Position numbers and translations under genes: made by a program
The notes under the pieces: generated by a model
The model's input: the letters and a program-made list of their open reading frames with translations, nothing else
The model's database searches: none
What the model was told of the DNA's origin: nothing
Virus record (IMG/VR): IMGVR_UViG_3300045988_098821
Reading direction: 5' to 3' (one strand)
DNA from: a virus
Length of the DNA: 62,074 nt
Part shown: positions 1 to 62,074 of the stretch, piece by piece
How positions within the stretch are numbered: the stretch's first letter is position 1
Layout: each line of letters starts with the position of its first letter

Positions 1-486
1 CTGTCGCTGAGGATGCTCCTTTGTATCCTGTCGCTGAGGATGCTCCGTAGCTTCCTATCGCTGAGGATGCTCCGTAGTATCCTGTCGCTGAGGATGCTCC
101 GTAGCTTCCTGTCGCTGAGGATGCTCCTTTGTATCCTGTCGCTGAGGAAGCTCCGTTGTATCCTGTCGCTGAGGATGCTCCTTTGTATCCTGTCGCTGAG
201 GAAGCTCCGTAGTCTCCTGTCGCTGAGGATGCTCCGTAGTATCCTGTCGATGAGGATGCTCCTTTGTATCCTGTCGATGAGGATGCTCCTTTGTATCCTG
301 TCGCTGAGGATGCTCCTTTGTATCCTGTCGCTGAGGATGCTCCGTAGTATCCTGTCGCCGAGGATGCTCCGTAGTCTCCTGTCGCTGAGGATGCTCCGTA
401 GTCTCCTGTCGCTGAGGATGCTCCGTAGTCTCCTGTCGCTGAGGATGCTCCTTTGTATCCTGTCGCTGAGGATGCTCCGTAGCTTC
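1..486 (-). repeat. 27-bp tandem repeat array, 18 units (left half of junction-spanning array)
   Basis: Unit ctgtcgctgaggatgctcc + 8 partly variable nt, head to tail from nt 1 to 486; all frames open, which creates decoy ORFs. Confidence 0.97.
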
Positions 487-826
487 CATCGGAATCCTCT
501 TCTTTTTCGACTCTTTCTTTCGTATATTCAATAGCTGCTTCTACTAATCTTGCAATACTAAGTTTTGCACCAATTTTAATTTTTGTTGATGCAACTTTGG
601 TATCGCCTGATTCTTTCGAAAGCTTTCCACTCTGTTCAACTTCATGATATACACTTTCCGAAGGACTGTAATAAATAAGACAATCCAACGGATATTCACA
701 AGCATGGAATCCATTTTCACAAACTAATGCATTGCTTTCTTCATATTCTTTACCTTCCTCATACTGAAAACCTATGCAAGTCATATCTTTTTTGAATCCT
801 TTGTATGATTTAATAACTTCACTCAT
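1..826 (-). CDS. Nonapeptide-repeat protein, 5' portion (unique N-terminal domain + repeat array); ORF exits the window at nt 1 and continues at the other window end
   Basis: ATG 826-824 with AAAGGA 8 nt upstream; hand translation MSEVIKSYKGFKKDMTCIGFQYEEGKEYEESNALVCENGFHACEYPLDCLIYY...KEEDSDGSYGASSATG is open down to nt 1; absent from ORF track because it has no stop in the window. Confidence 0.8.
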   Translation of the reverse strand, partial: MSEVIKSYKGFKKDMTCIGFQYEEGKEYEESNALVCENGFHACEYPLDCLIYYSPSESVYHEVEQSGKLSKESGDTKVASTKIKIGAKLSIARLVEAAIEYTKERVEKEEDSDGSYGASSATGYKGASSATGDYGASSATGDYGASSATGDYGASSATGYYGASSATGYKGASSATGYKGASSSTGYKGASSSTGYYGASSATGDYGASSATGYKGASSATGYNGASSATGYKGASSATGSYGASSATGYYGASSAIGSYGASSATGYKGASSAT

Positions 827-831
827 ATTCT

Positions 832-1362
832 CTATCCTTTCTCTTCAATCATTCCAACATTTCTGTTATCTGTAATGGCATTTCTGATAACTAAACTCAT
901 CTTACCGAACAGTGTTTCGTTTCTCACTTCTTCTCGGTAAGATCGCATGAAGTTTGAGCTAGCCACCTGTTCATTGTAATTTTTGTCAATTGCCCATGTT
1001 CTTAACTGACTAGGGCTTCCAACTGCTTTCTGAACAAGCTTCGGAAGTTTCTCAAATTCTTCATCAGCATAATACCCGCATCTTTTGAGTGCTTTGCTGA
1101 CAAGCGACCACGCTTCTACTTCGTTCATCTGTTTTGGTTGAGTAATAAACTGAATCTTCTCCATTAATTGTCCTGGGACTGGTGCAAAACCTTTTGTGTC
1201 TGATCTGATGTAAGCCATTAAAGCTTGTTCAACAACGCTGTATTCTTCTTCTTCGAATATCTTCTGCCACATATTGACGGTGTATTGCTTGTCTTGCACA
1301 TCCCATTGAGGATACGTGGCTTGAATCATCATTATGATTTGAATTGTTTCATTTTTTGTCAT
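832..1362 (-). CDS. Helicase loader/inhibitor-like protein (SPP1 G39P type)
   Basis: 176 aa; IQIIMMIQATYPQW...NMWQKIFEEEEYSVVEQALMAYI resembles the G39P N-terminal family; directly follows and overlaps the replisome organizer. Confidence 0.55.
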   Translation of the reverse strand: MTKNETIQIIMMIQATYPQWDVQDKQYTVNMWQKIFEEEEYSVVEQALMAYIRSDTKGFAPVPGQLMEKIQFITQPKQMNEVEAWSLVSKALKRCGYYADEEFEKLPKLVQKAVGSPSQLRTWAIDKNYNEQVASSNFMRSYREEVRNETLFGKMSLVIRNAITDNRNVGMIEEKG

Positions 1363-2090
1363 GTCCGTAACTCACTCCATTCAGAAATCTTTCCATTGGC
1401 AGAATTTGCAGTAGATGCACTCTGATTTAAGTAACTCTCAAATTTAGTCCCGAACAATGTCTCTGGTCTCAAAAACTTGCTCATGTTTGTCCCGTTCCAC
1501 TCATCGTATTTTTTGTCAATCACTGCCTTGAAATCATCAACAGTAAAATGTTCATTCAGCCTTGCTCTAATATGCTTCTGAGTGCTTTGAGTTTGATATC
1601 TGTATCTTGCTCCGGTTCTCATATTCAAGTACGATATGATTTCTTTGATTGACTCAATCTGACTGCTTGGTTCCTCAATTTGTGCGATTTCTCTATCAGA
1701 TGTAATCTTGTCAGTTGCCTTGATGCATCTCTTATCCATCTGAGATGCATCCAGAGTGTAAGCCTTGTTCTTTTTCAACCCAAGCATCTTCTTTTCATCG
1801 ATGCAGTCGGTTGGCTTATATCGGTCAGATTGAATGTAGTTATGCATTCTCCAATGCTTGATTACGATAACACCACTTTCAAACGTCAGAATAAATCTCT
1901 TCATAATTAACAAGTCATAATCATTGTTTGAAGCACCGCAAATTCTCTGAATCTTCCGTGGATTGCTGACAAATCCATCATCGTCAGCATTCATCGAAAG
2001 ATGGAAGTATAGCATCTGAGAGCTGCTAGGCATTCCCAAAAATTCATCTGATTCTGTGATTCTTTTCGTAAACATTCTTCTCTCTCCCAA
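1359..2090 (-). CDS. Phage replisome organizer / DnaD-like replication initiation protein
   Basis: 243 aa; MFTKRITESDEFLGMP..QMLYFHLSMNADDDGFVSNP..IVIKHWRMHNYIQSDRYKPT plus C-terminal YLNMRTGARYR...FLRPETLFGTKFESYLNQ, both typical of Gram-positive phage organizers. Confidence 0.75.
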   Translation of the reverse strand: MGERRMFTKRITESDEFLGMPSSSQMLYFHLSMNADDDGFVSNPRKIQRICGASNNDYDLLIMKRFILTFESGVIVIKHWRMHNYIQSDRYKPTDCIDEKKMLGLKKNKAYTLDASQMDKRCIKATDKITSDREIAQIEEPSSQIESIKEIISYLNMRTGARYRYQTQSTQKHIRARLNEHFTVDDFKAVIDKKYDEWNGTNMSKFLRPETLFGTKFESYLNQSASTANSANGKISEWSELRT

Positions 2091-2091
2091 A

Positions 2092-2520
2092 TCAAGATCC
2101 CCCTGACTTTAATTCTGCCTTTCTTTGTAAATATCTCTTTCTGTCATATTCTTTCTTGTGTTCCATGTGAGATTTTCTCCACTTTTTACATTTTTTCGTA
2201 TTGCAATCAGTGTCATAAGAACTGGAACGATTCTTTTTAATCCTTTCCTTATTCTTCAGATAATATTGCTTATTGTATTCAGAACGATCTCTTTTGACCG
2301 GATGCTCTTTCCTGTACAGCTTTTCTCTCTCTGCTCTGTATTCATTGTCCGTACCTTTATGATACTTTTCACCTGTTGACTCTTCGTAAAATTGATAGTC
2401 TCGATTATTAGTCTCTGACATATCGCTTGACGTAAGTTCGTCCCATATACAATCGGAATACGGACAATTAAAACAATCTAGATGGCAACACTTTTTCGGC
2501 TTATGAGAACGGGAGTTCAT
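2092..2520 (-). CDS. Basic, Cys-rich hypothetical protein
   Basis: ORF track 2092..2613; I prefer ATG 2520 (MNSRSHKPKKCCHLDCFNCPYSDC...) because the longer form overlaps SSB by 113 nt. Confidence 0.55.
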   Translation of the reverse strand: MNSRSHKPKKCCHLDCFNCPYSDCIWDELTSSDMSETNNRDYQFYEESTGEKYHKGTDNEYRAEREKLYRKEHPVKRDRSEYNKQYYLKNKERIKKNRSSSYDTDCNTKKCKKWRKSHMEHKKEYDRKRYLQRKAELKSGGS

Positions 2521-2938
2521 CTTCAACGCCTTCAGGAACAGACATAAAATCGTCTCCGCTAGAACCGTATGGTGATTTTCCAGCTTCTGCATTGCTAGCA
2601 GTGGAACTTTCATTACTTTCTGATTTACTCTGAGCGATTTCCTGTGACTCTACGATAATCTCTGTCGTAAAAACAGTCTGTCCATCTTTGTTCTTGTAAC
2701 TGCCAGTCTGAATTCTTCCAGTAATCGCAACTCTCATTCCTTTTCGGAAATATTTTTCTGTGAATTCTGCTGATTTCCCGAACACTGTACAATTGATAAA
2801 ATCAACTGTAGGCTCACCGTCTCTTTTCCATTTTCTTTCAACTGCCAGTGAAAACTTTGCTACTGAAACACTTTCATTTTGTCCATATCTCACTTCTGGA
2901 TCACGAACAAGTCTTCCAACTAAACTTACATTATTCAT
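2501..2938 (-). CDS. ssb: Single-stranded DNA-binding protein
   Basis: 145 aa; OB-fold SSB motifs (NNVSLVGRLVRDPEVRY, TVFGKSAEF, ITGRIQTGSY) and acidic tail EDELPFS. Confidence 0.9.
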   Translation of the reverse strand: MNNVSLVGRLVRDPEVRYGQNESVSVAKFSLAVERKWKRDGEPTVDFINCTVFGKSAEFTEKYFRKGMRVAITGRIQTGSYKNKDGQTVFTTEIIVESQEIAQSKSESNESSTASNAEAGKSPYGSSGDDFMSVPEGVEDELPFS

Positions 2939-3339
2939 TCTTCTACCTCTTCAATTGTCACTTCTACTCTCGGTTTCTGCTTGTCAATATCAAATGATAG
3001 TGTTGGAGTGAGTACATCGTCCCAACCATCATTTCTGATAATTCTACATTTTTGCATCGCATCTTCAAAAGACTTAATAAAAGCAGAAGCAACATTCATC
3101 CTGTCGTGCATCTTGTTTTCACAATAAAACGAATAATGAATAATTACAGGTCTTTCAATCTTTACGCCACGTAAATCCTTGCTCAGTTTGATGTACTTAG
3201 CGCAGATTGCATCATTTCTACTCTTTTCCGGATTACGATACTTCTTGGTCCGGTGGTCATACATTCTTCCACCTAAAAGCTCATTCAATCCGCTTTTAAA
3301 CCCTTTAACAGTCACATGATATTCCATTTTACTTATCAC
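2935..3339 (-). CDS. RusA-like Holliday junction resolvase (tentative)
   Basis: 134 aa; pattern LNE..(x)..RPVIIHYSFY..NKMHDRMNVASAFIKSFEDA..IIRNDGWDDV...KPRVEVTIEE fits the RusA-type layout; sits between RecT-like and SSB. Confidence 0.55.
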   Translation of the reverse strand: MISKMEYHVTVKGFKSGLNELLGGRMYDHRTKKYRNPEKSRNDAICAKYIKLSKDLRGVKIERPVIIHYSFYCENKMHDRMNVASAFIKSFEDAMQKCRIIRNDGWDDVLTPTLSFDIDKQKPRVEVTIEEVEE

Positions 3340-4183
3340 CCTTTTTCTCGTTTTCTTCTTCCTCTTTCATTAACTCTGAGATCTGACTTGCTGTCTTCGG
3401 CTGCTCGAACCAATCTGAGACTGTTGTTTCTTTGTGAATCAGACCGTTGTAAATTCCGGTATATTCAACCAGTTCGTCAGAAGTCATGGTCTCAACTTTG
3501 TGGTTAAGGCGTTTCTCAATCATTTCCTGTGTCACGCCTTTCTTAGAGAAGTACGCAACCAGTGTTCTTACTCTGTCAGACAGTGGTAAGCTCTCTTCTC
3601 CCCTGAGAGTCTTCTTGCACTCATTGATACAGTTTTCGATAAGGTCCGGTGGCAAAATTGCAAGGATACGGCTTCTGAGTCTTCTTGCTCCATCGTTGGC
3701 AGTCTTCTCATAGATGTCGCGCTGGGATGTCAGCTTGTTATTCCCGTACCGTGTCTCTCTAATATGCTCAACAGTAAAGTTCTGACTGGAAATAGTGTTC
3801 GTTTCCAAATCCCAAGCGTAAGCCTGCATTTCCGAACGTCCATCTTCGTGTGAAAGCTCTTTAATACCGTAATCCATGTTTCCGTAGCAACGAGCAAGTT
3901 CTTCAGCGAATCTGATCGTAACTCCTGTGACAGTCTCTTTTCCTCTTGGATAAGAATAGAATGCACTTTCGGCAAATCCTTTCCGCTGACACGCTTCAAT
4001 CGCCTTGGTGTAAGACTGTGTGTAGTTTCTAGGAAACTGTTTTGCCAACAGAAGCTTTCCCTGTGCTTCTACCATGGCTCTGCTTGACTCAATAGCAACG
4101 GTTCCCTGATTTATTTTTGACGTATCAGGAAGTTGCATTGTAGGTGCTCCTACCTGATACTCTTTTACTTCATTGTTTGACAT
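3329..4183 (-). CDS. RecT/Red-beta-type single-strand annealing protein (tentative)
   Basis: 284 aa; C-terminal YEKTANDGARRLRSRILAILPPDL resembles the RecT motif; directly follows a PD-(D/E)XK exonuclease, the classic exo/annealase pair. Confidence 0.5.
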   Translation of the reverse strand: MSNNEVKEYQVGAPTMQLPDTSKINQGTVAIESSRAMVEAQGKLLLAKQFPRNYTQSYTKAIEACQRKGFAESAFYSYPRGKETVTGVTIRFAEELARCYGNMDYGIKELSHEDGRSEMQAYAWDLETNTISSQNFTVEHIRETRYGNNKLTSQRDIYEKTANDGARRLRSRILAILPPDLIENCINECKKTLRGEESLPLSDRVRTLVAYFSKKGVTQEMIEKRLNHKVETMTSDELVEYTGIYNGLIHKETTVSDWFEQPKTASQISELMKEEEENEKKGDK

Positions 4184-4197
4184 AGTTGTTTTTCCTC

Positions 4198-5010
4198 CTA
4201 TTCAAATTCTTTCTGTAACCATTTTGGCAATCCAAGACTCTGTACGTCCCCGGTTTCGCCCATGTATCCATACCAGTTGTCAGTAACCTTGCAGTTATGG
4301 TATATTTCCATCAAATCGTGAAACAAGTTCTTTCCCTCAATCATCATGTATTCATCAGCTTGAAGAATGTTGATCGCATACGGCGGTTTCTTTTCCTGTG
4401 CAACGAAAATGAATATCGCATCTTCACCAGTGTTCGCTTTGTACCCCTCGCAGTACATTCCGGCTTGCAGATCATATCCATATTTGATAGCCGTTGCTCT
4501 GAAAGCTTCTGTTTCTGCATTGTCCGTAGTTTTATAGTCAACAAGGATGTGCTGATTTCCAATAATGGTAATATCATCCGGTCTGCACTTGCACTCTTCT
4601 CCTGTCTGTTCATCAGTCCAGAAAAATGACTTTTCATGTTCACCGGAAAGAAGTCTCTTTGCAAACTTGTTGGAATCGATCACTTCTGCCATGTCTTTTA
4701 TTTTCTCCATGTCATCAGAAGAAACTACGTCTTTCCCCTCATTTTCTTCTAGCCACTTAGCATATTCTTCTTTTCCTGCTTTAGTTCTCCTGTCCACGTT
4801 CAAAGCAACAGCAAATTCACTGTCAAAATCATCACGCTCAAGAATATACTTGTGGCACGCACTTCCGAAAATGAGTGCTGCTGTTTTGTCTTCCTTGTTC
4901 TCCATTGACCATTTAAAATGAAGTGGAGACTTTGTAATCTTGAACAAGTCTGATTTACTGATTGCCGGATGCGCTCTATATTCGCTTTGTGGAATTGATA
5001 ATCCAGCCAT
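4198..5010 (-). CDS. PD-(D/E)XK (Cas4/RecB-like) exonuclease
   Basis: 270 aa; CRPDDITIIGNQHILVDYKTT (D..D/ExK) and YGYDLQAGMY (QxxxY) motifs. Confidence 0.7.
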   Translation of the reverse strand: MAGLSIPQSEYRAHPAISKSDLFKITKSPLHFKWSMENKEDKTAALIFGSACHKYILERDDFDSEFAVALNVDRRTKAGKEEYAKWLEENEGKDVVSSDDMEKIKDMAEVIDSNKFAKRLLSGEHEKSFFWTDEQTGEECKCRPDDITIIGNQHILVDYKTTDNAETEAFRATAIKYGYDLQAGMYCEGYKANTGEDAIFIFVAQEKKPPYAINILQADEYMMIEGKNLFHDLMEIYHNCKVTDNWYGYMGETGDVQSLGLPKWLQKEFE

Positions 5011-5207
5011 CAGAATACCCCTCCCTCGTTTTCCTTATTGAATGGAATAGAACAAATACTTGCGATTTTCTTTTTATCAATATAATCACTTGATTCTGAT
5101 TCGATTTCAGCACTGATATGTTCTTTCAATACCTTGAGTTCCGCTTCCTTTCTCAGCAATCCCATGAGCGTTTCCATTGGAATAGTTACTTTTACAATCT
5201 CGTTCAT
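5010..5207 (-). CDS. Hypothetical protein (65 aa)
   Basis: ORF track; start/stop overlap with neighbours in the early operon. Confidence 0.55.
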   Translation of the reverse strand: MNEIVKVTIPMETLMGLLRKEAELKVLKEHISAEIESESSDYIDKKKIASICSIPFNKENEGGVF

Positions 5208-5351
5208 ACAATCCTCCTATACTGATCGTTTAAACAATCCTCACATAATATTTTTCCTGATATGCAGTACATATAATCTCCGTCATCGATTTTGCATCCG
5301 CAACAAGAGCATTTTACATCAGGTTCTTCTGGTTCAAAGTTATCATCACAT

Positions 5352-5528
5352 TTATACAAATCGGATAAGCACTCCTTTCTCTTTGTCGATAATTGCTCTG
5401 TTTTTGCAATTCTTCCTTATTATATGTAAGTATGCAAAATCTTCTAATGCACACTCCCATTCTTCCGGTTTTAATCCAGCAACAGACACGATCTCTGATT
5501 CTTCTTCGGTAAGTCCTCTTGTTTTCAT
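5352..5528 (-). CDS. Small hypothetical protein (58 aa)
   Basis: Hand translation MKTRGLTEEESEIVSVAGLKPEEWECALEDFAYLHIIRKNCKNRAIIDKEKGVLIRFV; AGGAG 7 nt upstream. The track ORF 5314..5535 is in another frame and looks spurious. Confidence 0.5.
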   Translation of the reverse strand: MKTRGLTEEESEIVSVAGLKPEEWECALEDFAYLHIIRKNCKNRAIIDKEKGVLIRFV

Positions 5529-5531
5529 GGT

Positions 5532-5693
5532 TCATCTCCTAAATTTATCAATGCTCTTCGTCTTGTTCGTGTACTTATTGATAATCTTCAAGTAGAATTC
5601 TGTTTCCTCAAGAAGCATCCAGTCTTTGGCGTTCAGATAATGTGCTGCTACACACTTCTTTTGCCACAATGAAAGTTTCTTTGGTTGTTTCAT
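5532..5693 (-). CDS. Small hypothetical protein (53 aa), distant paralogue of 5352..5528
   Basis: Hand translation MKQPKKLSLWQKKCVAAHYLNAKDWMLLEETEFYLKIINKYTNKTKSIDKFRR; GGAGGAGAA upstream of ATG 5693. Confidence 0.5.
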   Translation of the reverse strand: MKQPKKLSLWQKKCVAAHYLNAKDWMLLEETEFYLKIINKYTNKTKSIDKFRR

Positions 5694-5770
5694 TTCTCCT
5701 CCTATGCTATTATTAAGTTGGTTTTATAGCCGAGTGCCAGAAGGTTGCCGCCTTTGTTATGGCACTCTTT

Positions 5771-5947
5771 TTAATATCCGCATATCGCCCATACCGCTGT
5801 CATAAGCAGTGGGATTGCTACTGATATAACTCCTACAAGAAATGGTGTCAGGTCATCGTCAGATTCATCTTCTTCCATCACTTGGAGTTCTCTTCGGATA
5901 TCAATTACTTCAAGCTTCTTCCTTTTGATATCAATTACATCTAACAT
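5771..5947 (-). CDS. Small C-terminally membrane-anchored protein (58 aa)
   Basis: Hand translation MLDVIDIKRKKLEVIDIRRELQVMEEDESDDDLTPFLVGVISVAIPLLMTAVWAICGY; start overlaps the stop of 5948..6190. Confidence 0.5.
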   Translation of the reverse strand: MLDVIDIKRKKLEVIDIRRELQVMEEDESDDDLTPFLVGVISVAIPLLMTAVWAICGY

Positions 5948-6190
5948 TTATTTATCCTCATAGTTACGAGGAATCATGTCCTCTGTCAGTGCGTAGAAAT
6001 CGCTGAGGTACGCTCCGCCTTCCATGATGCTTAAATCAACAGCAACGTTATTCTCGTTCATCAGCATGATTCTCAACGCGCACTCTTCTCCGATTGTTCC
6101 GTTGCCAACAGATAAGACCTTGAACCCTTTCAGTGCGTGCAGTTCTTCGGAATCTCCGTTTACTTTCTCATGATTAAGTTTGTTTATCAT
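5948..6190 (-). CDS. Hypothetical protein (80 aa)
   Basis: ORF track; packed in the early operon. Confidence 0.55.
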   Translation of the reverse strand: MINKLNHEKVNGDSEELHALKGFKVLSVGNGTIGEECALRIMLMNENNVAVDLSIMEGGAYLSDFYALTEDMIPRNYEDK

Positions 6191-6203
6191 TGTGTTGCAC
6201 CTC

Positions 6204-6911
6204 CTACATACTCAACTGTGCATTGCATTCCTGAATCATAATCCTTGTGTTAGTGCATGGTTGCCAGTTCTTCACGTAATCAACAGCTTCATCGAATTTC
6301 TTCTTCGGAACGTTGTTGCGAGCATTCACATTAAAGTAATGCTTCAAATCCCTGTTACACTCGGAAAATACTTTTCTGCCAATTTCGTGATATGCGTTAC
6401 TATCTTTACCGCCAAGAGAATCAACCACAACCCTGTTGACGATATCTCCAAGTGACATCTGCTGTCCGTAATCAATCGTCATATTCTGTTCGAGTTCTGT
6501 GATACGTCCCTCATGGTCGTCAATCATACCTAACTGAATACGCATCATTTCTACTGGACTCATTGGTTTCTGATAAGAACCAGTCTTTCTGATTGCCGGA
6601 AGCACTTCTGATGTAACCCAGTGCTTGAATCTCTTAGCGGATTCCAACTTACTCCCAAAGATTAATGCGTATAAACCGGATTCATTGATAAGTGCTGTCT
6701 GCGTTTTTACCACATTCCCATTTTGGGAATCTGCTTCAAGGACTTTTAAAATCCTATCTTCTTCTCCAACATGAGTAGAAACAGCTTTACTTGCGTTGGA
6801 ATATCCAAGTGCTTCTGCCACATCTTTTCCAACGAACCACGGTTCTTCATCAATATTCATTGTTCTGATTTCACCAAATTCTTTATTTGTAAATAATTTA
6901 ATTTCGTTCAT
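6204..6911 (-). CDS. Antirepressor (BRO-N domain + KilAC-like C-terminus)
   Basis: 235 aa; FGEIRTMNIDEEPWFVGKDVAEALGYSNASKAV is a BRO-N signature. Confidence 0.7.
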   Translation of the reverse strand: MNEIKLFTNKEFGEIRTMNIDEEPWFVGKDVAEALGYSNASKAVSTHVGEEDRILKVLEADSQNGNVVKTQTALINESGLYALIFGSKLESAKRFKHWVTSEVLPAIRKTGSYQKPMSPVEMMRIQLGMIDDHEGRITELEQNMTIDYGQQMSLGDIVNRVVVDSLGGKDSNAYHEIGRKVFSECNRDLKHYFNVNARNNVPKKKFDEAVDYVKNWQPCTNTRIMIQECNAQLSM

Positions 6912-6940
6912 CTTGTATCGCCTTTCTAAATATATTTTTC

Positions 6941-6951
6941 TGTGTTATAAT
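6941..6951 (+). promoter_or_regulatory. Extended -10 promoter element TGTGTTATAAT for the plus-strand small gene
   Basis: Exact TGTGTTATAAT 34 nt upstream of ATG 6985; the same 11-mer heads cassettes A and B. Confidence 0.4.
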
Positions 6952-6984
6952 CTACTTAAATTGACACAAGGATGTGAATTTGAA

Positions 6985-7167
6985 ATGGATAATAATCAAC
7001 TTGTTTCTTCCTATGCAACAGCTAAGTGTTGCGGATTTACTGGTTCTTTCGATGAGTTCAAGAAAATGTACGACCAATACTACTCTGAAATCATCAAAGA
7101 ACTTCCTACCGGAGAAAACTCTGTCGATGTAGCTAAGAACCCATTCAATCTTTCTAACTACCGATAG
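6985..7167 (+). CDS. Hypothetical protein (60 aa) on the opposite strand inside the early region
   Basis: MDNNQLVSSYATAKCCGFTGSFDEFKKMYDQYY...; internal ATG of track ORF 6796..7167, preceded by its own promoter. Confidence 0.45.
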   Translation: MDNNQLVSSYATAKCCGFTGSFDEFKKMYDQYYSEIIKELPTGENSVDVAKNPFNLSNYR

Positions 7168-7333
7168 TCGCTAATGCTCCAACAAGGGAATTGAGAATTT
7201 TGCATCTCTGTAATGTTCTTTCAATTCCCTCTCCTTTTTCCATGTCTTCGCAAATGGAAAGTGCATAAAATTCTACGCAATCTCTCAGCGTCTTCACATC
7301 TTCTTCATTTGAATAACCCTTTGTCTTAACCAT
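7154..7333 (-). CDS. Small hypothetical protein (59 aa)
   Basis: Hand translation MVKTKGYSNEEDVKTLRDCVEFYALSICEDMEKGEGIERTLQRCKILNSLVGALATIGS; second gene of the cro operon. Confidence 0.5.
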   Translation of the reverse strand: MVKTKGYSNEEDVKTLRDCVEFYALSICEDMEKGEGIERTLQRCKILNSLVGALATIGS

Positions 7334-7347
7334 TTTTTCTCCTTTCT

Positions 7348-7578
7348 TTAAAGTTCAGAATCTTGAACTTTCATCGTAAAAAAATAGTCATGAATATCGC
7401 TTTCTGATAAATTCAAAGCTTCAATCGCTCTGCAAATCTCATCCTGTCTCCACATGACATTTCCGTTTAGTTTCAGCGATAATGTGCGCTCTGAGCACTG
7501 CATAGCCTTTGCGAACTCAGTCTGACTTCCGTATTTTTCTACGATTTTTCCTCTTAGTTTGCTGTAATCAAATGACAT
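7348..7578 (-). CDS. Cro-like XRE-family HTH regulator
   Basis: 76 aa; GSQTEFAKAMQCSERTLSLKLNG HTH; divergent from the CI-like gene. Confidence 0.7.
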   Translation of the reverse strand: MSFDYSKLRGKIVEKYGSQTEFAKAMQCSERTLSLKLNGNVMWRQDEICRAIEALNLSESDIHDYFFTMKVQDSEL

Positions 7579-7595
7579 CTTTTTATCTCCTTTCT

Positions 7596-7716
7596 AGTTC
7601 AATATCTTGAACTTCTTAAATCATATCATTGCAATTTCAGTATGTCAATACTTTTGTTCAACTTTTTTAACTTTTTAGTTTTACGTATTGAACTTTTGTT
7701 CAAACAGTGTTATATT
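7596..7716. promoter_or_regulatory. Lysis-lysogeny switch: divergent promoters plus GTTCAA/TTGAAC palindromic operators
   Basis: AGTTCAATATCTTGAACT 7596-7613; TTGAACTTTTGTTCAA 7688-7703. Minus-strand promoter TTGACA (7648-7643), 17-nt spacer, TATGAT (7625-7620). Plus-strand promoter TTGAAC (7688-7693), 17-nt spacer, TATATT (7711-7716) with upstream TG. Confidence 0.55.
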
Positions 7717-7741
7717 ATTTATCGGAAAGGAGGTGTTACAA

Positions 7742-8140
7742 ATGAAAATAAGCAGTTCTTCTATTAGATTAAAAGAAATAATGGAAAAACAAAATTTAAA
7801 GCAAATTGATATACTGAATAAAACATTGCCATTTTGCGAAAAATACAACGTAAAAATGAACAAGTCTAATATAAGCCAATATGTTTCAGGCAAAGTTGAG
7901 CCGAGTCAAGATAAAATTATGGTATTATCAATGGCTCTTGGAGTAAGTGAAGGATGGCTGATGGGATTTGATGGTGATGAAACAAAAGAGTATTCAGAAG
8001 GAAAAGCTAAGGTTTCAAAAGAAATCGCTGAAGAAGATTTTGAATTTTATAACAAACTCTCTTTATTGAATAAAGAGGAACAAGAAATAATTATGAATTT
8101 AATAAATTATATGCTATCGCATAAAAAGAGCAAGGACTAA
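7742..8140 (+). CDS. CI-like repressor (XRE HTH)
   Basis: ATG 7742 after GGAAAGGAGGTG; IRLKEIMEKQNLKQIDILNKT...SNISQYVSGKVEPSQDKIMVLSMALGV HTH. Confidence 0.7.
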   Translation: MKISSSSIRLKEIMEKQNLKQIDILNKTLPFCEKYNVKMNKSNISQYVSGKVEPSQDKIMVLSMALGVSEGWLMGFDGDETKEYSEGKAKVSKEIAEEDFEFYNKLSLLNKEEQEIIMNLINYMLSHKKSKD

Positions 8141-8308
8141 CCCCACTCTTCTAAAAAAAGTTTAACGAATGTGTGCAGGTACTCTATTGTGCCTGCGCTT
8201 TCTATTTTAACGATCATTTCTATTAGTTGCAATCTCAGTCTCTCTTTCTCATCCATAAAAATCACCCCTGACCTATCTATAAGAGAAACGAATAACGCTT
8301 GTTAAGAA

Positions 8309-8512
8309 TTAATCATCAATAAATTTGAAGATATCACTTGCAAGATTGTCAGCACTGGTGTAAGATGCAAGAGGAAATCGATCAAACTGGTCTGACTTTG
8401 ACTCCGGGACAATCGTTCCAATGTAGGAAGACAACTGTCTCATGTACTCAGTTTCACCAATAATCGGTCTCACCGATAATAAGTATGCAATAGTGTTTAA
8501 AAATTCTTTCAT
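8309..8512 (-). CDS. Hypothetical protein (67 aa)
   Basis: ORF track; isolated minus-strand gene between two plus-strand HTH genes. Confidence 0.5.
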   Translation of the reverse strand: MKEFLNTIAYLLSVRPIIGETEYMRQLSSYIGTIVPESKSDQFDRFPLASYTSADNLASDIFKFIDD

Positions 8513-8713
8513 GTGTTTGCCCTCCCTTTTTAAAATTTGTTTTTATTATATCGGAAACGGAGGAAAAAGTACTTATTAAATTTTTTATAATTATGCATTA
8601 ATTTTTTTGTTCGCATCCGTGAAAAATAGACGTAAAATATTATGTCTTTATTTTTTTAAATTTGAAACACAATTTTTTGGTTGCGAAATGGCAAAAAGGG
8701 GGTAAAATTTTTT

Positions 8714-9331
8714 ATGTCATCTGAGATTGAAAAAGCGCAGAATTTCGGCAACATGCTTGCTAAATCAAGAACAGATGCCGGAAAAACAAGAAAACAAATG
8801 GCTCAAGCTCTCGGAAAATCAGTCACTACAATTCAGAACTGGGAATCCGGAATAGGTGAGCCTGGTTACAGAACACTTGAGAAGTGGTTCTCGGTGCTAG
8901 GATTAAACATGGAAAAGTACATTCTCAGCTACCGATACCCTGATAAATTCTTGACTGTTGACAATACAGAAATTGAAAAGATGGTTGACTGTATTCATGC
9001 TTACATAAACACAAGCTACACTGAGAGAGATATTCGTCAAATGGCTTACTGCATGTTCGGTGACACTGGTTCCTCATGGCACGAGCAATTGAATATGCTT
9101 ACAGCTAACAATCACTGCTCTATGCGATCGAGAGTGAATATCTGTCAAGCTGTTTACGACAACTTCCTTATGGAAAAAGCAAGAGGTGAGCTTGTCAATG
9201 AAGATAATACAATGCCTGACCTTGCTTCTTTGAATATTGCTTTGCAAAGAGGTCGTGAAGCCGCATGTGAAAACAAAAACGGTTACACAATGACTGGTCA
9301 AACAAGAAAGAATAACGATAAAAAGAAATAA
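8714..9331 (+). CDS. XRE-family HTH protein (205 aa)
   Basis: ATG 8714 (MSSEIEKAQNFG...); RKQMAQALGKSVTTIQNWESG HTH; C-terminal domain unknown. Confidence 0.6.
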   Translation: MSSEIEKAQNFGNMLAKSRTDAGKTRKQMAQALGKSVTTIQNWESGIGEPGYRTLEKWFSVLGLNMEKYILSYRYPDKFLTVDNTEIEKMVDCIHAYINTSYTERDIRQMAYCMFGDTGSSWHEQLNMLTANNHCSMRSRVNICQAVYDNFLMEKARGELVNEDNTMPDLASLNIALQRGREAACENKNGYTMTGQTRKNNDKKK

Positions 9332-9334
9332 AAA

Positions 9335-9369
9335 GAACCCGGGAATTTCACCCGGGATTTTTGTTTTTT
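9335..9369. terminator. Bidirectional intrinsic terminator
   Basis: CCCGGG-aatttca-CCCGGG (9338-9356) flanked by an A-run and a T-run, between convergent genes. Confidence 0.75.
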
Positions 9370-9384
9370 AGAACAGTTGCAGTC

Positions 9385-10455
9385 TTACTCAATCCAAGCC
9401 TGGAACTTGTCAATGAATCTGTATTTGTCTCCGGCGAATCCGTCCATGCCACTTGCTTTCAGTGTATCGACCTGATCTGCGTAGAAGTTAGGATTGTTCT
9501 GTACAGAAACTCTGTAGTGGACCATCTTGTACTTATATCCTTCCGGTGTAATGTAGTACAGCTCAACTGCAAGAATCTCTGAACCATCTCCGAGGATTCC
9601 ATTGACCTTGTCATTCAGATTGTAGCTGTTGCCGAATGTAAGGTATGGCAGCCAACCATTCTTTCTTGTATATACTCTACAGCGAATACTTCCTTTGCTT
9701 ACTTTAATGGCAAGCCACTTGATTGGCACATTGTCACCTTTGCCAGCCCAGTCCGCCTTGTTCGTTACTGCCGGCCACCACTTAGTTGTATAAGCCTGAT
9801 ATGTAATATCGACATGTCCTAAGTCTTTCTTTTCCATTGGCTTAGATGGTGCTGACGGTGTAACAGGCTGAACAGTTCCACCAAACTCCATGTAACAATG
9901 GTTCACATCTACTCTTCCGCTGACTCCATCTACATGACCATCGGATGAATACTGCCAAATTGCATACTGACCATTGTAAGTATCTTCCGGAAGATTCTTG
10001 TATCTTGCCATCCACTCAACATACTTTCCACGAACACTGCCAAGGTAGTTGTTGAACCAACTCAGTGATGCGTAGATTCCCGGAGTATACCCATTCGCTT
10101 TGAGTCCTTCACAGACAATTTCACAGCATCTAGGAGCATAGTTCTGTGTTCCTGGCTCTTCCACATCAATGAAAATAGGTAACTGGAATGTATGCCCTTT
10201 AATCAGCCTTAAGATGTGAGCAAGTTCGCTCTGTGCCTGTCTGTCGCAAGTTGCATAGCTATACAAATAGACTCCAACCGGAATTCCAAGTCTTTCGCAC
10301 TCTGCAAGGTTTCTCACCCACTGCTTATCGTCCTGTGATGCGATATCATCTCCATATCCACATCTAAGGATAGCTCCGGCACAACCTGATGCCTTGACTC
10401 TTTCCCAGTTGATAACTCCGTTATGATAGCTTACATCAATGATTAACTTACTCAT
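9385..10455 (-). CDS. Endolysin: GH25 muramidase with C-terminal putative cell-wall-binding domain
   Basis: MSKLIIDVSYHNGVINWERVKASGCAGAILRCGYG...IPVGVYLYSYA...LPIFIDVEE is a GH25 signature. ATG 10455 preferred over the GTG at 10464. Confidence 0.85.
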   Translation of the reverse strand: MSKLIIDVSYHNGVINWERVKASGCAGAILRCGYGDDIASQDDKQWVRNLAECERLGIPVGVYLYSYATCDRQAQSELAHILRLIKGHTFQLPIFIDVEEPGTQNYAPRCCEIVCEGLKANGYTPGIYASLSWFNNYLGSVRGKYVEWMARYKNLPEDTYNGQYAIWQYSSDGHVDGVSGRVDVNHCYMEFGGTVQPVTPSAPSKPMEKKDLGHVDITYQAYTTKWWPAVTNKADWAGKGDNVPIKWLAIKVSKGSIRCRVYTRKNGWLPYLTFGNSYNLNDKVNGILGDGSEILAVELYYITPEGYKYKMVHYRVSVQNNPNFYADQVDTLKASGMDGFAGDKYRFIDKFQAWIE

Positions 10456-10624
10456 ACCAGCCACCTTCTTTCAGTTCTGCTTTCTTCTGTTCAATCTCCG
10501 CAGCGTGTTCCTCTGCAAACTTCTGCATAACTTCAAGTGATGTCCCCTCGTTATCGGAAATCTCCTTTGCGGATAATCCGTAGGCGAAACTCTTAATTAT
10601 TTCTTTAATTGTCTGTTCTGTCAT
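10448..10624 (-). CDS. Small protein (58 aa), possible HTH
   Basis: Hand translation MTEQTIKEIIKSFAYGLSAKEISDNEGTSLEVMQKFAEEHAAEIEQKKAELKEGGWYE; stop overlaps the endolysin start. Confidence 0.5.
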   Translation of the reverse strand: MTEQTIKEIIKSFAYGLSAKEISDNEGTSLEVMQKFAEEHAAEIEQKKAELKEGGWYE

Positions 10625-10689
10625 GATTATTCTCCTTTCTGTTTCAGATGTAACTCGTCAATTTCCATGTTTCCTCCTTAAATTTTGAG

Positions 10690-10716
10690 TATAAAAATAA
10701 GACCTTTCGGTCTTGC
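10690..10716 (-). terminator. Intrinsic terminator between the DGR/tail genes and the lysis genes
   Basis: Minus-strand AAGACC-GAAA-GGTCTT followed by ATTTTTA. Confidence 0.55.
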
Positions 10717-10834
10717 TCTGATTTCCATGCATTTACCTCTTAGCCGCTTAATTCCATCGTTCTCGACTCGATTTCATTAGTAATTTCATGCAGTAATTCA
10801 ATCAATTCCGAGATTGTCATGTTTCCTAATTCCA

Positions 10835-10987
10835 TTACTTTTCCAGTGCCTCACGGATTGCCTCAAGGTCATCCACTGTAAGTGCTGGATAATCTGCCGC
10901 AATATCCTCAAAAGACTCTCCGTTTTTAAGACGGATTTTAAATGCTCTTACCATGATTTTCAATTTAAGTGTGTTCAATGTTTTCAT
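10835..10987 (-). CDS. Small hypothetical protein (50 aa)
   Basis: Hand translation MKTLNTLKLKIMVRAFKIRLKNGESFEDIAADYPALTVDDLEAIREALEK; TAATG overlap with the upstream ORF. Confidence 0.45.
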   Translation of the reverse strand: MKTLNTLKLKIMVRAFKIRLKNGESFEDIAADYPALTVDDLEAIREALEK

Positions 10988-11313
10988 TATGCTTCTCCTC
11001 CAATCAAATCAGCCATTATTAAGATGATATCGTCTGTAGTTGCTTCTAATGTATCGATACGTTCTGTATCCGTCCCAACCTCATTCTCATAGTCAAGGTA
11101 CTTACCTGGGTTAGCTTTTACATCGTCCAAATCGAGAGTGCCGGTAGGCTCTGAGATTTCCTTGTAATCATATTCATGATAAGTCTGTTTCTCTTCCTGT
11201 CCCTCTGGAATCTCTGTCACAATGTTCTCATTCAGGCAGATATAGATATAATCTATTCCGTCAATCTGTCTAACAGTAACACTTTCTTGCGCAGTGTCGA
11301 ATCTTGCTTTCAT
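10987..11313 (-). CDS. Acidic hypothetical protein (108 aa) downstream of the DGR reverse transcriptase
   Basis: ORF track; strongly D/E-rich; overlaps the RT 3' end by 44 nt. Confidence 0.55.
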   Translation of the reverse strand: MKARFDTAQESVTVRQIDGIDYIYICLNENIVTEIPEGQEEKQTYHEYDYKEISEPTGTLDLDDVKANPGKYLDYENEVGTDTERIDTLEATTDDIILIMADLIGGEA

Positions 11314-12466
11314 GTGATATCACTCCCTTACATATTTGAATCGTTTTGTTTGCGTTGTATCTTCTTTTTATATTGTAGCTATCCGTGTGGTCTAAGATGC
11401 CTTTGTATGACATGCACTTCCTTGCAAGCCATAATGGAATCTTCTTCCTCTGCTTCACAAGGGATTGTGCTTTCTTGTACGACCGCCTCACTCTTAAGAA
11501 AACTCTTCTTCTAATTGTGATATGCTGTCTGTATATGCGGACACCCATAATATCAATAAAATGACCATCATCTTTGCGTTTTGCGACCGTTGTATATACC
11601 GTCCAACTGTCTTTAATTTCCAATCCCATTTCATCCGCTTTCTGAATAATCAGCCTCATAGCCTTGTGAATGTCTTTTGCATTCGTGCCGAGAATCAAAA
11701 TATCATCCATGAAGAAAAGCTGGTGTTTCACAAGATTAATTCTTTCTGTTGTTCCGCTTCTTTTCTTTCTGATGCGATACATATTCTCCGCTATTTCATG
11801 GTAGATTTGAGATAGGAATAGGTTGCAAAGATACTGACTTAAATATGAACCAATGCTCAATCCTGTGTCGAATGTCATGATTAACATTTCTATCAGTTCA
11901 AGTAGTGATTCATTCTTAATGTATTTCCGAAGAAATTCCATTAATTTGTTTCTGTCTATTGATGGATAACATTTGCTGATATCGCATTGACCAGCGTATC
12001 TGATATTTTTGTTTCTCATCCATCGTTTTATTGCTTTGATACCGTAGGATTGACCTCTACCTTTCAGTGCTGCACATTGGTATTCTCCAATTCGCTTTAA
12101 GAAGTCTTTCATAGCTTCTACTGCGATATAATCGTAGATTTGCTGTTTAATGTTCTGAATTCCGATTCTTCGCACTTTCTGACTGGAAGCGTCAATCTTT
12201 TCTTTGTACCATATTGGTTGAAAGTGAATATTGCCTTGAATGATTTCTTCACGTACTCCGTCAACCACTGTTTCAACCATCGGTTTCATTCCGTTTAATC
12301 CGGACTCATTGAACATTCCTTTAATAGTGTCTGTCGAAAGTCCAGTGTATTCAGAAAACATTGTCAATGAATCTCTTCTTTTGTATTTCTTTTTAAGGCA
12401 TTTGTATACTGCCTTTTGAATCAGTTTTCTATCTGTTATATCGACCGTTTTGCAATACGTCTTCAT
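11270..12466 (-). CDS. DGR reverse transcriptase
   Basis: IGSYLSQYLCNLFL ([ILV]GxxxSQ) and FFMDDILILG (YxDD-type box). ATG 12466 (MKTYCKTVDITDRK) preferred; the 42 upstream codons of the track ORF cover the TR-RT spacer. Confidence 0.9.
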   Translation of the reverse strand: MKTYCKTVDITDRKLIQKAVYKCLKKKYKRRDSLTMFSEYTGLSTDTIKGMFNESGLNGMKPMVETVVDGVREEIIQGNIHFQPIWYKEKIDASSQKVRRIGIQNIKQQIYDYIAVEAMKDFLKRIGEYQCAALKGRGQSYGIKAIKRWMRNKNIRYAGQCDISKCYPSIDRNKLMEFLRKYIKNESLLELIEMLIMTFDTGLSIGSYLSQYLCNLFLSQIYHEIAENMYRIRKKRSGTTERINLVKHQLFFMDDILILGTNAKDIHKAMRLIIQKADEMGLEIKDSWTVYTTVAKRKDDGHFIDIMGVRIYRQHITIRRRVFLRVRRSYKKAQSLVKQRKKIPLWLARKCMSYKGILDHTDSYNIKRRYNANKTIQICKGVISHESKIRHCARKCYC

Positions 12467-12674
12467 CGATTGTCTTTTTAAGGGCTTTCGGTTTGTACTA
12501 CTAACCCCGACAGATAGGCTAACCCTATCCGCCCTTACTCCTTTCGTCAAAAATAAAAGTTTCAGTAGGTCTATAAAAAGTATTTCGGGCATCTGTCCAA
12601 GAGTCTTTGCAAACTACACTCTTTACGAGTGCGAAATACGACGCAAGGATTTTATATTTAGAAATTAACAATTT

Positions 12675-12767
12675 CAGCCGAGGTAATTCCAGTTCGTCCT
12701 GTCAAGCCTGTTCCTGCAATTCACGTACACTGAGCCAGCATTCGACCCATTCCTGAGATTACCGCGT
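12675..12767 (-). repeat. DGR template repeat (TR)
   Basis: Aligns gap-free with 12860-12952 (offset 185). All 16 differences are T on the given strand, i.e. A on the coding strand. TR codons at variable sites include AAT/AAC. Confidence 0.9.
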
Positions 12768-12852
12768 GCGCCGTAAGTCCTTATATTTCAGCCGGTCGTA
12801 TTAGGGGAGCCCCCTCTTTCCTAGAGGAAATTCACCCCCCAACGACCTCTTC

Positions 12853-14586
12853 TTAATCGCAGCCGAGGAAATACCAGTACGCCCAGCCAAGCCAGCTCCA
12901 GCAAGACACGAACACAGAGCCAGCATGCGACCCATTCCTGAGAGCACCGCGTCCAAGGTCTTCTCGAGTTCCAGATGTAATCTTACCGCCAGCGTAACAT
13001 CTATCGCCCCAACCTTGAGAGTCGCTCTTTCCGATGGCTTTAGCGAACCATGAACAAGTTTCCATATCCACTCCGACATCACCAATCCACCAGTCAGCTC
13101 CATCGTTGCTAGGCATATTCCCAATCAGTTTATATGTGCTCTTGATGGTTGCTTCATCCTTTACGTGCTTCACGCCTCTAGGAGCAATATACATGTCCTT
13201 GCTGTAATCTTCCTTAAACACCATGACCGAATCTGAATATACGATATATCCACCTACTGAATTTTCAATTCCCATGACACGGAATGGATGTTTACCATCT
13301 GTATTCGAACTCATTGAACCATCGTGTTTTCCAATAACCTTATCGGTCGAACCGCTCCGCCAATGCATAGTTGACAGCATAATCTGTGCATTCAGAGTAT
13401 CACTCAATGCTACTGGTGTTGTTGCGAATCCATCTTCGATATCCAAGTACACAGCCTTGTTATTTTCATCGAGCGTTTCAATTCTAAGGACTTTTACATC
13501 ATCAGCGTATCTGTGGATTGTTCCAACTCCACGGTCGTTATTAACCGTATTATCAGTATTTTTTGAGCCATAACCTACAGAAACGTAAGAGCCGACAAGA
13601 ATCTTCGAAGCCTGCGCATTCGTAAGAGGAAAGTAGATTTCTTTTGTATCTCGCTGAATGGATGCTGGAAACTGAGAGTTGTAATCAGTTGTGCCTTTGA
13701 AGATTTTCTGTTCATTCTTTGTAGCATACTTAATCACTTCGTACAGAATGACATACATATTTCTTTCTTTTCCAGCGCCCCAACAGCCTTTTCCTTTTCT
13801 CTGATAATTGTCAATCATGTTGTTGTAACATTGATTTCTAGCTGGTTTAGAACCACTGAATGACCTAAGAAGTCCATCCGTGCCAAGTCCACTGACATAC
13901 TTGCTATGAATCACATAGGAAGCGTAAGTTCCATCTTCTTTTCTAGCCGTTTCCCACGGAATTAATCCGTAATTATCATTCGGAGTGTCGGATAATGTCC
14001 AAACCTGTTTGCCATCTTTCTCAATAGCCGACCAGTACGGAGTCATTGCAATAACACCAACGTCAACAGATCCATCATTCTTATAACCATTTCCCCATCC
14101 CTCGATTGCTGTAGGAATTTTGCGTCCGTAATCATCTGTCACGTAGTTGCAGTTAAACCAGTTAAAAATTCCAATACCCTCATAGTCATCTCTGCCCTCT
14201 ACGGTGTCTGTTGATGGTTCACATACCATGTTCGCATTAGCAAGAGTCTTAACACCGTCAGAGGTTGGGTTTGTTTCTGTCAGATACACTTCTGTCTGAT
14301 ATACTTTTCCATTTCTCATTGACCCGAAGAATGCCTCAAGGATTCTCTCATCAATGGTATCTGTTACATGCTTTACATTCACCATCTCTTCCTTTAGTTT
14401 ATCCACATTCTCTTCCAGCACTGTATAATCCTCTGGGATGCTCTCCAGTGTCTTATTTCCTTTGGCTTCGATCTGTTTGATTAATTCTTCTGTACTCTCT
14501 TCTGCTATGGCATTCATTACTCCGGTATAACTTGTTCCATCTTCATTTTTTACTCTTAGTTTTGTTTTCTTTATGAATACACTCAT
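12853..14586 (-). CDS. DGR target (variable) protein, probable receptor-binding tail protein with C-terminal C-type-lectin-like variable region
   Basis: 577 aa, last gene of the tail module; C-terminus ...GRGALRNGSHAGSVFVSCWSWLGWAYWYFLGCD is encoded by the VR. Confidence 0.85.
   Translation of the reverse strand: MSVFIKKTKLRVKNEDGTSYTGVMNAIAEESTEELIKQIEAKGNKTLESIPEDYTVLEENVDKLKEEMVNVKHVTDTIDERILEAFFGSMRNGKVYQTEVYLTETNPTSDGVKTLANANMVCEPSTDTVEGRDDYEGIGIFNWFNCNYVTDDYGRKIPTAIEGWGNGYKNDGSVDVGVIAMTPYWSAIEKDGKQVWTLSDTPNDNYGLIPWETARKEDGTYASYVIHSKYVSGLGTDGLLRSFSGSKPARNQCYNNMIDNYQRKGKGCWGAGKERNMYVILYEVIKYATKNEQKIFKGTTDYNSQFPASIQRDTKEIYFPLTNAQASKILVGSYVSVGYGSKNTDNTVNNDRGVGTIHRYADDVKVLRIETLDENNKAVYLDIEDGFATTPVALSDTLNAQIMLSTMHWRSGSTDKVIGKHDGSMSSNTDGKHPFRVMGIENSVGGYIVYSDSVMVFKEDYSKDMYIAPRGVKHVKDEATIKSTYKLIGNMPSNDGADWWIGDVGVDMETCSWFAKAIGKSDSQGWGDRCYAGGKITSGTREDLGRGALRNGSHAGSVFVSCWSWLGWAYWYFLGCD
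12860..12952 (-). repeat. DGR variable repeat (VR)
   Basis: Last 31 codons of the target gene; 77/93 identical to TR, with mismatches only opposite TR adenines. Confidence 0.9.
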
Positions 14587-14678
14587 GTGTGACTTCTCCT
14601 TTCTACAGTTGGTTTACTAAATTTTTGCATAGAAAAAGAAAAATATTAACCTCTCCTAATTTTTGCTTTATGCCCTCT

Positions 14679-16640
14679 TTAGCTGAATACTTCAGGAATC
14701 ACACCTTTTATGCTATTAAAAATACAGGTATTTCCATTTTTTGATGGGTGAATACCATCAGACAAAATATTTTCACCATTAACTATACTGTATTCGTCTA
14801 TAAATTTATAGCCAAGTGACTTAATCCAAGGGTTAACTTCTGTAATAAAATTTGCATTATCGGTATCAGTTCTAATTGGAATTGTGGTTAATACTGGTTC
14901 AACACCCATTCTTATAAAATAATCAATTATATTAAGTAGGTTATTTTTAAAAGTATCAACCGTAATTGTTTTTGATACACTATCATTTGCTCCAATTTGT
15001 AAAAAAACAAAATTGTATTTCCCGACATCACCATCTGTTTTAATCCTTTTTAAAAGTTCATTCGTTGTAGCTCCGCCACGCCCCGAAATTGAGCATTTTG
15101 TTCCTAATTCTTTTCTGACAAGATATGCGAATCCTGCATTTGACGGAATCAAAGTGGAAGCTACTTCTATAAAGCTGTCTCCAATTAAAAGAAGATTAAA
15201 ATATTCATCAACTATTGTTTTCTGTGACATTTCCCATATTCTAAACTGCCCACCAAGAGATTGAAAAGCAACTCCACCCCATGCACGTATTTTATTTGAT
15301 AATTGCTCATTATCTGCTATGTGTTCATATTTAAATGTTTTTGTTGTATCAGTAATACACGAAAAACAAAAAATAATACTGTACAATCCGTCTTTCGTTA
15401 TCTCCAAAAGATATTTTTCACCAGTATTAATATCAAAATCAAATGTTAGGTTTCTTTTTACATTATCTGTACCATTCCAATCACTATGGTAGATTTTTAT
15501 AGTTTTGTTAAGTGGACTTATAATGCATTTTAAGCCATTTACTCCACCATCACCATCTTTTGTTCCGAACGCAAAATCTCCCACAGTACCGATAGATACT
15601 AACCATGTTAATTTTTCAAACAGTGGGGATGTCACAGCATTTCGATAAACCGTTCTTCCGTTATTTATATACATAGTACCATATGGTATTGTTTCTTTGT
15701 CCAAATATGCTTTTATTGGTGTATTATCCCCATTTTCTAATACATACATGTCTTCTTGATTGTGGATTGTCCAACATCTTTTTTTAGATGGCGTTATATA
15801 TTTTATTGCTTTATCAGCTTCTTCTTCAACCTTAGCAAGTCTATTTTTGATATTCTTCTTTCCAACGACACGGATATTTTTTTTGGCATAATCCGTTTCC
15901 ATCACAGAGGAATCACTGTTTTTAGCATCAATATATATTATGTCATAAGAATTATCATTGTATTTTTCGGATATAGTATAATCTTTTATAAATTCTGTGT
16001 ATCCAATTAGAACATTTTCATATGTTACAAACCACACTCTAATCGTTGCCAATCCTGTGCATACAATACTACTTCCAACTGGGATTACTCCTTTATCATA
16101 GCTAGGACTTTTTAATCTTAGATGATACGCAGAACTACTTGTATCGGTAAATTCTTTTACTTTTGTCACGCCATTTGATACATATGTTACATGATACCCT
16201 CTGGTGAAACTTATTGGATATTCGTCCAATATATTTTTTAAATCACCTATGTCTTCCTTGAGAGAATTAAATTCCCCCATATCAGGCACTTCCACCTCAT
16301 CATCTTCATCTGAAATCCATACATTATTGTTCGGGTCTGTTGGCTGGTCTTTCTGTCTAACAACAAGATTCTCCCTTAGTTTTCTTGCCTGTCCTCTCAT
16401 GGCATTTCCGATGTTTTTATGGACTTCTCCATCTACATCCGTTCTTCCATCTATAAGTTCTTCATTTAGTAAACTAATTTTTTCTTTGTTTGTTGTAATC
16501 TGCGCCAACTCTTCTTCCGAAATTCCACCTAAATCCCCATCAGACGGAGCGGGAGGGATTAGCGTTTTCTTTTCGATTTCACCCGTGTCTTTGTTCTTTA
16601 CATTTAAAAATGCAGCTTTTCCAATATCACTCGTTGCCAT
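14679..16640 (-). CDS. Tail fibre/baseplate protein with C-terminal SGNH/GDSL esterase domain
   Basis: 653 aa; SGNH blocks LLIGDSFIE, GRGGATT, LQIGANDS, SDGIHPS in the last ~190 aa. Confidence 0.7.
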   Translation of the reverse strand: MATSDIGKAAFLNVKNKDTGEIEKKTLIPPAPSDGDLGGISEEELAQITTNKEKISLLNEELIDGRTDVDGEVHKNIGNAMRGQARKLRENLVVRQKDQPTDPNNNVWISDEDDEVEVPDMGEFNSLKEDIGDLKNILDEYPISFTRGYHVTYVSNGVTKVKEFTDTSSSAYHLRLKSPSYDKGVIPVGSSIVCTGLATIRVWFVTYENVLIGYTEFIKDYTISEKYNDNSYDIIYIDAKNSDSSVMETDYAKKNIRVVGKKNIKNRLAKVEEEADKAIKYITPSKKRCWTIHNQEDMYVLENGDNTPIKAYLDKETIPYGTMYINNGRTVYRNAVTSPLFEKLTWLVSIGTVGDFAFGTKDGDGGVNGLKCIISPLNKTIKIYHSDWNGTDNVKRNLTFDFDINTGEKYLLEITKDGLYSIIFCFSCITDTTKTFKYEHIADNEQLSNKIRAWGGVAFQSLGGQFRIWEMSQKTIVDEYFNLLLIGDSFIEVASTLIPSNAGFAYLVRKELGTKCSISGRGGATTNELLKRIKTDGDVGKYNFVFLQIGANDSVSKTITVDTFKNNLLNIIDYFIRMGVEPVLTTIPIRTDTDNANFITEVNPWIKSLGYKFIDEYSIVNGENILSDGIHPSKNGNTCIFNSIKGVIPEVFS

Positions 16641-16675
16641 GTCGCACCTCCTTACTCAATCGTGATTCCTCTTGT

Positions 16676-16819
16676 CTATGTGTTGTATGTTGCTGTTCCT
16701 GCGGTAACTGGATTTTCTTTTAGATACTCATTAACAGCTGTTGTCACTTGTTCTTGAGTGACAGGATTCTTTATTTTTTCATTGACAATCGCCAATACAT
16801 CTTCTGCTTTCAATGCCAT
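16676..16819 (-). CDS. Small hypothetical protein (47 aa)
   Basis: Hand translation MALKAEDVLAIVNEKIKNPVTQEQVTTAVNEYLKENPVTAGTATYNT; GGAGAA before the ATG. Confidence 0.4.
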   Translation of the reverse strand: MALKAEDVLAIVNEKIKNPVTQEQVTTAVNEYLKENPVTAGTATYNT

Positions 16820-16831
16820 AATTCTCCATCC

Positions 16832-17407
16832 TTAAATAATAGATATGCCACGGGTTGCCGGGTCGAATTCCAACTTCACAGCAACTTTGGAATCGTAGGT
16901 GTTCAATAGCTGCTCAATTAAATCCTTGTTCTTTTCCGCGATCTGCTGAGTAGTTTCCAATCCCTCAAGGACTTCTCCATCAGCCCATGTTGTGTTCCAC
17001 TCTGTCGTAAGAGTACCGTCTGAGTTTGACTTTTTGGCGCAGACAGAGAAGTGGATTCCGTCTGTATATTTCGTTACATTTCGACCAAGAACCCAAGAGA
17101 ATGTGATGTAGTCTCCGCTTGTCACAACATCTTGTACAATGTAGGAGTCTCCCTCTTCATCTGCTTGATTCGGACTTTTGTAGTTGATGTACAGATTCAT
17201 GGTCGCAAGGTTGATGTTGTTTCCAACGATTTTCGGACACTTGAAATACTTTCTCTCAGCCTTTTCATCTGACTGCACACCGAAAAGTCTTTCTGAGTCC
17301 GGTACATTAATCGTCCTTGTCTCTGGTTCAATCATCAGAATGTCATTGACTGGCTTTACAAGCTCCTGTTCTGCCAGTGCTACAGCTAATGCTTCTTGCT
17401 CTGTCAC
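16832..17407 (-). CDS. Tail/baseplate-associated hypothetical protein (191 aa)
   Basis: ORF track; position in the tail module. Confidence 0.55.
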   Translation of the reverse strand: MTEQEALAVALAEQELVKPVNDILMIEPETRTINVPDSERLFGVQSDEKAERKYFKCPKIVGNNINLATMNLYINYKSPNQADEEGDSYIVQDVVTSGDYITFSWVLGRNVTKYTDGIHFSVCAKKSNSDGTLTTEWNTTWADGEVLEGLETTQQIAEKNKDLIEQLLNTYDSKVAVKLEFDPATRGISII

Positions 17408-17718
17408 TACTGCTCCACCTCCGTTCTGTTCGTGGTGAGTCTTCTTCCCTCAGATACGCCTATAACCCTTACTTTGAATGAGATGCTGTCAAGAACTTTT
17501 GACGGGATTTCGCACTCGTTGCCGATAATCGGTCTGAACTCTTCTACTTTGTCCCATGCATCATTGAAAACAGCTACCTTTGCGTATCCGTTCCAATCAT
17601 AGGAAAAAGAAAACTGTGCTTTCAAATATCCCGTTGTCCCTCTTGCGATATCGCTAAAATCACAGTTCTTTGCTTTCTCTATCCTCTGCTCTTTCACGTT
17701 GAATTTTAATGTTCTCAT
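17407..17718 (-). CDS. Tail/baseplate-associated hypothetical protein (103 aa)
   Basis: ORF track; coupled start/stop. Confidence 0.55.
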   Translation of the reverse strand: MRTLKFNVKEQRIEKAKNCDFSDIARGTTGYLKAQFSFSYDWNGYAKVAVFNDAWDKVEEFRPIIGNECEIPSKVLDSISFKVRVIGVSEGRRLTTNRTEVEQ

Positions 17719-17722
17719 AACA

Positions 17723-18220
17723 TCACTCCTGCGTTTTTTTTATAAAGAATTCAGACACATTAATTCCTGCTCCAACTTCCATATCTCCGCCGAATGGAGT
17801 GATAGTAACTTGTCCGTTGTCTTTAATTCTAAGATCAAAACCGTTAGTATTAGTGGTGTGGATCTTGCGAAATATTGAGAACATAGGTGCTGGCGTCACA
17901 GTAAACAGTTTATATTCGGTTCCGTTTGTAAGTTTCAATTTCGTACCATCAGAAATTCTAATCCATGTTACAGATCCTAAGTCTGCAATGTAACAAACTA
18001 GATAGCCAGTGTTGACACTTCTACTTTTAGGAACTATAAGAGAGTTAATAGCTTCCCTTTCTTCATTAACTTCTTTGGATCCATAGGGGCTACCTTCTTG
18101 AGAGTACTCAGTAACATCAGTGAAAGAAACTGTATTGTCGCTGTTGTTCGTCATTTTGTATTTCTTATTTTCGGTTGTGTTTTTCAATACGCTGTCTTTA
18201 AAATCAGTTCTTAATGCCAT
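17723..18220 (-). CDS. Tail/baseplate-associated hypothetical protein (165 aa)
   Basis: ORF track; position. Confidence 0.55.
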   Translation of the reverse strand: MALRTDFKDSVLKNTTENKKYKMTNNSDNTVSFTDVTEYSQEGSPYGSKEVNEEREAINSLIVPKSRSVNTGYLVCYIADLGSVTWIRISDGTKLKLTNGTEYKLFTVTPAPMFSIFRKIHTTNTNGFDLRIKDNGQVTITPFGGDMEVGAGINVSEFFIKKTQE

Positions 18221-18231
18221 AACGATACCTC

Positions 18232-18642
18232 CTATAACTTCATTCCAAGCTTGATATCACCGAGCTTGTTCTTGTTTTTCTTGATGCTGTTCAAACCATT
18301 GTAGTAATCAACAGTCATCTGCTCATATCTGTTCATATCCTCATAAGACGGTGTCTGTTGATTTGGATTCCAGTTCTTCATATCTGATAATGTGTATTTT
18401 ACAAAACCGAACGACTTGTCATGTAAAAGCTTCAAGTTCAATTCAATCTGATTGAATTCATCTGCATACGGGAAATCGGAATATGTCTTATTATCTCCCA
18501 TCTTTTCATATTCGTATTCAGGAAACAACTCAAAAGACAAGTCGATCAGATATTGTATGTTGTTCTTGATTCTATTGTAATCAGTATGAGAAAAATACGA
18601 GTGTTCTCCCCAATTAGTATATGGTGTCGAAAATGATGCCAT
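18232..18642 (-). CDS. Tail/baseplate-associated hypothetical protein
   Basis: ATG 18642 (MASFSTPYTNW...) after GGAGG; the longer track form overlaps the upstream gene. Confidence 0.55.
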   Translation of the reverse strand: MASFSTPYTNWGEHSYFSHTDYNRIKNNIQYLIDLSFELFPEYEYEKMGDNKTYSDFPYADEFNQIELNLKLLHDKSFGFVKYTLSDMKNWNPNQQTPSYEDMNRYEQMTVDYYNGLNSIKKNKNKLGDIKLGMKL

Positions 18643-18646
18643 GCTA

Positions 18647-20884
18647 TTACCTCCTTGTTTCAAGCGTTCCACTTACAGTTCCGTCATAGGTCAGCGACAC
18701 GCTTTCCGCTACCGTCTTAATCATTTCTCCATCACGATTTTCTTGATAGATTGTATCTCCGGCATCCAGTGCAGGTTCTCCACGGTAATCGATAGAGTAA
18801 TCAATTCCTGGATTGTAATAATCAGCTACCCATTTGCAGACTTTATCGCAGAGTTCCTTATCCGAAATCAGCGGATTGCTCCAATCTTTTTCAACACCGT
18901 AATTGCTGATTTCCGCAACGGAATAAGCGTTTGACTGATTGAATTTTTTACCGTTAACGATGACTTGAACATTCTTGCCCCTGTCATTTCCGCTAAGTTT
19001 AAGTTCAACAAAATATGCTCCACTGTCCGAAATCGCAACACTTTGACCATTTGCCTGATTCTCAAGAGAAGCTGTATAAGAATGATGTGGTTCGTCAAAC
19101 GTATATAGCAAAGTTTCATTCGTCCACTCAACCTCTTCGCTTACTACTTCTTCAATCGTATCGGATTTTGAATAGACAGTTCTGATATTCTTTAACCGCT
19201 TGATATTCTCCGACTTACTCATAGTCGGACTGGAATACATATCATCTCTTTCGATTGTATAATCGATGTCTTTACCAAGCTCAATATAATCAACCACAAG
19301 CCTTGTATTTGCATTGATTCTTCCAAACTCAATAACCATCTTGTCGAATTCTTTAAACTGGTGATCTGTAGTCCATGTTTTCACATCAGCATAGTTGATT
19401 TTTCCATCAGAAATTCCGATAGATTCAACAATCTGGTTTTTCAGATAAGTGTTAATGCTCATCGTATTGGGGAACAAATGATACACTTTCACTTTCATTC
19501 CATTGCTTTTTCTAGGAACCTCAAACGTCTTTACAATCTGCGGAGGTGTCGAAAACGTTCCACCTTTAGAAGCAATATCTTTTGTAACAAATCCGACATC
19601 ATCTTTAACACCAGTCCTCGGAAGAAACGGCGGTCTGCTACCGAGCTTCCACATTGAATCTTCATATGTCGCATAACGCGTCTTTTCATTGTCAATATTC
19701 ACATTGAAAACATCAGAGAAATATGCAGTCTCAGTAGAAGTTGTCTCTGCATCCGGGTCGAATGCTGACTTGATACAGATTTTTCCATATCTATCCACAG
19801 TCAAAATACATCTTCCGGCGTTTGCGATAATCTGCAATGCTTCTTTGTGCGACACTAATGGAATAGGGTTTCTTACCTCTACGGACTGCAAATACTTGTC
19901 AATAGAAAACTTATCTTGAGGAATCGAATAAGTACCGATTGCATCAGCAATTACATGATTTGCTAAAACATACAGCGTAATTCCATTTGCGTTCCAGTCT
20001 CCACGGTAATAGTCACCATCACCGAACTGTTGAAGAACGTCTACGGCTGTAATTCTCGCTTCTTCGTCACTGGCTGACCATTCACTCAACTTTAACGTGT
20101 GCAGTAGAATCCACTCTGTTGTTCCATCGTCAAGGTCATATCCCATCTGGACAACTACATCCTGTCCTGTCCTTAGATAATTGATAATTGATTCCTTATT
20201 GTCGTAATCGAATTTCTTATCGTTATTATCAAGAGTAAGCGTGAAGTTAATCTCCGGCAAATCCGCGTTGATATGTGATATCGTAGAAGTCGATTCTGCG
20301 TTGATTATGTCATTATCTGTAAAAACTATCGCATTTCCAAATAAAATGCTTTCAATACGCACACGATTGTTTGTAGCGGACATTGCAGTGATTTTTATCT
20401 CAAGAGAAGTTGTGTTATCAAATCTATCATCTGTCGTAAAGTTCAGGCTGCTGTTTGAATAGCTCTTTGATGTTCCATCAGATGTGATTATGCTGAATTC
20501 GCTAGGATAATTCCCGGCGAACTTTATAGTTAATCCGGCAATGTCAACATTCTCTTGAAATGTCATTTTCACCGAGAAACTGTTTGAAAACAGATTCTTC
20601 GATACGATTCCAACAGGTTCATACTGAGCTGCTGAATCCGGGAGAAATCTCATAGAACCGTCAAGCATCCAAAAGTTATTCTCATAGGTTGCATACTGGC
20701 TTTGAACTTCTTTCTGTTCAAACACTCCATCAAAATCAGAAAATCCGGCATACTGGCTTTGATTACTCAGCAATGCCTGACTCTGTGCTGTATCATTTAT
20801 AACGCCGAGTGTTACTTTCATGTAAGAAGCATTTCTCAGCGGATTTTTCATCGATTCTCTATATGCATCTGATACTTCGTACAT
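18647..20884 (-). CDS. Large tail-tip/baseplate protein (Tal-like position)
   Basis: ~745 aa immediately after the Dit-position gene and tape measure; starts MYEVSDAYRESMKNPLRNASYMKVTLGV. Confidence 0.6.
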   Translation of the reverse strand: MYEVSDAYRESMKNPLRNASYMKVTLGVINDTAQSQALLSNQSQYAGFSDFDGVFEQKEVQSQYATYENNFWMLDGSMRFLPDSAAQYEPVGIVSKNLFSNSFSVKMTFQENVDIAGLTIKFAGNYPSEFSIITSDGTSKSYSNSSLNFTTDDRFDNTTSLEIKITAMSATNNRVRIESILFGNAIVFTDNDIINAESTSTISHINADLPEINFTLTLDNNDKKFDYDNKESIINYLRTGQDVVVQMGYDLDDGTTEWILLHTLKLSEWSASDEEARITAVDVLQQFGDGDYYRGDWNANGITLYVLANHVIADAIGTYSIPQDKFSIDKYLQSVEVRNPIPLVSHKEALQIIANAGRCILTVDRYGKICIKSAFDPDAETTSTETAYFSDVFNVNIDNEKTRYATYEDSMWKLGSRPPFLPRTGVKDDVGFVTKDIASKGGTFSTPPQIVKTFEVPRKSNGMKVKVYHLFPNTMSINTYLKNQIVESIGISDGKINYADVKTWTTDHQFKEFDKMVIEFGRINANTRLVVDYIELGKDIDYTIERDDMYSSPTMSKSENIKRLKNIRTVYSKSDTIEEVVSEEVEWTNETLLYTFDEPHHSYTASLENQANGQSVAISDSGAYFVELKLSGNDRGKNVQVIVNGKKFNQSNAYSVAEISNYGVEKDWSNPLISDKELCDKVCKWVADYYNPGIDYSIDYRGEPALDAGDTIYQENRDGEMIKTVAESVSLTYDGTVSGTLETRR

Positions 20885-20885
20885 C

Positions 20886-21275
20886 CTACCACCCCGCATC
20901 AATCAGATTCATTTTACAGTTGATATACGCAAGAGGACGGCCGGATGAGTCTATCTTGAACACATCTGCCGTCCTGTCTCCGCAATACATTGTTAATGTA
21001 CGCCACTTATTATTTACCATATCCCAAAATCGAACACTACTAAAGAAATTCTTATCAAACTCTTGTAGCATTGTTGACCAAGTTTCTGCATCCAAATATG
21101 GCCACTCCAATGAATCTATCTTATAGTTATCACGACCAATTTTCTGCCCAACCACTTTATTTTCTGCATTTCTCGCAGCATTTGTAGCTGTAGTAACTTG
21201 AAAATTCGGATAATATTTCGGTGCTGGATATTGATGACCATTTACAATGATGAAATCACTCAATTTAATTGACAT
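20886..21275 (-). CDS. Distal-tail-position protein (129 aa)
   Basis: ORF track; first gene after the tape measure. Confidence 0.5.
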   Translation of the reverse strand: MSIKLSDFIIVNGHQYPAPKYYPNFQVTTATNAARNAENKVVGQKIGRDNYKIDSLEWPYLDAETWSTMLQEFDKNFFSSVRFWDMVNNKWRTLTMYCGDRTADVFKIDSSGRPLAYINCKMNLIDAGW

Positions 21276-21288
21276 ATCCTAGCACCTC

Positions 21289-24200
21289 CTATGTTGTACC
21301 GAAACTGTATCCAGAGTTTCTTCTTCCCCTTGACAGTTCTTTATTTACTTTCTTGCTGTTCATCATCAGTGATGTATTTTTTCTAAGAAGTCTCTCATTC
21401 TGCTCGATAAGCTTCTGTAAAAGTCTTTCTGTATTTTTGTTCGCTTCTGCAACTCCGTTGGATACTCCGGTCACAATCTGATTGTTGTTAGCAACCACAT
21501 TTCTATTTCCCATTCTTCCAACGTATTCCGGTGCTTTCTCATTCGCCACAAACAGCTCGCCATTCTGAGGAAATCCACCTACAGAATATTTCCCGACCAC
21601 ATCAGACAGCTTGAATGTACCGATACCGTTTGCGTATCCTTTGTATCCACGGGCAGTCCATCCAGCGTACAGGCTTCCGTATCTTTTGACTGTGTAATTG
21701 ATAGCAGCGATCATGTTTGACAGTGGATCGTATATGTTTGTGTTGAATCCAGCCATCGCATTTGCACGGAATGTCGGGTCAATTACCTGCATCAGTCCTT
21801 TTGACGGAATACCTCTGATTGCGTTGATATCCCAGTTGTTGATAGCGTTCGGATTTCCACCCGACTCATGCATCATCTGAGTTAGCAAGGCATTCAGATT
21901 GGATTCGCTGAACTGATTTGTCAGTAAAAGAGCTTTTTTCGCAAGTCCTCTCCACTGCTCCACTCCGGCAGATGGTTTGTAATCAACAGCACCGAAACTG
22001 TCAAAGAATCCTTTGATTTTGGAAACTGCTGTTTCAAACAGTGAATTAACTGCCGTCTTTGCAATTGTGATTCCAGGCTCAAGTGCTCCTGTCAAATCTG
22101 TGAATTTATCAATTGCTGCTTTAAGAAGCTTCTTCGGGTCTTTGATGTAACCTAAAATGTTACTTGCAATATCGCTGATTTTGTCTGCTGTACTTCCAAA
22201 GAAATTACCGATTCCAGATTTATACTTCTTCACGCCAGTAATTCCCATCAATGCTGCTGTTTGACCAGCTGGCATTACCTTTGTACCTTTCGGCATCGGC
22301 AGAACGACATTTCTTCCTGTTGGAATTACTGTTTGTCCGTTCGGATACTGGACAAGCTCTCTGTAGGTATTTCCTGACTGGTCGTTGACAACACCAAAGG
22401 AATCTCTCGCGACTCCGTTTGTACCGCTTGCGTACTTATTAAGTCCAGAGACGTTAATCAGATCGCCGTCTCCACCTAATTTTCCGTAAACCCAGTTCAC
22501 AGCATTAGCGATTGCTTTTACTGCTCCTAAAACAGGTGATTTTATCCAACCTGCTACAGTATTGAAGTATCCACCAATCTTGTTAAAAATTGAAGTAATT
22601 CCGTTGTATGCTGACTTAAAAATATCCTTGAACCACTGAGCAATCGGCTTCAGATTTGACTTGATATCTTCACGTTTTTGACCAAACCAAGAACCGATGT
22701 TTGAAAATACATTCGTTATACCGTCTCTAGCAGCTTGAAATTTTTTCGAAAACCACTGTACAATTGGTGAGAAAATTGTTGTAATCGCCATAAAAAGCAA
22801 TTGGAATAAAGATGAAATATATTGCTTAAATCCAAGAACAATATCTTCTACTCCTTTCCAAGCTTTTCCCCAATCTCCAGTAAATGCACCTGTCACAAAT
22901 GTAATTAAACCTTGAATTATCTTTATCGCTCCACTCACCATTCCAGTGATAACAGAAACAACTTGTGCTATCTTTTTGATTATTATTGACAGCACTGCTC
23001 CGATTGCTTTTACTGCGGAAATCATTGTTGATTCGAACAGCTCTTTTGCTCCACTTGATGCGTATAAATCGTAAATAGAATTAAACAGTTCTTTTAGGTT
23101 CTCCCAAAGTGGTTTAAATCCGTTATCCCAAATTTCTTTTTTCGCAAAAGAAAATGCATCTCCAATTTCCCCAACAGCATTTTTTACAGCATCTCTGAAT
23201 CCATCAGAAGTTTTCCACAAGTCCATGAGTTCAGCAACTAAAATTGTAATTCCGGCAACAATCAATAAAGTTGTTGGAGATAATGTAATAAGAGATTTAA
23301 AGTTTAGCTTTCCTGCAACTTCCTTTATTTTATTGAATTTTTCTGCCATTCCATCTAATTTTGGAAGAATTTCAGCTATTTTCTTTGTGATTTCACCTGT
23401 TGCTCCGATTCCAATAACAGATGCAAGTATTCCTGTATTTTCACCACCGTCAGAAGCAAACTTGAAGGCATTCTTTATTCCATCAATAATCTGTGATCCA
23501 AGTTCTTTCCAATTGGCATTCTGAATAAATGTTATAATTGACTCTATTACAAGAGCAACCATTCTTCCGATGGATTCTCCGATTGTTCCAAGATTGATAG
23601 AATCTAACGCACCGTTAAAAGCATCAGCCAACGCCATTCCAATGTCTTCACCTTTAAGTTCTCTCAGTACACCGACAAGTGTGTTCCAAGAAATCATAAA
23701 ATACGCCCCGAGAGTGTATCCTATCGTTCCCCAGTCAATGTTTTGAATTCCTGTTGAAATAGCTGTTCCGATTCCAGTTCCAAGATTCGTCCAGTTAAAT
23801 CCTGTAATCAAAAGCTGTGCAGTATTGAAAACCGTATTCACTCCGGCAGCAACAGTAGCTCCCATTAACGGCCATTCAATATTGTCAACAAGGCTATTCA
23901 TTGTTGTGGTAAAAGCATTGCAGAAATAAGTAATCTTTTCCCCATGCTTATTCCAGTCAAATATGTCATATAATTTCTGCATTCCGGCATTTACGCCCTC
24001 TGCCATGATTGAGCCTAGAGAAGTCCAATCTTGAGCTTTGAACGCTTCTCTGAGCCGTTTAGCATAATCAGAAATAGCTTTAGTCGGTTCAGTTGTCTCA
24101 AACATTTCAGAAACATCTGGTCCCGTATAAGCACCGGAACTTCCGTCAGCTCCACCACTTGAACTTGAGCTTGATGTTGTCGGCTGGATTACATTTAGTT

Positions 24201-25398
24201 CATCAATTCCAAGAGTATAGTTCTCAAGGTCTTTTGCTGCTTTTGCCGCATCACTTCCAGCTTTTTTAGCACTACTTCCAGTGGATGTGAGTGTTTTTCC
24301 GTAGTCTTTCCATGCTTTTTTTGCTTGCACCACTGCTGTTTTTCCAGTCAATACAGCCATGAACTGCGCGACCTTATTCATTGCATTTGCAAGCATATCA
24401 ATAAATGCTGAAATATACGGTCCGACTACATTGATAATCGGAGCAAAAGCCGCCGCCCATGCATTCTTCAAATACAGAAGAGATGTGACAATACCAGAAA
24501 TGCTCTTATTGTAATCAGAACTGTATTGAACAAGGTTATTTGAACCTTCCTTGATTGCATTGTTTATTGCGCTTAATGCTGAAAATACAGTGGAAAATAC
24601 AAGTGACATTCCAAGCATTCTTCCCATTGACATTTGACCACCAGATTTGTTTGTTCTGGTAATCAAATTCTTGAGATCTTTTGCCTTAGAAACTACGCCA
24701 CTAACTGTTTTCTCCATCTTCCCAAACGTATTGGAAAGAGATTTTGAAACTTTCTGAGTGCCGGAAAGAATATTCGAAAGCTTAGACGCTTCTTTTGATT
24801 CTTCAGCAATTCCTTTGTCTTTGCCTGGAGCATTTTTTGAAATTTTTTGTTCCGTTTCCGCTCCACCCTGGCTGACAGGTGATTGCACTTGTATACTTTT
24901 TATTTCATTCAACAAATTCTTATACTGCTGAGCTTTTTGAATCTGTTTTTCCCAAGCATCACCGGAGATAAAAGAAGTCCCTTTTCTTTCCATGGTGTCG
25001 TTAATGCCTTGCATCGTGTTTTTAAGCTTTTTGGAAATATCTTCTTGCATTTTCGCAAGTTCTTCTACTCCAAGGTCATTTACTTTAAAATCAACCATAA
25101 GTTTGGAATTTTTATACTTTTCCATAAGCTCATCATATGACTTTGTGGCTTTTTTCACCTTTTTATCGTCAACATCAATCTTGACTTTTTTCTTTCCGAT
25201 TGAATCTTCTTTATCAGCGATATTATCAAGGTCTTTTTCCAAGCTTTTTGTAGAATTAAAGCTGAAATCTTTCCCCATAACAGTGGAAAGTCCTTGCTTT
25301 ACTTCTTTTATTTTTGCAATTAATTTGTCGAGTTCCGCATTTGCTGACTTAGCCGACGCTTCAACTTTTACCTCAAGAGAGTCAACCTCTGTTCCCAT
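21289..25398 (-). CDS. Tape measure protein with lytic transglycosylase (SLT) domain
   Basis: 1369 aa; Gly/Ala/Ile-rich hydrophobic middle; SLT motif LTQMMHESGGNPNAINNWD...GLMQVIDPTF...AAINYTVKRYG. Confidence 0.9.
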   Translation of the reverse strand: MGTEVDSLEVKVEASAKSANAELDKLIAKIKEVKQGLSTVMGKDFSFNSTKSLEKDLDNIADKEDSIGKKKVKIDVDDKKVKKATKSYDELMEKYKNSKLMVDFKVNDLGVEELAKMQEDISKKLKNTMQGINDTMERKGTSFISGDAWEKQIQKAQQYKNLLNEIKSIQVQSPVSQGGAETEQKISKNAPGKDKGIAEESKEASKLSNILSGTQKVSKSLSNTFGKMEKTVSGVVSKAKDLKNLITRTNKSGGQMSMGRMLGMSLVFSTVFSALSAINNAIKEGSNNLVQYSSDYNKSISGIVTSLLYLKNAWAAAFAPIINVVGPYISAFIDMLANAMNKVAQFMAVLTGKTAVVQAKKAWKDYGKTLTSTGSSAKKAGSDAAKAAKDLENYTLGIDELNVIQPTTSSSSSSGGADGSSGAYTGPDVSEMFETTEPTKAISDYAKRLREAFKAQDWTSLGSIMAEGVNAGMQKLYDIFDWNKHGEKITYFCNAFTTTMNSLVDNIEWPLMGATVAAGVNTVFNTAQLLITGFNWTNLGTGIGTAISTGIQNIDWGTIGYTLGAYFMISWNTLVGVLRELKGEDIGMALADAFNGALDSINLGTIGESIGRMVALVIESIITFIQNANWKELGSQIIDGIKNAFKFASDGGENTGILASVIGIGATGEITKKIAEILPKLDGMAEKFNKIKEVAGKLNFKSLITLSPTTLLIVAGITILVAELMDLWKTSDGFRDAVKNAVGEIGDAFSFAKKEIWDNGFKPLWENLKELFNSIYDLYASSGAKELFESTMISAVKAIGAVLSIIIKKIAQVVSVITGMVSGAIKIIQGLITFVTGAFTGDWGKAWKGVEDIVLGFKQYISSLFQLLFMAITTIFSPIVQWFSKKFQAARDGITNVFSNIGSWFGQKREDIKSNLKPIAQWFKDIFKSAYNGITSIFNKIGGYFNTVAGWIKSPVLGAVKAIANAVNWVYGKLGGDGDLINVSGLNKYASGTNGVARDSFGVVNDQSGNTYRELVQYPNGQTVIPTGRNVVLPMPKGTKVMPAGQTAALMGITGVKKYKSGIGNFFGSTADKISDIASNILGYIKDPKKLLKAAIDKFTDLTGALEPGITIAKTAVNSLFETAVSKIKGFFDSFGAVDYKPSAGVEQWRGLAKKALLLTNQFSESNLNALLTQMMHESGGNPNAINNWDINAIRGIPSKGLMQVIDPTFRANAMAGFNTNIYDPLSNMIAAINYTVKRYGSLYAGWTARGYKGYANGIGTFKLSDVVGKYSVGGFPQNGELFVANEKAPEYVGRMGNRNVVANNNQIVTGVSNGVAEANKNTERLLQKLIEQNERLLRKNTSLMMNSKKVNKELSRGRRNSGYSFGTT

Positions 25399-25443
25399 GT
25401 TTTCACCACCTTTTTACAAAAAATAAAGGATGGTGAACCCATC

Positions 25444-25761
25444 CTAATTTATCGATGTCTCCGGCAATCCTCTTGCCCTGTCTGCTGCAATCCAAGCATC
25501 CATTTTTCTGATTTCCTCTTCCATCTCACGAAGTTCACGTTCTTCATCAGTCATTCGCGATTCTTCAATTAATGTTTTCAGAATCGGTTTCTTCAGATAC
25601 TTTTCTTCTTTGACAAAGCACGTATTGATTGCACTGATAAGATATTGCCCTGACATCCAATTCATATAATCAATATCAAGGAGTTGCTCTTCGTATCCGG
25701 CAGATACCGCTTTCAGGATTCTAGGATTCATACTCCAAAATTCTGTCCAACCAACTCCCAT
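25444..25761 (-). CDS. Tail assembly chaperone, downstream (-1 frame) segment (gpT-like position)
   Basis: ORF track 105 aa; its frame is -1 relative to 25821..26174 and stays open upstream across that gene's stop codon. Confidence 0.5.
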   Translation of the reverse strand: MGVGWTEFWSMNPRILKAVSAGYEEQLLDIDYMNWMSGQYLISAINTCFVKEEKYLKKPILKTLIEESRMTDEERELREMEEEIRKMDAWIAADRARGLPETSIN

Positions 25762-25820
25762 TTTTTTTGCTTGCGGATACCATTCACAGGTGAAAAACTC
25801 ACGCTGAGAACGGTACGATC

Positions 25821-26174
25821 TTACTTCGCTGCTGTTGTTTTTCTGCCGCCAGTGTTCTTCTTCTCCTGATTCTTTGTAGCTTCCGCTTCCGCTCTCTTGT
25901 TGAGGTTGCGAAAAAAATCAGACTGTTCCATTTCTTCTTGCATTACTTTGGTTGCGTCATCCATTGTGCCACCATTCAGAATATGCTCTTGAATCTCAAG
26001 TCCGGCATCTGCACGTCTTTTTCCCATGCACAGCGCAATATATCCTCTAACCATGCTCATCGGTTTCTCTTCCATGGAGTCAACTGATACGCCCATGTCC
26101 TCAAGGTCGCAAACAAGGTTAAAGTCAAAAGGTTTCCCTGAATATTCTTTTCCATTAATTTCAAATGTTTTCAT
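25821..26174 (-). CDS. Tail assembly chaperone (gpG-like position)
   Basis: ATG 26174 (MKTFEINGKEYSGKPFDFNLVCDLEDMGV) preferred; lies between the tube and tape measure genes. Confidence 0.55.
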   Translation of the reverse strand: MKTFEINGKEYSGKPFDFNLVCDLEDMGVSVDSMEEKPMSMVRGYIALCMGKRRADAGLEIQEHILNGGTMDDATKVMQEEMEQSDFFRNLNKRAEAEATKNQEKKNTGGRKTTAAK

Positions 26175-26271
26175 GTCTTTGTATTCCTTCCCGTAATTTT
26201 TATATGGGAAGGGCGCCACTAAGAGCGCCCGTTCCTGTTGTTATTCTGTAATGTCAGCGTAATCAAATTTT

Positions 26272-26310
26272 ACGTTCCGAGTATTTGCTGACATGTCTTG
26301 CTCGGAACGT
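26272..26310 (-). promoter_or_regulatory. 10-bp-stem hairpin immediately 3' of the tail tube gene (RNA stabiliser or partial terminator)
   Basis: acgttccgag (26272-26281) pairs with ctcggaacgt (26301-26310); no clear U-tract. Confidence 0.45.
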
Positions 26311-26311
26311 G

Positions 26312-26806
26312 TTACCCCTTTGTTACTGTAAATGTGCCGTTTCCACCGTCAACGATTGTATACTCGTCTGTCACTTTCTTTGCGACAGTGTTCTGAATGA
26401 TGGTTGCTGTCATCTCACAGATTTCATCGACACCACCAACGTCTGACGGAGTAGCTGATACCTGTGCAACGTATGCATATTTTGCAACGCCACCGATACC
26501 GTCTGTTCCATATAACTGGAAGATAGCAACTCTTTTCTTCTCAAGTTTTCCAATATTGTCCAGATACTCTTTTTCAAGGTTTCCTGTTACCTCTTTTGCA
26601 TCAGACTGTTTAATACCCATCTCAAATGTCTGTGCATCATCTTCCATAGTTGTTGATTCAACTGTGTTTGGTGCAGACACCGGAGCTGGCATTGATTTTG
26701 CTTTCAGAAGCAGTTTGTAACTTCCGGCAAAATCAACTGCTGACAAATCTGCACTATCGTCTAATTCTTTGTAAATAGCTCTTACTTTATAACTGGTTGA
26801 AGCCAT
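26312..26806 (-). CDS. Major tail (tube) protein
   Basis: 164 aa; position upstream of the chaperones and tape measure. Confidence 0.6.
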   Translation of the reverse strand: MASTSYKVRAIYKELDDSADLSAVDFAGSYKLLLKAKSMPAPVSAPNTVESTTMEDDAQTFEMGIKQSDAKEVTGNLEKEYLDNIGKLEKKRVAIFQLYGTDGIGGVAKYAYVAQVSATPSDVGGVDEICEMTATIIQNTVAKKVTDEYTIVDGGNGTFTVTKG

Positions 26807-26853
26807 TTTTTACCTCCATTTCTGCCATTTAGGCAATAAAAAAGCCTTTCGTC

Positions 26854-27273
26854 TCAGTGCAACGCATCTATATTTCCGAGAGTTCGCCTTACTCGCATTA
26901 CGCATCGGTAATATTCGTCTCCGTCACTCTCTTCGGGAAATGAATTAATTTCAAACCCCATATTTTTGTATACCAAGGCAACCTCTTTCAAAACCGCCTT
27001 AGCTTCTTTAATACTTTTATCTGTACTTACTTCTACTTGCATGGAATACAAGATTCCGCTGATATCTTCACCGTCCAAAGTGCGTGCTTTTTCTGCACCA
27101 GGCAATTCACGAATGTAAACTGTTGGATATTTTACGGTCACGCCTTTAGGTTTTGAAGTAGTCGTGAAACGAATGTTCGGATACTTACTTTTCAGCTTAT
27201 CTCCTACTTTCTTCTGAACAATAGAGAAGATGTGTGTCTCTAAGTCGAAAACCCATGAATTATCCACTTCCAA
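26854..27273 (-). CDS. Tail terminator/neck protein (position-based)
   Basis: 139 aa; ORF track; position. Confidence 0.45.
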   Translation of the reverse strand: MEVDNSWVFDLETHIFSIVQKKVGDKLKSKYPNIRFTTTSKPKGVTVKYPTVYIRELPGAEKARTLDGEDISGILYSMQVEVSTDKSIKEAKAVLKEVALVYKNMGFEINSFPEESDGDEYYRCVMRVRRTLGNIDALH

Positions 27274-27799
27274 ACACCTCCTTCGCTACTTCTGAAACGG
27301 ATTTAATCATCTCAAGGCTTGCATTGTACATCGGCATAGTTGCTTTGATACCGTAAGAATGATGCCATTTTCCATCATCACCAAAGTAGTACCAGCCGTT
27401 CGGATCAGCCGCATGAGTCTGTCCCGGATAACTGCCAACACCGAATCCAAGCTCTCCGGCTTTTGGGTTTGGGATGCTGTTGTAACGAACACCGGCTCCG
27501 AATTCTATAGCGAACAGAAGATTGAACGGTTCTCTTCCCTCTGGATACTTTACTTCACCAGTGGCAATCAGTACCGCTTTGCATCCCATCTCTTCTTCTG
27601 TCTTATCACTTTTCAGAGTCACTGTTTTTCCGAGCGGAGATTCTGTCAGCTTTTCAACTGCGACAGTCTGTCCTCTCTCAATCAATTTTTCACAGAACAA
27701 GCTTAACTTAGGATCAAGCGATTTCTGGTAAGCTTCAATCTGTTTGATTGCTTCATCAATGCTCTTTTGCGATAATCCGAAACTGATTTTTGTGCTCAT
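27260..27799 (-). CDS. Neck/head-tail joining protein (position-based)
   Basis: 179 aa; ORF track; position. Confidence 0.45.
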   Translation of the reverse strand: MSTKISFGLSQKSIDEAIKQIEAYQKSLDPKLSLFCEKLIERGQTVAVEKLTESPLGKTVTLKSDKTEEEMGCKAVLIATGEVKYPEGREPFNLLFAIEFGAGVRYNSIPNPKAGELGFGVGSYPGQTHAADPNGWYYFGDDGKWHHSYGIKATMPMYNASLEMIKSVSEVAKEVFGSG

Positions 27800-27801
27800 T
27801 C

Positions 27802-28248
27802 TTATCCCTCTTTAATCAATCGTTGAAGCAAGAATGTATCTTCGTGCATAGCTTCATCGTTGACGTCCTTAACAACGTAGTCTGCGGAATTTTCATCCAC
27901 GTTTGGCATATTTATCGGGTCTTTGTATTTAATGGATGAATTGCGCCAAATACGCGCCCCTTTTGCCAATGGAAGAGTTCCTTTTGCACAGACAATCGTT
28001 GCCTTGTCAGAGGAATCATCAATGCCAAACGCCCGAATAAATGTATCGGTCAATGTAGAATTGATGTTCGCTCTGAATAACTTAGGATCCGTGTAGTGTG
28101 GTTCAGTCTCTCCTGACTCAACAGGAATCTGTTCTCCATCTACTTCGATGTACTTTACATTTCCATCATCATCAGTCATATATACCGGAGACGTACCATC
28201 TTGCAAGGAGTAGTACATTTTCTGCTTATTTCTGTTCAGTGTCCTCAC
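27802..28248 (-). CDS. Neck/head closure protein (position-based)
   Basis: 148 aa; ORF track; position. Confidence 0.45.
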   Translation of the reverse strand: MRTLNRNKQKMYYSLQDGTSPVYMTDDDGNVKYIEVDGEQIPVESGETEPHYTDPKLFRANINSTLTDTFIRAFGIDDSSDKATIVCAKGTLPLAKGARIWRNSSIKYKDPINMPNVDENSADYVVKDVNDEAMHEDTFLLQRLIKEG

Positions 28249-28519
28249 TTACGGTCACCTTCTTTACTTGCTTCTGAATCTGATTTACACCAGTACTTGC
28301 AAGTCCTGATACAATTCCTACTGCAATTGCATCAAGAACGTCTGTTGCTGGAAAGTTAGGAATTACATACATTCCAACAACTCCGAGAATTCCTCCGGCC
28401 ACACCAACAATCACAGGGATATAATTATCTTTTACTTTTGGACACAGTTTTGCTCCGAGTCCAACAAGATAAGTAATAACCACGATCGCCAATACGGTTT
28501 CCATTGAAAAAATATCCAT
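28226..28519 (-). CDS. Holin-like membrane protein
   Basis: 97 aa, about 3 TM segments; KVKDNYIPVIVGVAGGILGVVG...AIAVGIVSGLASTGVNQIQKQ resembles clostridial/LL-H-type phage holins. Confidence 0.6.
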   Translation of the reverse strand: MDIFSMETVLAIVVITYLVGLGAKLCPKVKDNYIPVIVGVAGGILGVVGMYVIPNFPATDVLDAIAVGIVSGLASTGVNQIQKQVKKVTVSEDTEQK

Positions 28520-28833
28520 TATTCTTCACCACCATTCATTCTGTTTTCCAGTGTATCAATTCTGTGATGTGCACTCTTTACACTGTCTTCCAGTTTGATT
28601 ATTCTTCCATTGTGAGAATCAAGTTTATCTTTCATCTGAGAAATCTCACTTTTGATATCCTCACTCAAGGAAGAGATGTTATCAAGTTTCATATTGATTT
28701 GTGTGTTCTGCCTAACTCTTTCTTCGATATCCTTTGTGTCCGAACGTTTATTGTTCTTCAAACCGAAGAAAATGGAAAAAGCAACTGAAACCACACTTAT
28801 AATGATTGCTGTCGATATTTCAATAGTCATCAA
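28519..28833 (-). CDS. N-terminally membrane-anchored coiled-coil protein (XhlA-like motif)
   Basis: 104 aa; one TM then a coiled coil with HNGRIIKLEDSVKSAHHRIDTLE; coupled to the holin-like gene. Confidence 0.4.
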   Translation of the reverse strand: MMTIEISTAIIISVVSVAFSIFFGLKNNKRSDTKDIEERVRQNTQINMKLDNISSLSEDIKSEISQMKDKLDSHNGRIIKLEDSVKSAHHRIDTLENRMNGGEE

Positions 28834-28938
28834 TCATTTACCTGCCTTTTTCTTATTTCCATTAGCTGCCCACCACCAAATTAGCTAATACCCTGCGACC
28901 ATTTTGCTGATGTCGGCAATATGGTCACGCACAATCTT

Positions 28939-29277
28939 CTATAAAAAATGAACATACGGAAGCACGTCATTAAATATCGAACTTGAAACATAAGCATTTT
29001 CATAAGAACGGCTGATTGAATTTTCACTATGGCTTGTCTCTCCTTCAGCTCCCTCTTTTGCTTTTAGGTCAACCACAGCCATGGCGATTGTATTCAAATG
29101 CTTTTCCATGTCAGATTCTATCTTCGCATCCGTAAAAGACGGAGGATAGTTTCTGCACTGCTTAAATTTCTCAGTTACGAATCCGATTAACAGTTTTGAT
29201 GGTTTTTCATCGGCAAGCTCTGGAATATCAGACAAGTATTCTACTGATTTCTCATAGATTCTGTCTTCAATTGCCAT
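28939..29277 (-). CDS. Head-tail connector (gp6-like)
   Basis: 112 aa; ...KEGAEGETSHSENSISRSYENAYVSSSIFNDVLPYV fits the connector/adaptor family. Confidence 0.55.
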   Translation of the reverse strand: MAIEDRIYEKSVEYLSDIPELADEKPSKLLIGFVTEKFKQCRNYPPSFTDAKIESDMEKHLNTIAMAVVDLKAKEGAEGETSHSENSISRSYENAYVSSSIFNDVLPYVHFL

Positions 29278-29293
29278 AGCTGCACCTCACGAT

Positions 29294-29545
29294 CTACAGA
29301 TTGAACCTTGTAATAAAGTATTCTTTCAAATCTTGCCCAGTCATATCGTCAACATTTGATACTTCATGTTCTCTTGCCAATTCTTTCAAATCAGCAGTGC
29401 TCATTCTGTTTATGTCTGTTTTCTTATACTTAAACTCTACCGGTATTTGCATTTTCTCAGAATACAGCCCCGGAGTTCCTTCTGGGACTTCTTCTCCTGC
29501 TTTGTACCACTTGCCGTTCATTTTGATAATGTTCTTCGCAAGCAT
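29294..29545 (-). CDS. Small protein with C-terminal HeH/Rho-N-like motif
   Basis: 83 aa; MSTADLKELAREHEVSNVDDMTGQDLKEYF. Confidence 0.45.
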   Translation of the reverse strand: MLAKNIIKMNGKWYKAGEEVPEGTPGLYSEKMQIPVEFKYKKTDINRMSTADLKELAREHEVSNVDDMTGQDLKEYFITRFNL

Positions 29546-29556
29546 CCGATCACCTC

Positions 29557-30645
29557 TTACGCTACTTTCATAACAACAACGCTGTTCATTCCCTCAAATG
29601 ACGGGAGACCAATCATGGATACTACGCAATGAGTATTGATTGGATGCTCTGTTGCATATGTGTAGACAGAAATACCAGTTTCAACAAGTTGAAGATTTCC
29701 TCCGGCAAGGTCTCCACTTCTCTCTTCCGGTGTTCTTCCGAATACGTAGTCTCCAAGATATACTCCTGCTGACTGACAAGAGATAATGTTTGTTGGGATG
29801 AAATACTGTGTTGTTCCAGATTCATCAACATACATCTTGTCATATACCTCGATTTCGATTCCGTACTCTCTCAGATAAGAAAGAACATCTGCCTGTCTTA
29901 CTCTGATACCGCCGTTGTAAGCAGTAATTCCGAGTACCTGTTTCTTTGTGTCTTCTGCTTTCAGAATCATCTCAAATGTCTCTGTATTCATAGAGAATCT
30001 TGTCAGAGAATATCCTGTCTTCTTTGCGAAATCACGTCTTGTGTCGATCAAGTCTTGAAGTGGTGTTGCTGTTGCCGGAACATTCCACTTATCAGATGTT
30101 CCTTGAATCTCAACGAAGTGATCCGCCTTGTGCTTTGCTCCATTGTCTGTTGTGTAATCAATTGTGTATGTCTTGTCTTTGATTTTAACAGTAACTTTCG
30201 GAACACCATCTGGCGGAGCAAGCAACTGCCAAATCTGTCTTTCAGGAACTACCATGGCTCCTTGAATCAGATTCATAGGTTTCTTGCTAATCTGTCTGAG
30301 TACCTGATTTGCAAGATTTGAGTTTTCAGCAGACTGATAGTTCGCATACTGCTGTTCCTCTTTTTCTGTAACCATGTAGGACTCTCTGTAGAACGGCATT
30401 TCGTTCTGGATATCCTGGAATCCACCAACATCTCTTAATTCTGCCTGTGCATCAAAGTTGGATGCTTTCAGAGAGATTGGCTGAGAATTTTCACCAAGGA
30501 TATATCTCATTTCCAGTGAATCCTGTTTTGTTGTTCCAAATTTCTGTCTTCCAAGATACGGTGGAAGCGCAAGAGACGCTTTGTAGTTATCCCACATAAC
30601 TCCAAGACTTCTCGCTGTAAATGCTTGACTTAATGGTAATGCCAT
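29557..30645 (-). CDS. Major capsid protein (lambda gpE-like)
   Basis: 362 aa; gene order scaffold-decoration-capsid as in lambda; C-terminal ...VVSMIGLPSFEGMNSVVVMKVA resembles the gpE C-terminus. Confidence 0.75.
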   Translation of the reverse strand: MALPLSQAFTARSLGVMWDNYKASLALPPYLGRQKFGTTKQDSLEMRYILGENSQPISLKASNFDAQAELRDVGGFQDIQNEMPFYRESYMVTEKEEQQYANYQSAENSNLANQVLRQISKKPMNLIQGAMVVPERQIWQLLAPPDGVPKVTVKIKDKTYTIDYTTDNGAKHKADHFVEIQGTSDKWNVPATATPLQDLIDTRRDFAKKTGYSLTRFSMNTETFEMILKAEDTKKQVLGITAYNGGIRVRQADVLSYLREYGIEIEVYDKMYVDESGTTQYFIPTNIISCQSAGVYLGDYVFGRTPEERSGDLAGGNLQLVETGISVYTYATEHPINTHCVVSMIGLPSFEGMNSVVVMKVA

Positions 30646-30664
30646 GTCTGTTATTCCTCCTTAA

Positions 30665-31009
30665 TTAACCTTCTGCAATCTTTGGTGCTCCGTAAAAAGT
30701 AACTCTCGGAGTCGCTTTTCTTGCTGCATCTGCAATTGAAAGACCTGTTACTTTTTCCCAATCAATCGTTCCCTGATATACATATGTTCCCGGTGCATCT
30801 CCCTGTGTAACATCAACGTCCTCAAGAAGATATCCAAGGCATTCAGCATCATTGGACGGATACGGCGTTCCAGCTTTTACAATTTTCATTCCGTTGTTAT
30901 CTGCCTCAGATACCATTGACTGCTGTACTACGCAAGCAGCTCCCTCATACGGGAAGAACTTCAGAATTCCTTTACCTTGTGTAAAATCTCTTACAATTGG
31001 TTTACCCAT
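30665..31009 (-). CDS. Head decoration-like protein
   Basis: 114 aa; position between scaffold and capsid. Confidence 0.5.
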   Translation of the reverse strand: MGKPIVRDFTQGKGILKFFPYEGAACVVQQSMVSEADNNGMKIVKAGTPYPSNDAECLGYLLEDVDVTQGDAPGTYVYQGTIDWEKVTGLSIADAARKATPRVTFYGAPKIAEG

Positions 31010-31023
31010 TGCTTAATTCCTCC

Positions 31024-31614
31024 TTATTTCAAAACGTAGTAGTCTTTTACAGACTGCTCACTCTGTTTGTTGCCGAAAACAATAGATTCTGCATTTTTCA
31101 CATCTTCCGGCTTATCATCTTGTTTTCCACCGCCCGGATTCCCACCGCCCGGATTAATTGAACCGTTAGCGATTTCCTGTTCTTTTGCCTGCGCGGCGGC
31201 TGTTTCTTTATCGGCAATAATCTGTGACATGGAATCAATGGCTGTCTTTGCAAGATCGTAATTGTCTTGAAAACCAGCAAGAACATTCTCTGCCTGTTCA
31301 CCCGTCAGTCCTTTTTCAGCAGCATAAGCACGAATATCTTTCTTGATGTTCTCTTTCTGCAATGCATCAATCTGTTTTCTCAGCTTCTCAATCTCGTCAT
31401 CGTTCTGTGGTGCCGGATTTGGGTTCGGCTGTGGATTTGTAACTGGTGCCGGTGTAGGCTGTGGCTGAGGTTCCGGCTTTGGTGCTGGATTTGGGTTCGG
31501 TGCCGGTGCTGGTCTGTTATTATGAAACTGATTCAAATAATTAGTGACCTGTGCATCTGTCGGCTCTTCAATCCCTAACGCAACCAAATTTTGTTTTGCT
31601 TCTTCTCTTGTCAT
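31024..31614 (-). CDS. Scaffolding protein
   Basis: 196 aa; Pro-rich linker PAPAPNPNPAPKPEPQPQPTPAP then helical region; position after the portal. Confidence 0.6.
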   Translation of the reverse strand: MTREEAKQNLVALGIEEPTDAQVTNYLNQFHNNRPAPAPNPNPAPKPEPQPQPTPAPVTNPQPNPNPAPQNDDEIEKLRKQIDALQKENIKKDIRAYAAEKGLTGEQAENVLAGFQDNYDLAKTAIDSMSQIIADKETAAAQAKEQEIANGSINPGGGNPGGGKQDDKPEDVKNAESIVFGNKQSEQSVKDYYVLK

Positions 31615-31750
31615 CGTTATTACCTCCGTGATCTACATTTGATTTCGCTGTTCTATCAGCATGGATTTTTTCTTTTTCCATTTGACGCATGGATGCAAAT
31701 TTATATAGAAAAAGCCACCCACTGATTTCTCAATGACTGGCTTATTTCTA

Positions 31751-31993
31751 CTATCCTAATTTCTGCCAACTCTTTGTCTCAGAGTTGAATTTGTATAATT
31801 CAGATGTGTCTAACATCAAACAGGAACTTCCTGCATCTACATAAGTCGGGAGCTTATCAACATCTTTTGACTGAGCTTCATAGCTTCTAACATTTCCCGA
31901 TGCTTCGGTGCAAACAATGCTCCCCATATCCGGCACATCTGTTCCCGGAGTATACGTCTGTCCGTCTTGTTTTACTGTGTAGTTGTATTTCAT
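31751..31993 (-). CDS. Hypothetical protein (80 aa)
   Basis: ORF track; overlaps the portal stop. Confidence 0.55.
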   Translation of the reverse strand: MKYNYTVKQDGQTYTPGTDVPDMGSIVCTEASGNVRSYEAQSKDVDKLPTYVDAGSSCLMLDTSELYKFNSETKSWQKLG

Positions 31994-33459
31994 TTTTTTA
32001 CCTCCGGCGTTTTGTTGCCATTCAAATTCTGATCGTTTCCTAGTTCTTGATTCTGATTAGAATTATCATCTATCTGATTTTGCTTATTTTCATCATCAGA
32101 GGTCTTGTAAAGCACATCCAGATAAGGCTTGGACAGAATGTAAGCTTTTTCACTATCTGGGAACAAAGTGCTGAGCTCATATGCAAGTTTCGGATGAGTG
32201 CCGTCTTTCAACAGGTAGTCCAGAAACTGTGCCTTTACTAGCATATTATCCATAGGGCTGTGATTAATAATCACTTCAAACTGGCTTGTATCAATCGGAC
32301 ATTCATTTTTCCCTTTTCTTACACGAATAATATTCAAGATAACTTCATTCAGTCTTTGTTCTGACTCTTGAATAATCGGGTCTTTCAGTTTTCCTCTCGT
32401 CTTAGCCATATCCCATCCGTTGCGGAGTTGTACCGCCCCTTGAGTGTCACCACCTGTGTTTCCTTCAAGTTTAGGAATGGCAAGAATCTGTAGGATATTA
32501 TCCAACAAGTCTTGCTTTGCAACCTGTGACTGAGTCTGATTGAGTTCTTGTGTCATAATATCTACATCAGCTTTATTGTCAGTACCATTGTTTGATTTTA
32601 CAACAAGAGCGCCCTCCATTTTCATCTGTTGGAATGTCTCATGGTCAACTGTACAGTTTACAAATTTCACCCAAGCACTAACGAACTGCTCAATGCTGTC
32701 CATTCTGTTTGACTGCATATTGTTAATTGCATCAAACATGGATGCTACAAGCTCAATATCAGAAATTCTTTCAAAATTGTTTGGGTATTCAACAATAGGA
32801 ATTCCACCAAACGCATGTACACCCCATTGTTCAACTTTTCCGTCTTTGATAATGCATTGGTGCGTTTTTGTGTGGCATGACTTATACCATTCACCATTCA
32901 AGTCCTTGAATTCCTGAACAGAAACAAGCGGTTCTTCCGTAATAGATGAATAAATGATGTAGGTATTCATCGGAGTTGGAACTGTAATTCTGAACGGCAT
33001 TTTTTCTCCCTGTTTTTCAAACTGAGCAGCTAAAAAAGCTGTTCCAGTTGCCGACTGCCACTCACCAGCTCTGATATTTCTAGCATGTTTATGAGCGCGT
33101 CTCAAATAATTATTGAACACGTCAACATATTCACTGATATTTTCCTTTACAATACTCACGCACTGCAACGGTTCTCCATAGGACTGTCCAACTTTAAACT
33201 GAACTGCTTCATAAGCGTGATTTTCTACTACTTTGTTTACCACATCATCTCTTATCGTCTTTGTACGGTACAGAATCGGTTGATCTCCTTTGTAGTAGTC
33301 CCACAAATATTTAGTAACACTTTTGTTAAAGTAAAAGATTCCAAGTGTTTCCCCTACAACTTCCAAAATATTGCTTTGATCAACCTCTTCGACATTTGCA
33401 TATGCAATTTTTCTTCCGTATTTGCCTTTTACAAGGTCTTGTAGAGTATGCTTGTTCAT
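31990..33459 (-). CDS. Portal protein
   Basis: 489 aa; size and position downstream of TerL; SPP1-type features by recollection. Confidence 0.8.
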   Translation of the reverse strand: MNKHTLQDLVKGKYGRKIAYANVEEVDQSNILEVVGETLGIFYFNKSVTKYLWDYYKGDQPILYRTKTIRDDVVNKVVENHAYEAVQFKVGQSYGEPLQCVSIVKENISEYVDVFNNYLRRAHKHARNIRAGEWQSATGTAFLAAQFEKQGEKMPFRITVPTPMNTYIIYSSITEEPLVSVQEFKDLNGEWYKSCHTKTHQCIIKDGKVEQWGVHAFGGIPIVEYPNNFERISDIELVASMFDAINNMQSNRMDSIEQFVSAWVKFVNCTVDHETFQQMKMEGALVVKSNNGTDNKADVDIMTQELNQTQSQVAKQDLLDNILQILAIPKLEGNTGGDTQGAVQLRNGWDMAKTRGKLKDPIIQESEQRLNEVILNIIRVRKGKNECPIDTSQFEVIINHSPMDNMLVKAQFLDYLLKDGTHPKLAYELSTLFPDSEKAYILSKPYLDVLYKTSDDENKQNQIDDNSNQNQELGNDQNLNGNKTPEVKK

Positions 33460-33468
33460 TTCTTCACC

Positions 33469-33666
33469 TTAAATCAAAAAAGTCATTCCACTACTGCAAT
33501 TTCTAATTGGCAGCGACTTCCTGACTGTTTCTCCCGTTGCTACTTTGAAAATAATCTTTTTGTTACACTTCTTTCATCGACAGACTTTGTCGATTTTTCC
33601 TTTTCCGTCATAAGTGCCAACTTTCCTGTTGCACTTCGGACAATAGATTGTTTGTTCTTTTACCAT
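33469..33666 (-). pseudogene. Com-like zinc-ribbon ORF interrupted by an in-frame UGA at codon 31
   Basis: Hand translation MVKEQTIYCPKCNRKVGTYDGKGKIDKVCR-TGA-KKCNKKIIFKVATGETVRKSLPIRNCSSGMTFLI-TAA; TGA at 33576-33574; the final TAA abuts the portal RBS. Confidence 0.5.
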
Positions 33667-33678
33667 GTTTTTCACCAA

Positions 33679-33713
33679 TAAAAAATGCACCTGGTTCGTC
33701 ATTCCAAGTGCAT
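33679..33713 (-). terminator. Intrinsic terminator upstream of the Com-like ORF and portal
   Basis: Minus-strand GCACTTGG-aatgacgaa-CCAGGTGC then TTTTTT; a TGATATAAT extended -10 lies about 60 nt upstream. Confidence 0.65.
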
Positions 33714-33842
33714 CTTTGAAAAAAGGATTATGAGAATTATTATGTATCCTCAAGTTGTATTTCTTCGATTATTATTATATCACGTCAAGTATTTGGAAAA
33801 GTAGTGAAAGAATGTGAAATTATATGAAATTATGTGAAGTGA

Positions 33843-34265
33843 TTACAGATAATAAGAGCCGAAATACTTCTCAAACTCTTGTAATGCTCTTCCATGAATT
33901 GACATTGCATTCCGGAAAGTGCATCCCATCTCCACGCTGATTACATTCCAGTCTTTGCATAAGACGTATCTTTCGTACAAGATTCTGTATTGATTTGTAT
34001 TTGGAATCATCTCTATCTGTTGGACAATTTCTTTTTTCTTTTTTAGTGAGCGTTCAACAGAATCTGCAAGCTCTGCTTCTGCATCTGCAATTTTAGAGAC
34101 AAGACTTCCCATTTTGTCCGGTTCTCCACTGCTCTGGACATTAACTTCTTTCGGAGACACAGAAATAGAACAAGCCATATCTCTCAACTGATTAATTTCT
34201 TCCATTTTGTTCTTAATTCTGAAATTTAACCTTGAAATCTGTCCTAAATATGTTTTTGTATCCAT
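33843..34265 (-). CDS. Sigma-70 region-4-like regulator (DUF1492/ArpU-like), candidate late regulator
   Basis: 140 aa; YLGQISRLNFRIKNKMEEINQLRD...YRILYERYVLCKDWNVISVEMGCTFRNAMSIHGRALQEF. Confidence 0.5.
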   Translation of the reverse strand: MDTKTYLGQISRLNFRIKNKMEEINQLRDMACSISVSPKEVNVQSSGEPDKMGSLVSKIADAEAELADSVERSLKKKKEIVQQIEMIPNTNQYRILYERYVLCKDWNVISVEMGCTFRNAMSIHGRALQEFEKYFGSYYL

Positions 34266-36010
34266 TATCTATACCCTCCTCTAAACGGATTGTGTACCGC
34301 TTCGACTCTTGGTGGTTCCCATGTTCCCTCAATAAAATATGCAAGCGACGCAAGGCAATCAGGAGCGTCTTCATGCTTGTTTTTCCCCTTAATGGTAAAA
34401 GAGTATAGATTCCTCATAAAGTTCCTATATTCTTGATTTCTGAACCCAGTATCGCGAAAATAAAACTCACGTATAGAACCGGCTTTGTCCCAAATTCTCT
34501 GACTTTTTCTCATTGATGTAGGTGCATACTGAGAAACAAGAGTTACCTTATGTCCTTTTTCTCTCAGTATTTCGTCCACTTCATCTTTGTAACCCTCTCC
34601 ACCTTGGTTTGATTCAAAATACACACTTCCTATGTTGTGGTCAATAATCATATTCACAACTTTTGGCTTTGTGATTTTCTTTTCTGAATTATCAAAAATG
34701 ACATCATCAATGTATATGGACCCGTCTTCGTACATGTAAGCCACGGCAAATGCCAAGTAGTCTTCACCTCCGAGAGCCACATCACATGCAGCGCAAATTC
34801 TATATGGTTCTTGAGCTGGGAGCACTCCATTGTAGAATCTCATGTGTTCTTGATTAAATACAGCTCCGTCCCTTTCAATAGGTTCCTGCTGGCACTGTGC
34901 ATACCATCCGGCCATATCATCGTTTTCTTCAAATTTTGCACGTTTGATCCTATAGAATTTTGTTGAAAATCCAACTCCATAGTCATAATCAAAGTTACTT
35001 TCATCTGTAACTGGATCAAGTGCTGGAATCTTCAAAATATCATACCTGATATCTTTTGCCTCTGGATTGTTCTCTAAAAAATCCAATCTGTCCATGTAGA
35101 TATCTTTCAGACTCCAAATTGTACCGTTGTAGATTATTTTGCATTTCTCTTTCTTACGGGTCATTACGTTGTTGTCAAAGATGGTCTGCTTTCTTTTGAG
35201 AACATCTGGGTTTAAAACATCCTGAATACCCTCGATAATGTCATCAACAATTAGCCATCCATACGCATCGTATTCGCCGTTAAGTCCGGATGTAAGTCCT
35301 TTTCCGGAAAGAGATTTATATTTTTTCTTTCTTCCTAAATCAACTTTATTGTTTTTCAAGTCAGTATCTTTGATAATTCCTTTTGGGAACACCTCTTTAA
35401 AGCAATAAGTCGGGTCGGTCCATATTTCCATAACTCCATCAAGGAACGCACTTCCAAGGCCCTCTTTGTATGTTACGTACAAATTGCTCGCTTCCATATC
35501 TCTAGCGCATTTCCATGAAGTAGCAAGCGTAAGTTCTTGGCTTTTACCAACACGGGCAGGCATATGAACAAACAGTTCATCTAATAAATCGTCTTCAAGC
35601 ATCTGAATCTTGTCAGTTACCAATTTCAGTGTTTTTCTTCTTGGCTCGTAGAATCTGTCTCTTCGTTTTCTGTTTTTTTCCACATACAGCATATAGCTGT
35701 CAAGAATTTCCGGTGCTTCTATTTTCAAAATCTTATAATACTGATTAATCAAGTCAAACTCTGTCTTATTCTGCTGAGCATAATCTTCAAGCCACGCAAA
35801 ATCCCCACCGTTTGTCTGTTTTTTTATGATTTGATTAACAATCTGCTTTGCTCTATCAGAAACTTGCAATCCGTACTTTATGTCTTTCTCTTGCTCAAAT
35901 GCAGTCTGAACCGCAAGGATGTACGCATCAAGCACCTGTTCATCAATCCCCTTACGCTCTATGTAATTTTCATACCCTTTTACGGTTTTAATCAAATAAT
36001 CGCTTGCCAT
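34265..36010 (-). CDS. terL: Terminase large subunit
   Basis: 581 aa; Walker-A-like HMPARVGKSQ; size and position upstream of the portal. Confidence 0.85.
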   Translation of the reverse strand: MASDYLIKTVKGYENYIERKGIDEQVLDAYILAVQTAFEQEKDIKYGLQVSDRAKQIVNQIIKKQTNGGDFAWLEDYAQQNKTEFDLINQYYKILKIEAPEILDSYMLYVEKNRKRRDRFYEPRRKTLKLVTDKIQMLEDDLLDELFVHMPARVGKSQELTLATSWKCARDMEASNLYVTYKEGLGSAFLDGVMEIWTDPTYCFKEVFPKGIIKDTDLKNNKVDLGRKKKYKSLSGKGLTSGLNGEYDAYGWLIVDDIIEGIQDVLNPDVLKRKQTIFDNNVMTRKKEKCKIIYNGTIWSLKDIYMDRLDFLENNPEAKDIRYDILKIPALDPVTDESNFDYDYGVGFSTKFYRIKRAKFEENDDMAGWYAQCQQEPIERDGAVFNQEHMRFYNGVLPAQEPYRICAACDVALGGEDYLAFAVAYMYEDGSIYIDDVIFDNSEKKITKPKVVNMIIDHNIGSVYFESNQGGEGYKDEVDEILREKGHKVTLVSQYAPTSMRKSQRIWDKAGSIREFYFRDTGFRNQEYRNFMRNLYSFTIKGKNKHEDAPDCLASLAYFIEGTWEPPRVEAVHNPFRGGYR

Positions 36011-36013
36011 AAC

Positions 36014-36061
36014 GCAAAAAAGTGCCCCCTAACTCTTAAAATAAAAAAGTTAAGGAGCACT
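36014..36061 (-). terminator. Strong intrinsic terminator ending 4 nt before the TerL start codon
   Basis: Minus-strand AGTGCTCCTTAAC...GTTAGGGGGCACT (13 bp including 2 G-U) then TTTTTT. The G-U pairs become A-C mismatches on the plus strand. Confidence 0.7.
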
Positions 36062-36101
36062 CCCCTGTTCCCTGTCCGCATCCGGGCATGAGCTTCTGTA
36101 T

Positions 36102-36266
36102 TTACTTTACGATCTTTTCTTTGTGACTGGTAATCTTCGCCCCGTCTTTTGTCGGTCGGATTGTCACTGTATAACCGGAATTCACCACCAAACTTGCAAT
36201 ATCTTCCATTTTGCAATTAATCACGCGTTTTACTTCATTTTTTCTCATTTCATCGTCCATTTTCAT
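36102..36266 (-). CDS. Small hypothetical protein (54 aa)
   Basis: ATG 36266 (MKMDDEMRKNEVKRVINCKMEDIASLVVNSGY...) preferred within track ORF 36102..36317. Confidence 0.5.
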   Translation of the reverse strand: MKMDDEMRKNEVKRVINCKMEDIASLVVNSGYTVTIRPTKDGAKITSHKEKIVK

Positions 36267-36268
36267 AA

Positions 36269-36460
36269 CTATTTCTTCCTTTCGAACAGTTCTTCTGGCA
36301 GTGGTTCTCCCATCCAAACCATTCTTAGATATTTGCGGAATGTCGGAGTACAGACACCCATTTTCTTTGCCGCTTCATCCATTTTAATTTTATGGCTGCA
36401 ATAATCATTAATTGCTTCAACAAACTTTTCTCTGTCAAGCACCTTAATTTTTCTTCCCAT
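36269..36460 (-). CDS. Small HTH DNA-binding protein upstream of TerL
   Basis: 63 aa; AAKKMGVCTPTFRKYLRMV HTH-like. Confidence 0.5.
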   Translation of the reverse strand: MGRKIKVLDREKFVEAINDYCSHKIKMDEAAKKMGVCTPTFRKYLRMVWMGEPLPEELFERKK

Positions 36461-36503
36461 CGGAACTCTCCTTTCTTCTCTTCACATTTCCAATTATTTC
36501 AAA

Positions 36504-36574
36504 CAAGCGTAACTGGAATCGAACCAGTACATCAGGAGTCAAAGTCCTGTGCTCTGCCTTTAAGCTATACGCCC
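36504..36574 (-). tRNA. tRNA-Gln (anticodon UUG)
   Basis: Hand fold: GGGCGTA/TA/GCTT-AAAGGCA-GAGC/A/CAGGA-CTTTGAC-TCCTG/ATGT/ACTGG-TTCGATT-CCAGT/TACGCTT/G; two G-U pairs at the acceptor end. Confidence 0.8.
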
Positions 36575-37310
36575 TTAGCTGCAAGAAATTTACCTCGAAA
36601 GCCGTAAGGAATCCTTGCACTGCTACGGTTCTTTATAATATTGGAGTTTATTATATGATCGATAAACCACGTCTTTTATTTAAAAAACGTTAGTTTCCGA
36701 GCTTCAGCGAACTCCGCAGCTAAAACGCTGATTGAATTTTAATTCAAACATGATTAGGGTTTCCCCTTATTTAATCATGGTAAAAGTCATATTCTGCCAC
36801 TGTGATGATAGGTCTGAGCTTCCGAGAGCGACTCTTGGCTTCCTACCACTGTCAAAGCACACACTGGATTGATACCAGTAAATTTCACGGTTCTTTCAGA
36901 ATGTTTTGTTTAACGATTTTTCTTATCACCTTTAAATCATTTTATTGAAAACAAGAATTTGCCATACCGCTACTTTAACGACTTTCTTGTGTTATACACT
37001 GATTTCTCAGCTTCAAGGCAAATCGGCTTCTTGAGAATTTCCATCTCTGTTGGTAGTCTCTCACACCACGAACTAAATGGATTGTTCTTGCACTGCAAGC
37101 GTCTATTGATCGCCGACCACAAGGAGTCTGCTATTGACTTCTCTATGATGATACACTGCAAGGCATTGTTGACGGTTTCCGTCTTCACCAATGGAATCAC
37201 TCCCACTGGAAAGAATCAGCTTATCCAATATCTCGAACAAGCCTATCTCGTTACGATTGCATCTCGGCATGACTGAAAAATCACTCTTCACCGAGTTAAT
37301 CATGTTTGAA
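36575..37310 (-). ncRNA. Candidate large structured non-coding RNA (~736 nt) between tRNA-Gln and a tRNA-like element
   Basis: No credible ORF. Many helices, some with GAAA loops, plus a 12-bp long-range helix (36952-36963 with 37017-37033). G-U pairs favour minus-strand sense. Confidence 0.55.
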
Positions 37311-37371
37311 TTGCCGTGGTCGGATTCGAACCAACACATTTCACACGTTCTACCAATTGAACTACACGGCA
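37311..37371 (-). ncRNA. tRNA-like element lacking the anticodon arm
   Basis: TGCCGTG/TA/GTTC-AATTGGTA-GAAC/G/TGTGAAATGT/GTTGG-TTCGAAT-CCGAC/CACGGCA/A: intact acceptor, D and T arms, but only 10 nt where about 22 nt (anticodon arm + variable loop) belong. Confidence 0.6.
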
Positions 37372-37429
37372 AACCGAAAGGAAAAAATCTTATGAAAGGA
37401 TGACTCTCCAAGTTCACCACGCTTGGAGA

Positions 37430-37503
37430 AGCTACCGCCCGGAATCGAACCGGGACCCTGTTGATTCGTAATCAACTGCTCTATCCATTTGAGCTATGAT
37501 AGC
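37430..37503 (-). tRNA. tRNA-Arg (anticodon ACG)
   Basis: Hand fold: GCTATCA/TA/GCTC-AAATGGATA-GAGC/A/GTTGA-TTACGAA-TCAAC/AGGGT/CCCGG-TTCGATT-CCGGG/CGGTAGC/T; one A-C at position 7:66. Confidence 0.8.
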
Positions 37504-37612
37504 ATTTCACGGTTTTTGAAATTTTTTAATCACTTTAAACTTATGGGAATCAAAACTAATCTAAAGGAAAATGGCATATTGACTGCAAATAAGGCGCGTA
37601 CATGAGGGGTGT

Positions 37613-37636
37613 TTCTGAGAACCGTGAAACTCAGAA
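37613..37636 (-). other. Hairpin immediately 3' of tRNA-Met; its 10-nt loop is complementary to two distant sites
   Basis: 7-bp stem ttctgag/ctcagaa. Loop aaccgtgaaa (37620-37629) is the reverse complement of tttcacggtt at 37505-37514 and 36883-36892. Confidence 0.7.
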
Positions 37637-37638
37637 AT

Positions 37639-37711
37639 AGCAGATGCCGGAGTCGAACCGACTATTTCAAGATCATGACTCTTGCGTGGTATTCCGTTCC
37701 ACTCATCTGCA
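37639..37711 (-). tRNA. tRNA with CAU anticodon (Met or Ile2), non-canonical details
   Basis: Hand fold: TGCAGAT/GA/GTGG-AACGGAATA-CCAC/G/CAAGA-GTCATGA-TCTTG/AAATA/GTCGG-TTCGACT-CCGGC/ATCTGCT; has a U1:U72 mismatch and G at position 8. Confidence 0.6.
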
Positions 37712-37713
37712 AA

Positions 37714-37796
37714 CGCCGTATGAAGGATTCGAACCTCCAAGTCATTTCTGACCGAACGCTTAGCAAGCGTCTCCGATACCATTACGGGAATACGGC
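37714..37796 (-). tRNA. tRNA-Ser (anticodon GCU), long variable arm
   Basis: Hand fold: GCCGTAT/TC/CCG-TAATGGTAT-CGG/A/GACGC-TTGCTAA-GCGTT/variable arm GTCA-GAAA-TGAC/GGAGG-TTCGAAT-CCTTC/ATACGGC/G. Confidence 0.8.
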
Positions 37797-38106
37797 TTAT
37801 CGAAGATGCGTTTTTACTGAACAGTCATCTCCCATTAAACAGGTTCCGTGATTTTTCATGTGTATACCCACTACTGCGCTCACGTTCGGCTACAGCCTAT
37901 CACTGCCAGTTCTCCGCAAAGATCCTGGGTTGAGTTGCACATCATACGTCAGATTAACAATCAACAACGATATTCTGACGGAACCGATTTCAGAATCGGC
38001 TAAACCTACCGGGACTTGTGACGTCCCTTTATTCAGCTTTCCGCTAGTAGGTGGAGAATCGTCACATGGACGAATATATGAAACCAAGTATTGGTAAATG
38101 CCTTAA
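37797..38106 (-). ncRNA. Hairpin-rich non-coding leader upstream of the tRNA cluster
   Basis: 310 nt without a credible ORF; hairpins at 37947-37980 (7 bp), 37984-37999 (6 bp) and 38011-38027 (5 bp). Confidence 0.4.
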
Positions 38107-38355
38107 TTATTTTTTTGGCGTTGAAATTGCAAATCCAAGAAATCCAACAAAAATGATTACCGCCATAACAATCACTGAAAGAAATGCTTTTACGATTGTT
38201 ATCCAAATAATCGCTGCTGTAAGTTGTCCTGCATCCAAAGCAATACAAGCTGTCAAAATTGATTTAAACAAAAGCAAATATCCTCCGACATAAAGTCCTC
38301 CGGCAACTCCGGCAATGAGAAATGCAATTGCTAAAATCCATCTTAATTTCTTCAT
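38107..38355 (-). CDS. Small multi-pass membrane protein (82 aa)
   Basis: ORF track; hydrophobic throughout (ILAIAFLIAGVAGGLYVGGYLLLF...). Confidence 0.6.
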   Translation of the reverse strand: MKKLRWILAIAFLIAGVAGGLYVGGYLLLFKSILTACIALDAGQLTAAIIWITIVKAFLSVIVMAVIIFVGFLGFAISTPKK

Positions 38356-38447
38356 CTTCTATTCCTCCGTATGACAGGTGTTTGTCAGTTTCTTTTTACA
38401 TACACTCTGGAAGTGATCCATTCCTGTGATAATCATGATTAATCCTC

Positions 38448-38924
38448 CTACTCTGCAAATACCCAATCTTCTGCAAGCATATCTGCTTGTGTCGGAACAT
38501 ACTGCTCACATTTTGTGTAATAAGGATAATTTTTAGATTCACCTGCTTTTATAATTGAGTATTCCTCGCTATTAAATTTGTCTTCCCTTTCACCATCAAG
38601 ACAAGCTCTGAAAGTGGCTTGTGCAAGTTGTAAGAACATGTCTGGTTCAAACGTCAATCGTCTTACACGTTTCTTGTTCTTCACCTGCTTCATAGCTTCG
38701 TGAAATGAAAATGTATTCATGCCACCAAGTGCCAGACAGTTCGTGTCATCCGCAAAAATCCATTCATCGGAACAAATATTTGAAAATGTATAATCTACAC
38801 ACTCAGTTCTACGAACATCAATGTCCTTACCATCTTTTGTATGCATCAGAATTGACTGTGCCGGAATACACCAGAACCAATATCCAGCCCATGATGGAAG
38901 TTTTACCTTTGCTCCATGTTTCAT
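38448..38924 (-). CDS. Tandem DUF2829-like protein (possible Tad2-type signal sponge)
   Basis: 158 aa. C-terminal half FSFHEAMKQVKNKKRVRRL...YVPTQADMLAEDWVFAE and N-terminal half GAKVKLPSWAGYW...ILMHTKDGKD...SDEWIFAD both fit the DUF2829 pattern as I recall it. Confidence 0.5.
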   Translation of the reverse strand: MKHGAKVKLPSWAGYWFWCIPAQSILMHTKDGKDIDVRRTECVDYTFSNICSDEWIFADDTNCLALGGMNTFSFHEAMKQVKNKKRVRRLTFEPDMFLQLAQATFRACLDGEREDKFNSEEYSIIKAGESKNYPYYTKCEQYVPTQADMLAEDWVFAE

Positions 38925-38933
38925 TTCTCCTTT

Positions 38934-39344
38934 TTATAAACTCGATCGCTCTGCTTTCCACTTAGCCACTCTGTCGCACATGATTTTTCGAACCTTTTCC
39001 TGAGGCATGTCTTTTGAAAATGTGGCAGATATCAGGATCATGCGCCCATCATGCGTAAGGATTTTTCCAATTTCATTTCTACCAAATGAATAAAACGGGT
39101 CGCACCAATACATGTTCTCCAATGTTTTGTAATCAAACGCTGCATCATAGCATAAACCAACATCCTCATTAGTCTCACATTGAATTTCGTCTGTGTCATA
39201 TTCTTCAATTATAGCCGTGTCGCTACGATATCCATTTGAGCCATTCAGCATTGCACATATCTGTTCAGCTTTCTCTTTGCTTAATGCAACTGCATTTATG
39301 TTGTAATCCGAATACTCTCCAGAAGTAATCACATATACTTTCAT
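38934..39344 (-). CDS. Hypothetical protein (136 aa)
   Basis: ORF track. Confidence 0.55.
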   Translation of the reverse strand: MKVYVITSGEYSDYNINAVALSKEKAEQICAMLNGSNGYRSDTAIIEEYDTDEIQCETNEDVGLCYDAAFDYKTLENMYWCDPFYSFGRNEIGKILTHDGRMILISATFSKDMPQEKVRKIMCDRVAKWKAERSSL

Positions 39345-39530
39345 TTCATCGCTCTCCTAAATCAACAGCAATTTACTCATTTCTCTTCTCCCTGTGCTTC
39401 ATCTGACAAGAAAACATTTGCACCACATTCATTCTTTCTTGTCTGATTCCGTGTCCCTATTTGAAAAGCTCACATTCAAGAATCTCTCCGCAGTGAACAC
39501 ATTCATCGTTGATTTCTTTCCCGGCAATTT

Positions 39531-39701
39531 TCATTTCTCTTCCAACGCTTTCCAGATTTCCGCAATTATAAAACAAATCAATAAAACTGCTAGTATTCCG
39601 AGTGTTCCGAATTTGTAATCAACTAACGCTATCACCAAGAATACTAGCGCTGCGATAATTCCTTTTGCAACTCCAATTCCAATTGCTCTAAGCCATTTCA
39701 T
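39531..39701 (-). CDS. Small membrane protein (56 aa)
   Basis: ATG 39701 (MKWLRAIGIGVAKGIIAALVFLVIALVDYKFGTLGILAVLLICFIIAEIW...). Confidence 0.5.
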   Translation of the reverse strand: MKWLRAIGIGVAKGIIAALVFLVIALVDYKFGTLGILAVLLICFIIAEIWKALEEK

Positions 39702-39702
39702 G

Positions 39703-39900
39703 TCATTCCTCCCCTGAAATACGTTTCGTGATTCTCTCAGCGATAGCAAGTGTCTTTTCGCCAACCTCAGGTATCTCACGTATCACTGATTCAACAGATG
39801 CCACAAACGCATCATAGAATTCTTCGTGTTTCATCAGTTCCCTTTTGATAACTTCACATGATGTCTGAAGAATCTGTTCCTTGAACCCGATATCATTCAT
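39703..39900 (-). CDS. Hypothetical protein (65 aa)
   Basis: ATG 39900 (MNDIGFKEQILQTSCEVIK...) after GGGGTG; overlaps the upstream stop. Confidence 0.5.
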   Translation of the reverse strand: MNDIGFKEQILQTSCEVIKRELMKHEEFYDAFVASVESVIREIPEVGEKTLAIAERITKRISGEE

Positions 39901-40264
39901 ACGAATCACCCCGGAAGATTCTTTCTCCAGCGTACAGATCAACCAGAACTCTAATTGCTGTCTTCAAGTCATCATTGTCTGATTCGAGATATCCGTTCTT
40001 CTCTTCTGCAATCTCGATTTCACGAATGAGGTCTGATCTGTCGCAATCCTCATATGGGTCAAACGAGAATGGAAGTTTTTCATCCTCAAGAGATTCGATA
40101 TCTTCTCCGAATGCATCTGCATCGATTTCCTGTCCGGCAAATTCCCTCGAACAGTCTCTGAACTCAAGAACAAGTCCACACTCTTCGCACCACTGACTTG
40201 CCAAACACAGCATCTCTTTCAGTTCCCGTTTACTCAATCCTTTTAAATCTTTCTTTGTAATCAT
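39893..40264 (-). CDS. Strongly acidic hypothetical protein (123 aa)
   Basis: ORF track; D/E-rich. Confidence 0.55.
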   Translation of the reverse strand: MITKKDLKGLSKRELKEMLCLASQWCEECGLVLEFRDCSREFAGQEIDADAFGEDIESLEDEKLPFSFDPYEDCDRSDLIREIEIAEEKNGYLESDNDDLKTAIRVLVDLYAGERIFRGDSYE

Positions 40265-40407
40265 TTTCCTGATATCACCTTTCCGCAGCTCTTACACCGC
40301 CAATAATGTTTTGTCTTGAAACTTCCGTCTTCCTGTCGAACAAGGTCTGAATGGTCATGCACTGTATGATCGTGTCGACAGAACAGGCGTTGAATAATTT
40401 TCAGCAT
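40261..40407 (-). CDS. Small zinc-finger-like protein (48 aa)
   Basis: Hand translation MLKIIQRLFCRHDHTVHDHSDLVRQEDGSFKTKHYWRCKSCGKVISGK; GGAGG before the ATG. Confidence 0.45.
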   Translation of the reverse strand: MLKIIQRLFCRHDHTVHDHSDLVRQEDGSFKTKHYWRCKSCGKVISGK

Positions 40408-40418
40408 ATTGTCCTCCA

Positions 40419-40577
40419 CTATTCAATTCTCAAAATGTACTTGATATCTTTTCCATTGATAATTGCTACTGTCTCTTCATCCTTTTCAAAGACAATCAAG
40501 ATATCTTCTATAATCTTCATCGAATCCGCTCTGATCGTCAGCGTTACTCTCTCTTGAACTATCTCGTATCTGTGCAT
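40419..40577 (-). CDS. Small hypothetical protein (52 aa)
   Basis: Hand translation MHRYEIVQERVTLTIRADSMKIIEDILIVFEKDEETVAIINGKDIKYILRIE. Confidence 0.45.
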   Translation of the reverse strand: MHRYEIVQERVTLTIRADSMKIIEDILIVFEKDEETVAIINGKDIKYILRIE

Positions 40578-40579
40578 AA

Positions 40580-40867
40580 TCAGTTTCTCCCGTTTGTTTT
40601 CCGTCTCATTGGCAAACCGTGAAGTTTTCTCCAGTTATTTGAACCGAATAACAATTTCCAATCAAATTTGTTTTTCAAATAATCTGTTTTGAAACTTAGC
40701 GAAGCTTTAAATTCTCCGTCATTTTCTCCATTCCCTATCTTCACGTCTGCATCATCAACAAGTTTTTCAGAAAGATCATGAATCCAATCATCTATAATCG
40801 TCATTCTCCTCACAATTCCATCAGATTTTATAAAAACCTGTCTGAGATTTTCATCTTTTTCACCCAT
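40580..40867 (-). CDS. Hypothetical protein (95 aa)
   Basis: ORF track. Confidence 0.55.
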   Translation of the reverse strand: MGEKDENLRQVFIKSDGIVRRMTIIDDWIHDLSEKLVDDADVKIGNGENDGEFKASLSFKTDYLKNKFDWKLLFGSNNWRKLHGLPMRRKTNGRN

Positions 40868-40878
40868 CGCACATTCTC

Positions 40879-41238
40879 CTAAAGCGCATTCACACTCTCA
40901 AAAGCTTTTATCATCTTCGGAAACTGAATTGCTATCCAGTCAACCATTTCTTCATTTCTCGCCCATGCACCCATCGGAACACTGGAACAATGCTGCAATC
41001 CAGATTCGTCCAAAAATTCGTGTGTAATTTCATGTCGCAGCAATCTCTTTCGATATGCAGACTGCTCGATATCTGTCATATCAGGGAACGATTCTTTTTC
41101 AGAAGTATCAGCGATTACCATAAGCTTTTCGTCATCTGAACAATATCCATCAGCACCGTTCTTTCTCATATATTCATCTTCTGACCGTTTATGGACTTCA
41201 ATTCTGTATTCAGTTCCAAGAATATTTACTGTTGTCAT
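40879..41238 (-). CDS. HExxH zinc-metallopeptidase-like protein
   Basis: LLRHEITHEFLDESGL motif; ATG 41238 after GGAGG. Confidence 0.5.
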   Translation of the reverse strand: MTTVNILGTEYRIEVHKRSEDEYMRKNGADGYCSDDEKLMVIADTSEKESFPDMTDIEQSAYRKRLLRHEITHEFLDESGLQHCSSVPMGAWARNEEMVDWIAIQFPKMIKAFESVNAL

Positions 41239-41351
41239 TACAAAATCCTCCAAAGTGCTTTTACATCATCAAGTCTGAACATGGCCTGGACTGAATCTCC
41301 AGATTGAAAAGTGACTATTCCATTTTCCGTATCCACATTGCTGCTCGATGC

Positions 41352-41465
41352 TTAAACAATCACGAATTCGCAACCTATCAATTCAACGCTGTAGACTGGC
41401 TTAGCTATTTTCATTTCACTAAAACCGAATGTACCTTTCAGATTTTCAGGCTTGTCTTTGTTCAT
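41352..41465 (-). CDS. Small hypothetical protein (37 aa)
   Basis: ATG 41465 (MNKDKPENLKGTFGFSEMKIAK...) after GGAGG; short, weak support. Confidence 0.35.
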   Translation of the reverse strand: MNKDKPENLKGTFGFSEMKIAKPVYSVELIGCEFVIV

Positions 41466-41722
41466 GTTCGTTTCCTCCATGATGGCTTTTTGTTTTTGAG
41501 TTAGAATTGGGGACTTAGTAAGCCGATTTTTCAAAGCTGTTTTAACCCCCTCCCCGGTAGGTTCTTTATTGTCTGATTATTTGTATTATTGTTAATCTAT
41601 TTAATAAACACTAATTTATCCAATAGAGTTGACCATTTCCCATGGAATCCAGTTTAAAATCACTCCAAAGTCAATGATTTATTTTAACCACAAGTTTTTC
41701 CGTTCTCAAATCTTAAAAAATA

Positions 41723-42409
41723 TCAATCGTTTTCCTCGATCTGTGGCGGTAAATCCTGCCCGAGCTGTGGCAATTGGTCAGCGGTCAGTGGTCTTGCCTC
41801 CACCTTCTCACGGCTAACGCCTGGAAGGTTCCACATGTGATGCCTGTTTAGTGACGGGAGGACCTTCATCGGATTTATACGCTTATCTTGTAACATTGAC
41901 TCCAATGACTGCTCGTTGTCATCCATGATTTTCTTGCGTAAATCGACAGTCTTTCTACTTAGTCTATTCCCACTACTACAACTATGTTTATTATATTTAT
42001 TACTGTATTTGCTATCGCTGTCCCAGTTATAGAGTGTTTGTTTGTCAATCCCGATCATGTCGGCGAATCCCTTGATATTGACAACCTGGCAATGTTTATT
42101 GCAGATTCTCTTGTAGATCTCGTAAGCGTTCATTACTTTTTCATCGTCATATCTTACACCAACTCTTCCATCAACCCAGAGCAAAGTACCGTTCTTGTCA
42201 AACAATGTCAGCCTGATCTCTTCAATGATATCATTCCAGATCTGTGGTGGAATGTCTGACTCGTCAAGATCATCTCTCATGCAGTAATCAGTGATCACGT
42301 CATCAACTAAGGCTCTGAGGTTGACAGGATCAACTTCAACATTTTCAACACTGTTCACTGTCTCAGCTTCTACTCTCTCTGTTTTCTGCGCTGCTCTTCT
42401 CTTAGTCAT
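41723..42409 (-). CDS. Terminase small subunit-like DNA-binding protein
   Basis: ATG 42409 (MTKRRAAQKTERVEAE...) after GGAGGTG; IKGFADMIGIDKQTLYNWDSD HTH and ...QDKRINPMKVLPSLNRHHMWN resemble TerS families. Lies 5.7 kb from TerL. Confidence 0.5.
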   Translation of the reverse strand: MTKRRAAQKTERVEAETVNSVENVEVDPVNLRALVDDVITDYCMRDDLDESDIPPQIWNDIIEEIRLTLFDKNGTLLWVDGRVGVRYDDEKVMNAYEIYKRICNKHCQVVNIKGFADMIGIDKQTLYNWDSDSKYSNKYNKHSCSSGNRLSRKTVDLRKKIMDDNEQSLESMLQDKRINPMKVLPSLNRHHMWNLPGVSREKVEARPLTADQLPQLGQDLPPQIEEND

Positions 42410-42445
42410 TGTCTTCACCTCCATACTGTCAAATAATCTATAAAC

Positions 42446-42608
42446 AAAAAAGCCTAGACACATCGAGAGATCAAACAGCTCATTTTCTGTTATTTTCTCG
42501 ATATGCCTAGGCTGACGATTCCTAGCTCTTTTTGATCCAGCTCCCATTCGGCTTTCACAGATTTCTTGTCGCTGATGCTATTATAACACAGCAAAGATCT
42601 GTTTGCAA
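42446..42608 (-). promoter_or_regulatory. Cassette A: promoter, conserved ~60-nt leader, long terminator hairpin, directly upstream of the TerS-like gene
   Basis: TTGCAA (42608-42603), 17-nt spacer, TGTGTTATAAT (42590-42580); 17-bp stem 42452-42512 then U6 (42451-42446). Paralogue at 49857..50021. Confidence 0.65.
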
Positions 42609-43136
42609 TAGTGTCGAGTAAATTAATTTTATTTTTTTATCAAGGCGTGTGCGTCCGTGTATGTGCGTGCTCGGCTGTGCGCTTCGTGTCCGTGTTTTGA
42701 TAATCAGGACAGACAATCCACTGTTCTGTCGGCTGTGGTTGTCTCTTCCTGCCGTTGTTCGTTTCTTGTCTGATCGATTTATTTTTACATCGATTTTGGG
42801 GAGGTATACAGTCGGTGTTTTCTCAAAACCCGACCTTTTTAAAACTATAGACTGAACGTAGTGAAGGATATAGTTTTGAAAAGTAATAAATATATATATT
42901 ATAAATTATTTAGTAAGTCGATTATTAGGGCTGTATCCATTCTGTATCCATTCTGTATACAAATAGCATAATAATTTGCACAGCGTAACATTTAATAAAT
43001 CACTGTTTGCCCTTGTGTTTACTGGCTTTGTTGACATTTGTTAAATATTTATCGTAACAATTTGTTAACACTTTTGTAACCCTACTTGCCATATTAGTTT
43101 GAACTAACAACTATTTTTTAAATAGACACTGGAAGC

Positions 43137-43163
43137 GCAAAAAGACAGCCGTTTCCAGCTGCC
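43137..43163 (-). terminator. Intrinsic terminator after 43190..43378
   Basis: Minus-strand GGCAGC-tggaaacg-GCTGTC then TTTTTG. Confidence 0.55.
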
Positions 43164-43189
43164 TTTCCATTGATTTATTTTATGCTGTT

Positions 43190-43378
43190 TTAATCTGCGA
43201 ACAGTTCAAGAAATTCGTTTACATCTTCCAGTGATCCAAGCTCTACCTTTTCACTGTTCGGATTATCACTGTAGAAAAATGTATTGCCATCTTTCCAAAA
43301 TGCAAAAGAACTATCACTGTACACCCGGAAAGCCTTTTCCGTCAGTTCGCCTGCTCCTGTAAATTCATATCTTTTCAT
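43190..43378 (-). CDS. Hypothetical protein (62 aa)
   Basis: ORF track; driven by the left copy of the twin promoter. Confidence 0.55.
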   Translation of the reverse strand: MKRYEFTGAGELTEKAFRVYSDSSFAFWKDGNTFFYSDNPNSEKVELGSLEDVNEFLELFAD

Positions 43379-43428
43379 TGTATTTTCCTCCTTTGAACGC
43401 TATAATCAATGTATCTCTTACAAGTATT

Positions 43429-43456
43429 ATTATATCACTTTATAAAGTTATGTCAA
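43429..43456 (-). promoter_or_regulatory. Twin promoter/operator, left copy
   Basis: Minus-strand TTGACA, 16-nt spacer, TATAAT, with the perfect palindrome ACTTTATAAAGT (43437-43448) in the spacer. Confidence 0.6.
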
Positions 43457-43461
43457 TGCTT

Positions 43462-43701
43462 TTAAAATAATTCTTGTTTTTTCTTTTCTTCGTCTTCTGT
43501 TTCTTCATATATAAGGATGTCTTTCGGCTGTAAATCAAGAATCATACAAATAGAATTTAACGCTCCAAGTGTGATATTTGTTTCTTCATTCTTAATCTTT
43601 CTTAACGTGTCTTGGCTTAATAATCCTGTCTTTTTTGCTTTGTATGTAGTGAATCCAGCTCTTTCCAGTGCATCCCCCACATTGAATTTGTATTTAAGCA
43701 T
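43462..43701 (-). CDS. XRE-family HTH regulator (79 aa)
   Basis: LLSQDTLRKIKNEETNITLGALNSICMILDLQPKDIL HTH; flanked by the twin promoters. Confidence 0.7.
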   Translation of the reverse strand: MLKYKFNVGDALERAGFTTYKAKKTGLLSQDTLRKIKNEETNITLGALNSICMILDLQPKDILIYEETEDEEKKKQELF

Positions 43702-43787
43702 TTGCTTTCCCTCCTTTTATATTAATAAGGATAATACAACACTCTTTACAAGTCAATAAAATATTATCAAAAAAAGTTATAAATGTA

Positions 43788-43816
43788 TTGACAGTAACTT
43801 TATAAAGTGATATATT
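43788..43816 (+). promoter_or_regulatory. Twin promoter/operator, right copy
   Basis: TTGACA, 17-nt spacer, TATATT, with the same ACTTTATAAAGT palindrome (43797-43808); inverted relative to the left copy. Confidence 0.6.
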
Positions 43817-43932
43817 ATAACCATAGAAAACAACAAAACAAAAAGCCGATCGGAGAAGCTACCAACTAAACCCGATCGGCACCAATCAAAAGAAAGGTAG
43901 CTCTATTATAACAGGAGCAAAGGAAAAAAGCA

Positions 43933-44340
43933 ATGTTAAGAACAAACAGCAAAAAGGCAATGGAGAACATCAAAAAAGAGATCATGGACAGCTACGAAGC
44001 GGCGAGCGAATATTTCACATTCGAAGGCAGGGAAGCAAAGACAGATTTTAACGAGATCTGCGCAGACATCCTGGAGGCGTTCAGAGTTGAAAAGTTAGAA
44101 CACGACTGTTATTACATCGCAGGCAGAGCAAACAAAAGCGAAATGTTCATGGACTGGATGCAGGGACTTCCAACAGCGTTCCCGGTTGCTGATGATATTT
44201 TTCTCAGATCAGCGATCAACTTTCTTGGAAATATCCTTGAAGAGACAGAGGAAGAAAAGGCAAGATACACAGAGGACAAAGCGGAGAAATTAGCTTGCAA
44301 CCTTCTTTACAGAGAACTTGAGAAAGGCGCACGCAAATAG
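43933..44340 (+). CDS. Hypothetical protein (135 aa)
   Basis: ORF track; first gene of the plus-strand islet. Confidence 0.6.
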   Translation: MLRTNSKKAMENIKKEIMDSYEAASEYFTFEGREAKTDFNEICADILEAFRVEKLEHDCYYIAGRANKSEMFMDWMQGLPTAFPVADDIFLRSAINFLGNILEETEEEKARYTEDKAEKLACNLLYRELEKGARK

Positions 44341-44397
44341 ACAGACCAACCGGGGAGCAATCCCCGGAGCTTTTAAGCAGATCAGGAGGGAAATAGC

Positions 44398-44601
44398 ATG
44401 ATTAGTATTAATATGTGGTACAAGAACAACCCAAAAGAAATAACCGGAATAGATTGGAGCTTTAGCGATTTAGATTGCGTTTATCATGGCAATGTTTACA
44501 AGGACGAGAAAACAATCGGAGACTTTACAGCGGACACAATGCAGGAAGTACAAGAAGCGTTCCCACATTTAGCAGAAGCGATCGACAAGGCATTAAACTA
44601 G
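44398..44601 (+). CDS. Hypothetical protein (67 aa)
   Basis: ORF track; GGAGGG RBS. Confidence 0.55.
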   Translation: MISINMWYKNNPKEITGIDWSFSDLDCVYHGNVYKDEKTIGDFTADTMQEVQEAFPHLAEAIDKALN

Positions 44602-44622
44602 AAAAACGGAGGACTTGAGAAA

Positions 44623-45384
44623 ATGAAAGCACAGAGAAATTGGATCACACCAGATGGAAAGAGTTTTGTAATCTATGGGAACATGATGGAGCAGCCGCAT
44701 TTGTTAGTGGCTGGAGCTACTGGATCAGGAAAATCCGTGGTAATCAATGGGATTATCACAACTGCACTATTCGAAGCACCGTCTCAAGTACAGTTCATTC
44801 TTATCGACCCGAAGAGGGTGGAACTCGTAGACTATAGATATCTTCCGCACACGGCGTTCTACGCATCCGAACCGGCTGAGATGGTCATAGGATTGCAGAG
44901 GGCTATGAATACCATTGAAATGAGATATACACAGATGCAGAGAGCACACGAGAAAAAATACCAGGGAACGCAGTTATATGTTATTATTGACGAATTAGCA
45001 GACTTAATGACCACGAACAAAAAACAGGTAATGCCACTAATCCAACGCATAGCACAAATAGGACGTGCCGCCGGAGTCCATCTAATCTGCGCGACTCAGT
45101 GTCCACTTGCCAAGGTCATACCGACAGAAATCAAAGTCAATTTTGATGCCCGTGTTGGACTGCGTACGAGGTCAGCGCAAGACAGTAGAAATATATTAGG
45201 CTTTAACGGTTGCGAGTATTTACCGCGCTATGGGCAAGCATATTATATGAATCCTGATAGCGGAGTAAAAAAAATAGTTGTTCCGATGTACGACAAGAGT
45301 GAAACATGGCGTTTGATTAATCACTGGATGCGGCAGTGCACACCGAAAAAGAAAGGTTTCTTTGAAAGATTGTTTGGAAGGTAA
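44623..45384 (+). CDS. FtsK/SpoIIIE-type motor-domain ATPase (stand-alone, 253 aa)
   Basis: Walker A VAGATGSGKS, Walker B LYVIIDELADL, ICATQCP (ATQRP-like) motif; no TM or gamma domain. Confidence 0.75.
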   Translation: MKAQRNWITPDGKSFVIYGNMMEQPHLLVAGATGSGKSVVINGIITTALFEAPSQVQFILIDPKRVELVDYRYLPHTAFYASEPAEMVIGLQRAMNTIEMRYTQMQRAHEKKYQGTQLYVIIDELADLMTTNKKQVMPLIQRIAQIGRAAGVHLICATQCPLAKVIPTEIKVNFDARVGLRTRSAQDSRNILGFNGCEYLPRYGQAYYMNPDSGVKKIVVPMYDKSETWRLINHWMRQCTPKKKGFFERLFGR

Positions 45385-45418
45385 AGAGAACCGGGAGAAA
45401 TCCCGGCTCTTTTTGTTT
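45385..45418. terminator. Bidirectional terminator between convergent genes
   Basis: agag-aa-ccggga gaaa tcccgg-ctct then TTTTTG. Confidence 0.65.
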
Positions 45419-45419
45419 A

Positions 45420-45644
45420 TTATTCGTATTCTTTCAAAACACATTTATCACGATACAGACAACACCAACAACCATAATAGCAGCAGGATTTACAAGGAGC
45501 TTTGTCACATTCACCTTTTAAAGCTTCTTTGCACTGCCATTCCATACAAGGCTTATTGTTTTGTTTGGCGACTAACTTTTTAAGAGTGTCAACGTATTTG
45601 TTTTGCTCTTCCTGCGTCTTAAATTCTACCATCATCAAGAGCAC
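45420..45644 (-). CDS. Cys-rich small protein (74 aa)
   Basis: ORF track; ...CMEWQCKEALKGECDKAPCKSCCYYGCWCCLYRDKC. Confidence 0.5.
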   Translation of the reverse strand: MLLMMVEFKTQEEQNKYVDTLKKLVAKQNNKPCMEWQCKEALKGECDKAPCKSCCYYGCWCCLYRDKCVLKEYE

Positions 45645-45846
45645 TCCTCATCTTCTTCTCAATGTACATATCTGCCAAATAAACTGTTATTCCGTCCAAA
45701 AGGTAAGAAACATCGCATCCGCTCTTTAAATCGATTCTAAGCATATTATACAAGCTTTCAGGCATATACACAGGCTTGCTAAACTTAGTAACTTTATGAG
45801 CTTTCAAGTGATACTCTAAAATAACTTTGTAAAGTTGTTCATGCAT
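45619..45846 (-). CDS. Hypothetical protein (75 aa)
   Basis: ORF track. Confidence 0.5.
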   Translation of the reverse strand: MHEQLYKVILEYHLKAHKVTKFSKPVYMPESLYNMLRIDLKSGCDVSYLLDGITVYLADMYIEKKMRSALDDGRI

Positions 45847-45955
45847 GATAGGTCCCTCCTATTTTCTTTTTAAATCCATTTTCTATTATCAATCAATAAA
45901 GTCTAGTCTAAACCAATTCAAATTGATTCTAGGCACATTCTGCGAAGTCACAGAA

Positions 45956-46714
45956 TCAAATGCAGAATTCCTTGTTGTTCTTTTTCTTCCACTCTTCCCG
46001 ATCTGCTTCTTTCTTCTTCTCTTCCTCGGTCATTTCTGAACCGTTTCTAATTCTTTTGACGTGGTTAAAGATGTCATTCTTTGTCGAGGTCTGCCATTCT
46101 TCGCGTCTTTTCTTCTGCTGTTCTTCTTCATCTTCAAGCTTCTTGATTTCCTCAGCTCTGTTTTTGTCTATCTGTTTCTGCCAGTTTTCAAGAGTAATCT
46201 TGTCATCCTCTTGCTTCGGCTGTTCTTGTTTCGGTTCTTCCAGCAGTTCCGGGTGGTCAACGTACTCTTTTACTTTTCCCAGCACTTCCCCGCCACAAGT
46301 GAGAAGAATTTCTCCTTGAATTACTGAATCAGTCAAGATTGATTCCCCATACTTTCTGACATAGTATTTCGCCTTGACGTCATTTACTTCTTTCATTTCC
46401 TGTTCATGTACTGGATCAGGTTTTGACTCCGTGTAGCCCTCTTCCCATGGCATCACTTCAACTGCTGCCATCTGGTCGACCTCTTTCGTCTCTTTTTCGG
46501 TCAAAACGCTCTCTGTAGGCTCTAAAATCGGGGCTGTTGGCGTTTCAAGTGATTTAAGCATAGTTTCTACGGCTTCAACGATAAAAGCGTTTATAGTGTA
46601 GTCTAGGCTCTGTATTCGCTCTTTCGTTCCTTTCGGTAATCTAGCTTGCACAATATCAAACTTTGAGTTGTAACGGTTTTGTGCGTCTTTCTGGTATTTT
46701 TTCAATGGAATCAC
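45956..46714 (-). CDS. Ribbon-helix-helix (Arc/CopG-like) protein with long charged C-terminal region
   Basis: 252 aa; N-terminus KYQKDAQNRYNSKFDIVQARLPKGTKERIQSL..INAFIVEAVETML is RHH-like; sits just downstream of the iteron array. Confidence 0.6.
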   Translation of the reverse strand: MIPLKKYQKDAQNRYNSKFDIVQARLPKGTKERIQSLDYTINAFIVEAVETMLKSLETPTAPILEPTESVLTEKETKEVDQMAAVEVMPWEEGYTESKPDPVHEQEMKEVNDVKAKYYVRKYGESILTDSVIQGEILLTCGGEVLGKVKEYVDHPELLEEPKQEQPKQEDDKITLENWQKQIDKNRAEEIKKLEDEEEQQKKRREEWQTSTKNDIFNHVKRIRNGSEMTEEEKKKEADREEWKKKNNKEFCI

Positions 46715-46735
46715 TCCTTTTTAAACGATATCTTT

Positions 46736-46908
46736 TATATATATAAATGATATATATCTTGCATATATAATAACATATATAAAAGCTATATATCAAGCTA
46801 TATATAAAAGGTATATATAAACACTATATATAAATACTATATATCTATCATATATATCTTTGCTATATATCATTACTATATATCTTTTATATATATCTTG
46901 CATATATA
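46736..46908. repeat. Iteron array: 14 copies of a (C)TATATAT core at 11-15 bp spacing
   Basis: Core starts at 46736, 46751, 46762, 46774, 46786, 46798, 46812, 46824, 46837, 46849, 46863, 46876, 46889, 46901. Confidence 0.85.
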
Positions 46909-47048
46909 GTTTGCATCTAATTGTATTTATATAATGGTATTTAGATTTTCTCTAAAAATTTCTCAAAAATTTCAAATTTTTTCCCTAAAACCGCGAACTT
47001 TACTCCGTTCTGAAAAAATGTTATGATAAAAAGAAAAGGAGTATTAGC

Positions 47049-47219
47049 ATGTACGAGGACATTTTAGAGTACCTGGACAAACGTCTCAAGGAAAATACTC
47101 GCGATATCGGCTCCGCGATCACTTCCAGGGATGTTGATGATATCCACAGATATGAGGGCAGAGAGCAGATGATTCTTGAAATCAAGCGGTTTATAAGGAA
47201 AAAGCAAGGGGAGAAATGA
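47049..47219 (+). CDS. Small hypothetical protein (56 aa)
   Basis: Hand translation MYEDILEYLDKRLKENTRDIGSAITSRDVDDIHRYEGREQMILEIKRFIRKKQGEK; AAAGGAG RBS. Confidence 0.45.
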   Translation: MYEDILEYLDKRLKENTRDIGSAITSRDVDDIHRYEGREQMILEIKRFIRKKQGEK

Positions 47220-47232
47220 TCTCCCCTATTTG
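47207..47232. terminator. Bidirectional terminator
   Basis: GGGGAGA-aatga-TCTCCCC then TATTTG. Confidence 0.6.
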
Positions 47233-47233
47233 A

Positions 47234-47485
47234 TTATTTGCGGAAATTATTCAGCAATTCTTCTTTTAACTCCATCTTCCCGGCTCTAAAACCGAGCTTG
47301 AAAGCGTAGATCAGTGCTTTTGTCTTCCCCATCTCCACTTTGTCGGCAATCGTAACCAATGGCAGCAGGTCTTCCGCAAAGTAATCTGTAACCACACTGT
47401 CGCTGATCGGGCGAATTTTCTCTTCGATATTATTCATCGTGCTTCTCATATCGCTGACTTTTACTTTAAGCTTCCTTGCTACCAT
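47234..47485 (-). CDS. Hypothetical protein (83 aa)
   Basis: ORF track. Confidence 0.55.
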   Translation of the reverse strand: MVARKLKVKVSDMRSTMNNIEEKIRPISDSVVTDYFAEDLLPLVTIADKVEMGKTKALIYAFKLGFRAGKMELKEELLNNFRK

Positions 47486-48158
47486 TATTTTTCTCCTCTC
47501 TATGTTCTACCCTTGATTCGTAAATGCTGTCAATCACGGTTTTTGCACGTTCAGCCATGTCAGGGAAGAAGTCAAATAAATCTAATTTGCTTTCAAGTCT
47601 CTTTCCTGTCCCCATAATATATCTGATTTCTGCTTCCTCAAGGTCGAATTTTTCTTCAATGTAAGGAAATATAAGCTCAAACAAAAATTCTTCTTCTACA
47701 CCGTAGCTGCTACAAATAGCTGCTATTTTATATCTGTTTTTTCTGTAGAACGTCACTGGTTTAGGTGCCGGGATGCTAGATACCTTCGGTCTCTGCGGAA
47801 TTTCTGCCACTTCTCTCGCTCTGAAATAGGTATTCACAAGTCTTCTCTGAACATTCCACGACAATTCATCTTTGAATGTCTTAAAAATCATCAGATAACC
47901 GCTTTCGGTCAAATAAGTGACTCCCTTTGGTGGGATTTCTCCAATGTGGTTATTAGCCACATTGAAATCTTCTCTTGTGATAACGAAATAATCTTCATTT
48001 TCCAAGAAGTGAGATTTGTTCTTATAGAAGTTATTTCTAGCAGTTCCAAACTTTCTCTGGTGAACTTCATCAATGTCCTTGAAAGTAACTACTCTCTGTC
48101 CTTTGTATTCTCTGATAGGTAATACTATTTCACTTACTGCTAAATTCTCTTTTGTCAT
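47466..48158 (-). CDS. ORF6N-domain antirepressor-like protein
   Basis: IREYKGQRVVTFKDIDEVHQRKFGTARNNFYKNKSHFLENEDYFVI...YLTESGYLMIFKTF is an ORF6N signature. Confidence 0.7.
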   Translation of the reverse strand: MTKENLAVSEIVLPIREYKGQRVVTFKDIDEVHQRKFGTARNNFYKNKSHFLENEDYFVITREDFNVANNHIGEIPPKGVTYLTESGYLMIFKTFKDELSWNVQRRLVNTYFRAREVAEIPQRPKVSSIPAPKPVTFYRKNRYKIAAICSSYGVEEEFLFELIFPYIEEKFDLEEAEIRYIMGTGKRLESKLDLFDFFPDMAERAKTVIDSIYESRVEHREEKNNGSKEA

Positions 48159-48179
48159 ATTCTTATCCTCCATATCAAA

Positions 48180-48365
48180 TTACACTGTTGCTCTTACCTT
48201 TGATTTTGCTTTCGCTTTTTGCAGTTCCCGATAGCCAAATGCATAGTCAAGAAGTACCCTGATTGCATCAACATCTTCCAGTTCATCTACCAGCTTCTTA
48301 ATGTCATCTCTATAAATCTCTCTGTAAAATCCATCTCTGTCTTCGTAAAAATCAACGTCTTTCAT
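48180..48365 (-). CDS. Hypothetical protein (61 aa)
   Basis: ORF track. Confidence 0.5.
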   Translation of the reverse strand: MKDVDFYEDRDGFYREIYRDDIKKLVDELEDVDAIRVLLDYAFGYRELQKAKAKSKVRATV

Positions 48366-48539
48366 TTATTTGTCCCCCTTAGACATCATTATAAAATCAT
48401 ACTTTGCTGCGTACATTTTACAAAATCCTGCAAGTTCGGCAAGACTGGTATAGCAGACAAGATTGTCCGCAATGTAATGGAGAATTGCTCTGTTGTCCTC
48501 TGGCTTCATGATATTTACTTCTAAGTTAATTTCCTGCAT
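48366..48539 (-). CDS. Hypothetical protein (57 aa)
   Basis: ATG 48539 (MQEINLEVNIMKPEDNR...) after AAAGGAG. Confidence 0.5.
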   Translation of the reverse strand: MQEINLEVNIMKPEDNRAILHYIADNLVCYTSLAELAGFCKMYAAKYDFIMMSKGDK

Positions 48540-48663
48540 AATAAAAACTCCTTTCAATTAAAAAATTGTTCTTGAAAGAAGTCCCCGTCTGCATTATAAT
48601 ATTTGCAGAAGGAAACTTCTAACATTTGTAGAACATTGCGTTGATTGGTAGTCGGGCAATGTT

Positions 48664-48849
48664 CTATTTTTTTGATGATTCTAAGGCTTTTTGGTAAACA
48701 TTGTTTATGCCCTCTCTTATCACTTCCGATTTTGAAAGATTGAGAGTTTCACAACAATATTCAAGCTTTATACTGTCAAGAAGAGAAATTCTTATTTCCA
48801 TTCTTTTTGTTTTTGGATCATCAGTTGGTCTTCCAGTTCTAGGACTCAT
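48664..48849 (-). CDS. Ribbon-helix-helix (CopG-like) regulator
   Basis: ATG 48849; MSPRTGRPTDDPKTKRMEIRISLLDSIKLEYCCETLNLSKSEVIREGI. Confidence 0.6.
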   Translation of the reverse strand: MSPRTGRPTDDPKTKRMEIRISLLDSIKLEYCCETLNLSKSEVIREGINNVYQKALESSKK

Positions 48850-48864
48850 ATTTCTCACCACCTT

Positions 48865-48904
48865 TTATGTCCGTACATAAATAATAACTTATGTCCGTAC
48901 ATAA
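48865..48904 (-). promoter_or_regulatory. Promoter with duplicated 16-bp operator TTATGTCCGTACATAA
   Basis: Copies at 48865-48880 and 48889-48904 overlap a minus-strand TTGACT, 17-nt spacer, TATTAT promoter. Confidence 0.6.
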
Positions 48905-48920
48905 GTCAATACCTAAATTC

Positions 48921-48952
48921 AAAAAAATAGAGAGGAATAAAAATCCCTCTCC
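48921..48952 (-). terminator. Intrinsic terminator after 48974..49543
   Basis: Minus-strand GAGAGGGA-tttttat-TCCTCTC then TATTTTTTT. Confidence 0.6.
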
Positions 48953-48973
48953 AAAATAATCCATATTCAATTG

Positions 48974-49543
48974 TTACTGTACGATTTCATCAAGGTCAAG
49001 GCTGTATCCCATAACCTCTCCTACATCTGTACACTTTCCTCTTACTGTAATAGTATCACCAGTTGAAAGAGTCTTCACAGCGTTAATGATATCTTCATCT
49101 CCATTTGTGTAGCACTGAACTCCAGTAAGTGCAAAGTCATCATCTTCAGGAAGAATACTAATGTATGATGAGTCGCTATCTATATTTGAAAGTTTTCCTG
49201 TAATTTCAAGATACTTGTCTTTGTACTCATCAGAAGCTGCTGCTGCATTCTTGTCAAGAGCATCCACCATGTCACCGATAGAAACCTGTGTATACTCAAT
49301 TGTTTCTTCCTGTTTAGCATCTGTGGAAGATTTACTGTTTGAATCACTCTTTGCTGTGGAATCGTCTGATCCACCACCGCCCATAGCAGCTCCGATAATT
49401 CCAATCACTACAATTGCAATGATAATCCATTTCAGCTTGCCACCCTGTTTCTTTCTACAATTCGGACAAACCTTTGCTTTCTTTGGTATTTCTGACTGAC
49501 AATGCTTGCAAATTTTTGTTCCTGTGTTTTTTGAGTTTCCCAT
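48974..49543 (-). CDS. Zinc-ribbon, single-TM protein with OB-fold-like ectodomain
   Basis: 189 aa; CKHCQSEIPKKAKVCPNCRKK, TM WIIIAIVVIGIIGAAMGG, C-terminal KYLEITGKLSNI...GDTITVRGKCTDVGEVMGYSLDL. Confidence 0.55.
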   Translation of the reverse strand: MGNSKNTGTKICKHCQSEIPKKAKVCPNCRKKQGGKLKWIIIAIVVIGIIGAAMGGGGSDDSTAKSDSNSKSSTDAKQEETIEYTQVSIGDMVDALDKNAAAASDEYKDKYLEITGKLSNIDSDSSYISILPEDDDFALTGVQCYTNGDEDIINAVKTLSTGDTITVRGKCTDVGEVMGYSLDLDEIVQ

Positions 49544-49613
49544 AATCCTTTTTTCCTTTCTTTCGATATACTGTAATTGTATTACATTCTTTTTAAAAAC
49601 TCAATAGTTTGCA

Positions 49614-49637
49614 TGAAAAAGCACGGATCAACCGTGC
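49614..49637 (-). terminator. Intrinsic terminator
   Basis: Minus-strand GCACGG-ttgat-CCGTGC then TTTTTC. Confidence 0.65.
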
Positions 49638-49856
49638 AATTTCCGTTACCAAAATATTATTCTTATAGTGTGGATTATGCAGCCATATCAAACAAACCTA
49701 AGATAAACTTTCTTCCAAGCTGTGTGATTCTTCTGTGATAAATAACACGACCGCTATCAAGAGTTTCTTGCTTTATAGACTCGTATCCAAGATCACTGGA
49801 GTATGATTCGCAACTAGTTTTTCGATTTTAAATCCGAAAACCTATTTTTGTAAAAC

Positions 49857-50021
49857 AAAAAAGCCTGAGTACGCTGAGAGTAAAGACAGTATTTTGTACT
49901 ATCCTTTTTCTCAGTATACTCAGGCTGACGATTCCTGACCATTGTTGATCTGAATCCCATTCGTTCTTCACATATTTCTCGTCGCTGATATTATTATAAC
50001 ACAAATGAAATTAATAAACAA
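49857..50021 (-). promoter_or_regulatory. Cassette B: paralogue of cassette A (promoter, conserved leader, long terminator hairpin)
   Basis: TTGTTT (50021-50016), 17-nt spacer, TGTGTTATAAT (50003-49993); 17-bp stem 49863-49925 then U6. About 80% identical to A over the first 82 nt. Confidence 0.65.
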
Positions 50022-50340
50022 CACGAGCAAGCAAAATATTTTCAATCAAATCAGTCAATGAAATAATTTCTCTCGCATGGTCAGAAATGAAATTGCAAAG
50101 GCGTTCCTCTGTTTCTATAGGAAGAGAAATTCCGTAGGTCATACAAACAGCGTGAGTCATCTCATGGGAAAGAACGCGGTCAAACATGGTATCCGGGAGA
50201 CGATTAGACAGATAGATTGTATTGGTCATTCTGTCAGTAACTCCGAGCGTGTAAACACCGTCTGAACGTCTCAGTAGCTCACTGGATGGATTTTCATATT
50301 GGACATGCCATAATTCATCATTGATATAGAAATTCATCAA
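50011..50340 (-). CDS. HExxH zinc-metallopeptidase-like protein (109 aa)
   Basis: VLSHEMTHAVCMTYG motif. Confidence 0.5.
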   Translation of the reverse strand: MMNFYINDELWHVQYENPSSELLRRSDGVYTLGVTDRMTNTIYLSNRLPDTMFDRVLSHEMTHAVCMTYGISLPIETEERLCNFISDHAREIISLTDLIENILLARVVY

Positions 50341-50381
50341 ACCACCTACTTAAAAAGGGAAGGCTTTCGCCCTCCCGTGAA

Positions 50382-51014
50382 TTACATCTTATTGATGAGA
50401 GTCGCAAGCTTTGATTTTGCAAGAGTTCTCTCTTCCGGCGTCATGTCAGAAATCAGATCAGTCACGTCTTTTCCAAGTTCTGTCATATAGGACTCAAGCT
50501 CATGCATCTTCGTGTCCTTGTCCTTGTGTGTATCTCTTGCGTCTGTATAGCCACGGCGAGCCATATCATAGCGACTGGATGATTTAGGCTCTGTGTAATA
50601 CATTCTTCCGTGCTTGTCTCTGTCCATGTCACGATCAGTGTCCCAGTCACGATACATCTCAGGAGTCATGTGCCAATAAGGCGGCTCATTATATCCTCTT
50701 CTCATTCCGTGACCTTTCGGAGCAAATCTGCCGGATTTATAACGGTATTCGTCATAATATCTCCTGGCATCCTCTTCACCATACTGGTCCTTAAACATTT
50801 TCAGAAGATACTTCTCTTCCTCTTTTTCATCTTCATCAGATTCTTCCATAGCTTTTGAGATTCTTGCATGGTATTCAGCATCGGCAAGGTCTTTAATCAT
50901 ATCGATGACCTGTCCCATCTCGCAAGTATTAACGTTTTCAATACCGCTAGAAAGTTCAGCACAAGCGCACTCAGAAAGTTTTTCAATCAATTCATGGATA
51001 TGTTTGATATGCAT
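50382..51014 (-). CDS. Charged hypothetical protein (210 aa), cargo operon
   Basis: ORF track; D/E/R/Y-rich. Confidence 0.55.
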   Translation of the reverse strand: MHIKHIHELIEKLSECACAELSSGIENVNTCEMGQVIDMIKDLADAEYHARISKAMEESDEDEKEEEKYLLKMFKDQYGEEDARRYYDEYRYKSGRFAPKGHGMRRGYNEPPYWHMTPEMYRDWDTDRDMDRDKHGRMYYTEPKSSSRYDMARRGYTDARDTHKDKDTKMHELESYMTELGKDVTDLISDMTPEERTLAKSKLATLINKM

Positions 51015-51028
51015 AATATTCTCACCTC

Positions 51029-51451
51029 CTAAGCTTCTCTTGTAACAACAAGGTTCGCATTTGCCACGTTGATTGCCTGCGTACTTGTATTCTCAACAGC
51101 AATATTCACACAACATCCGGCCGGTACGTCAATATAGATACCAGCAGATACATTATTGTACTGGTCAACTGCTGCCGGAGTACTAATCATCTGAGAAGAA
51201 AGAACAGGCTCTCCGCTGATTGCGATAGCCAGTGAGATTGCTCCAGCTGTCCCTCCGGTCGGTACTGCGATATTTGCTGAAAAATCAACAAAATAGCGCG
51301 CTCTACACTGATTTGTAATTCCTCTCAGAGTCACGATTCCAGAACCCTCACGATGTTTGATGCAGTTATTTCCTTGAACTGCCGTGTTTGTAAAGATAAC
51401 ATTTCCGTTCACTGCTACTTCTTGAGCAGAAACAGCTAAATATTCAGCCAT
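51029..51451 (-). CDS. Beta-rich protein reminiscent of BclA/C1q-like C-terminal domains (tentative)
   Basis: 140 aa; ...YFVDFSANIAVPTGGTAGAISLAIAISGEPVL...IYIDVPAGCCVNIAVENTS...LVVTRE. Confidence 0.35.
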   Translation of the reverse strand: MAEYLAVSAQEVAVNGNVIFTNTAVQGNNCIKHREGSGIVTLRGITNQCRARYFVDFSANIAVPTGGTAGAISLAIAISGEPVLSSQMISTPAAVDQYNNVSAGIYIDVPAGCCVNIAVENTSTQAINVANANLVVTREA

Positions 51452-51546
51452 AGTATTTTACCTCCATAATTTAAGGGACAAACCTTTTACAGTCTGCCCC
51501 TTGTATTCGTAATACTGCTTATAGCAGACATAACATTTAAGTTAAG

Positions 51547-51759
51547 TTACTCTTCCGTCTTGGAAAGAATCTCCAAGATTTGATTTTGATTGGAAATTAT
51601 CTTCTCGAGATACTCCCTGTCCTGTCTCTGCAAGGCTCTTAGCAAGTCATCATTAGACGTTTGCTTCTGATCTTGGTCGTATCCAATCATCTGCAAGATA
51701 ACGGAAAAGACGTTCAACATATCAAGAAAAGAGTAGTTTCCGTTTTGATTGTTGGTCAT
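51547..51759 (-). CDS. Hypothetical protein (70 aa)
   Basis: ATG 51759 (MTNNQNGNYSFLDML...), TAATG overlap with the upstream gene. Confidence 0.5.
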   Translation of the reverse strand: MTNNQNGNYSFLDMLNVFSVILQMIGYDQDQKQTSNDDLLRALQRQDREYLEKIISNQNQILEILSKTEE

Positions 51760-52538
51760 TAACAACCACATCCATTACCGCATCCGTAATACACATTTGG
51801 GTTAGGCACCTGATATGCCGGAATTGGTGTCGGGTTTACAGCATTGATAATCTGATTTGTCTGAGCTGTCATTGCAGTAGTCAGAAGAGCATTCTGTCTA
51901 TCCTGTGAAGCTGCAAGTCTCAGATCGTTGTTCTCAGCCTGTAATGTAGCGATCTTATCCTGGCAGAGGTAATCAAGGATTGCTCTTGTTCCAGCGTTCT
52001 GACTCTCAATGATATCACGAGTGTTCGTGTTCATTGTGTTCTGCAAAGCGCATGTATCCTGTGCCATGTCAAATCTTACCTGAGAAATAGCTTCTCTGTT
52101 CTGGCAGCAACAATCGGCAAGCTGTGCCTGTAATGCATTCTGACCCTGCATCAGAGCAACATTTGTTGTGTTGAATCCCTGCTGTGTCTGGTATCCAAGA
52201 TTGCAGATTGCGTTGTCAATTCCGTGGAATCCATTCATCAGAGCTGTATTCTGAGCGTAAAAGCCATCACACAATCCATTGTTGATTCCGTCCAGTTTTC
52301 CAACAATGTTCTGAGTATCGAATCCCCTCTGAATGTCAGCCTGTGTAGCTACTGTTGCTGCATAACCGCCACCATTTCCGAATCCGTTACCAAATCCATT
52401 GTTTCCCCAGCCAAAAAGCAGTGCGAATACGACGATGATCCATAACCATCCCCCGTCTCCCCAACCAGCTCCATCAGCGTAACCGCCTGTTGCTGGCATG
52501 ACTGGCATTGTAAAAGGTGTGTTAGTTGAGTTAAACAT
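51759..52538 (-). CDS. Membrane-anchored G/N/Q-rich protein with Cys-rich C-terminus
   Basis: 259 aa; TM WLWIIVVFALLFGW, GNNGFGNGFGNGGG, CCC motif, ends YYGCGNGCGC. Confidence 0.55.
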   Translation of the reverse strand: MFNSTNTPFTMPVMPATGGYADGAGWGDGGWLWIIVVFALLFGWGNNGFGNGFGNGGGYAATVATQADIQRGFDTQNIVGKLDGINNGLCDGFYAQNTALMNGFHGIDNAICNLGYQTQQGFNTTNVALMQGQNALQAQLADCCCQNREAISQVRFDMAQDTCALQNTMNTNTRDIIESQNAGTRAILDYLCQDKIATLQAENNDLRLAASQDRQNALLTTAMTAQTNQIINAVNPTPIPAYQVPNPNVYYGCGNGCGC

Positions 52539-52605
52539 ATTAGTTCCTCCTTAATTTTATTCATAAAGAGGTTTCTCGAGTTTCTGTGCACAAACCTCTA
52601 ATATG

Positions 52606-52824
52606 CTATAATCCAAACTTACTTCTTATTTGATTCATAAGTTCATCAACATTTGTTCCTTGTTCTTTCCCAAGGTTCCTTGCCAACTGCTCTATTCCTT
52701 TCATGTCTCCTTTTTGAGCCATATCAAGAGCATTCTTGGCCATGGGGTTATTCATTACTTGATTATTCCCCATCATCTGTTTTAAAAACTGCTGAGGATT
52801 TCCGAAAAGGTTAATTGGGTTCAT
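52606..52824 (-). CDS. Hypothetical protein (72 aa), M/N/Q-rich
   Basis: ORF track. Confidence 0.5.
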   Translation of the reverse strand: MNPINLFGNPQQFLKQMMGNNQVMNNPMAKNALDMAQKGDMKGIEQLARNLGKEQGTNVDELMNQIRSKFGL

Positions 52825-53327
52825 TCTCCGTCACCATCCTTTTTGACTGTAGACCGTGTTTTCGGTTTGCTGTTGCTCATAGAGTTTTCCAGTTCATCAA
52901 GTTTCCGTCCAAGCTCGTCAAATCTCTTCATAAACGCTTCTGTCGCATCGTCAGATAGCCCTATTTTCATTTCTGATTGAGTAGACGGTAAATTGTCTGT
53001 CTGCTGATTTTGAACAGGCTTAAAGACTATTGTCTGAATTGTTCCGTTGGCAGTCCATGACTTCAAATAGATTTCTGACAAATCATTTTTTGGAAACAGC
53101 GCATAAGGAGCGTTCATTGGAACGTCACTTGCCTGTATCGTCTCTTGACCGTCAACAATGTGACCAATCAGTTGCGGTTGCTGAATCTGTTGAGGGACCT
53201 GTTGCATCTGGTTGTAAACAGGTTGCTGTTGAGCCTGCATCTGTTGAACTGGTTGCTGATATGGAGTTCCGTACCTCTGCTGATTCTGTTGCAAGTACGG
53301 ATTTCCAAAATATGGATTCTCGTACAT
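52821..53327 (-). CDS. Gln-rich protein (168 aa)
   Basis: ATG 53327 after GGAGG; MYENPYFGNPYLQQNQQRYGTPYQQPVQQMQAQQQPVYNQMQQVPQQIQQPQ... Confidence 0.55.
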   Translation of the reverse strand: MYENPYFGNPYLQQNQQRYGTPYQQPVQQMQAQQQPVYNQMQQVPQQIQQPQLIGHIVDGQETIQASDVPMNAPYALFPKNDLSEIYLKSWTANGTIQTIVFKPVQNQQTDNLPSTQSEMKIGLSDDATEAFMKRFDELGRKLDELENSMSNSKPKTRSTVKKDGDGE

Positions 53328-53337
53328 GATAGACCTC

Positions 53338-53514
53338 CTATCTTTCACACACATCCTCAAGTATCTCTTCTCTTGAAGCGAACGGTTTATCAGTGTAGAA
53401 TCTTCTGTCAATCACATCTTCTACAACATGAACAACCGTTGACTGATATTCAAGTGGGATGCCATTGAGACGATCATCACTGAATATCTGAACAAGTATC
53501 GCATCTGAAAACAT
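53338..53514 (-). CDS. Small hypothetical protein (58 aa), first gene of the cargo operon
   Basis: Hand translation MFSDAILVQIFSDDRLNGIPLEYQSTVVHVVEDVIDRRFYTDKPFASREEILEDVCER; GGAGGCGG RBS. Confidence 0.5.
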   Translation of the reverse strand: MFSDAILVQIFSDDRLNGIPLEYQSTVVHVVEDVIDRRFYTDKPFASREEILEDVCER

Positions 53515-53622
53515 TTGACCGCCTCCTTATGGTTAAATTTTCGCATAAAAAATGAGAAGCAAGTTTTCACTTTCTTCTCATATTTATGTCATATAGTGGC
53601 TCTATTTTATTTACTATTTTGC

Positions 53623-53896
53623 GTACACACTTTTGCTGTGTACCGTACACACTTTTTACACACTTTTGCTGTGTAAATTCGTGTAAATACGTGTAATTTT
53701 ATGAAATTCAGTGTGTATGCCAAATTGCTTGAAACCCTTATAAACTCAGTGTTAGAACGGTGTTCCATACAGATCGTAAGGTGTCACCTGATATACATAA
53801 TAAGTTTATAAAGTTTAGTACAAAATGCTCCAAAAATCCTTTATTTTAAGGCTTTTTCATGTTGACAAGTGTGTAACTTACACACCATTTACACAC
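53623..53896. promoter_or_regulatory. attP-like region with two clusters of TACACAC arm-type repeats
   Basis: TACACAC at 53624, 53646, 53657. TTACACAC at 53878 and 53889, plus an inverted copy at 53869-53876. The clusters flank about 190 bp next to the integrase 3' end. Confidence 0.5.
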
Positions 53897-55108
53897 TTAT
53901 GAAATTTTTTGTTTAAAATCCACGATATTATTTGGCGTATTATCTACCAGTTTTTCAATATCATTAAAAGATTTTTCTTTCGTAACATGAGTGTATAAAT
54001 CAAGAGTCATTTTAACACTTGCATGACCTAAATATGATTGAACAACTTTAGGATCGATTTCGTGTTCAAAACATCGAGTGGCAAACGTATGCCTAAATGT
54101 ATGTCCACTAAAATTTTTGAACAAATCATTGTTAGGTCGCAACAAATTTATTTCTCTTATAACCGCATGTATAGCATCTGCATATATCACTGAATTTATC
54201 GGAGTATTGTACTTTGTAGTGAACAAAAAATCATTCTGTTCTTTTGGTCTCTTGCTTGATACTATCGCTTTTTGTTGAATCTGTCTTTCGAGATATATTT
54301 TACAAACGCTGTTTATCGGAACTTTCCTATAACTCTGCTTTGTTTTTGGTTCTTCTAGGTGAAAAGTCTTTCTGGTATCTGTAAGATACTTTTGGTACAC
54401 TAACGTTTTGTTTACATCGATGAACCCATTTTCAAAATCGATATCTGATTCTGTCAGCGCAAAAAGCTCTCCTGGTCTCATTCCAGTATTTACTGCAACA
54501 TTAAACATATTATCATAAAATGTATTTTTGCAATATTCAAAGAAAATGTTCTGTTCTTCAAGAGTAAGAGATTTAGCTTTAGATTCTTTCTTGTCTATAA
54601 CTTTTGCTCCTAAAACCGGGTTTTTTGAAATCAGATTATCTTCAAGAGCTCTAGCCATTAGATCTGATAATATGACTTTGATTTTATTTTGCCTTTCATA
54701 CCCATATCCATTTGTATGAGCCAATGTTATTATTCTTTGAATATCTGATTTAACCAAAGAATTTATGTTGCGATTTCCTATAAAAGGTGATATATTCTTA
54801 TTGTATATGTGAGTGTATTCTCTGAGAGTATTAGGGCGTACACTCTTTTCTTTATATATCTTTATCCATTGATTAAACCAATTATCCAATTTTACGGTTT
54901 CTCTTACACTTACAAATGTTTCATTTTCTGCAATTTTAACAGCAAGATCTTTTCTTAATTCAGATAACTTTTTTGAATATATTGTCTTGGAATTGCCAAA
55001 CCTATCTTTATATCTTCCTTGATAGGTCCCGTTTTTTCTTTGAGTTATCCCAACTCCTAGTTCTTTTCCTTTTAAATCCTTTCCCATTATTTTTTTTGCT
55101 CCTTCCAC
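53897..55108 (-). CDS. int: Tyrosine integrase (Tn916-type)
   Basis: 403 aa; catalytic GMRPGE (R), HTFRHT (HxxR), LDLYTH (Y); N-terminal GITQRKNGTYQGRYKDRFG arm-binding-like domain. Alternative ATG at 55087. Confidence 0.85.
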   Translation of the reverse strand: MEGAKKIMGKDLKGKELGVGITQRKNGTYQGRYKDRFGNSKTIYSKKLSELRKDLAVKIAENETFVSVRETVKLDNWFNQWIKIYKEKSVRPNTLREYTHIYNKNISPFIGNRNINSLVKSDIQRIITLAHTNGYGYERQNKIKVILSDLMARALEDNLISKNPVLGAKVIDKKESKAKSLTLEEQNIFFEYCKNTFYDNMFNVAVNTGMRPGELFALTESDIDFENGFIDVNKTLVYQKYLTDTRKTFHLEEPKTKQSYRKVPINSVCKIYLERQIQQKAIVSSKRPKEQNDFLFTTKYNTPINSVIYADAIHAVIREINLLRPNNDLFKNFSGHTFRHTFATRCFEHEIDPKVVQSYLGHASVKMTLDLYTHVTKEKSFNDIEKLVDNTPNNIVDFKQKIS

Positions 55109-55165
55109 TTACAAAAGAGCCACTATACAGCTACATATTACTATATAAAGGCTCATATTTCAATG

Positions 55166-55570
55166 TTAGACTTCAATTGTTTTTTCAATATACTTCTCAA
55201 ATTCTTTTCTTTTAACTAATCTTTTACCTTTTCCAACGCAAAAAAGGAACGGGCATCCTGGTTCGTTCAGCATGGAACTTATCTTGTTAACACCAATGTT
55301 GCTATACTGCGAAGCTTCTTCCACTGTAAGCATTACCTTTTCCCATACAGGAATACTATTATCTTTCAATTTTACTACCTCCATCACTTTGGACATTATA
55401 CTTTTCACTCGTCTGTTTACAGTTGATTCTGAAACAGAAAGTTTTTCCGAAATTTCAATTATGCTTTTTCCTTTTGATAACATAATAAAAATCCTCAATT
55501 CTTCATCGGTAAAGTTACACTCTTTTATGTAATAATTTATCTCGCTTTTTACACATTTACATAACTTCAT
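55166..55570 (-). CDS. Fusion of sigma-70 region-4-like HTH and excisionase-type HTH
   Basis: ATG 55570; ELRIFIMLSKGKSIIEISEKLSVSESTVNRRVKSIM, then MLTVEEASQYSNIGVNKISSML; immediately upstream of int. Confidence 0.55.
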   Translation of the reverse strand: MKLCKCVKSEINYYIKECNFTDEELRIFIMLSKGKSIIEISEKLSVSESTVNRRVKSIMSKVMEVVKLKDNSIPVWEKVMLTVEEASQYSNIGVNKISSMLNEPGCPFLFCVGKGKRLVKRKEFEKYIEKTIEV

Positions 55571-55642
55571 ACGCGATCCTTCTTTCAAGGGAGTGGCTTA
55601 AACCACTATGTTCCGGCTCAAGTCCACTCCCATACGTTCTAT

Positions 55643-55831
55643 TCACTCATGTGGCAACTCGCTTAAATACTCGCCTTGTGTCCTTATCAGGTTCCTTGCT
55701 TGATATGCCGGACGGTTAAACTCTTCGCTTGCTTTCTGATCTACTGGCATCTCGGCGAGTCCACCGTAATGGTCCTGCAAATTTGCTCTCACCTCTGCCT
55801 GGCATCTTCTTCTATCTGTGCTTCTCTTCAC
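55643..55831 (-). CDS. Hypothetical protein (62 aa)
   Basis: ORF track. Confidence 0.45.
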   Translation of the reverse strand: MKRSTDRRRCQAEVRANLQDHYGGLAEMPVDQKASEEFNRPAYQARNLIRTQGEYLSELPHE

Positions 55832-56091
55832 TGTTCATCACTCCAATCTAATTTCTGTCCACACCAACCGCAATATTGAATGCATTTTTCTATTACTTCT
55901 GCCGGGGTATCCGTTATCCCTCCGCACACTGGACATTTGCACTCCCACTCGTCACCAGTGAAATGTTCAACCGGTCTTTTGGGGATCTGTTTATTCATAG
56001 CAGCTACTGCCATCCTCTTCGCTTCAATGTTCTCCTCACTATTGGATGTATCCAACCCTTCAATGATTCTGATCGCATCTTCCATGCACAT
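55828..56091 (-). CDS. Zinc-ribbon hypothetical protein (87 aa)
   Basis: CKCPVCGG...CGWCGQKL. Confidence 0.5.
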   Translation of the reverse strand: MCMEDAIRIIEGLDTSNSEENIEAKRMAVAAMNKQIPKRPVEHFTGDEWECKCPVCGGITDTPAEVIEKCIQYCGWCGQKLDWSDEQ

Positions 56092-56515
56092 TCTCCTCTT
56101 CTAACAGTTCAGGATTGTCAAATATGTTGCCTGCAACTTCTGCATCAGCCAACTTGATCCAATATCCCAAGTCTTTTCTAAAATCATGTTTTTCGTCCCA
56201 GTCCACATAGAATCCGACATGGCTCGTTGATGTGCTATCAAAACAACTCTGATATTCTCCGAATTTTACCGGCGCATAAACTTCTCCAAAATGGTATTTA
56301 ATTATATCTCCTTCCCATATTTTCTTTCCGTTCTTGTCGGTTAATCCTGTATACTGGCAAATCGTATTTTCATCAACCAGGAATTCACCCTCAAGGCTTT
56401 TATCGTAAATATAATTCTCGTCACTAAGATAGCCATGCACCCATGTTCCATTTAGATGCTCATTACCCGGAATTGTATGAATATGTTTCGCTCTGAAAAG
56501 TATTTCTCTACTCAT
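56060..56515 (-). CDS. YopX-family protein
   Basis: MSREILFRAKHIH...WVHGYL...CQYTGLTDKNGKKIWEGDII is the YopX pattern. Confidence 0.7.
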   Translation of the reverse strand: MSREILFRAKHIHTIPGNEHLNGTWVHGYLSDENYIYDKSLEGEFLVDENTICQYTGLTDKNGKKIWEGDIIKYHFGEVYAPVKFGEYQSCFDSTSTSHVGFYVDWDEKHDFRKDLGYWIKLADAEVAGNIFDNPELLEEENVHGRCDQNH

Positions 56516-56975
56516 ACTCTTCCACCACCTCTAATTTCTTCAAATCTTCGATAAGCCACGGTTCATCATCCGACCTTTTGACCATCGGGAAGCCTGTGTC
56601 AAAGTAACGATTTACACTAACACAATTAGCTTTACGGCTACTCCAACCGCACAAGACCGAGGACTTTACTGGTTTATCGATATAAGCAAATAAATATCCT
56701 TCTTCGTCTCTTGCAATGTACTTATACTCTTCTTTGAGAAGCTCCAAAAACGCTCTATCTGCTTTGCTAACGACAGGTCTTTCAACATACTCCGATTCTG
56801 CCCATTTTTTTAATGCTCCACAACACGTGTAATCATTATATATGCCGCCTTTATACAACGCACAGCAATCACATTTGATAATATTGCAATTGATTGGATT
56901 TCCGGTAGCTTTAGATACTGCAATATCAGATTCATTACACGCAAGCTCTTTTGCAAATTTTTCTTTATTTTTCAT
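56508..56975 (-). CDS. Hypothetical protein (155 aa)
   Basis: ORF track. Confidence 0.55.
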   Translation of the reverse strand: MKNKEKFAKELACNESDIAVSKATGNPINCNIIKCDCCALYKGGIYNDYTCCGALKKWAESEYVERPVVSKADRAFLELLKEEYKYIARDEEGYLFAYIDKPVKSSVLCGWSSRKANCVSVNRYFDTGFPMVKRSDDEPWLIEDLKKLEVVEEYE

Positions 56976-57297
56976 CTACTCCACCTCGCTTAACAATTTC
57001 AATGGCTTTCGCCCAATTATCACAGGAACATTTATCAGAAAATGCATAAGCCGTTCCCTTTGATTCACTATATCTTCTAAGTGCTTCTGATTCTTCATGC
57101 TTTAATTCATTCAGAACTTTCTCCACATCAAACGCTGTCGGCTGGCTATCTACCAATTTGCAAAGTGCATTAGCTTTGTCCGGTGGATAATTGTTCAAGA
57201 TTGCCATTCCTACTATCTGTTTTTGAAATTCATCAGCATCAATTAGTCTGCTCATAATCATTCTCCTTTGTACGGCTTCGGTAATATCTTTTTGCAA
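56965..57297 (-). CDS. Hypothetical protein (110 aa)
   Basis: ORF track. Confidence 0.55.
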   Translation of the reverse strand: MQKDITEAVQRRMIMSRLIDADEFQKQIVGMAILNNYPPDKANALCKLVDSQPTAFDVEKVLNELKHEESEALRRYSESKGTAYAFSDKCSCDNWAKAIEIVKRGGVDEK

Positions 57298-57791
57298 TTC
57301 GATTGCTTGTTTTTGTATTGCTCACTCATTGGAATCCATCTGCAATTAGATGGCTCATAAATGCCATTAACATCTATACGATCAAGCGTAAGGTTATCAG
57401 AATATCCATTAGCTAAAGCCCATTGTATAAACATCTTTTTATCATTTCTCCATTCATCGCACACAACAATCCCGCGTTTGCCATAAGCATTATAGTGAAT
57501 ATCTTTTTCTCTATAGCACCTACTCATCATTGATTTGTAACATCCTAGCAACCTACTTCCAGTCATTCCGTGTGTAATATTATTTCTGCTCATTTCTTTT
57601 AAATGCTCCTTAGCTAAGCATCCGCACGAGTGATTTCCTTTTCTTGTCAAAACGTCCGTACTAGTTATACAGTCATTTCCGCAATCACAAAGGCATCTCC
57701 ACATTGCATAACGTCTATTTCCTATTCCAATAAATTCGATTGCTGTTAATTTTCCAAATTTTTTTCCTTTTAAATCCTTTATTTTTCCCAT
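57258..57791 (-). CDS. Cys-cluster DNA-binding/nuclease-like protein (177 aa)
   Basis: FGKLTAIEFIG..WRCLCDCGN...HSCGC and ...YGKRGIVVCDEWRND..LTLDRIDVNGIYEPSNCRWI, a recurring phage family. Confidence 0.45.
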   Translation of the reverse strand: MGKIKDLKGKKFGKLTAIEFIGIGNRRYAMWRCLCDCGNDCITSTDVLTRKGNHSCGCLAKEHLKEMSRNNITHGMTGSRLLGCYKSMMSRCYREKDIHYNAYGKRGIVVCDEWRNDKKMFIQWALANGYSDNLTLDRIDVNGIYEPSNCRWIPMSEQYKNKQSNCKKILPKPYKGE

Positions 57792-58139
57792 TTAAACATC
57801 ATCTTCTTTCATTGGCTCCGGCAATGGCATCCATGCAACACAAATTAAATAATCATCATCTGTCTCAGCAATGTATCTTCCATTTTCTTCTTTTACGCAA
57901 CCAACAATCATATAACCGGCACTGTCACAACAAAGAGCTTCTCCATCCGGCAACCTCTCGCTGCATGGAATCCACTTCTGACTTTGTAGAGCAATAGCAA
58001 TTTTCGCAAGTTCGATAGCATCAAGCCATTCTCCACATTTTTCTTTTTCCTCAAACTCCGCTAACTTCTCCATAGCTTCTGACAGCTTGTTCTTGTCTTT
58101 AATTACTGCTTTACCGCAGTGGTATGTTGTGTAACGCAT
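57792..58139 (-). CDS. DUF551-like protein (115 aa)
   Basis: KWIPCSERLPDGE...ICVAWMPLPEP. Confidence 0.5.
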   Translation of the reverse strand: MRYTTYHCGKAVIKDKNKLSEAMEKLAEFEEKEKCGEWLDAIELAKIAIALQSQKWIPCSERLPDGEALCCDSAGYMIVGCVKEENGRYIAETDDDYLICVAWMPLPEPMKEDDV

Positions 58140-58303
58140 TATCCGTCAACTCCTATCTCTTCTTGTAATTTCTTTCCGATTGAAAACAACAACACCATTT
58201 CCTTCGTTGTCAGCGGTCTCTTAAGTGTTCCGTCAAGTCGCAGTGCCTTGAATATCGTTATCAGTGCATCACCATCTGATTTGTATATGATTCCGTTTTT
58301 CAT
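58139..58303 (-). CDS. Small hypothetical protein (54 aa)
   Basis: Hand translation MKNGIIYKSDGDALITIFKALRLDGTLKRPLTTKEMVLLFSIGKKLQEEIGVDG. Confidence 0.45.
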   Translation of the reverse strand: MKNGIIYKSDGDALITIFKALRLDGTLKRPLTTKEMVLLFSIGKKLQEEIGVDG

Positions 58304-58400
58304 GTCACTCTTCCTCTCTGTAAGGCTTATGTAATTCCATCCACGCTATTACTCCGTCCACATCATCATCGTCCTCGTCAGTCCAATTCTCGCCATTCCA

Positions 58401-58721
58401 TTAAGCACTGAACGGCTTTGAAATATGTTTGCACTGTACGATATATCCTTCGTAATATCCTTGCTTTGGTCTCTTTGGAAATCCTTCGCTTACTGGAATC
58501 CACTTTCCATATTCTTCTTTTTTGTCTCCTGTCAACAAATACTCAGCACTCACACCAAGTACCTCTGCCATCTTGTAGAGAACCATCGTTCTAGGTTTTC
58601 TTGCATTGTTCACATATCTTGATATTGACACTTCTGATACACCGATTGTATCTGCAAGATCTTTCTGAGTCATATCCTTGGCTTTCAGTAGCTCAATCAA
58701 TCTGTATCCTAGTGTATTCAT
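58401..58721 (-). CDS. XRE HTH fused to a DUF551-like domain that is cut short by a TAA
   Basis: MNTLGYRLIELLKAKDMTQKDLADTIGVSEVSISRYVNN... then GKWIPVSEGFP...; the same frame stays open for 31 codons after the TAA (see findings). Confidence 0.6.
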   Translation of the reverse strand: MNTLGYRLIELLKAKDMTQKDLADTIGVSEVSISRYVNNARKPRTMVLYKMAEVLGVSAEYLLTGDKKEEYGKWIPVSEGFPKRPKQGYYEGYIVQCKHISKPFSA

Positions 58722-58996
58722 TCCCTCACCTCTTCCAGCAAGCCATTCACTACCAATTCACACTCGATCTCGGTTGCTGTCCGCTTGTCGCTGTATCTGC
58801 AATTTGGATTCTTGTGTATCCTTGCATCTTTGATCGGCCATTCAGTTTCAGTAAAATGCTTGCTGTCCACAAACATCACTCTGTGTCCGTTCTTCACGCA
58901 GAGATAGTAACTCTCTGCGCTTTTCGGAAGTCCTCGGCAAGGCTTGAATCCGAATCTCACAAACTCACTTGCCTTTACTACTGGTTTAAGTCTCAT
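58718..58996 (-). CDS. Hypothetical protein (92 aa)
   Basis: ORF track. Confidence 0.55.
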   Translation of the reverse strand: MRLKPVVKASEFVRFGFKPCRGLPKSAESYYLCVKNGHRVMFVDSKHFTETEWPIKDARIHKNPNCRYSDKRTATEIECELVVNGLLEEVRE

Positions 58997-59292
58997 TTTC
59001 GCTTTCCTCTCTCATACTTGTTACACACTTCCGGATTACAACCACGCTCGTTTCCAGTATGTATGATATAGTCGCAACCACTTCTTGCACCGGAAGCACG
59101 GTATTTGCAAGTTCTGCACAAATGCCTGTCTCCGTTGAAGCATTTCTTTTCCCTCTCAGCTTTCTTAAGCTTCCCACCGTATATTCCGACAGTTCCATAG
59201 CAGATTCCTGTCTCTTCCGAAATCTGCTTATATGTCTTTCCCTCTTTCATCATCTTTTTGATGATCGCTTTCTTTTCGCTTGGCTCTTTCAT
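58993..59292 (-). CDS. HTH + Cys-cluster regulator-like protein (99 aa)
   Basis: KEGKTYKQISEETGICYGTVG HTH, then CRTCKYR..CDYIIHTGNERGCNPEVC. Confidence 0.5.
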   Translation of the reverse strand: MKEPSEKKAIIKKMMKEGKTYKQISEETGICYGTVGIYGGKLKKAEREKKCFNGDRHLCRTCKYRASGARSGCDYIIHTGNERGCNPEVCNKYERGKRK

Positions 59293-59306
59293 TTCTTCCT
59301 CGCTCT

Positions 59307-59561
59307 CTAAATCTTATCATCTGTTGGAAACTGGAATACTTTTGGAGATTCAAACGGAAACATACCCGGACCATAAGTCTCGAAATCCAGATATTTTTTT
59401 CTGCACATTTCCATAGCCTTAATTGCTTTCTCTTCAGTGTGATATTTCCCGATCAGATATTGGTTTCCGTCATTTCTTGCAGTAACAAGCACTCCTTCCA
59501 CGCAGAGCATTATTCTATTATACGGCAAGTCTATTTGACTATTCTGACTAATGATTCTCAT
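59307..59561 (-). CDS. Hypothetical protein (84 aa)
   Basis: ATG 59561 (MRIISQNSQIDLPYN...) preferred. Confidence 0.5.
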   Translation of the reverse strand: MRIISQNSQIDLPYNRIMLCVEGVLVTARNDGNQYLIGKYHTEEKAIKAMEMCRKKYLDFETYGPGMFPFESPKVFQFPTDDKI

Positions 59562-59730
59562 AACTAACTCCACCTTTCGTATCCCATGCGCACATATCGC
59601 AATCCTCCGGACATACATTTGCTCTTATTGCTCTTTTGCACATCTCCATTTTCAATTTCCTATCATCCTCAATATCCTTGATGAATCCGAGCTTCCTCAG
59701 GATTTTATGAATCAGTGATTCTTTTCGCAC
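59548..59730 (-). CDS. Hypothetical protein (60 aa)
   Basis: ORF track. Confidence 0.45.
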   Translation of the reverse strand: MRKESLIHKILRKLGFIKDIEDDRKLKMEMCKRAIRANVCPEDCDMCAWDTKGGVSYENH

Positions 59731-60017
59731 TTTATTTCCCTCTTTCTTCTTGCAATGACCATGTACTTTCCGCTTTTCTGCAATTCACCATAAATTGAAT
59801 CACATATTGCTGATATCCCAATATTTCTCGACAGACTCTCAAAATAAATTGTATCCGTCTTTTCCCATGTCCTTGTTGGTGCGTGGTAAAACCTTCCGTC
59901 TGCTGTCTCTACCATCGTCTGTTCCTCACATGCTGTAGGTGTGTAGAATTTCACACATATACCTTGTACACCTGATTCATAACATCTGATTTTGCCACCA
60001 ATATCAAACCTTCTCAT
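59712..60017 (-). CDS. Hypothetical protein (101 aa)
   Basis: ORF track. Confidence 0.55.
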   Translation of the reverse strand: MRRFDIGGKIRCYESGVQGICVKFYTPTACEEQTMVETADGRFYHAPTRTWEKTDTIYFESLSRNIGISAICDSIYGELQKSGKYMVIARRKREIKCEKNH

Positions 60018-60273
60018 TTTTTCTTCCTCTGTGATACTTCACTTTATTGTTTTTGATTGCATCCCATACAATCCTTTTAAATTCTTCACCTGTAATCGCT
60101 ATTACTTTTCCATGTTCCAATCTTCTTTCTTCAACAAGATACACACTGCTGCTCACCTTGTCCAAATCAAGTATTGCGATATCTTCAGGATGCATAAACA
60201 AAATGTGTTTATTTGACAACTCTATTTTTATCCTGGCTTCTTCAAGCGCTCTTATAAAGTCTTTACCATTCAT
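60004..60273 (-). CDS. Hypothetical protein (89 aa)
   Basis: ORF track. Confidence 0.55.
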   Translation of the reverse strand: MNGKDFIRALEEARIKIELSNKHILFMHPEDIAILDLDKVSSSVYLVEERRLEHGKVIAITGEEFKRIVWDAIKNNKVKYHRGRKNEKV

Positions 60274-60313
60274 CTTTTCTTTCCTTTTCAGCCAACAGTT
60301 ATAACTGCTGGAT

Positions 60314-60949
60314 TTACAACGCCGCCACCGTCATATCCATAATCTTTGTTGTGCCGATATATGGTTTTCTGTCTGTGCGCTTTTCGTATTCTTTAAATGG
60401 TTTCTTCTTCATAATGTGACAGCACTTCTCAGATGTATCAAATTTTGCGTCCAACAGAAACTTCCATTTTTTTGCCAAAACTCCGAACTTTCCACGCTCG
60501 TCCCCGTTCAGCAGATAGTTTCTATACCGATCTGATAAGTTCCCGTGTCGCAACTTATGTATTTTCAATGCCGTTTCTTTCGACACAAGCAGGAATCCGT
60601 ATTGGTCAACGACCTGTTTAAATGTAATCCTCTTTCCATCCTTTTCTCTCGGATATATCTCTACAAACACTCCCGGTGCTTTCCTTGCAAATCTCACGAT
60701 TTCTGGAAATTCCAAACCTGTATTGGAGAATACAGCTGGGACATCATTTCCTAATATTTTTCGGATCATATGTAGTAGCACTGTGCTATCAAGTCCAGCA
60801 GAATAGCTTAAATACACTTGTCCATCCCAGTTGTAATGCCATTCTCTTATACGGGTTTCTGTAAGCCGTAGCTTTGTTTCATATGGCAGATATTTTCTTT
60901 GCGAGAACTGCCAGTCATTTAGTTTCAAGTCATCTTCTTGTATATACAT
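60314..60949 (-). CDS. PAPS-reductase-family (PP-loop) protein, apparently C-terminally truncated
   Basis: 211 aa; VYLSYSAGLDSTVLLHMIRK...VFSNTGLEFPEIVRFA PP-loop pattern; ends soon after ...RKPYIGT, where family members normally continue. Confidence 0.6.
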   Translation of the reverse strand: MYIQEDDLKLNDWQFSQRKYLPYETKLRLTETRIREWHYNWDGQVYLSYSAGLDSTVLLHMIRKILGNDVPAVFSNTGLEFPEIVRFARKAPGVFVEIYPREKDGKRITFKQVVDQYGFLLVSKETALKIHKLRHGNLSDRYRNYLLNGDERGKFGVLAKKWKFLLDAKFDTSEKCCHIMKKKPFKEYEKRTDRKPYIGTTKIMDMTVAAL

Positions 60950-61009
60950 CTTCTCGAAAGGAGCCGATATATCTTTGCCCGGCCGGAGCTCCGCACTCCT
61001 TTCTGTAAT

Positions 61010-61282
61010 TTATTTAATTTCTAACAATACCGTTATAAGTTCCAACGTTCCATCCGCTTCTATCCATGCAATAGTCAGAAAATCATTTTCGTAACCCGGC
61101 GAAGAAAATCCATATTCAAATTCAACATTGAACAGAATTCCTTTTTCTTGCAGTGCGGATTTAATTTCTTTATCCATCTCCAAATCATTTCCGCTTTCAT
61201 CTTCACGATCTCTTGAATAGTATTCACCGTCTTCCCGATAATACTTTTCAATAATTTCTTCTATTAATTTTCTAATCATCAC
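61010..61282 (-). CDS. Acidic hypothetical protein (90 aa)
   Basis: ORF track. Confidence 0.55.
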   Translation of the reverse strand: MMIRKLIEEIIEKYYREDGEYYSRDREDESGNDLEMDKEIKSALQEKGILFNVEFEYGFSSPGYENDFLTIAWIEADGTLELITVLLEIK

Positions 61283-62074
61283 TTCACCTCATTAACAACT
61301 TTTCCGTCAATCATCGTGTACCATGTATCTTCTTTGATTGTTTCTCCGTCAACACGAACCATCACAGCATCTTTGAGCTCCCACATATCTTCTTTATAAT
61401 AGTTATCTGATTCTTTTCCTTTACACTTCCAGTCTGCAAGGACAAGGAACGAGCCTTTCACGCCTTTTGCTTTTCCTTTATATCCCCAAGCCACAGCTAC
61501 AGCGTTAGGGCTTTCTGCTGAGGATGCTCCTTTGTATCCTGTCGCTGAGGATGCTCCACAGTCTCCTGTCGCTGAGGATGCTCCGTAGTCTCCTGTCGCT
61601 GAGGATGCTCCTTTGTATCCTGTCGCTGAGGAAGCTCCGTTGTATCCTGTCGCTGAGGATGCTCCGTAGCTTCCTGTCGCTGAGGATGCTCCACAGTCTC
61701 CTGTCGCTGAGGATGCTCCGTAGTCTCCTGTCGCTGAGGATGCTCCTTTGTATCCTGTCGCTGAGGAAGCTCCGTTGTATCCTGTCGCTGAGGATGCTCC
61801 GTAGCTTCCTGTCGCTGAGGATGCTCCTTTGTATCCTGTCGCTGAGGATGCTCCTTTGTATCCTGTCGCTGAGGATGCTCCGTAGCTTCCTATCGCTGAG
61901 GATGCTCCGTAGTATCCTGTCGCTGAGGATGCTCCGTAGTCTCCTGTCGCTGAGGAAGCTCCGTTGTATCCTGTCGCTGAGGATGCTCCGTAGCTTCCTG
62001 TCGCTGAGGATGCTCCTTTGTATCCTGTCGCTGAGGATGCTCCTTTGTATCCTGTCGCTGAGGATGCTCCGTAG
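61279..62074 (-). CDS. Nonapeptide-repeat protein, 3' portion (repeat array + unique C-terminal domain)
   Basis: The frame giving G-[SDY]-[YKNC]-GASSAT reads through 62074..61512 into ...GASSAESPNAVAVAWGYKGKAKGVKGSFLVLADWKCKGKESDNYYKEDMWELKDAVMVRVDGETIKEDTWYTMIDGKVVNEVK, stop TGA 61281-61279. Confidence 0.8.
   Translation of the reverse strand, partial: YGASSATGYKGASSATGYKGASSATGSYGASSATGYNGASSATGDYGASSATGYYGASSAIGSYGASSATGYKGASSATGYKGASSATGSYGASSATGYNGASSATGYKGASSATGDYGASSATGDCGASSATGSYGASSATGYNGASSATGYKGASSATGDYGASSATGDCGASSATGYKGASSAESPNAVAVAWGYKGKAKGVKGSFLVLADWKCKGKESDNYYKEDMWELKDAVMVRVDGETIKEDTWYTMIDGKVVNEVK
61512..62074 (-). repeat. 27-bp tandem repeat array (right half): 1 degenerate + 19 full + 1 partial unit
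   Basis: Units start at 61539 + 27n; the last 50 nt equal nt 1-50. Confidence 0.97.

What the first reader, a model, noticed from the sequence alone, without database searches (positions are those of the whole stretch)
11270..14586. Complete diversity-generating retroelement diversifying the C-terminus of a tail-module protein
The RT (11270..12466) carries IGSYLSQ, the DGR-type [ILV]GxxxSQ motif, and an FMDD catalytic box. A 93-nt TR (12675-12767) aligns gap-free at offset 185 with a VR (12860-12952), which forms the last 31 codons of the 577-aa protein. There are 16 mismatches. Every one is at a T of the given strand in TR, which is an adenine on the coding (minus) strand. TR encodes ..RGNLRNGSNAGSVYVNCRNRLDRTNWNYLG, while VR encodes ..RGALRNGSHAGSVFVSCWSWLGWAYWYFLG. 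Diversified codons in TR are mostly AAT/AAC, the classic DGR design that avoids stop codons. The VR context (G..NG..AG...W...G) resembles the C-type-lectin-fold variable proteins of known DGRs. The target is the last gene of the tail module, so this likely concerns receptor-binding tropism switching.
Basis: partly seen in the sequence, partly recalled or inferred. Interest (0 to 1): 0.8.

Follow-up and report, generated by a model that had tools for sequence, protein, structure and literature searches.

The report
Active phage tail-fibre diversity-generating retroelement
A gut-bacterial virus carries a working copy-and-scramble device: a reverse transcriptase and a template RNA that rewrite the tip of its tail-fibre protein. 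This is a well-known kind of system, here in its minimal form with no helper protein.

Summary

- **Repeat pair.** TR (12670-12767) and VR (12855-12952) align without gaps over 98 nt. All 18 mismatches sit at TR adenines (P = 2e-13).
- **Mismatch types.** Sixteen are true mutagenesis sites. The last two (TR AA, VR CG) are identical in every relative, so they mark the IMH/IMH* boundary.
- **Activity.** In 22 related loci the TRs are conserved, but 21 VRs are distinct and vary only at adenine-templated columns. Thirty-five proteins of ≥90%-identity clusters (the window's included) carry 35 different VR peptides.
- **RT.** It has 398 aa (11270-12466) with IGSYLSQ and FMDD. Its best solved relative is the Bordetella phage DGR RT.
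- **Target.** The 577-aa protein models at pLDDT 91.7 and matches the DGR variable protein TaqVP and phage tail fibres.
- **No helper protein.** I found no Avd or other accessory gene. This is the known architecture A (target-TR-RT).
- **Added here.** The 203-nt TR-RT spacer is a conserved structured RNA. Two strongly covarying long-range duplexes bracket TR, like the stop and primer duplexes of the Bordetella element. No Avd-binding stem-loop is present. A conserved GGGGTGAAT-hairpin element follows VR.

Verdict: genuine and active, a new member of a known kind.

The parts
12853..14586 (-). DGR target gene. It encodes a 577-aa distal tail-fibre or receptor-binding-type protein with a C-terminal CLec-type variable domain.
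   Evidence: ORF. No Pfam hit; matches PHROG 17147 at 3.6e-77. The AlphaFold model has pLDDT 91.7. The top PDB fold match is TaqVP 5vf4, and BFVD matches are tail-fibre proteins. The family has 681 representatives at 50% identity, sharing a conserved C-terminal ~500 aa under variable N-termini.
12855..12952 (-). Variable repeat (VR), 98 nt. It covers the last 32 codons plus the first base of the stop codon.
   Evidence: There are 21 distinct VRs in 22 related loci.
12869..12945 (-). The part of VR that is actually diversified (repeat positions 8-84). It has 23 adenine-templated positions in 16 codons, allowing about 7e13 DNA variants and 3.5e12 peptides with no possible stop codon.
   Evidence: Column entropies, codon enumeration, peptide variation.
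12855..12868 (-). IMH-like 3' end of VR, CCTCGGCTGCGATT. The CG at 12859/12858 never varies.
   Evidence: Invariant in 22 of 22 loci. The VR end ...CTGCGATT is kept across the whole RT lineage.
12768..12854 (-). Conserved 87-nt element after VR. It contains GGGGTGAATT (12829-12838), hairpin TTTCC/GGAAA (12817-12830) and the GC hairpin AGGGG-loop-CCCCT (12803-12815). It is the candidate target-recognition element, the counterpart of the BPP-1 hairpin/cruciform.
   Evidence: Alignments, with one covarying pair in hairpin A. The motif stays next to VR in L076, L077 and L078, and stays there even where an RNase H gene separates VR from TR. The fold of this region alone is not more stable than shuffled sequence (z = -0.78).
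12670..12767 (-). Template repeat (TR), 98 nt with 27 adenines. Its 3' end, CCTCGGCTGAAATT (12670-12683), is IMH*.
   Evidence: TR adenines are conserved across loci (entropy 0.13 bits). Non-adenine lineage differences are shared by the TR and VR of the same locus.
12467..12669 (-). Spacer (Sp) RNA, a 203-nt non-coding structured region between TR and the RT start codon.
   Evidence: Relatives differ by indels that are not multiples of 3. RNAalifold predicts 50 pairs, 7 with compensatory change, and 99.5% of cells are paired against 41-52% in slid controls. There is no Rfam match. The 3' core GGGGTTAGTAG..CCGAAAGCCC..AAAGACAATCG is kept down to 47% RT identity.
12767..12776 (-). P1a, TTACGGCGCA at the 5' edge of TR. 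It pairs with P1b.
   Evidence: best-duplex search; 9 of 10 pairs compensatory, 90% paired against 12-49% in slid controls, covariation score 0.825 against 0.28, 0 of 500 shuffles.
12637..12645 (-). P1b, TGCGTCGTA at Sp 25-33. It is the partner of P1a and the analogue of the BPP-1 'cPRT Stop' duplex.
   Evidence: The BPP-1 comparison rests on bioRxiv 10.1101/2023.10.23.563531.
12667..12672 (-). P2a, ATTGTT: the last 3 nt of TR plus the first 3 nt of Sp. It pairs with P2b.
   Evidence: 5 of 7 pairs compensatory, 92% paired against 26-51% in slid controls, 0 of 500 shuffles.
12469..12474 (-). P2b, GACAAT, followed by a conserved CG and then the RT ATG. It is the partner of P2a and the analogue of the BPP-1 template:primer duplex, so it is the candidate cis-priming site.
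   Evidence: The motif NNNNAAT-CG is conserved across the lineage even where 30-50 nt separate it from the RT start.
11270..12466 (-). DGR reverse transcriptase, 398 aa. IGSYLSQ at residue 205 and FMDD at residue 252.
   Evidence: Pfam RVT_1 3e-15. PHROG 1423 4.7e-61, 208 bits. Best PDB hit 8ub7, the BPP-1 bRT, at 5.7e-8. The start codon was fixed by comparison with relatives. Motif positions.

Best explanation
This is a complete, recently active diversity-generating retroelement of the accessory-free type (target-VR / TR / spacer RNA / RT). It lies in a temperate siphovirus-like phage of human-gut Lachnospiraceae.

Shown:
- TR is an invariant master copy.
- VR, the last 32 codons of a tail-fibre-type protein with a CLec-type fold, is repeatedly overwritten from TR, with random substitutions only at TR adenines.
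- Information transfer stops before the fixed CG of the VR end.

Inferred from covariation and by analogy with the Bordetella phage BPP-1 element:
- An RNA running from just upstream of TR through the 203-nt spacer folds so that two spacer segments pair with the two flanks of TR.
- P2 (ATTGTT:GACAAT) places the spacer's 3' part on the 3' end of TR as a built-in primer. The RT would then start cDNA synthesis at about TR position 95.
- P1 (TTACGGCGCA:TGCGTCGTA) closes the 5' end of TR and stops synthesis.
- The adenine-mutagenised cDNA then replaces VR. It is guided by the homologous GC-rich VR end (CCTCGGCTGCGATT) and by the conserved GGGGTGAAT-hairpin element just downstream.
- No Avd is involved.

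The likely result is a huge repertoire (up to about 3.5e12 peptides) on the ligand-binding face of the tail fibre, which lets the phage follow changes in host receptors.
For: TR/VR pair:
- 98 nt, 18 of 18 mismatches at TR adenines, P = 2.3e-13.

Ongoing activity:
- 21 distinct VRs in 22 loci with conserved TRs.
- VR entropy is 1.29 bits at A columns and 0.18 elsewhere.
- Lineage-specific non-A changes are shared by the TR and VR of the same locus.
- Against its nearest relatives (L001, L029) the window differs at 12-13% of VR positions, about 0.9-1% of the rest of the gene, and 1-2 of 1498 nt of TR+Sp+RT.
- 35 of 35 VR peptides are distinct among proteins of ≥90%-identity clusters.

RT:
- Motifs, PHROG 1423 at 208 bits, and best solved relative bRT 8ub7.

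Target:
- Confident model. TaqVP is the only significant PDB fold match. BFVD matches are tail fibres and FGE/TvpA-like proteins.
- The weak profile alignment to TaqVP falls exactly on the VR.

Context:
- Terminase, portal, capsid and tape-measure genes upstream. GH25 endolysin downstream. Integrase present.

RNA:
- Non-coding spacer with covarying hairpins.
- P1 and P2 covary across RT relatives of 47-100% identity.
- The same two-duplex logic was solved for BPP-1.

No Avd or other accessory gene:
-.
- The conserved 108-aa ORF after the RT also occurs in RT-free phages.
- Architecture A is a known class.
Against: - No experiment or read-level data for this genome. Activity is inferred from comparison between genomes.
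- The P1 and P2 alignments were built by anchoring on conserved motifs, and partly from a best-duplex search. That favours pairing, although the slid and shuffled controls are far lower.
- In 3 of 18 sequence variants the anchored best duplex was not the conserved P2. In L128/L129, P2 needs a bulged A.
- In L145/L146, P1 was not recovered.
- The nucleotide at the 3' end of the putative primer strand is U, not the A used in BPP-1.
- RNAalifold helix 2 overlaps P1b by 3 nt, so the fold is not fully resolved.
- No promoter for the TR RNA was found.
- The post-VR element alone folds no better than shuffled sequence.
- Avd proteins are poorly conserved, so a very divergent or host-encoded helper cannot be excluded.
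- The receptor-binding role of the target rests on position and fold only.
Confidence: 0.9

Rival explanations
1. It is a fossil DGR. The parts are recognisable but the element no longer diversifies in this genome, and the VR differences are inherited.
For: Activity was not measured in this genome. Decayed relatives exist. L003 has VR and TR collapsed into one hybrid repeat. L022 has a TR that has lost 11 adenines.
Against: In the window the RT ORF, catalytic motifs, 27 TR adenines, P1, P2 and the VR end are all intact. Relatives with 1-2 differences in 1498 nt of TR+Sp+RT differ at 12-13 of 98 VR positions. Diversification has therefore occurred on the time scale of almost no other divergence.
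Confidence: 0.05
2. The RT belongs to another retroelement or to a defence system (group II intron, retron, DRT/Abi), and the TR/VR repeat is an ordinary diverged duplication.
For: There are weak generic RT similarities: group II maturase model 57 bits, Drt3a 20.6 bits, and PADLOC RT models at no more than 66 bits.
Against: All those scores are far below the family cut-offs (300 and 200 bits). The phage DGR-type PHROG scores 208 bits. No intron or retron RNA was found by Rfam. Random divergence cannot place 18 of 18 differences on adenines (P = 2e-13), nor reproduce that pattern in 27 independent loci.
Confidence: 0.01
3. The element is a DGR, but the diversified protein is not the host-receptor-binding protein. 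It could instead be a decoration or adhesin that binds something else, such as mucus or host glycans, or another bacterial surface.
For: No Pfam or NCBIfam annotation exists. The preceding 653-aa protein with an SGNH/GDSL esterase domain could be the primary receptor-binding or depolymerase protein. Gut-phage DGRs with non-canonical CLec targets (tentaclins) have been proposed to bind other ligands (PMC10743442).
Against: The gene lies at the distal end of the tail module. Homologues carry swapped N-terminal anchors, as tail fibres typically do. The best viral fold matches are annotated as tail fibres. The domain order is C-terminal CLec, not the N-terminal CLec plus Ig domains of tentaclins.
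Confidence: 0.15
4. The element needs an accessory protein after all: a very divergent Avd, a host factor, or the conserved small ORF downstream of the RT.
For: In BPP-1, Avd is essential, and Avd sequences are poorly conserved (PMC5758913). A 108-aa ORF overlaps the RT 3' end in the window and in relatives L076, L077 and L078.
Against: No 23S_rRNA_IVP/Avd hit in any 85-200-aa ORF of the window at E <= 0.05, nor in the neighbours' precomputed Pfam annotations. The 108-aa protein is acidic. Its 60%-identical homologue sits after a tail-fibre gene in phages with no RT nearby. The AU-rich 21 nt just downstream of TR, where Avd-positive DGRs carry the Avd-binding stem-loop, is unstructured and varies in length.
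Confidence: 0.2

Closest known systems
Bordetella phage BPP-1 DGR (mtd-VR / avd / TR / Sp / brt)
   Same: - Adenine-specific TR-to-VR transfer into the C-terminal CLec domain of a tail-fibre protein.
- RT with I/LGxxxSQ and YxDD-type motifs, and the best solved relative of this RT.
- A fixed IMH/IMH* difference at the 3' end.
- A structured element downstream of VR.
- TR bracketed by two long-range duplexes with the spacer RNA (upstream:Sp and TR-3':Sp).
   Different: - No avd gene, and no Avd-binding stem-loop after TR.
- TR lies 87 nt after the target's stop codon.
- The spacer is 203 nt rather than 140 nt, and its sequence is unrelated.
- The putative primer strand ends in U followed by CG, not in A56/G57.
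- The RT is 398 aa rather than 328 aa.
- The target is 577 aa with no detectable sequence similarity to Mtd, which ranks only 39th by fold.
Accessory-free DGRs: Architecture A1 and the avd-lacking 'Lineage 3' of Wu et al. 2018 (PMC5758913)
   Same: The layout is target-TR-RT with no accessory gene and a single adjacent target. The element is phage-associated and has almost no non-adenine substitutions, all as described for that class.
   Different: Membership of Lineage 3 itself was not tested, because no RT tree was built with their set. That paper did not describe the RNA structure or the VR-side motif reported here.
TaqVP, the Thermus aquaticus DGR variable protein (PDB 5vf4)
   Same: It is the only significant solved fold match (probability 1.00, E = 2.8e-5, TM 0.44-0.48 on the target length). 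The VR-bearing C-terminal segment aligns with the VR here.
   Different: Sequence identity is 10-13%. TaqVP is a cellular protein of 381 aa, not a phage tail fibre. The window protein has an extra N-terminal anchor and additional beta domains.
Human-gut phage DGRs (Hankyphage, crAss-like and 'thousands of gut phages' surveys; PMC6199706, PMC8008677)
   Same: Same habitat and same logic: a phage RT and TR diversify a CLec tail protein. The closest GenBank phage records are unannotated gut-metagenome phages from such surveys (MT835469 and others).
   Different: Those best-described examples infect Bacteroidota. This lineage is associated with Lachnospiraceae/Eubacteriales.

Membership tests
Diversity-generating retroelement (DGR) | A TR/VR repeat pair whose differences fall (almost) only at TR adenines | tested here: met
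   18 of 18 mismatches at TR adenines over 98 nt, P = 2.3e-13. The same pattern holds in 27 of 32 related loci tested.
Diversity-generating retroelement (DGR) | An adjacent RT of the DGR clade with the [ILV]GxxxSQ motif and a YxDD-type catalytic box | tested here: met
   IGSYLSQ at residue 205 and FMDD at residue 252. They align with IGSLTSQ and YMDD of BPP-1 bRT 8ub7, the best PDB hit. PHROG 1423 scores 208 bits. No phylogeny was built.
Diversity-generating retroelement (DGR) | VR lies at the 3' end of an ORF that encodes a ligand-binding fold tolerant of variation (usually C-type lectin) | tested here: met
   VR is the last 32 codons. The model has pLDDT 91.7. The top PDB match is the DGR variable protein TaqVP. 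BFVD also returns FGE-like and TvpA-like proteins. Solvent exposure of the variable residues was not examined.
Diversity-generating retroelement (DGR) | Directionality: TR is invariant, VR is variable, and a fixed 3' IMH/IMH* difference is present | tested here: met
   TR entropy is 0.13 bits and VR entropy 1.29 bits at A columns. Repeat positions 94-95 are always CG in VR and never CG in TR.
Diversity-generating retroelement (DGR) | Accessory variability determinant (Avd) or another accessory gene (HRDC, MSL, CH1). This is present in most DGRs but not all | tested here: not met
   No Avd/23S_rRNA_IVP, HRDC or MutS-like hit in the neighbours or in any 85-200-aa ORF of the window. The 108-aa downstream ORF is a phage gene found without an RT elsewhere. 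This is not disqualifying: 29% of curated DGRs have no accessory gene (PMC5758913).
Diversity-generating retroelement (DGR) | Adenine-mutagenised cDNA made from TR RNA and homed into VR | not testable with these tools
   This needs cDNA sequencing or a homing assay. Only the population-level footprint was seen.
BPP-1-type DGR RNA architecture | A duplex between the 3' end of TR and the spacer that positions a cis-primer | tested here: met
   P2 is ATTGTT:GACAAT. Across 15 sequence variants, 5 of 7 pairs show compensatory change, and 92% of cells are paired against 26-51% in slid controls. Function as a primer is inferred.
BPP-1-type DGR RNA architecture | A duplex between sequence upstream of TR and the spacer ('cPRT Stop') | tested here: met
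   P1 is TTACGGCGCA:TGCGTCGTA. Across 14 variants, 9 of 10 pairs are compensatory, and 90% of cells are paired against 12-49% in slid controls. The associated stem-loop plus A-minor adenosines were not assessed.
BPP-1-type DGR RNA architecture | An Avd-binding stem-loop immediately downstream of TR | tested here: not met
   The 21 nt between P2a and P1b are AU-rich, vary in length and are left unpaired by RNAalifold.
Group II intron, retron or defence RT (DRT/Abi) | A score above the family cut-off for the RT, plus the cognate RNA (intron domains or msr/msd) | tested here: not met
   TIGR04416 scores 57 bits against a cut-off of 300. Drt3a scores 20.6 bits against 200. PADLOC RT models score no more than 66 bits. 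Rfam finds nothing in 12300-13000.
Tentaclins (DGR-diversified phage proteins) | An N-terminal CLec domain followed by Ig-like domains | tested here: not met
   The variable CLec-type region here is C-terminal. The family definition comes from PMC10743442.

The most novel reading that the evidence does not exclude
This element represents a large gut-phage lineage, with at least 442 RT relatives in IMG/VR, of truly two-component DGRs made of an RT and one RNA. In this lineage the RNA keeps the two TR-bracketing duplexes of the Bordetella system (stop and primer) but has lost, or never had, the Avd-binding stem-loop. The RT alone would therefore carry out cis-primed, adenine-mutagenic cDNA synthesis. 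A VR-linked GGGGTGAAT-hairpin motif would serve as the homing signal. If so, this is the first defined RNA and target-site grammar for Avd-independent mutagenic retrohoming, and a compact chassis for engineered targeted mutagenesis.
Probability: 0.45. Interest if true: 0.6.

Novelty: new member of a known kind. Interest (0 to 1): 0.4.

Why it matters
DGRs in gut phages are common, so the element itself is not surprising. It is, however, an unusually clean and demonstrably active example of the accessory-free class, whose mechanism has never been studied. All mechanistic work is on the Avd-dependent Bordetella element.

The comparative data give a concrete model that can be tested by mutation:
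- two covarying duplexes that bracket TR;
- a candidate primer site next to a conserved CG;
- a fixed CG/AA boundary for information transfer;
- a conserved motif just after VR.

This makes the question 'how do DGRs work without Avd?' directly testable. It also points to a minimal RT-plus-RNA system of about 1.7 kb that could be useful for programmable mutagenesis. Biologically, it suggests rapid receptor-binding variation in phages of Lachnospiraceae, an abundant group of gut bacteria with few characterised phages.

Tried and rejected
- **Rfam.** A gathering-threshold scan of the whole window and an E-value scan of 12300-13000 found nothing in the DGR region, only a chance 17-bit hit.
- **Longer RT ORF.** The 440-aa ORF starting at 12592 was rejected. 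The upstream 126 nt carry indels that are not multiples of 3 in relatives, and the region has RNA-type covariation. The 363-aa gene call in L029 is too short, because conserved coding sequence starts at MK(T/R)YCK.
- **Avd.** Not found by Pfam or NCBIfam on the neighbours, by the precomputed Pfam of a 97%-identical locus, or by a Pfam scan of all 85-200-aa ORFs joined into three pseudo-proteins.
- **The 108-aa ORF (10987-11313) as a new accessory protein.** Rejected. A 60%-identical homologue follows a tail-fibre gene in phages with no RT nearby.
- **Second target.** No other TR-like copy exists in the window.
- **Own promoter or terminator for the TR RNA.** Promoter-like hits did not exceed chance. 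Terminator-like hits were somewhat above the shuffle mean, but none lies in the VR-TR-spacer region.
- **Cruciform after VR.** The DNA fold is no more stable than shuffled sequence (z = -0.78). Two competing outer stems exist (GGTCGT/ACGACC, or pairing with the TR-proximal CGGCGC), and this is unresolved.
- **Sequence-profile search of PDB with the target family.** Only a non-significant TaqVP hit (E = 0.54), although it falls on the VR.
- **Host from reference genomes.** The Sp motif hit only one Eubacteriales MAG. Host assignment rests on protein names from Lachnospiraceae bacterium SGI.240 and Mediterraneibacter faecis.
- **Covariance model.** Not built. The anchored alignments were enough, and calibration time was a risk.

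Full report
**1. The observation**

The region was read on the minus strand, which is the sense strand. The repeat finder and a direct comparison show one gap-free direct repeat at offset 185.
- The repeat is 98 nt: TR 12670-12767 and VR 12855-12952. That is 5 nt more than reported.
- There are 18 mismatches, every one at an adenine of TR. TR has 27 A in 98 nt.
- The hypergeometric probability that all 18 fall on adenines is 2.3e-13.
- A scan of both strands of the window, tolerant of adenine changes, finds no further copy.
- VR is the last 32 codons of a 577-aa ORF (12853..14586) and ends on the first base of its TAA.

The RT ORF is 11270..12466. IGSYLSQ is at residue 205 and FMDD at residue 252.

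**2. Is it a DGR, and is it active?**

The RT evidence:
- Pfam RVT_1 at 3e-15.
- The phage RT family PHROG 1423 at 4.7e-61, 208 bits.
- The best solved relative is the Bordetella phage BPP-1 DGR RT (8ub7, 5.7e-8). IGSLTSQ aligns with IGSYLSQ, and YMDD with FMDD.
- Group II maturase, Drt3a and PADLOC RT models score far below their cut-offs.

Population evidence came from 28 IMG/VR loci that encode relatives of the target, plus one Logan contig. In the 22 loci that hold both repeats:
- There are 21 distinct VRs but only 12 TRs.
- Within-locus mismatches are at TR adenines in 13-23 cases per locus, with 0-3 exceptions.
- Mean column entropy of VR is 1.29 bits at adenine columns and 0.18 elsewhere. 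For TR it is 0.13 and 0.17.
- Non-adenine differences between lineages are shared by the TR and VR of the same locus. This is the signature of continuing TR-to-VR transfer.

Against its nearest relatives (L001, L029) the window differs at:
- 12-13 of 98 VR positions;
- 14-16 of 1634 positions in the rest of the gene;
- 1-2 of 1498 positions of TR+spacer+RT.

Thirty-five proteins (34 members of ≥90%-identity clusters plus the window's own) have 35 different VR peptides. Entropy is 0.97 bits in residues 546-577 and 0.10 in residues 80-545.

The two 3'-most mismatches (TR AA, VR CG; 12674/12673 and 12859/12858) never vary. In more distant relatives the TR carries AT, GT, GA or TA there, while VR always has CG. 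They are therefore a fixed IMH/IMH* difference that marks the 3' limit of information transfer. That leaves 16 true mutagenesis differences here and 23 mutable adenines in 16 codons. None of these codons can become a stop. The repertoire is about 7e13 DNA variants and 3.5e12 peptides.

**3. The target and its context**

- The 577-aa protein has no Pfam or NCBIfam hit. It belongs to PHROG 17147, of unknown function.
- An exhaustive search finds 681 representatives at 50% identity. A conserved C-terminal module of about 500 aa sits under variable N-termini, which is typical of tail fibres.
- An AlphaFold model built on 99 homologues is confident (pLDDT 91.7, pTM 0.85).
- Its only significant solved-structure matches are the chains of TaqVP, the Thermus aquaticus DGR variable protein (probability 1.00, E = 2.8e-5). 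Mtd ranks 39th.
- Viral predicted structures give 34 matches at E <= 1e-3. Many are annotated as tail-fibre proteins and several are crAss-like phage proteins. Just above that cut-off come an FGE-like and a TvpA-like protein.
- A family profile aligns weakly with TaqVP (E = 0.54), but exactly over the two VRs.

The window is a temperate siphovirus-like phage, with these genes:
- terminase 34265-36010;
- portal 31990-33459;
- major head protein 29557-30645;
- tape-measure protein 21289-25398;
- distal tail genes, then a 653-aa SGNH-esterase protein at 14679-16640;
- the target, the DGR, two small ORFs, and a GH25 endolysin at 9385-10464;
- integrase 53897-55108.

Named relatives come from Lachnospiraceae bacterium SGI.240, Mediterraneibacter faecis and a Eubacteriales MAG. 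The closest GenBank phages are unannotated human-faecal contigs.

**4. No accessory protein**

- TR starts 87 nt after the target's stop codon, so there is no room for avd between them.
- No Avd, HRDC or MutS-like domain appears in the neighbours, in the precomputed Pfam of a 97%-identical locus, or in any 85-200-aa ORF of the window.
- The conserved acidic 108-aa ORF that overlaps the RT's 3' end is not DGR-specific. A 60%-identical homologue follows a tail-fibre gene in phages with no RT nearby.
- This matches Architecture A of Wu et al. 2018. That class has no accessory gene and makes up 29% of curated DGRs. One lineage in that study lacks avd, and its mechanism is unknown (PMC5758913).

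**5. The RNA**

The 203 nt between TR and the RT ATG (12467-12669) are highly conserved, yet relatives differ by indels that are not multiples of 3. The region is therefore non-coding, and the RT starts at 12466. RNAalifold on 30 distinct sequences predicts 50 pairs:
- 7 pairs show compensatory changes, in helices at alignment columns 52-68, 69-84, 155-175 and 178-206;
- 99.5% of cells are paired, against 41-52% when partners are slid.

To gain divergence I fetched RT relatives down to 47% identity. At least 442 exist in IMG/VR. Adenine-only TR/VR pairs were recovered in 27 of 32 loci tested. Two long-range pairings then stand out.

P1 joins the 5' edge of TR to Sp 25-33:
- Window TTACGGCGCA (12767-12776) pairs with TGCGTCGTA (12637-12645).
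- Relatives have TGCACGGCG/TGCCGTGCA, CATGGTGCAAG/TTTGCATCATG, TTATGATGCTGG/TTAGCATCATAA, TGTGTTAC/GTAACACA, TGATGTG/CACATCA and others.
- 9 of 10 pairs show compensatory change. 90% of cells are paired, against 12-49% in slid controls. The covariation score is 0.825 against 0.28 in shuffles (0 of 500).

P2 joins the last 3 nt of TR plus the next few to the 3' end of the spacer:
- Window ATTGTT (12667-12672) pairs with GACAAT (12469-12474), which is followed by a conserved CG.
- Relatives have ATTGGTG/CATCAAT, ATTATAAA/TTTATAAT, ATTATC/GATAAT, ATTGTATTTA/TAAATACAAT and TTTCTAAA/TTTAGAAA.
- 5 of 7 pairs are compensatory. 92% of cells are paired, against 26-51% in slid controls (0 of 500).

In the BPP-1 cryo-EM work, TR is likewise bracketed by an upstream:Sp 'cPRT Stop' duplex and a TR-3':Sp template:primer duplex. 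The primer duplex places Sp A56 for cis-priming at TR G117. An Avd-binding stem-loop lies just after TR. Conservation of those elements was examined only among Avd-containing DGRs (bioRxiv 10.1101/2023.10.23.563531).

In the window's lineage, the segment between P2a and P1b is an AU-rich, unpaired linker of about 21 nt that varies in length. This fits the absence of Avd. By analogy, cDNA synthesis would start at about TR position 95, immediately 5' of P2. That agrees with the fixed, non-transferred AA/CG boundary at positions 94-95.

Caveats:
- The P1 and P2 alignments are anchored on conserved motifs and partly derived from a best-duplex search.
- Some variants need a bulge (L128/L129) or were not resolved (L145/L146).
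- RNAalifold helix 2 overlaps P1b by 3 nt.

**6. The target side**

- The 87 nt after VR are nearly invariant in close relatives.
- The motif order is kept down to 33% target identity: CGATT, then GGGGTGAAT, then a small hairpin, then GAGGGG-loop-CCCCT.
- The motif stays attached to VR even in MT835469-like phages, where an RNase H gene separates VR from TR.
- I therefore read it as the homing-site signal, the counterpart of the BPP-1 IMH plus hairpin.
- Its own fold is not statistically unusual, and only one pair covaries. This is an inference.

**7. Verdict**

This is an active DGR that diversifies the C-terminal CLec-type domain of a distal tail protein.

It is a new member of a known kind, the accessory-free architecture, and in that sense it is ordinary for gut phages. 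The added value is a covariation-supported RNA model and a target-site motif for an Avd-less lineage. Together these make its mechanism testable.

Confidence that it is an active DGR is about 0.9. Confidence in the cis-priming RNA model is about 0.6, and in a receptor-binding role for the target about 0.8.

Noticed in passing
window 36736-37319 (-), with tRNAs at 36504-36574, 37430-37503, 37639-37710 and 37714-37796 (-): A full-length ROOL RNA (RF03087, 376.7 bits, model positions 1-574 of 574) sits inside a phage tRNA cluster (Gln, Arg, Met, Ser). Rfam also calls a fifth tRNA-like hit at 37311-37371 that ARAGORN does not.
   Followed up: partly
window 38448-38924 (-): A 158-aa protein carries a Tad2-like (Thoeris anti-defence 2) domain (PF11195, 1.8e-11). 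The next ORF (38934-39344) has DUF7336. This may be an anti-defence gene of the phage.
   Followed up: no
window 1-482 and 61517-62074: The same 27-bp tandem repeat (about 18 and 21 copies, 89-91% matches) runs off both ends of the window. The contig is therefore probably a circular or terminally redundant genome cut inside a roughly 1-kb array. On the minus strand the array encodes a 9-residue EHPQRQ(D/E)T(T/K)-type repeat. A public contig of exactly 62,074 bp carries an identical protein labelled 'MAG TPA: Bacteriophage sp.'.
   Followed up: partly
window 46728-46908: An AT-rich cluster of degenerate 13/26/36-39-bp tandem repeats (ATATATA-type) lies in an intergenic gap. It looks like an iteron region and could be a replication origin.
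   Followed up: no
L003 5635-5732 (IMGVR_UViG_3300045988_083042): This is a natural collapse of the DGR. A single hybrid repeat has an adenine-depleted VR-type body but the TR-type 3' end (TGAAATT). The spacer and RT follow directly. The post-VR element and TR are deleted, and the target ends two codons early at TGA. This looks like VR/TR recombination across the IMH boundary.
   Followed up: partly
L022 5737-5834 (IMGVR_UViG_3300045988_041207): The TR of this relative has only 16 adenines instead of 27. At the lost positions it carries the same bases as its own VR. This suggests reverse (VR-to-TR) gene conversion that erodes the mutagenic potential.
   Followed up: no
L076 4786-5292 (MT835469.1); the same layout in L151-L153 and L158 (phage contigs of up to about 170 kb): In a related DGR (RT 50% identical) a 169-aa RNase H gene (PF00075, 5.9e-12) is inserted between the VR with its GGGGTGAAT element and the TR, which lies 740 nt downstream of VR. 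An RNase H inside a DGR cassette could process the RNA:cDNA hybrid.
   Followed up: partly
window 12794-12847 compared with 12481-12645: The post-VR element resembles a miniature spacer. GGTCGT...GGGGGGTGAATT...ACGACC echoes the spacer's GCGTCGTA...GGGGTTAGTAG and the TR-upstream TTACGGCGC. I could not tell whether this reflects common origin (duplication of TR plus flank) or functional mimicry at the homing site.
   Followed up: no
window 28226-28519 (-) and 9385-10624 (-): A Hol44-type holin (PF16079, 9.7e-20) lies between the head and tail modules, about 18 kb from the GH25 endolysin. Such separation of the lysis genes is unusual.
   Followed up: no

What the first reader, a model, noticed from the sequence alone, without database searches (positions are those of the whole stretch)
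36575..37310. A 736-nt ORF-free, helix-dense segment flanked by tRNA genes: candidate large ornate phage RNA
The genome is otherwise packed gene to gene, but 36461-38106 is non-coding apart from tRNAs. Read in the tRNA (minus) sense, 36575-37310 contains many helices (given-strand coordinates): a stem-internal loop-GGG-GAAA-CCC hairpin at 36749-36779; UUGAAUU-AA-AAUUCAA at 36732-36747; and a three-way junction with CUGA-GAAA-UCAG (36999-37010) and GUGU-AUA-ACAC (36989-36999), closed by CUUG/CAAG and then by a 12-bp long-range helix (36952-36963 with 37017-37033, 5-nt bulge). Further helices are UGGUAGG/CCUAUCA (36842-36848 with 36806-36812), GACGG-AAA-CCGUC (37171-37183), CGUUUUUU-AAAU-AAAAGACG (36670-36689), and a 10-bp helix abutting tRNA-Gln (36576-36585 with 36614-36625). 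At least two helices contain G-U pairs that would be A-C on the other strand, which supports minus-sense RNA. From established knowledge, the large GOLLD and ROOL RNAs of Firmicutes and their prophages characteristically lie next to tRNA genes, and recent structures show them as multimeric cages. I cannot tell from memory whether this sequence matches either consensus; it may be a different class.
Basis: partly seen in the sequence, partly recalled or inferred. Interest (0 to 1): 0.8.

Follow-up and report, generated by a model that had tools for sequence, protein, structure and literature searches.

The report
ROOL RNA in phage tRNA island
The gene-free stretch is a full-length copy of ROOL, a known large phage RNA that self-assembles into hollow cages and whose function is unknown; here it sits between tRNA-like elements in a temperate gut-Clostridia phage, so the identification is ordinary but the surroundings give some new leads.

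Summary
The segment is a ROOL RNA (Rfam RF03087) on the minus strand at 37319-36736. It scores 376.7 bits against a threshold of 99.1, covers the whole model, and has E = 1e-86. No GOLLD, intron, tmRNA or RNase P match and no coding signal was found.

In 112 distinct homologues from gut viromes, 97.5% of pair positions form standard pairs. 95 of 156 pairs show compensatory changes, against 22-32 in slid controls. About half of the helices it named are the real ones.

What I add:
- **Ends set by tRNA-like elements.** The 5' end of ROOL abuts a 61-nt tRNA-like element that lacks an anticodon arm. In 93 of 103 related loci a tRNA, a degenerate tRNA-like element or a small Y-shaped element abuts the 5' end, and 50 have a tRNA at the 3' end. 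This suggests, but does not show, that RNase Z and RNase P set the ends.
- **A conserved 3' module.**
- **ROOL is dispensable.** Near-identical phages lack ROOL or keep only a stub.

Relatives in the fetched loci and in Clostridium/Lachnospiraceae prophages point to a gut Clostridia host. ROOL's function remains unknown.

The parts
36736..37319 (-). ROOL RNA (Rfam RF03087), full length, 584 nt
   Evidence: cmscan gives 376.7 bits against a gathering score of 99.1, E 1.2e-86, model positions 1-574 of 574. The RNAalifold consensus of 112 homologues gives 153 of 156 standard pairs in the window copy. Covariation is shown.
37298..37312 (-). ROOL P1 5' strand, AAUUCAAACAUGAUU; pairs with 36741-36755
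   Evidence: Perfect 15-bp complement in the sequence. Helix 1 is 96.1% paired, and 6 of 12 pairs change on both sides.
36741..36755 (-). ROOL P1 3' strand, AAUCAUGUUUGAAUU
36903..36957 (-). Variable linker of ROOL, a loop closed by GCGGU/ACCGU (36970-36966 with 36891-36887)
   Evidence: Alignment A1 columns about 391-470 vary in length and sequence. The closing helices 22-23 are conserved. In the cryo-EM structures the linker is disordered and lies inside the cage (PMC12286853).
37311..37371 (-). 61-nt tRNA-like element without an anticodon arm; it abuts and overlaps the ROOL P1 start by 2 nt
   Evidence: Rfam tRNA model 49.4 bits, with 15 anticodon-arm positions replaced by 4 nt. ARAGORN makes no call. 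It folds as a 7-bp acceptor stem, a D arm and a T arm. The same element is kept in the ROOL-less relative L002.
36575..36735 (-). Conserved 3' module between ROOL and tRNA-Gln. It comprises hairpin S1 (36731-36704) with an invariant loop UUUUAGCUGCGGAGUU, a variable insert, the invariant sequence AAAGAACCGUAGCAG (motif B, 36631-36620), and hairpin S3 (36619-36580).
   Evidence: Searches show at least 6 complementary S1 variants and at least 5 S3 variants. The loop is complementary to motif B, with a C-G to U-A compensatory variant. The exact two-motif pattern occurs in 68 IMG/VR contigs. ROOL lies directly upstream in 38 of 44 distinct contexts. There is no Rfam match at E <= 1.
36504..36574 (-). 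tRNA-Gln (UUG), the 3' boundary of the ROOL-plus-module unit
   Evidence: ARAGORN; Rfam 66.2 bits.
37430..37503 (-). tRNA-Arg (ACG)
37638..37711 (-). tRNA-Met (CAU)
37714..37796 (-). tRNA-Ser (GCU)
38003..38052 (-). About 50-nt Y-shaped mini tRNA-like element in the leader of the island: outer stem, AGC-GGAAA-GCU hairpin, and a 5-bp hairpin with loop GUCACAA
   Evidence: Fold z-score -3.18. In 21 distinct variants 95.9% of pair positions are paired, and 8 of 14 pairs change on both sides, against 0-2 in slid controls. The same element abuts the ROOL 5' end in the L114 group of loci. There is no Rfam match at E <= 1.
38106..38133 (-). Weak sigma-70-like promoter match upstream of the island (TTTGCA-16-AATAAT)
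   Evidence: The match is no better than shuffled sequence, so it is only a candidate.

Best explanation
The segment encodes a ROOL RNA, a member of a known family of roughly 580-nt structured non-coding RNAs of phages and Firmicutes.

Shown here:
- Family membership, strand and full length.
- A conserved, covarying fold.
- Location inside a minus-strand tRNA island just upstream of the small-HTH/TerL packaging genes of a temperate siphovirus-like phage. The phage carries an integrase, an anti-repressor, terminase, portal, major head and tape-measure genes.
- TerL relatives, several carrying ROOL in the same position, in Clostridium sp./Lachnospiraceae prophages and in the fetched IMG/VR contigs.

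Inferred from homology with ROOL RNAs solved by cryo-EM (env-120, E. faecalis, L. salivarius): the RNA folds on its own and assembles with copies of itself into a hollow hexameric or octameric cage.

Inferred from anatomy:
- ROOL is transcribed together with the tRNAs.
- Its 5' end is made by RNase Z (or 3' trimming) at the discriminator of the abutting anticodon-arm-less tRNA-like element, around 37311/37310.
- The 3' boundary is made by RNase P at the 5' end of tRNA-Gln, at 36575/36574.
- This would give a roughly 736-nt precursor or product that carries the conserved 161-nt pseudoknotted module at its 3' end. In solved cages that position points outward.

Not known: what the cage does. My best guess, at low confidence (about 0.3), is an accessory, dispensable fitness factor tied to the phage tRNA set, acting in translation support or as a counter-measure to tRNA-targeting host defence, rather than in virion assembly.
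For: Identity:
- Rfam ROOL match of 376.7 bits against 99.1, E 1.2e-86, full model. The same result comes from the permissive search.
- Eight relatives score 265-379 bits.

Fold:
- 153 of 156 consensus pairs are standard in the window copy.
- Across 112 distinct homologues 97.5% of pair positions are paired, and 95 of 156 pairs change on both sides, against 22-32 in slid controls. 0 of 500 shuffles reach any of the five measures.

Non-coding: overlapping ORFs have no Pfam or PHROG hits.

Context:
- TerL, portal, major head and tape-measure genes; integrase, anti-repressor and endolysin.
- Prophage relatives with ROOL in a tRNA array in Clostridium sp. OF03-18AA and AM30-24.

Processing model:
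- The tRNA-like element overlaps P1 by 2 nt.
- In 103 distinct loci, 59 have an ARAGORN tRNA ending 1-5 nt before the P1 core. 80 have a T-arm plus acceptor 3' strand there. 13 more have the Y element there. 50 have a tRNA within 15 nt of the 3' end. 100 of 103 have a tRNA or tRNA-like T arm abutting at least one side.
- The abutting tRNA identity varies over 12 anticodons, and many are non-decoding remnants. This argues that the tRNA shape, not decoding, is what is kept.
- The phage tRNAs encode no CCA. In Bacillota, by established knowledge, such tRNAs are RNase Z substrates.

Cage: cryo-EM shows octamers or hexamers for three ROOLs, and 3' fusions, including a tRNA precursor, do not disturb the cage (PMC12286853, PMC12990946, PMC12515178).

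Dispensability: phages with 97-100% identical TerL lack ROOL (L002) or keep only P1 plus the terminal hairpin (L001, L007, L025).
Against: - There are no expression data for this phage. Transcript ends, abundance and oligomer state are all inferred.
- The promoter match is no better than chance.
- L. salivarius ROOL is not reported next to tRNAs in the paper I read and has ends mapped by RACE (PMC5643018), so tRNA-defined ends are not universal.
- Ten loci (the L020 group) have no tRNA-like element at the 5' end.
- The sample of loci is not independent. It was fetched with a ROOL pattern and with TerL relatives, mostly from one IMG/VR dataset (3300045988).
- Loss of ROOL in close relatives is also what a merely tolerated passenger would show.
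Confidence: 0.85

Rival explanations
1. ROOL here has its own promoter and terminator, or other nucleases make its ends. The abutting tRNA-like elements would then be leftovers of recombination within tRNA arrays and play no part in maturation.
For: L. salivarius ROOL has RACE-mapped ends and no tRNA neighbour is reported. Ten related loci lack a 5' tRNA-like element. tRNA genes are known recombination and integration hot spots, which could by itself place cassette boundaries at tRNA ends. Remnant half-tRNAs occur in L184 and L124.
Against: The abutment is exact, 1-5 nt, in 59 loci, and it occurs with 12 different tRNA identities. Degenerate elements keep the acceptor and T arms while losing decoding parts. 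No promoter- or terminator-like site lies between the flanking tRNAs and ROOL; the only terminator-like hits there are internal ROOL helices.
Confidence: 0.25
2. The copy is a passenger: a structurally intact but functionally neutral cassette that spreads by recombination among phage tRNA islands and is being lost in some lineages.
For: Presence/absence polymorphism occurs among phages with 97-100% identical TerL, and stubs remain in L001, L007 and L025. ROOL is non-essential in L. salivarius (PMC12286853).
Against: Compensatory changes in 95 of 156 pairs and 97.5% pairing across 112 distinct copies indicate sustained selection on the fold. The window copy keeps 153 of 156 pairs.
Confidence: 0.1
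3. The segment is a different large RNA class (GOLLD, HEARO, OLE, group I/II intron, tmRNA, RNase P) or a new class.
Against: Only ROOL and tRNA models match 36400-38200 at meaningful scores. All other hits at E <= 1 fall far below their gathering scores.
Confidence: 0.01
4. The segment is a protein-coding gene disrupted by sequencing errors.
For: Mechanical ORFs of 78-105 aa overlap it on both strands.
Against: Those ORFs use GTG or TTG starts and have no Pfam or PHROG match. Homologues differ by many indels and by paired compensatory substitutions typical of RNA helices.
Confidence: 0.01

Closest known systems
ROOL RNA (Rfam RF03087; env-120, Enterococcus faecalis and Ligilactobacillus salivarius ROOL solved by cryo-EM)
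   Same: Full-length match to the family model, a size of 584 nt, a multi-junction fold with covariation, a variable internal linker, and a phage and tRNA-array context (PMC5737381, PMC12286853, PMC12990946).
   Different: Nothing in the core. This copy lies in a temperate phage whose relatives are in gut Lachnospiraceae/Clostridium genomes. It is flanked 5' by a non-decoding tRNA-like element and 3' by a conserved 161-nt module that the Rfam model does not cover. Oligomer state was not tested.
GOLLD RNA
   Same: A large ornate RNA of phages and prophages found in tRNA arrays that forms cages. Some GOLLDs embed tRNAs (PMC12286853, PMC12990946).
   Different: Unrelated sequence and fold. No GOLLD match here.
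tRNA punctuation and tRNA-like processing handles (mitochondrial polycistrons; the mascRNA element at the MALAT1 3' end). This comparison is from my own knowledge.
   Same: A tRNA-shaped element placed exactly at the end of another RNA, so that RNase P or RNase Z would release it. Here the elements have lost decoding parts but keep the acceptor and T arms.
   Different: Cleavage is not shown here. The system is bacterial and phage, and ROOL is the non-tRNA product.
YrlA / bacterial Y RNA tRNA-like domain (RF02553)
   Same: A tRNA mimic with acceptor, D and T arms but no anticodon arm.
   Different: YrlA replaces the anticodon arm with a long Ro-binding helix; here only 4 nt are left. The score is 18.4 bits against a gathering score of 69, so it is not a member.

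Membership tests
ROOL RNA (RF03087) | Covariance-model score at or above Rfam's gathering score over the whole model | tested here: met
   376.7 bits against 99.1; model positions 1-574 of 574; E 1.2e-86.
ROOL RNA (RF03087) | Length of about 580 nt | tested here: met
   584 nt at 36736-37319. The family mean is 581 nt (PMC5737381).
ROOL RNA (RF03087) | Complex multi-junction secondary structure maintained by compensatory changes | tested here: met
   31 helices and 156 pairs; 97.5% of pair positions are paired; 95 pairs change on both sides, against 22-32 when slid.
ROOL RNA (RF03087) | Three pseudoknots | tested here: inconclusive
   The cmscan structure line carries no pseudoknots. One candidate, UUGCC 37021-37017 with GGCAA 36963-36959, is 97.7% paired but invariant.
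ROOL RNA (RF03087) | Variable, poorly conserved internal linker closed by conserved helices | tested here: met
   Alignment A1 columns about 391-470 vary in length. The flanking helices 22-23 are near-invariant.
ROOL RNA (RF03087) | Occurrence in phages or prophages, often beside tRNA genes | tested here: met
   Phage structural and lysogeny genes. Four tRNAs plus one tRNA-like element in the same island.
ROOL RNA (RF03087) | Self-assembly into a homo-oligomeric nanocage (hexamer or octamer) | not testable with these tools
   Known only for env-120, Efa and Lsa ROOL. Testing needs mass photometry or cryo-EM of this transcript.
ROOL RNA (RF03087) | Discrete, abundant transcript | not testable with these tools
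   No expression data are available for this phage. Abundance is reported for L. salivarius.
GOLLD RNA | Match to the Rfam GOLLD model | tested here: not met
   No hit at the gathering score or at E <= 1.
tRNA (for 37311-37371) | Match to the tRNA covariance model | tested here: met
   49.4 bits against 29.
tRNA (for 37311-37371) | Anticodon arm with a 7-nt loop and a readable anticodon | tested here: not met
   15 model positions are replaced by 4 nt. ARAGORN makes no call. The fold shows an 11-nt unpaired connector. It is therefore tRNA-like, not a decoding tRNA.
YrlA / Y RNA-like (RF02553) | Match to the family model | tested here: not met
   18.4 bits against a gathering score of 69.

The most novel reading that the evidence does not exclude
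In these phages ROOL would be a tRNA-punctuated cassette. Degenerate, non-decoding tRNA-like handles would serve as RNase Z and RNase P cleavage signals that set its ends. These handles include the anticodon-arm-less 61-mer, tRNA-likes with 13-14-nt 'anticodon' loops, half-tRNAs, and a 50-nt Y-shaped mini tRNA-like element. ROOL would also carry a previously undescribed conserved pseudoknotted 3' module, displayed on the outside of the cage. Both the Y element and the 3' module would be new RNA motifs. The natural ROOL-plus and ROOL-minus phage pairs, together with prophages in cultured Clostridium isolates, would make ROOL function testable.
Probability: 0.4. Interest if true: 0.55.

Novelty: new member of a known kind. 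Interest (0 to 1): 0.38.

Why it matters
ROOL is one of the few natural RNAs known to build a closed cage, and nobody knows what it is for. This copy adds nothing new to the family definition. Its surroundings give three concrete handles:
- **A testable maturation route.** tRNA-like elements sit exactly at the boundaries of ROOL.
- **A possible natural cargo.** A conserved 3' appendage may be displayed on the cage.
- **Material for function tests.** Near-isogenic phages exist with and without ROOL, and related prophages occur in cultured gut Clostridium isolates, so loss-of-function comparisons could be done.

Tried and rejected
- **Rfam consensus structure mapped onto the window copy.** I transferred it from the cmscan alignment and got only 119 of 154 standard pairs. 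The Infernal alignment is one position out of register in the A/U-rich P1 and some other helices. I therefore used the RNAalifold consensus of 112 homologues instead, which gives 153 of 156.
- **fold_alignment on the 112-sequence alignment.** The output was cut before the pair table, so I redid the analysis in Python and with the count of structure pairs.
- **MAFFT alignment of the 3' module (A2).** The stems were not in register, so it could not be used for pair counting. I tabulated stem variants directly instead.
- **Search for close relatives in GenBank phages.** The near search found none. The distant search matched only tRNA segments.
- **3' module pattern in GTDB species genomes.** Zero hits with a gap of 60-90. 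Shorter gaps were not searched there.
- **Folding energies of the other spacers.** 37504-37637 and 37797-38106 fold no better than shuffles overall.
- **Other identities considered.** I considered hammerhead, pistol or other small ribozymes, and known gut RNA motifs, for the Y element and the 3' module. There is no Rfam hit at E <= 1, so they are left unassigned.
- **Literature.** I did not find the exact tRNA abutment, or its use for processing, described in the papers I read. I could not read Ling et al. (Nature 2025) itself.

Full report
**What is there**

The stretch 36461-38106 lies between a 63-aa HTH-like ORF (36269-36460, just upstream of the large terminase gene at 34265-36010) and an 82-aa ORF (38107-38355). 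All of these are on the minus strand.

ARAGORN finds four minus-strand tRNAs: Gln 36504-36574, Arg 37430-37503, Met 37638-37711 and Ser 37714-37796.

A scan of the whole window against Rfam 15 at gathering thresholds returns one non-tRNA family. It is ROOL (RF03087) at 37319-36736 on the minus strand. The score is 376.7 bits against a gathering score of 99.1, E = 1.2e-86, and all 574 model positions are covered.

A permissive scan of 36400-38200 (E <= 1) adds only noise far below family thresholds. There is no GOLLD, HEARO, OLE, intron, tmRNA or RNase P match.

The mechanical ORFs that overlap the region (78-105 aa, GTG or TTG starts) have no Pfam or PHROG match.

**Is the fold real?**

A ROOL core pattern and the TerL protein brought in 199 loci from IMG/VR, and two later pattern scans brought the total to 238. 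nhmmer found ROOL homologues in 143 of the first 199 loci. Eight that I checked with Rfam score 265-379 bits.

I aligned 112 distinct copies (A1). Transferring the Rfam structure line through the cmscan alignment gave a poor fit, 119 of 154 pairs, because the alignment is out of register by one in some helices. The RNAalifold consensus of the alignment gives 31 helices and 156 pairs, of which 153 are standard pairs in the window copy.

On that structure:
- 97.5% of pair positions form standard pairs.
- 95 of 156 pairs show changes on both sides.
- Sliding the 3' partners by 1-3 columns gives 36-44% pairing and 22-32 such pairs.
- None of 500 column shuffles reaches the observed values.

The structure was derived from these same sequences, so the 'percentage paired' figure is flattered. 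The number of compensatory pairs is not explained by that.

Four of the named helices are true ROOL helices:
- GGG-GAAA-CCC.
- CUGA-GAAA-UCAG.
- UGGUAGG/CCUAUCA.
- GACGG-AAA-CCGUC.

A fifth, the helix abutting tRNA-Gln, is real but belongs to the 3' module described below.

The others are local alternatives to long-range helices or are not conserved. Details are in the observation check.

The strand argument from G-U pairs holds. Several G-U pairs are invariant in more than 100 copies.

**Genome context**

The window is a temperate siphovirus-like phage. It encodes terminase, portal, major head and tape-measure proteins. It also encodes an endolysin, an integrase, an anti-repressor and repressor-like regulators.

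No near relative exists among GenBank phages. Many relatives exist in IMG/VR, mostly in dataset 3300045988.

The closest TerL relatives in GTDB species genomes, at 68-85% identity, are in Clostridium sp. OF03-18AA, Clostridium sp. AM30-24 and two Lachnospiraceae MAGs. The two Clostridium loci carry ROOL in a tRNA array upstream of TerL. There tRNA-Asn ends where ROOL begins, and in one locus tRNA-Met begins where ROOL ends.

The host is therefore most likely a gut member of the Lachnospiraceae or Clostridia. This is an inference.

**The 5' boundary**

Rfam's tRNA model, but not ARAGORN, matches 37371-37311 at 49.4 bits. The acceptor stem, D arm and T arm are intact, while the 15 positions of the anticodon arm are replaced by 4 nt. 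It folds that way on its own.

Its discriminator base is 37311. ROOL's P1 helix is a perfect 15-bp duplex of 37312-37298 with 36755-36741, so it starts at 37312 and the two elements overlap by 2 nt.

In 103 distinct ROOL loci with 400 nt of flank:
- 59 have an ARAGORN tRNA ending 1-5 nt before the P1 core, with 12 different anticodons.
- 80 have a T arm plus acceptor 3' strand at that place.
- 50 have a tRNA within 15 nt of the ROOL 3' end.
- 100 have a tRNA or a tRNA-like T arm abutting at least one side.

Reading the 5' neighbours shows that many cannot decode:
- 'Anticodon' loops of 13-14 nt.
- A form without a D arm.
- 3' halves of tRNA-Arg.
- The anticodon-arm-less form, in the window and in L002.

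In 13 further loci (the L114 group) the neighbour is a roughly 50-nt Y-shaped element. With these, 93 of 103 loci have some tRNA-shaped element at the ROOL 5' end.

The window has a copy of the Y element at 38052-38003, about 50 nt downstream of a weak promoter-like site. Across 21 distinct variants its three helices are 95.9% paired, and 8 of 14 pairs change on both sides, against 0-2 in slid controls.

None of the phage tRNAs here encodes CCA. In Bacillota, by established knowledge, CCA-less tRNA precursors are cut after the discriminator by RNase Z, and RNase P cuts at the tRNA 5' end.

I therefore infer that ROOL is released from a polycistronic tRNA-island transcript by these two enzymes. 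I also infer that the degenerate tRNA-like elements persist because they are processing signals. This is not shown.

The papers I read say only that ROOL is often near or within tRNA arrays and may be co-transcribed with tRNAs (PMC5737381; PMC12286853; PMC12990946). They also report that a tRNA precursor fused to the ROOL 3' end does not disturb the cage (PMC12515178).

**The remaining 161 nt (36735-36575)**

This 'spacer' is 97-99% identical in the closest relatives. Its two motifs recur in more distant ones. The architecture is:
- Hairpin S1, in the window UCAGCG/CGCUGA at 36731-36726 and 36709-36704, closing an invariant loop UUUUAGCUGCGGAGUU.
- A variable insert of 40-87 nt.
- The invariant sequence AAAGAACCGUAGCAG (motif B).
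- Hairpin S3 at 36619-36580.
- GCUAA, followed directly by the next tRNA.

S1 occurs in at least six different, fully complementary sequence versions and S3 in at least five.

The loop segment GCUGCGG is complementary to CCGUAGC in motif B. One group of loci has AGUUGCGG with CCGUAAC, a C-G to U-A double change. Another has UUGCGGUU with AACCGCAA. This supports an H-type pseudoknot, but on few independent changes.

The exact two-motif pattern occurs in 68 IMG/VR contigs. With a gap of 60-90 it occurs in no GTDB species genome. In 38 of 44 distinct contexts ROOL lies 14-23 nt or about 70 nt upstream. The rest include ROOL-less derivatives.

No Rfam family matches it at E <= 1.

**ROOL is dispensable and behaves as a cassette**

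Among phages whose TerL is 97-100% identical to the window's:
- L003-L006 have ROOL, at about 88-90% identity.
- L002 has the same tRNA-like 61-mer joined directly to the 3' module, with no ROOL.
- L001, L007 and L025 keep only the P1 5' strand, the terminal GGGG-AAA-CCC hairpin and the P1 3' strand.

Rfam confirms the absence of ROOL in L001 and L002.

In the window ROOL is flanked by a direct repeat AAUUCAA (37312-37306 and 36738-36732), and L002 has one copy at the junction. I cannot tell deletion from insertion.

**Function**

No tool here can address function. By homology the RNA should form a hexameric or octameric cage.

Three facts frame the question:
- ROOL is constantly embedded among phage tRNAs.
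- It can be lost without loss of the phage.
- Its fold is under strong selection.

These fit an accessory factor linked to the phage tRNA set. I hold that loosely, at about 0.3. A neutral passenger is the main alternative.

**Verdict**

The finding is real and correctly interpreted. It is a typical member of a known family, so it is ordinary as an identification. The boundary elements, the 3' module and the natural ROOL-plus and ROOL-minus pairs are modestly interesting leads that need experiments.

Noticed in passing
window 36575-36735 (minus): A conserved pseudoknotted module sits between ROOL and tRNA-Gln. It consists of a hairpin with the invariant loop UUUUAGCUGCGGAGUU, a variable insert, the invariant sequence AAAGAACCGUAGCAG, and a second covarying hairpin. 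It has no Rfam match, occurs in 68 IMG/VR contigs, and almost always lies just 3' of ROOL.
   Followed up: partly
window 37311-37371 (minus); also L002 5218-5278: A 61-nt tRNA-like element has acceptor, D and T arms but no anticodon arm. ARAGORN misses it. It overlaps the ROOL P1 start by 2 nt and is retained in a relative that lacks ROOL.
   Followed up: partly
window 38003-38052 (minus); L114, L030, L031 and others directly 5' of ROOL: A roughly 50-nt Y-shaped mini tRNA-like element (outer stem, AGC-GGAAA-GCU hairpin, 5-bp hairpin with loop GUCACAA) has covarying stems and no Rfam match. It is widespread among the TerL-related phages.
   Followed up: partly
L002 5150-5420; L001 4040-4400; L007 4740-5100; L025: Phages with 97-100% identical TerL either lack ROOL cleanly (L002) or keep only a stub of P1 plus the terminal hairpin (L001, L007, L025). 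These are natural ROOL-plus and ROOL-minus pairs.
   Followed up: partly
window 37306-37312 and 36732-36738 (minus): A direct repeat AAUUCAA flanks ROOL. L002 has a single copy at the empty site.
   Followed up: no
window, 14 sites, including 36625-36632, 36887-36894, 37509-37516 and 37618-37625: ARAACCGT occurs 14 times against 2.55 expected (0 of 100 shuffles reach 14). In the RNA island it marks the 3' strands of long-range helices that close variable regions: the ROOL linker, the 3' module and the Arg-Met spacer. Its meaning is unknown.
   Followed up: no
window 37504-37637 (minus): The spacer between tRNA-Met and tRNA-Arg is closed by an 11-bp helix, GUUUCACGGUU with AACCGUGAAAU. The 3' strand repeats the conserved ROOL motif ACCGUGAAAU. 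The overall fold is no better than shuffles.
   Followed up: no
loci L005, L004, L091, L097, L100, L161, L190 and others, just 5' of ROOL: Relatives carry odd tRNA genes: 13-14-nt 'anticodon' loops, a predicted 4-base anticodon (cccc), a suppressor-like tRNA (uua), a form without a D arm (L115), and 3' halves of tRNA-Arg (L184, L124).
   Followed up: no
window 11270-12592 (minus) and 12853-14586 (minus): A reverse transcriptase gene (PHROG 1423, E 5e-61) sits beside tail-region genes. This may be a diversity-generating retroelement. The template and variable repeats were not looked for.
   Followed up: no
window 44623-45384 (plus); 53897-55108 (minus); 47466-48173 (minus): An FtsK/SpoIIIE-like ATPase is encoded on the minority strand. 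An integrase and an anti-repressor indicate a temperate lifestyle.
   Followed up: no
cmscan alignment of ROOL: This is a technical point. The Infernal alignment to RF03087 is out of register by one in P1 and a few other helices for this clade: 119 of 154 standard pairs when transferred, against 153 of 156 with the alifold consensus. The A/U-rich P1 of the model carries little information.
   Followed up: yes
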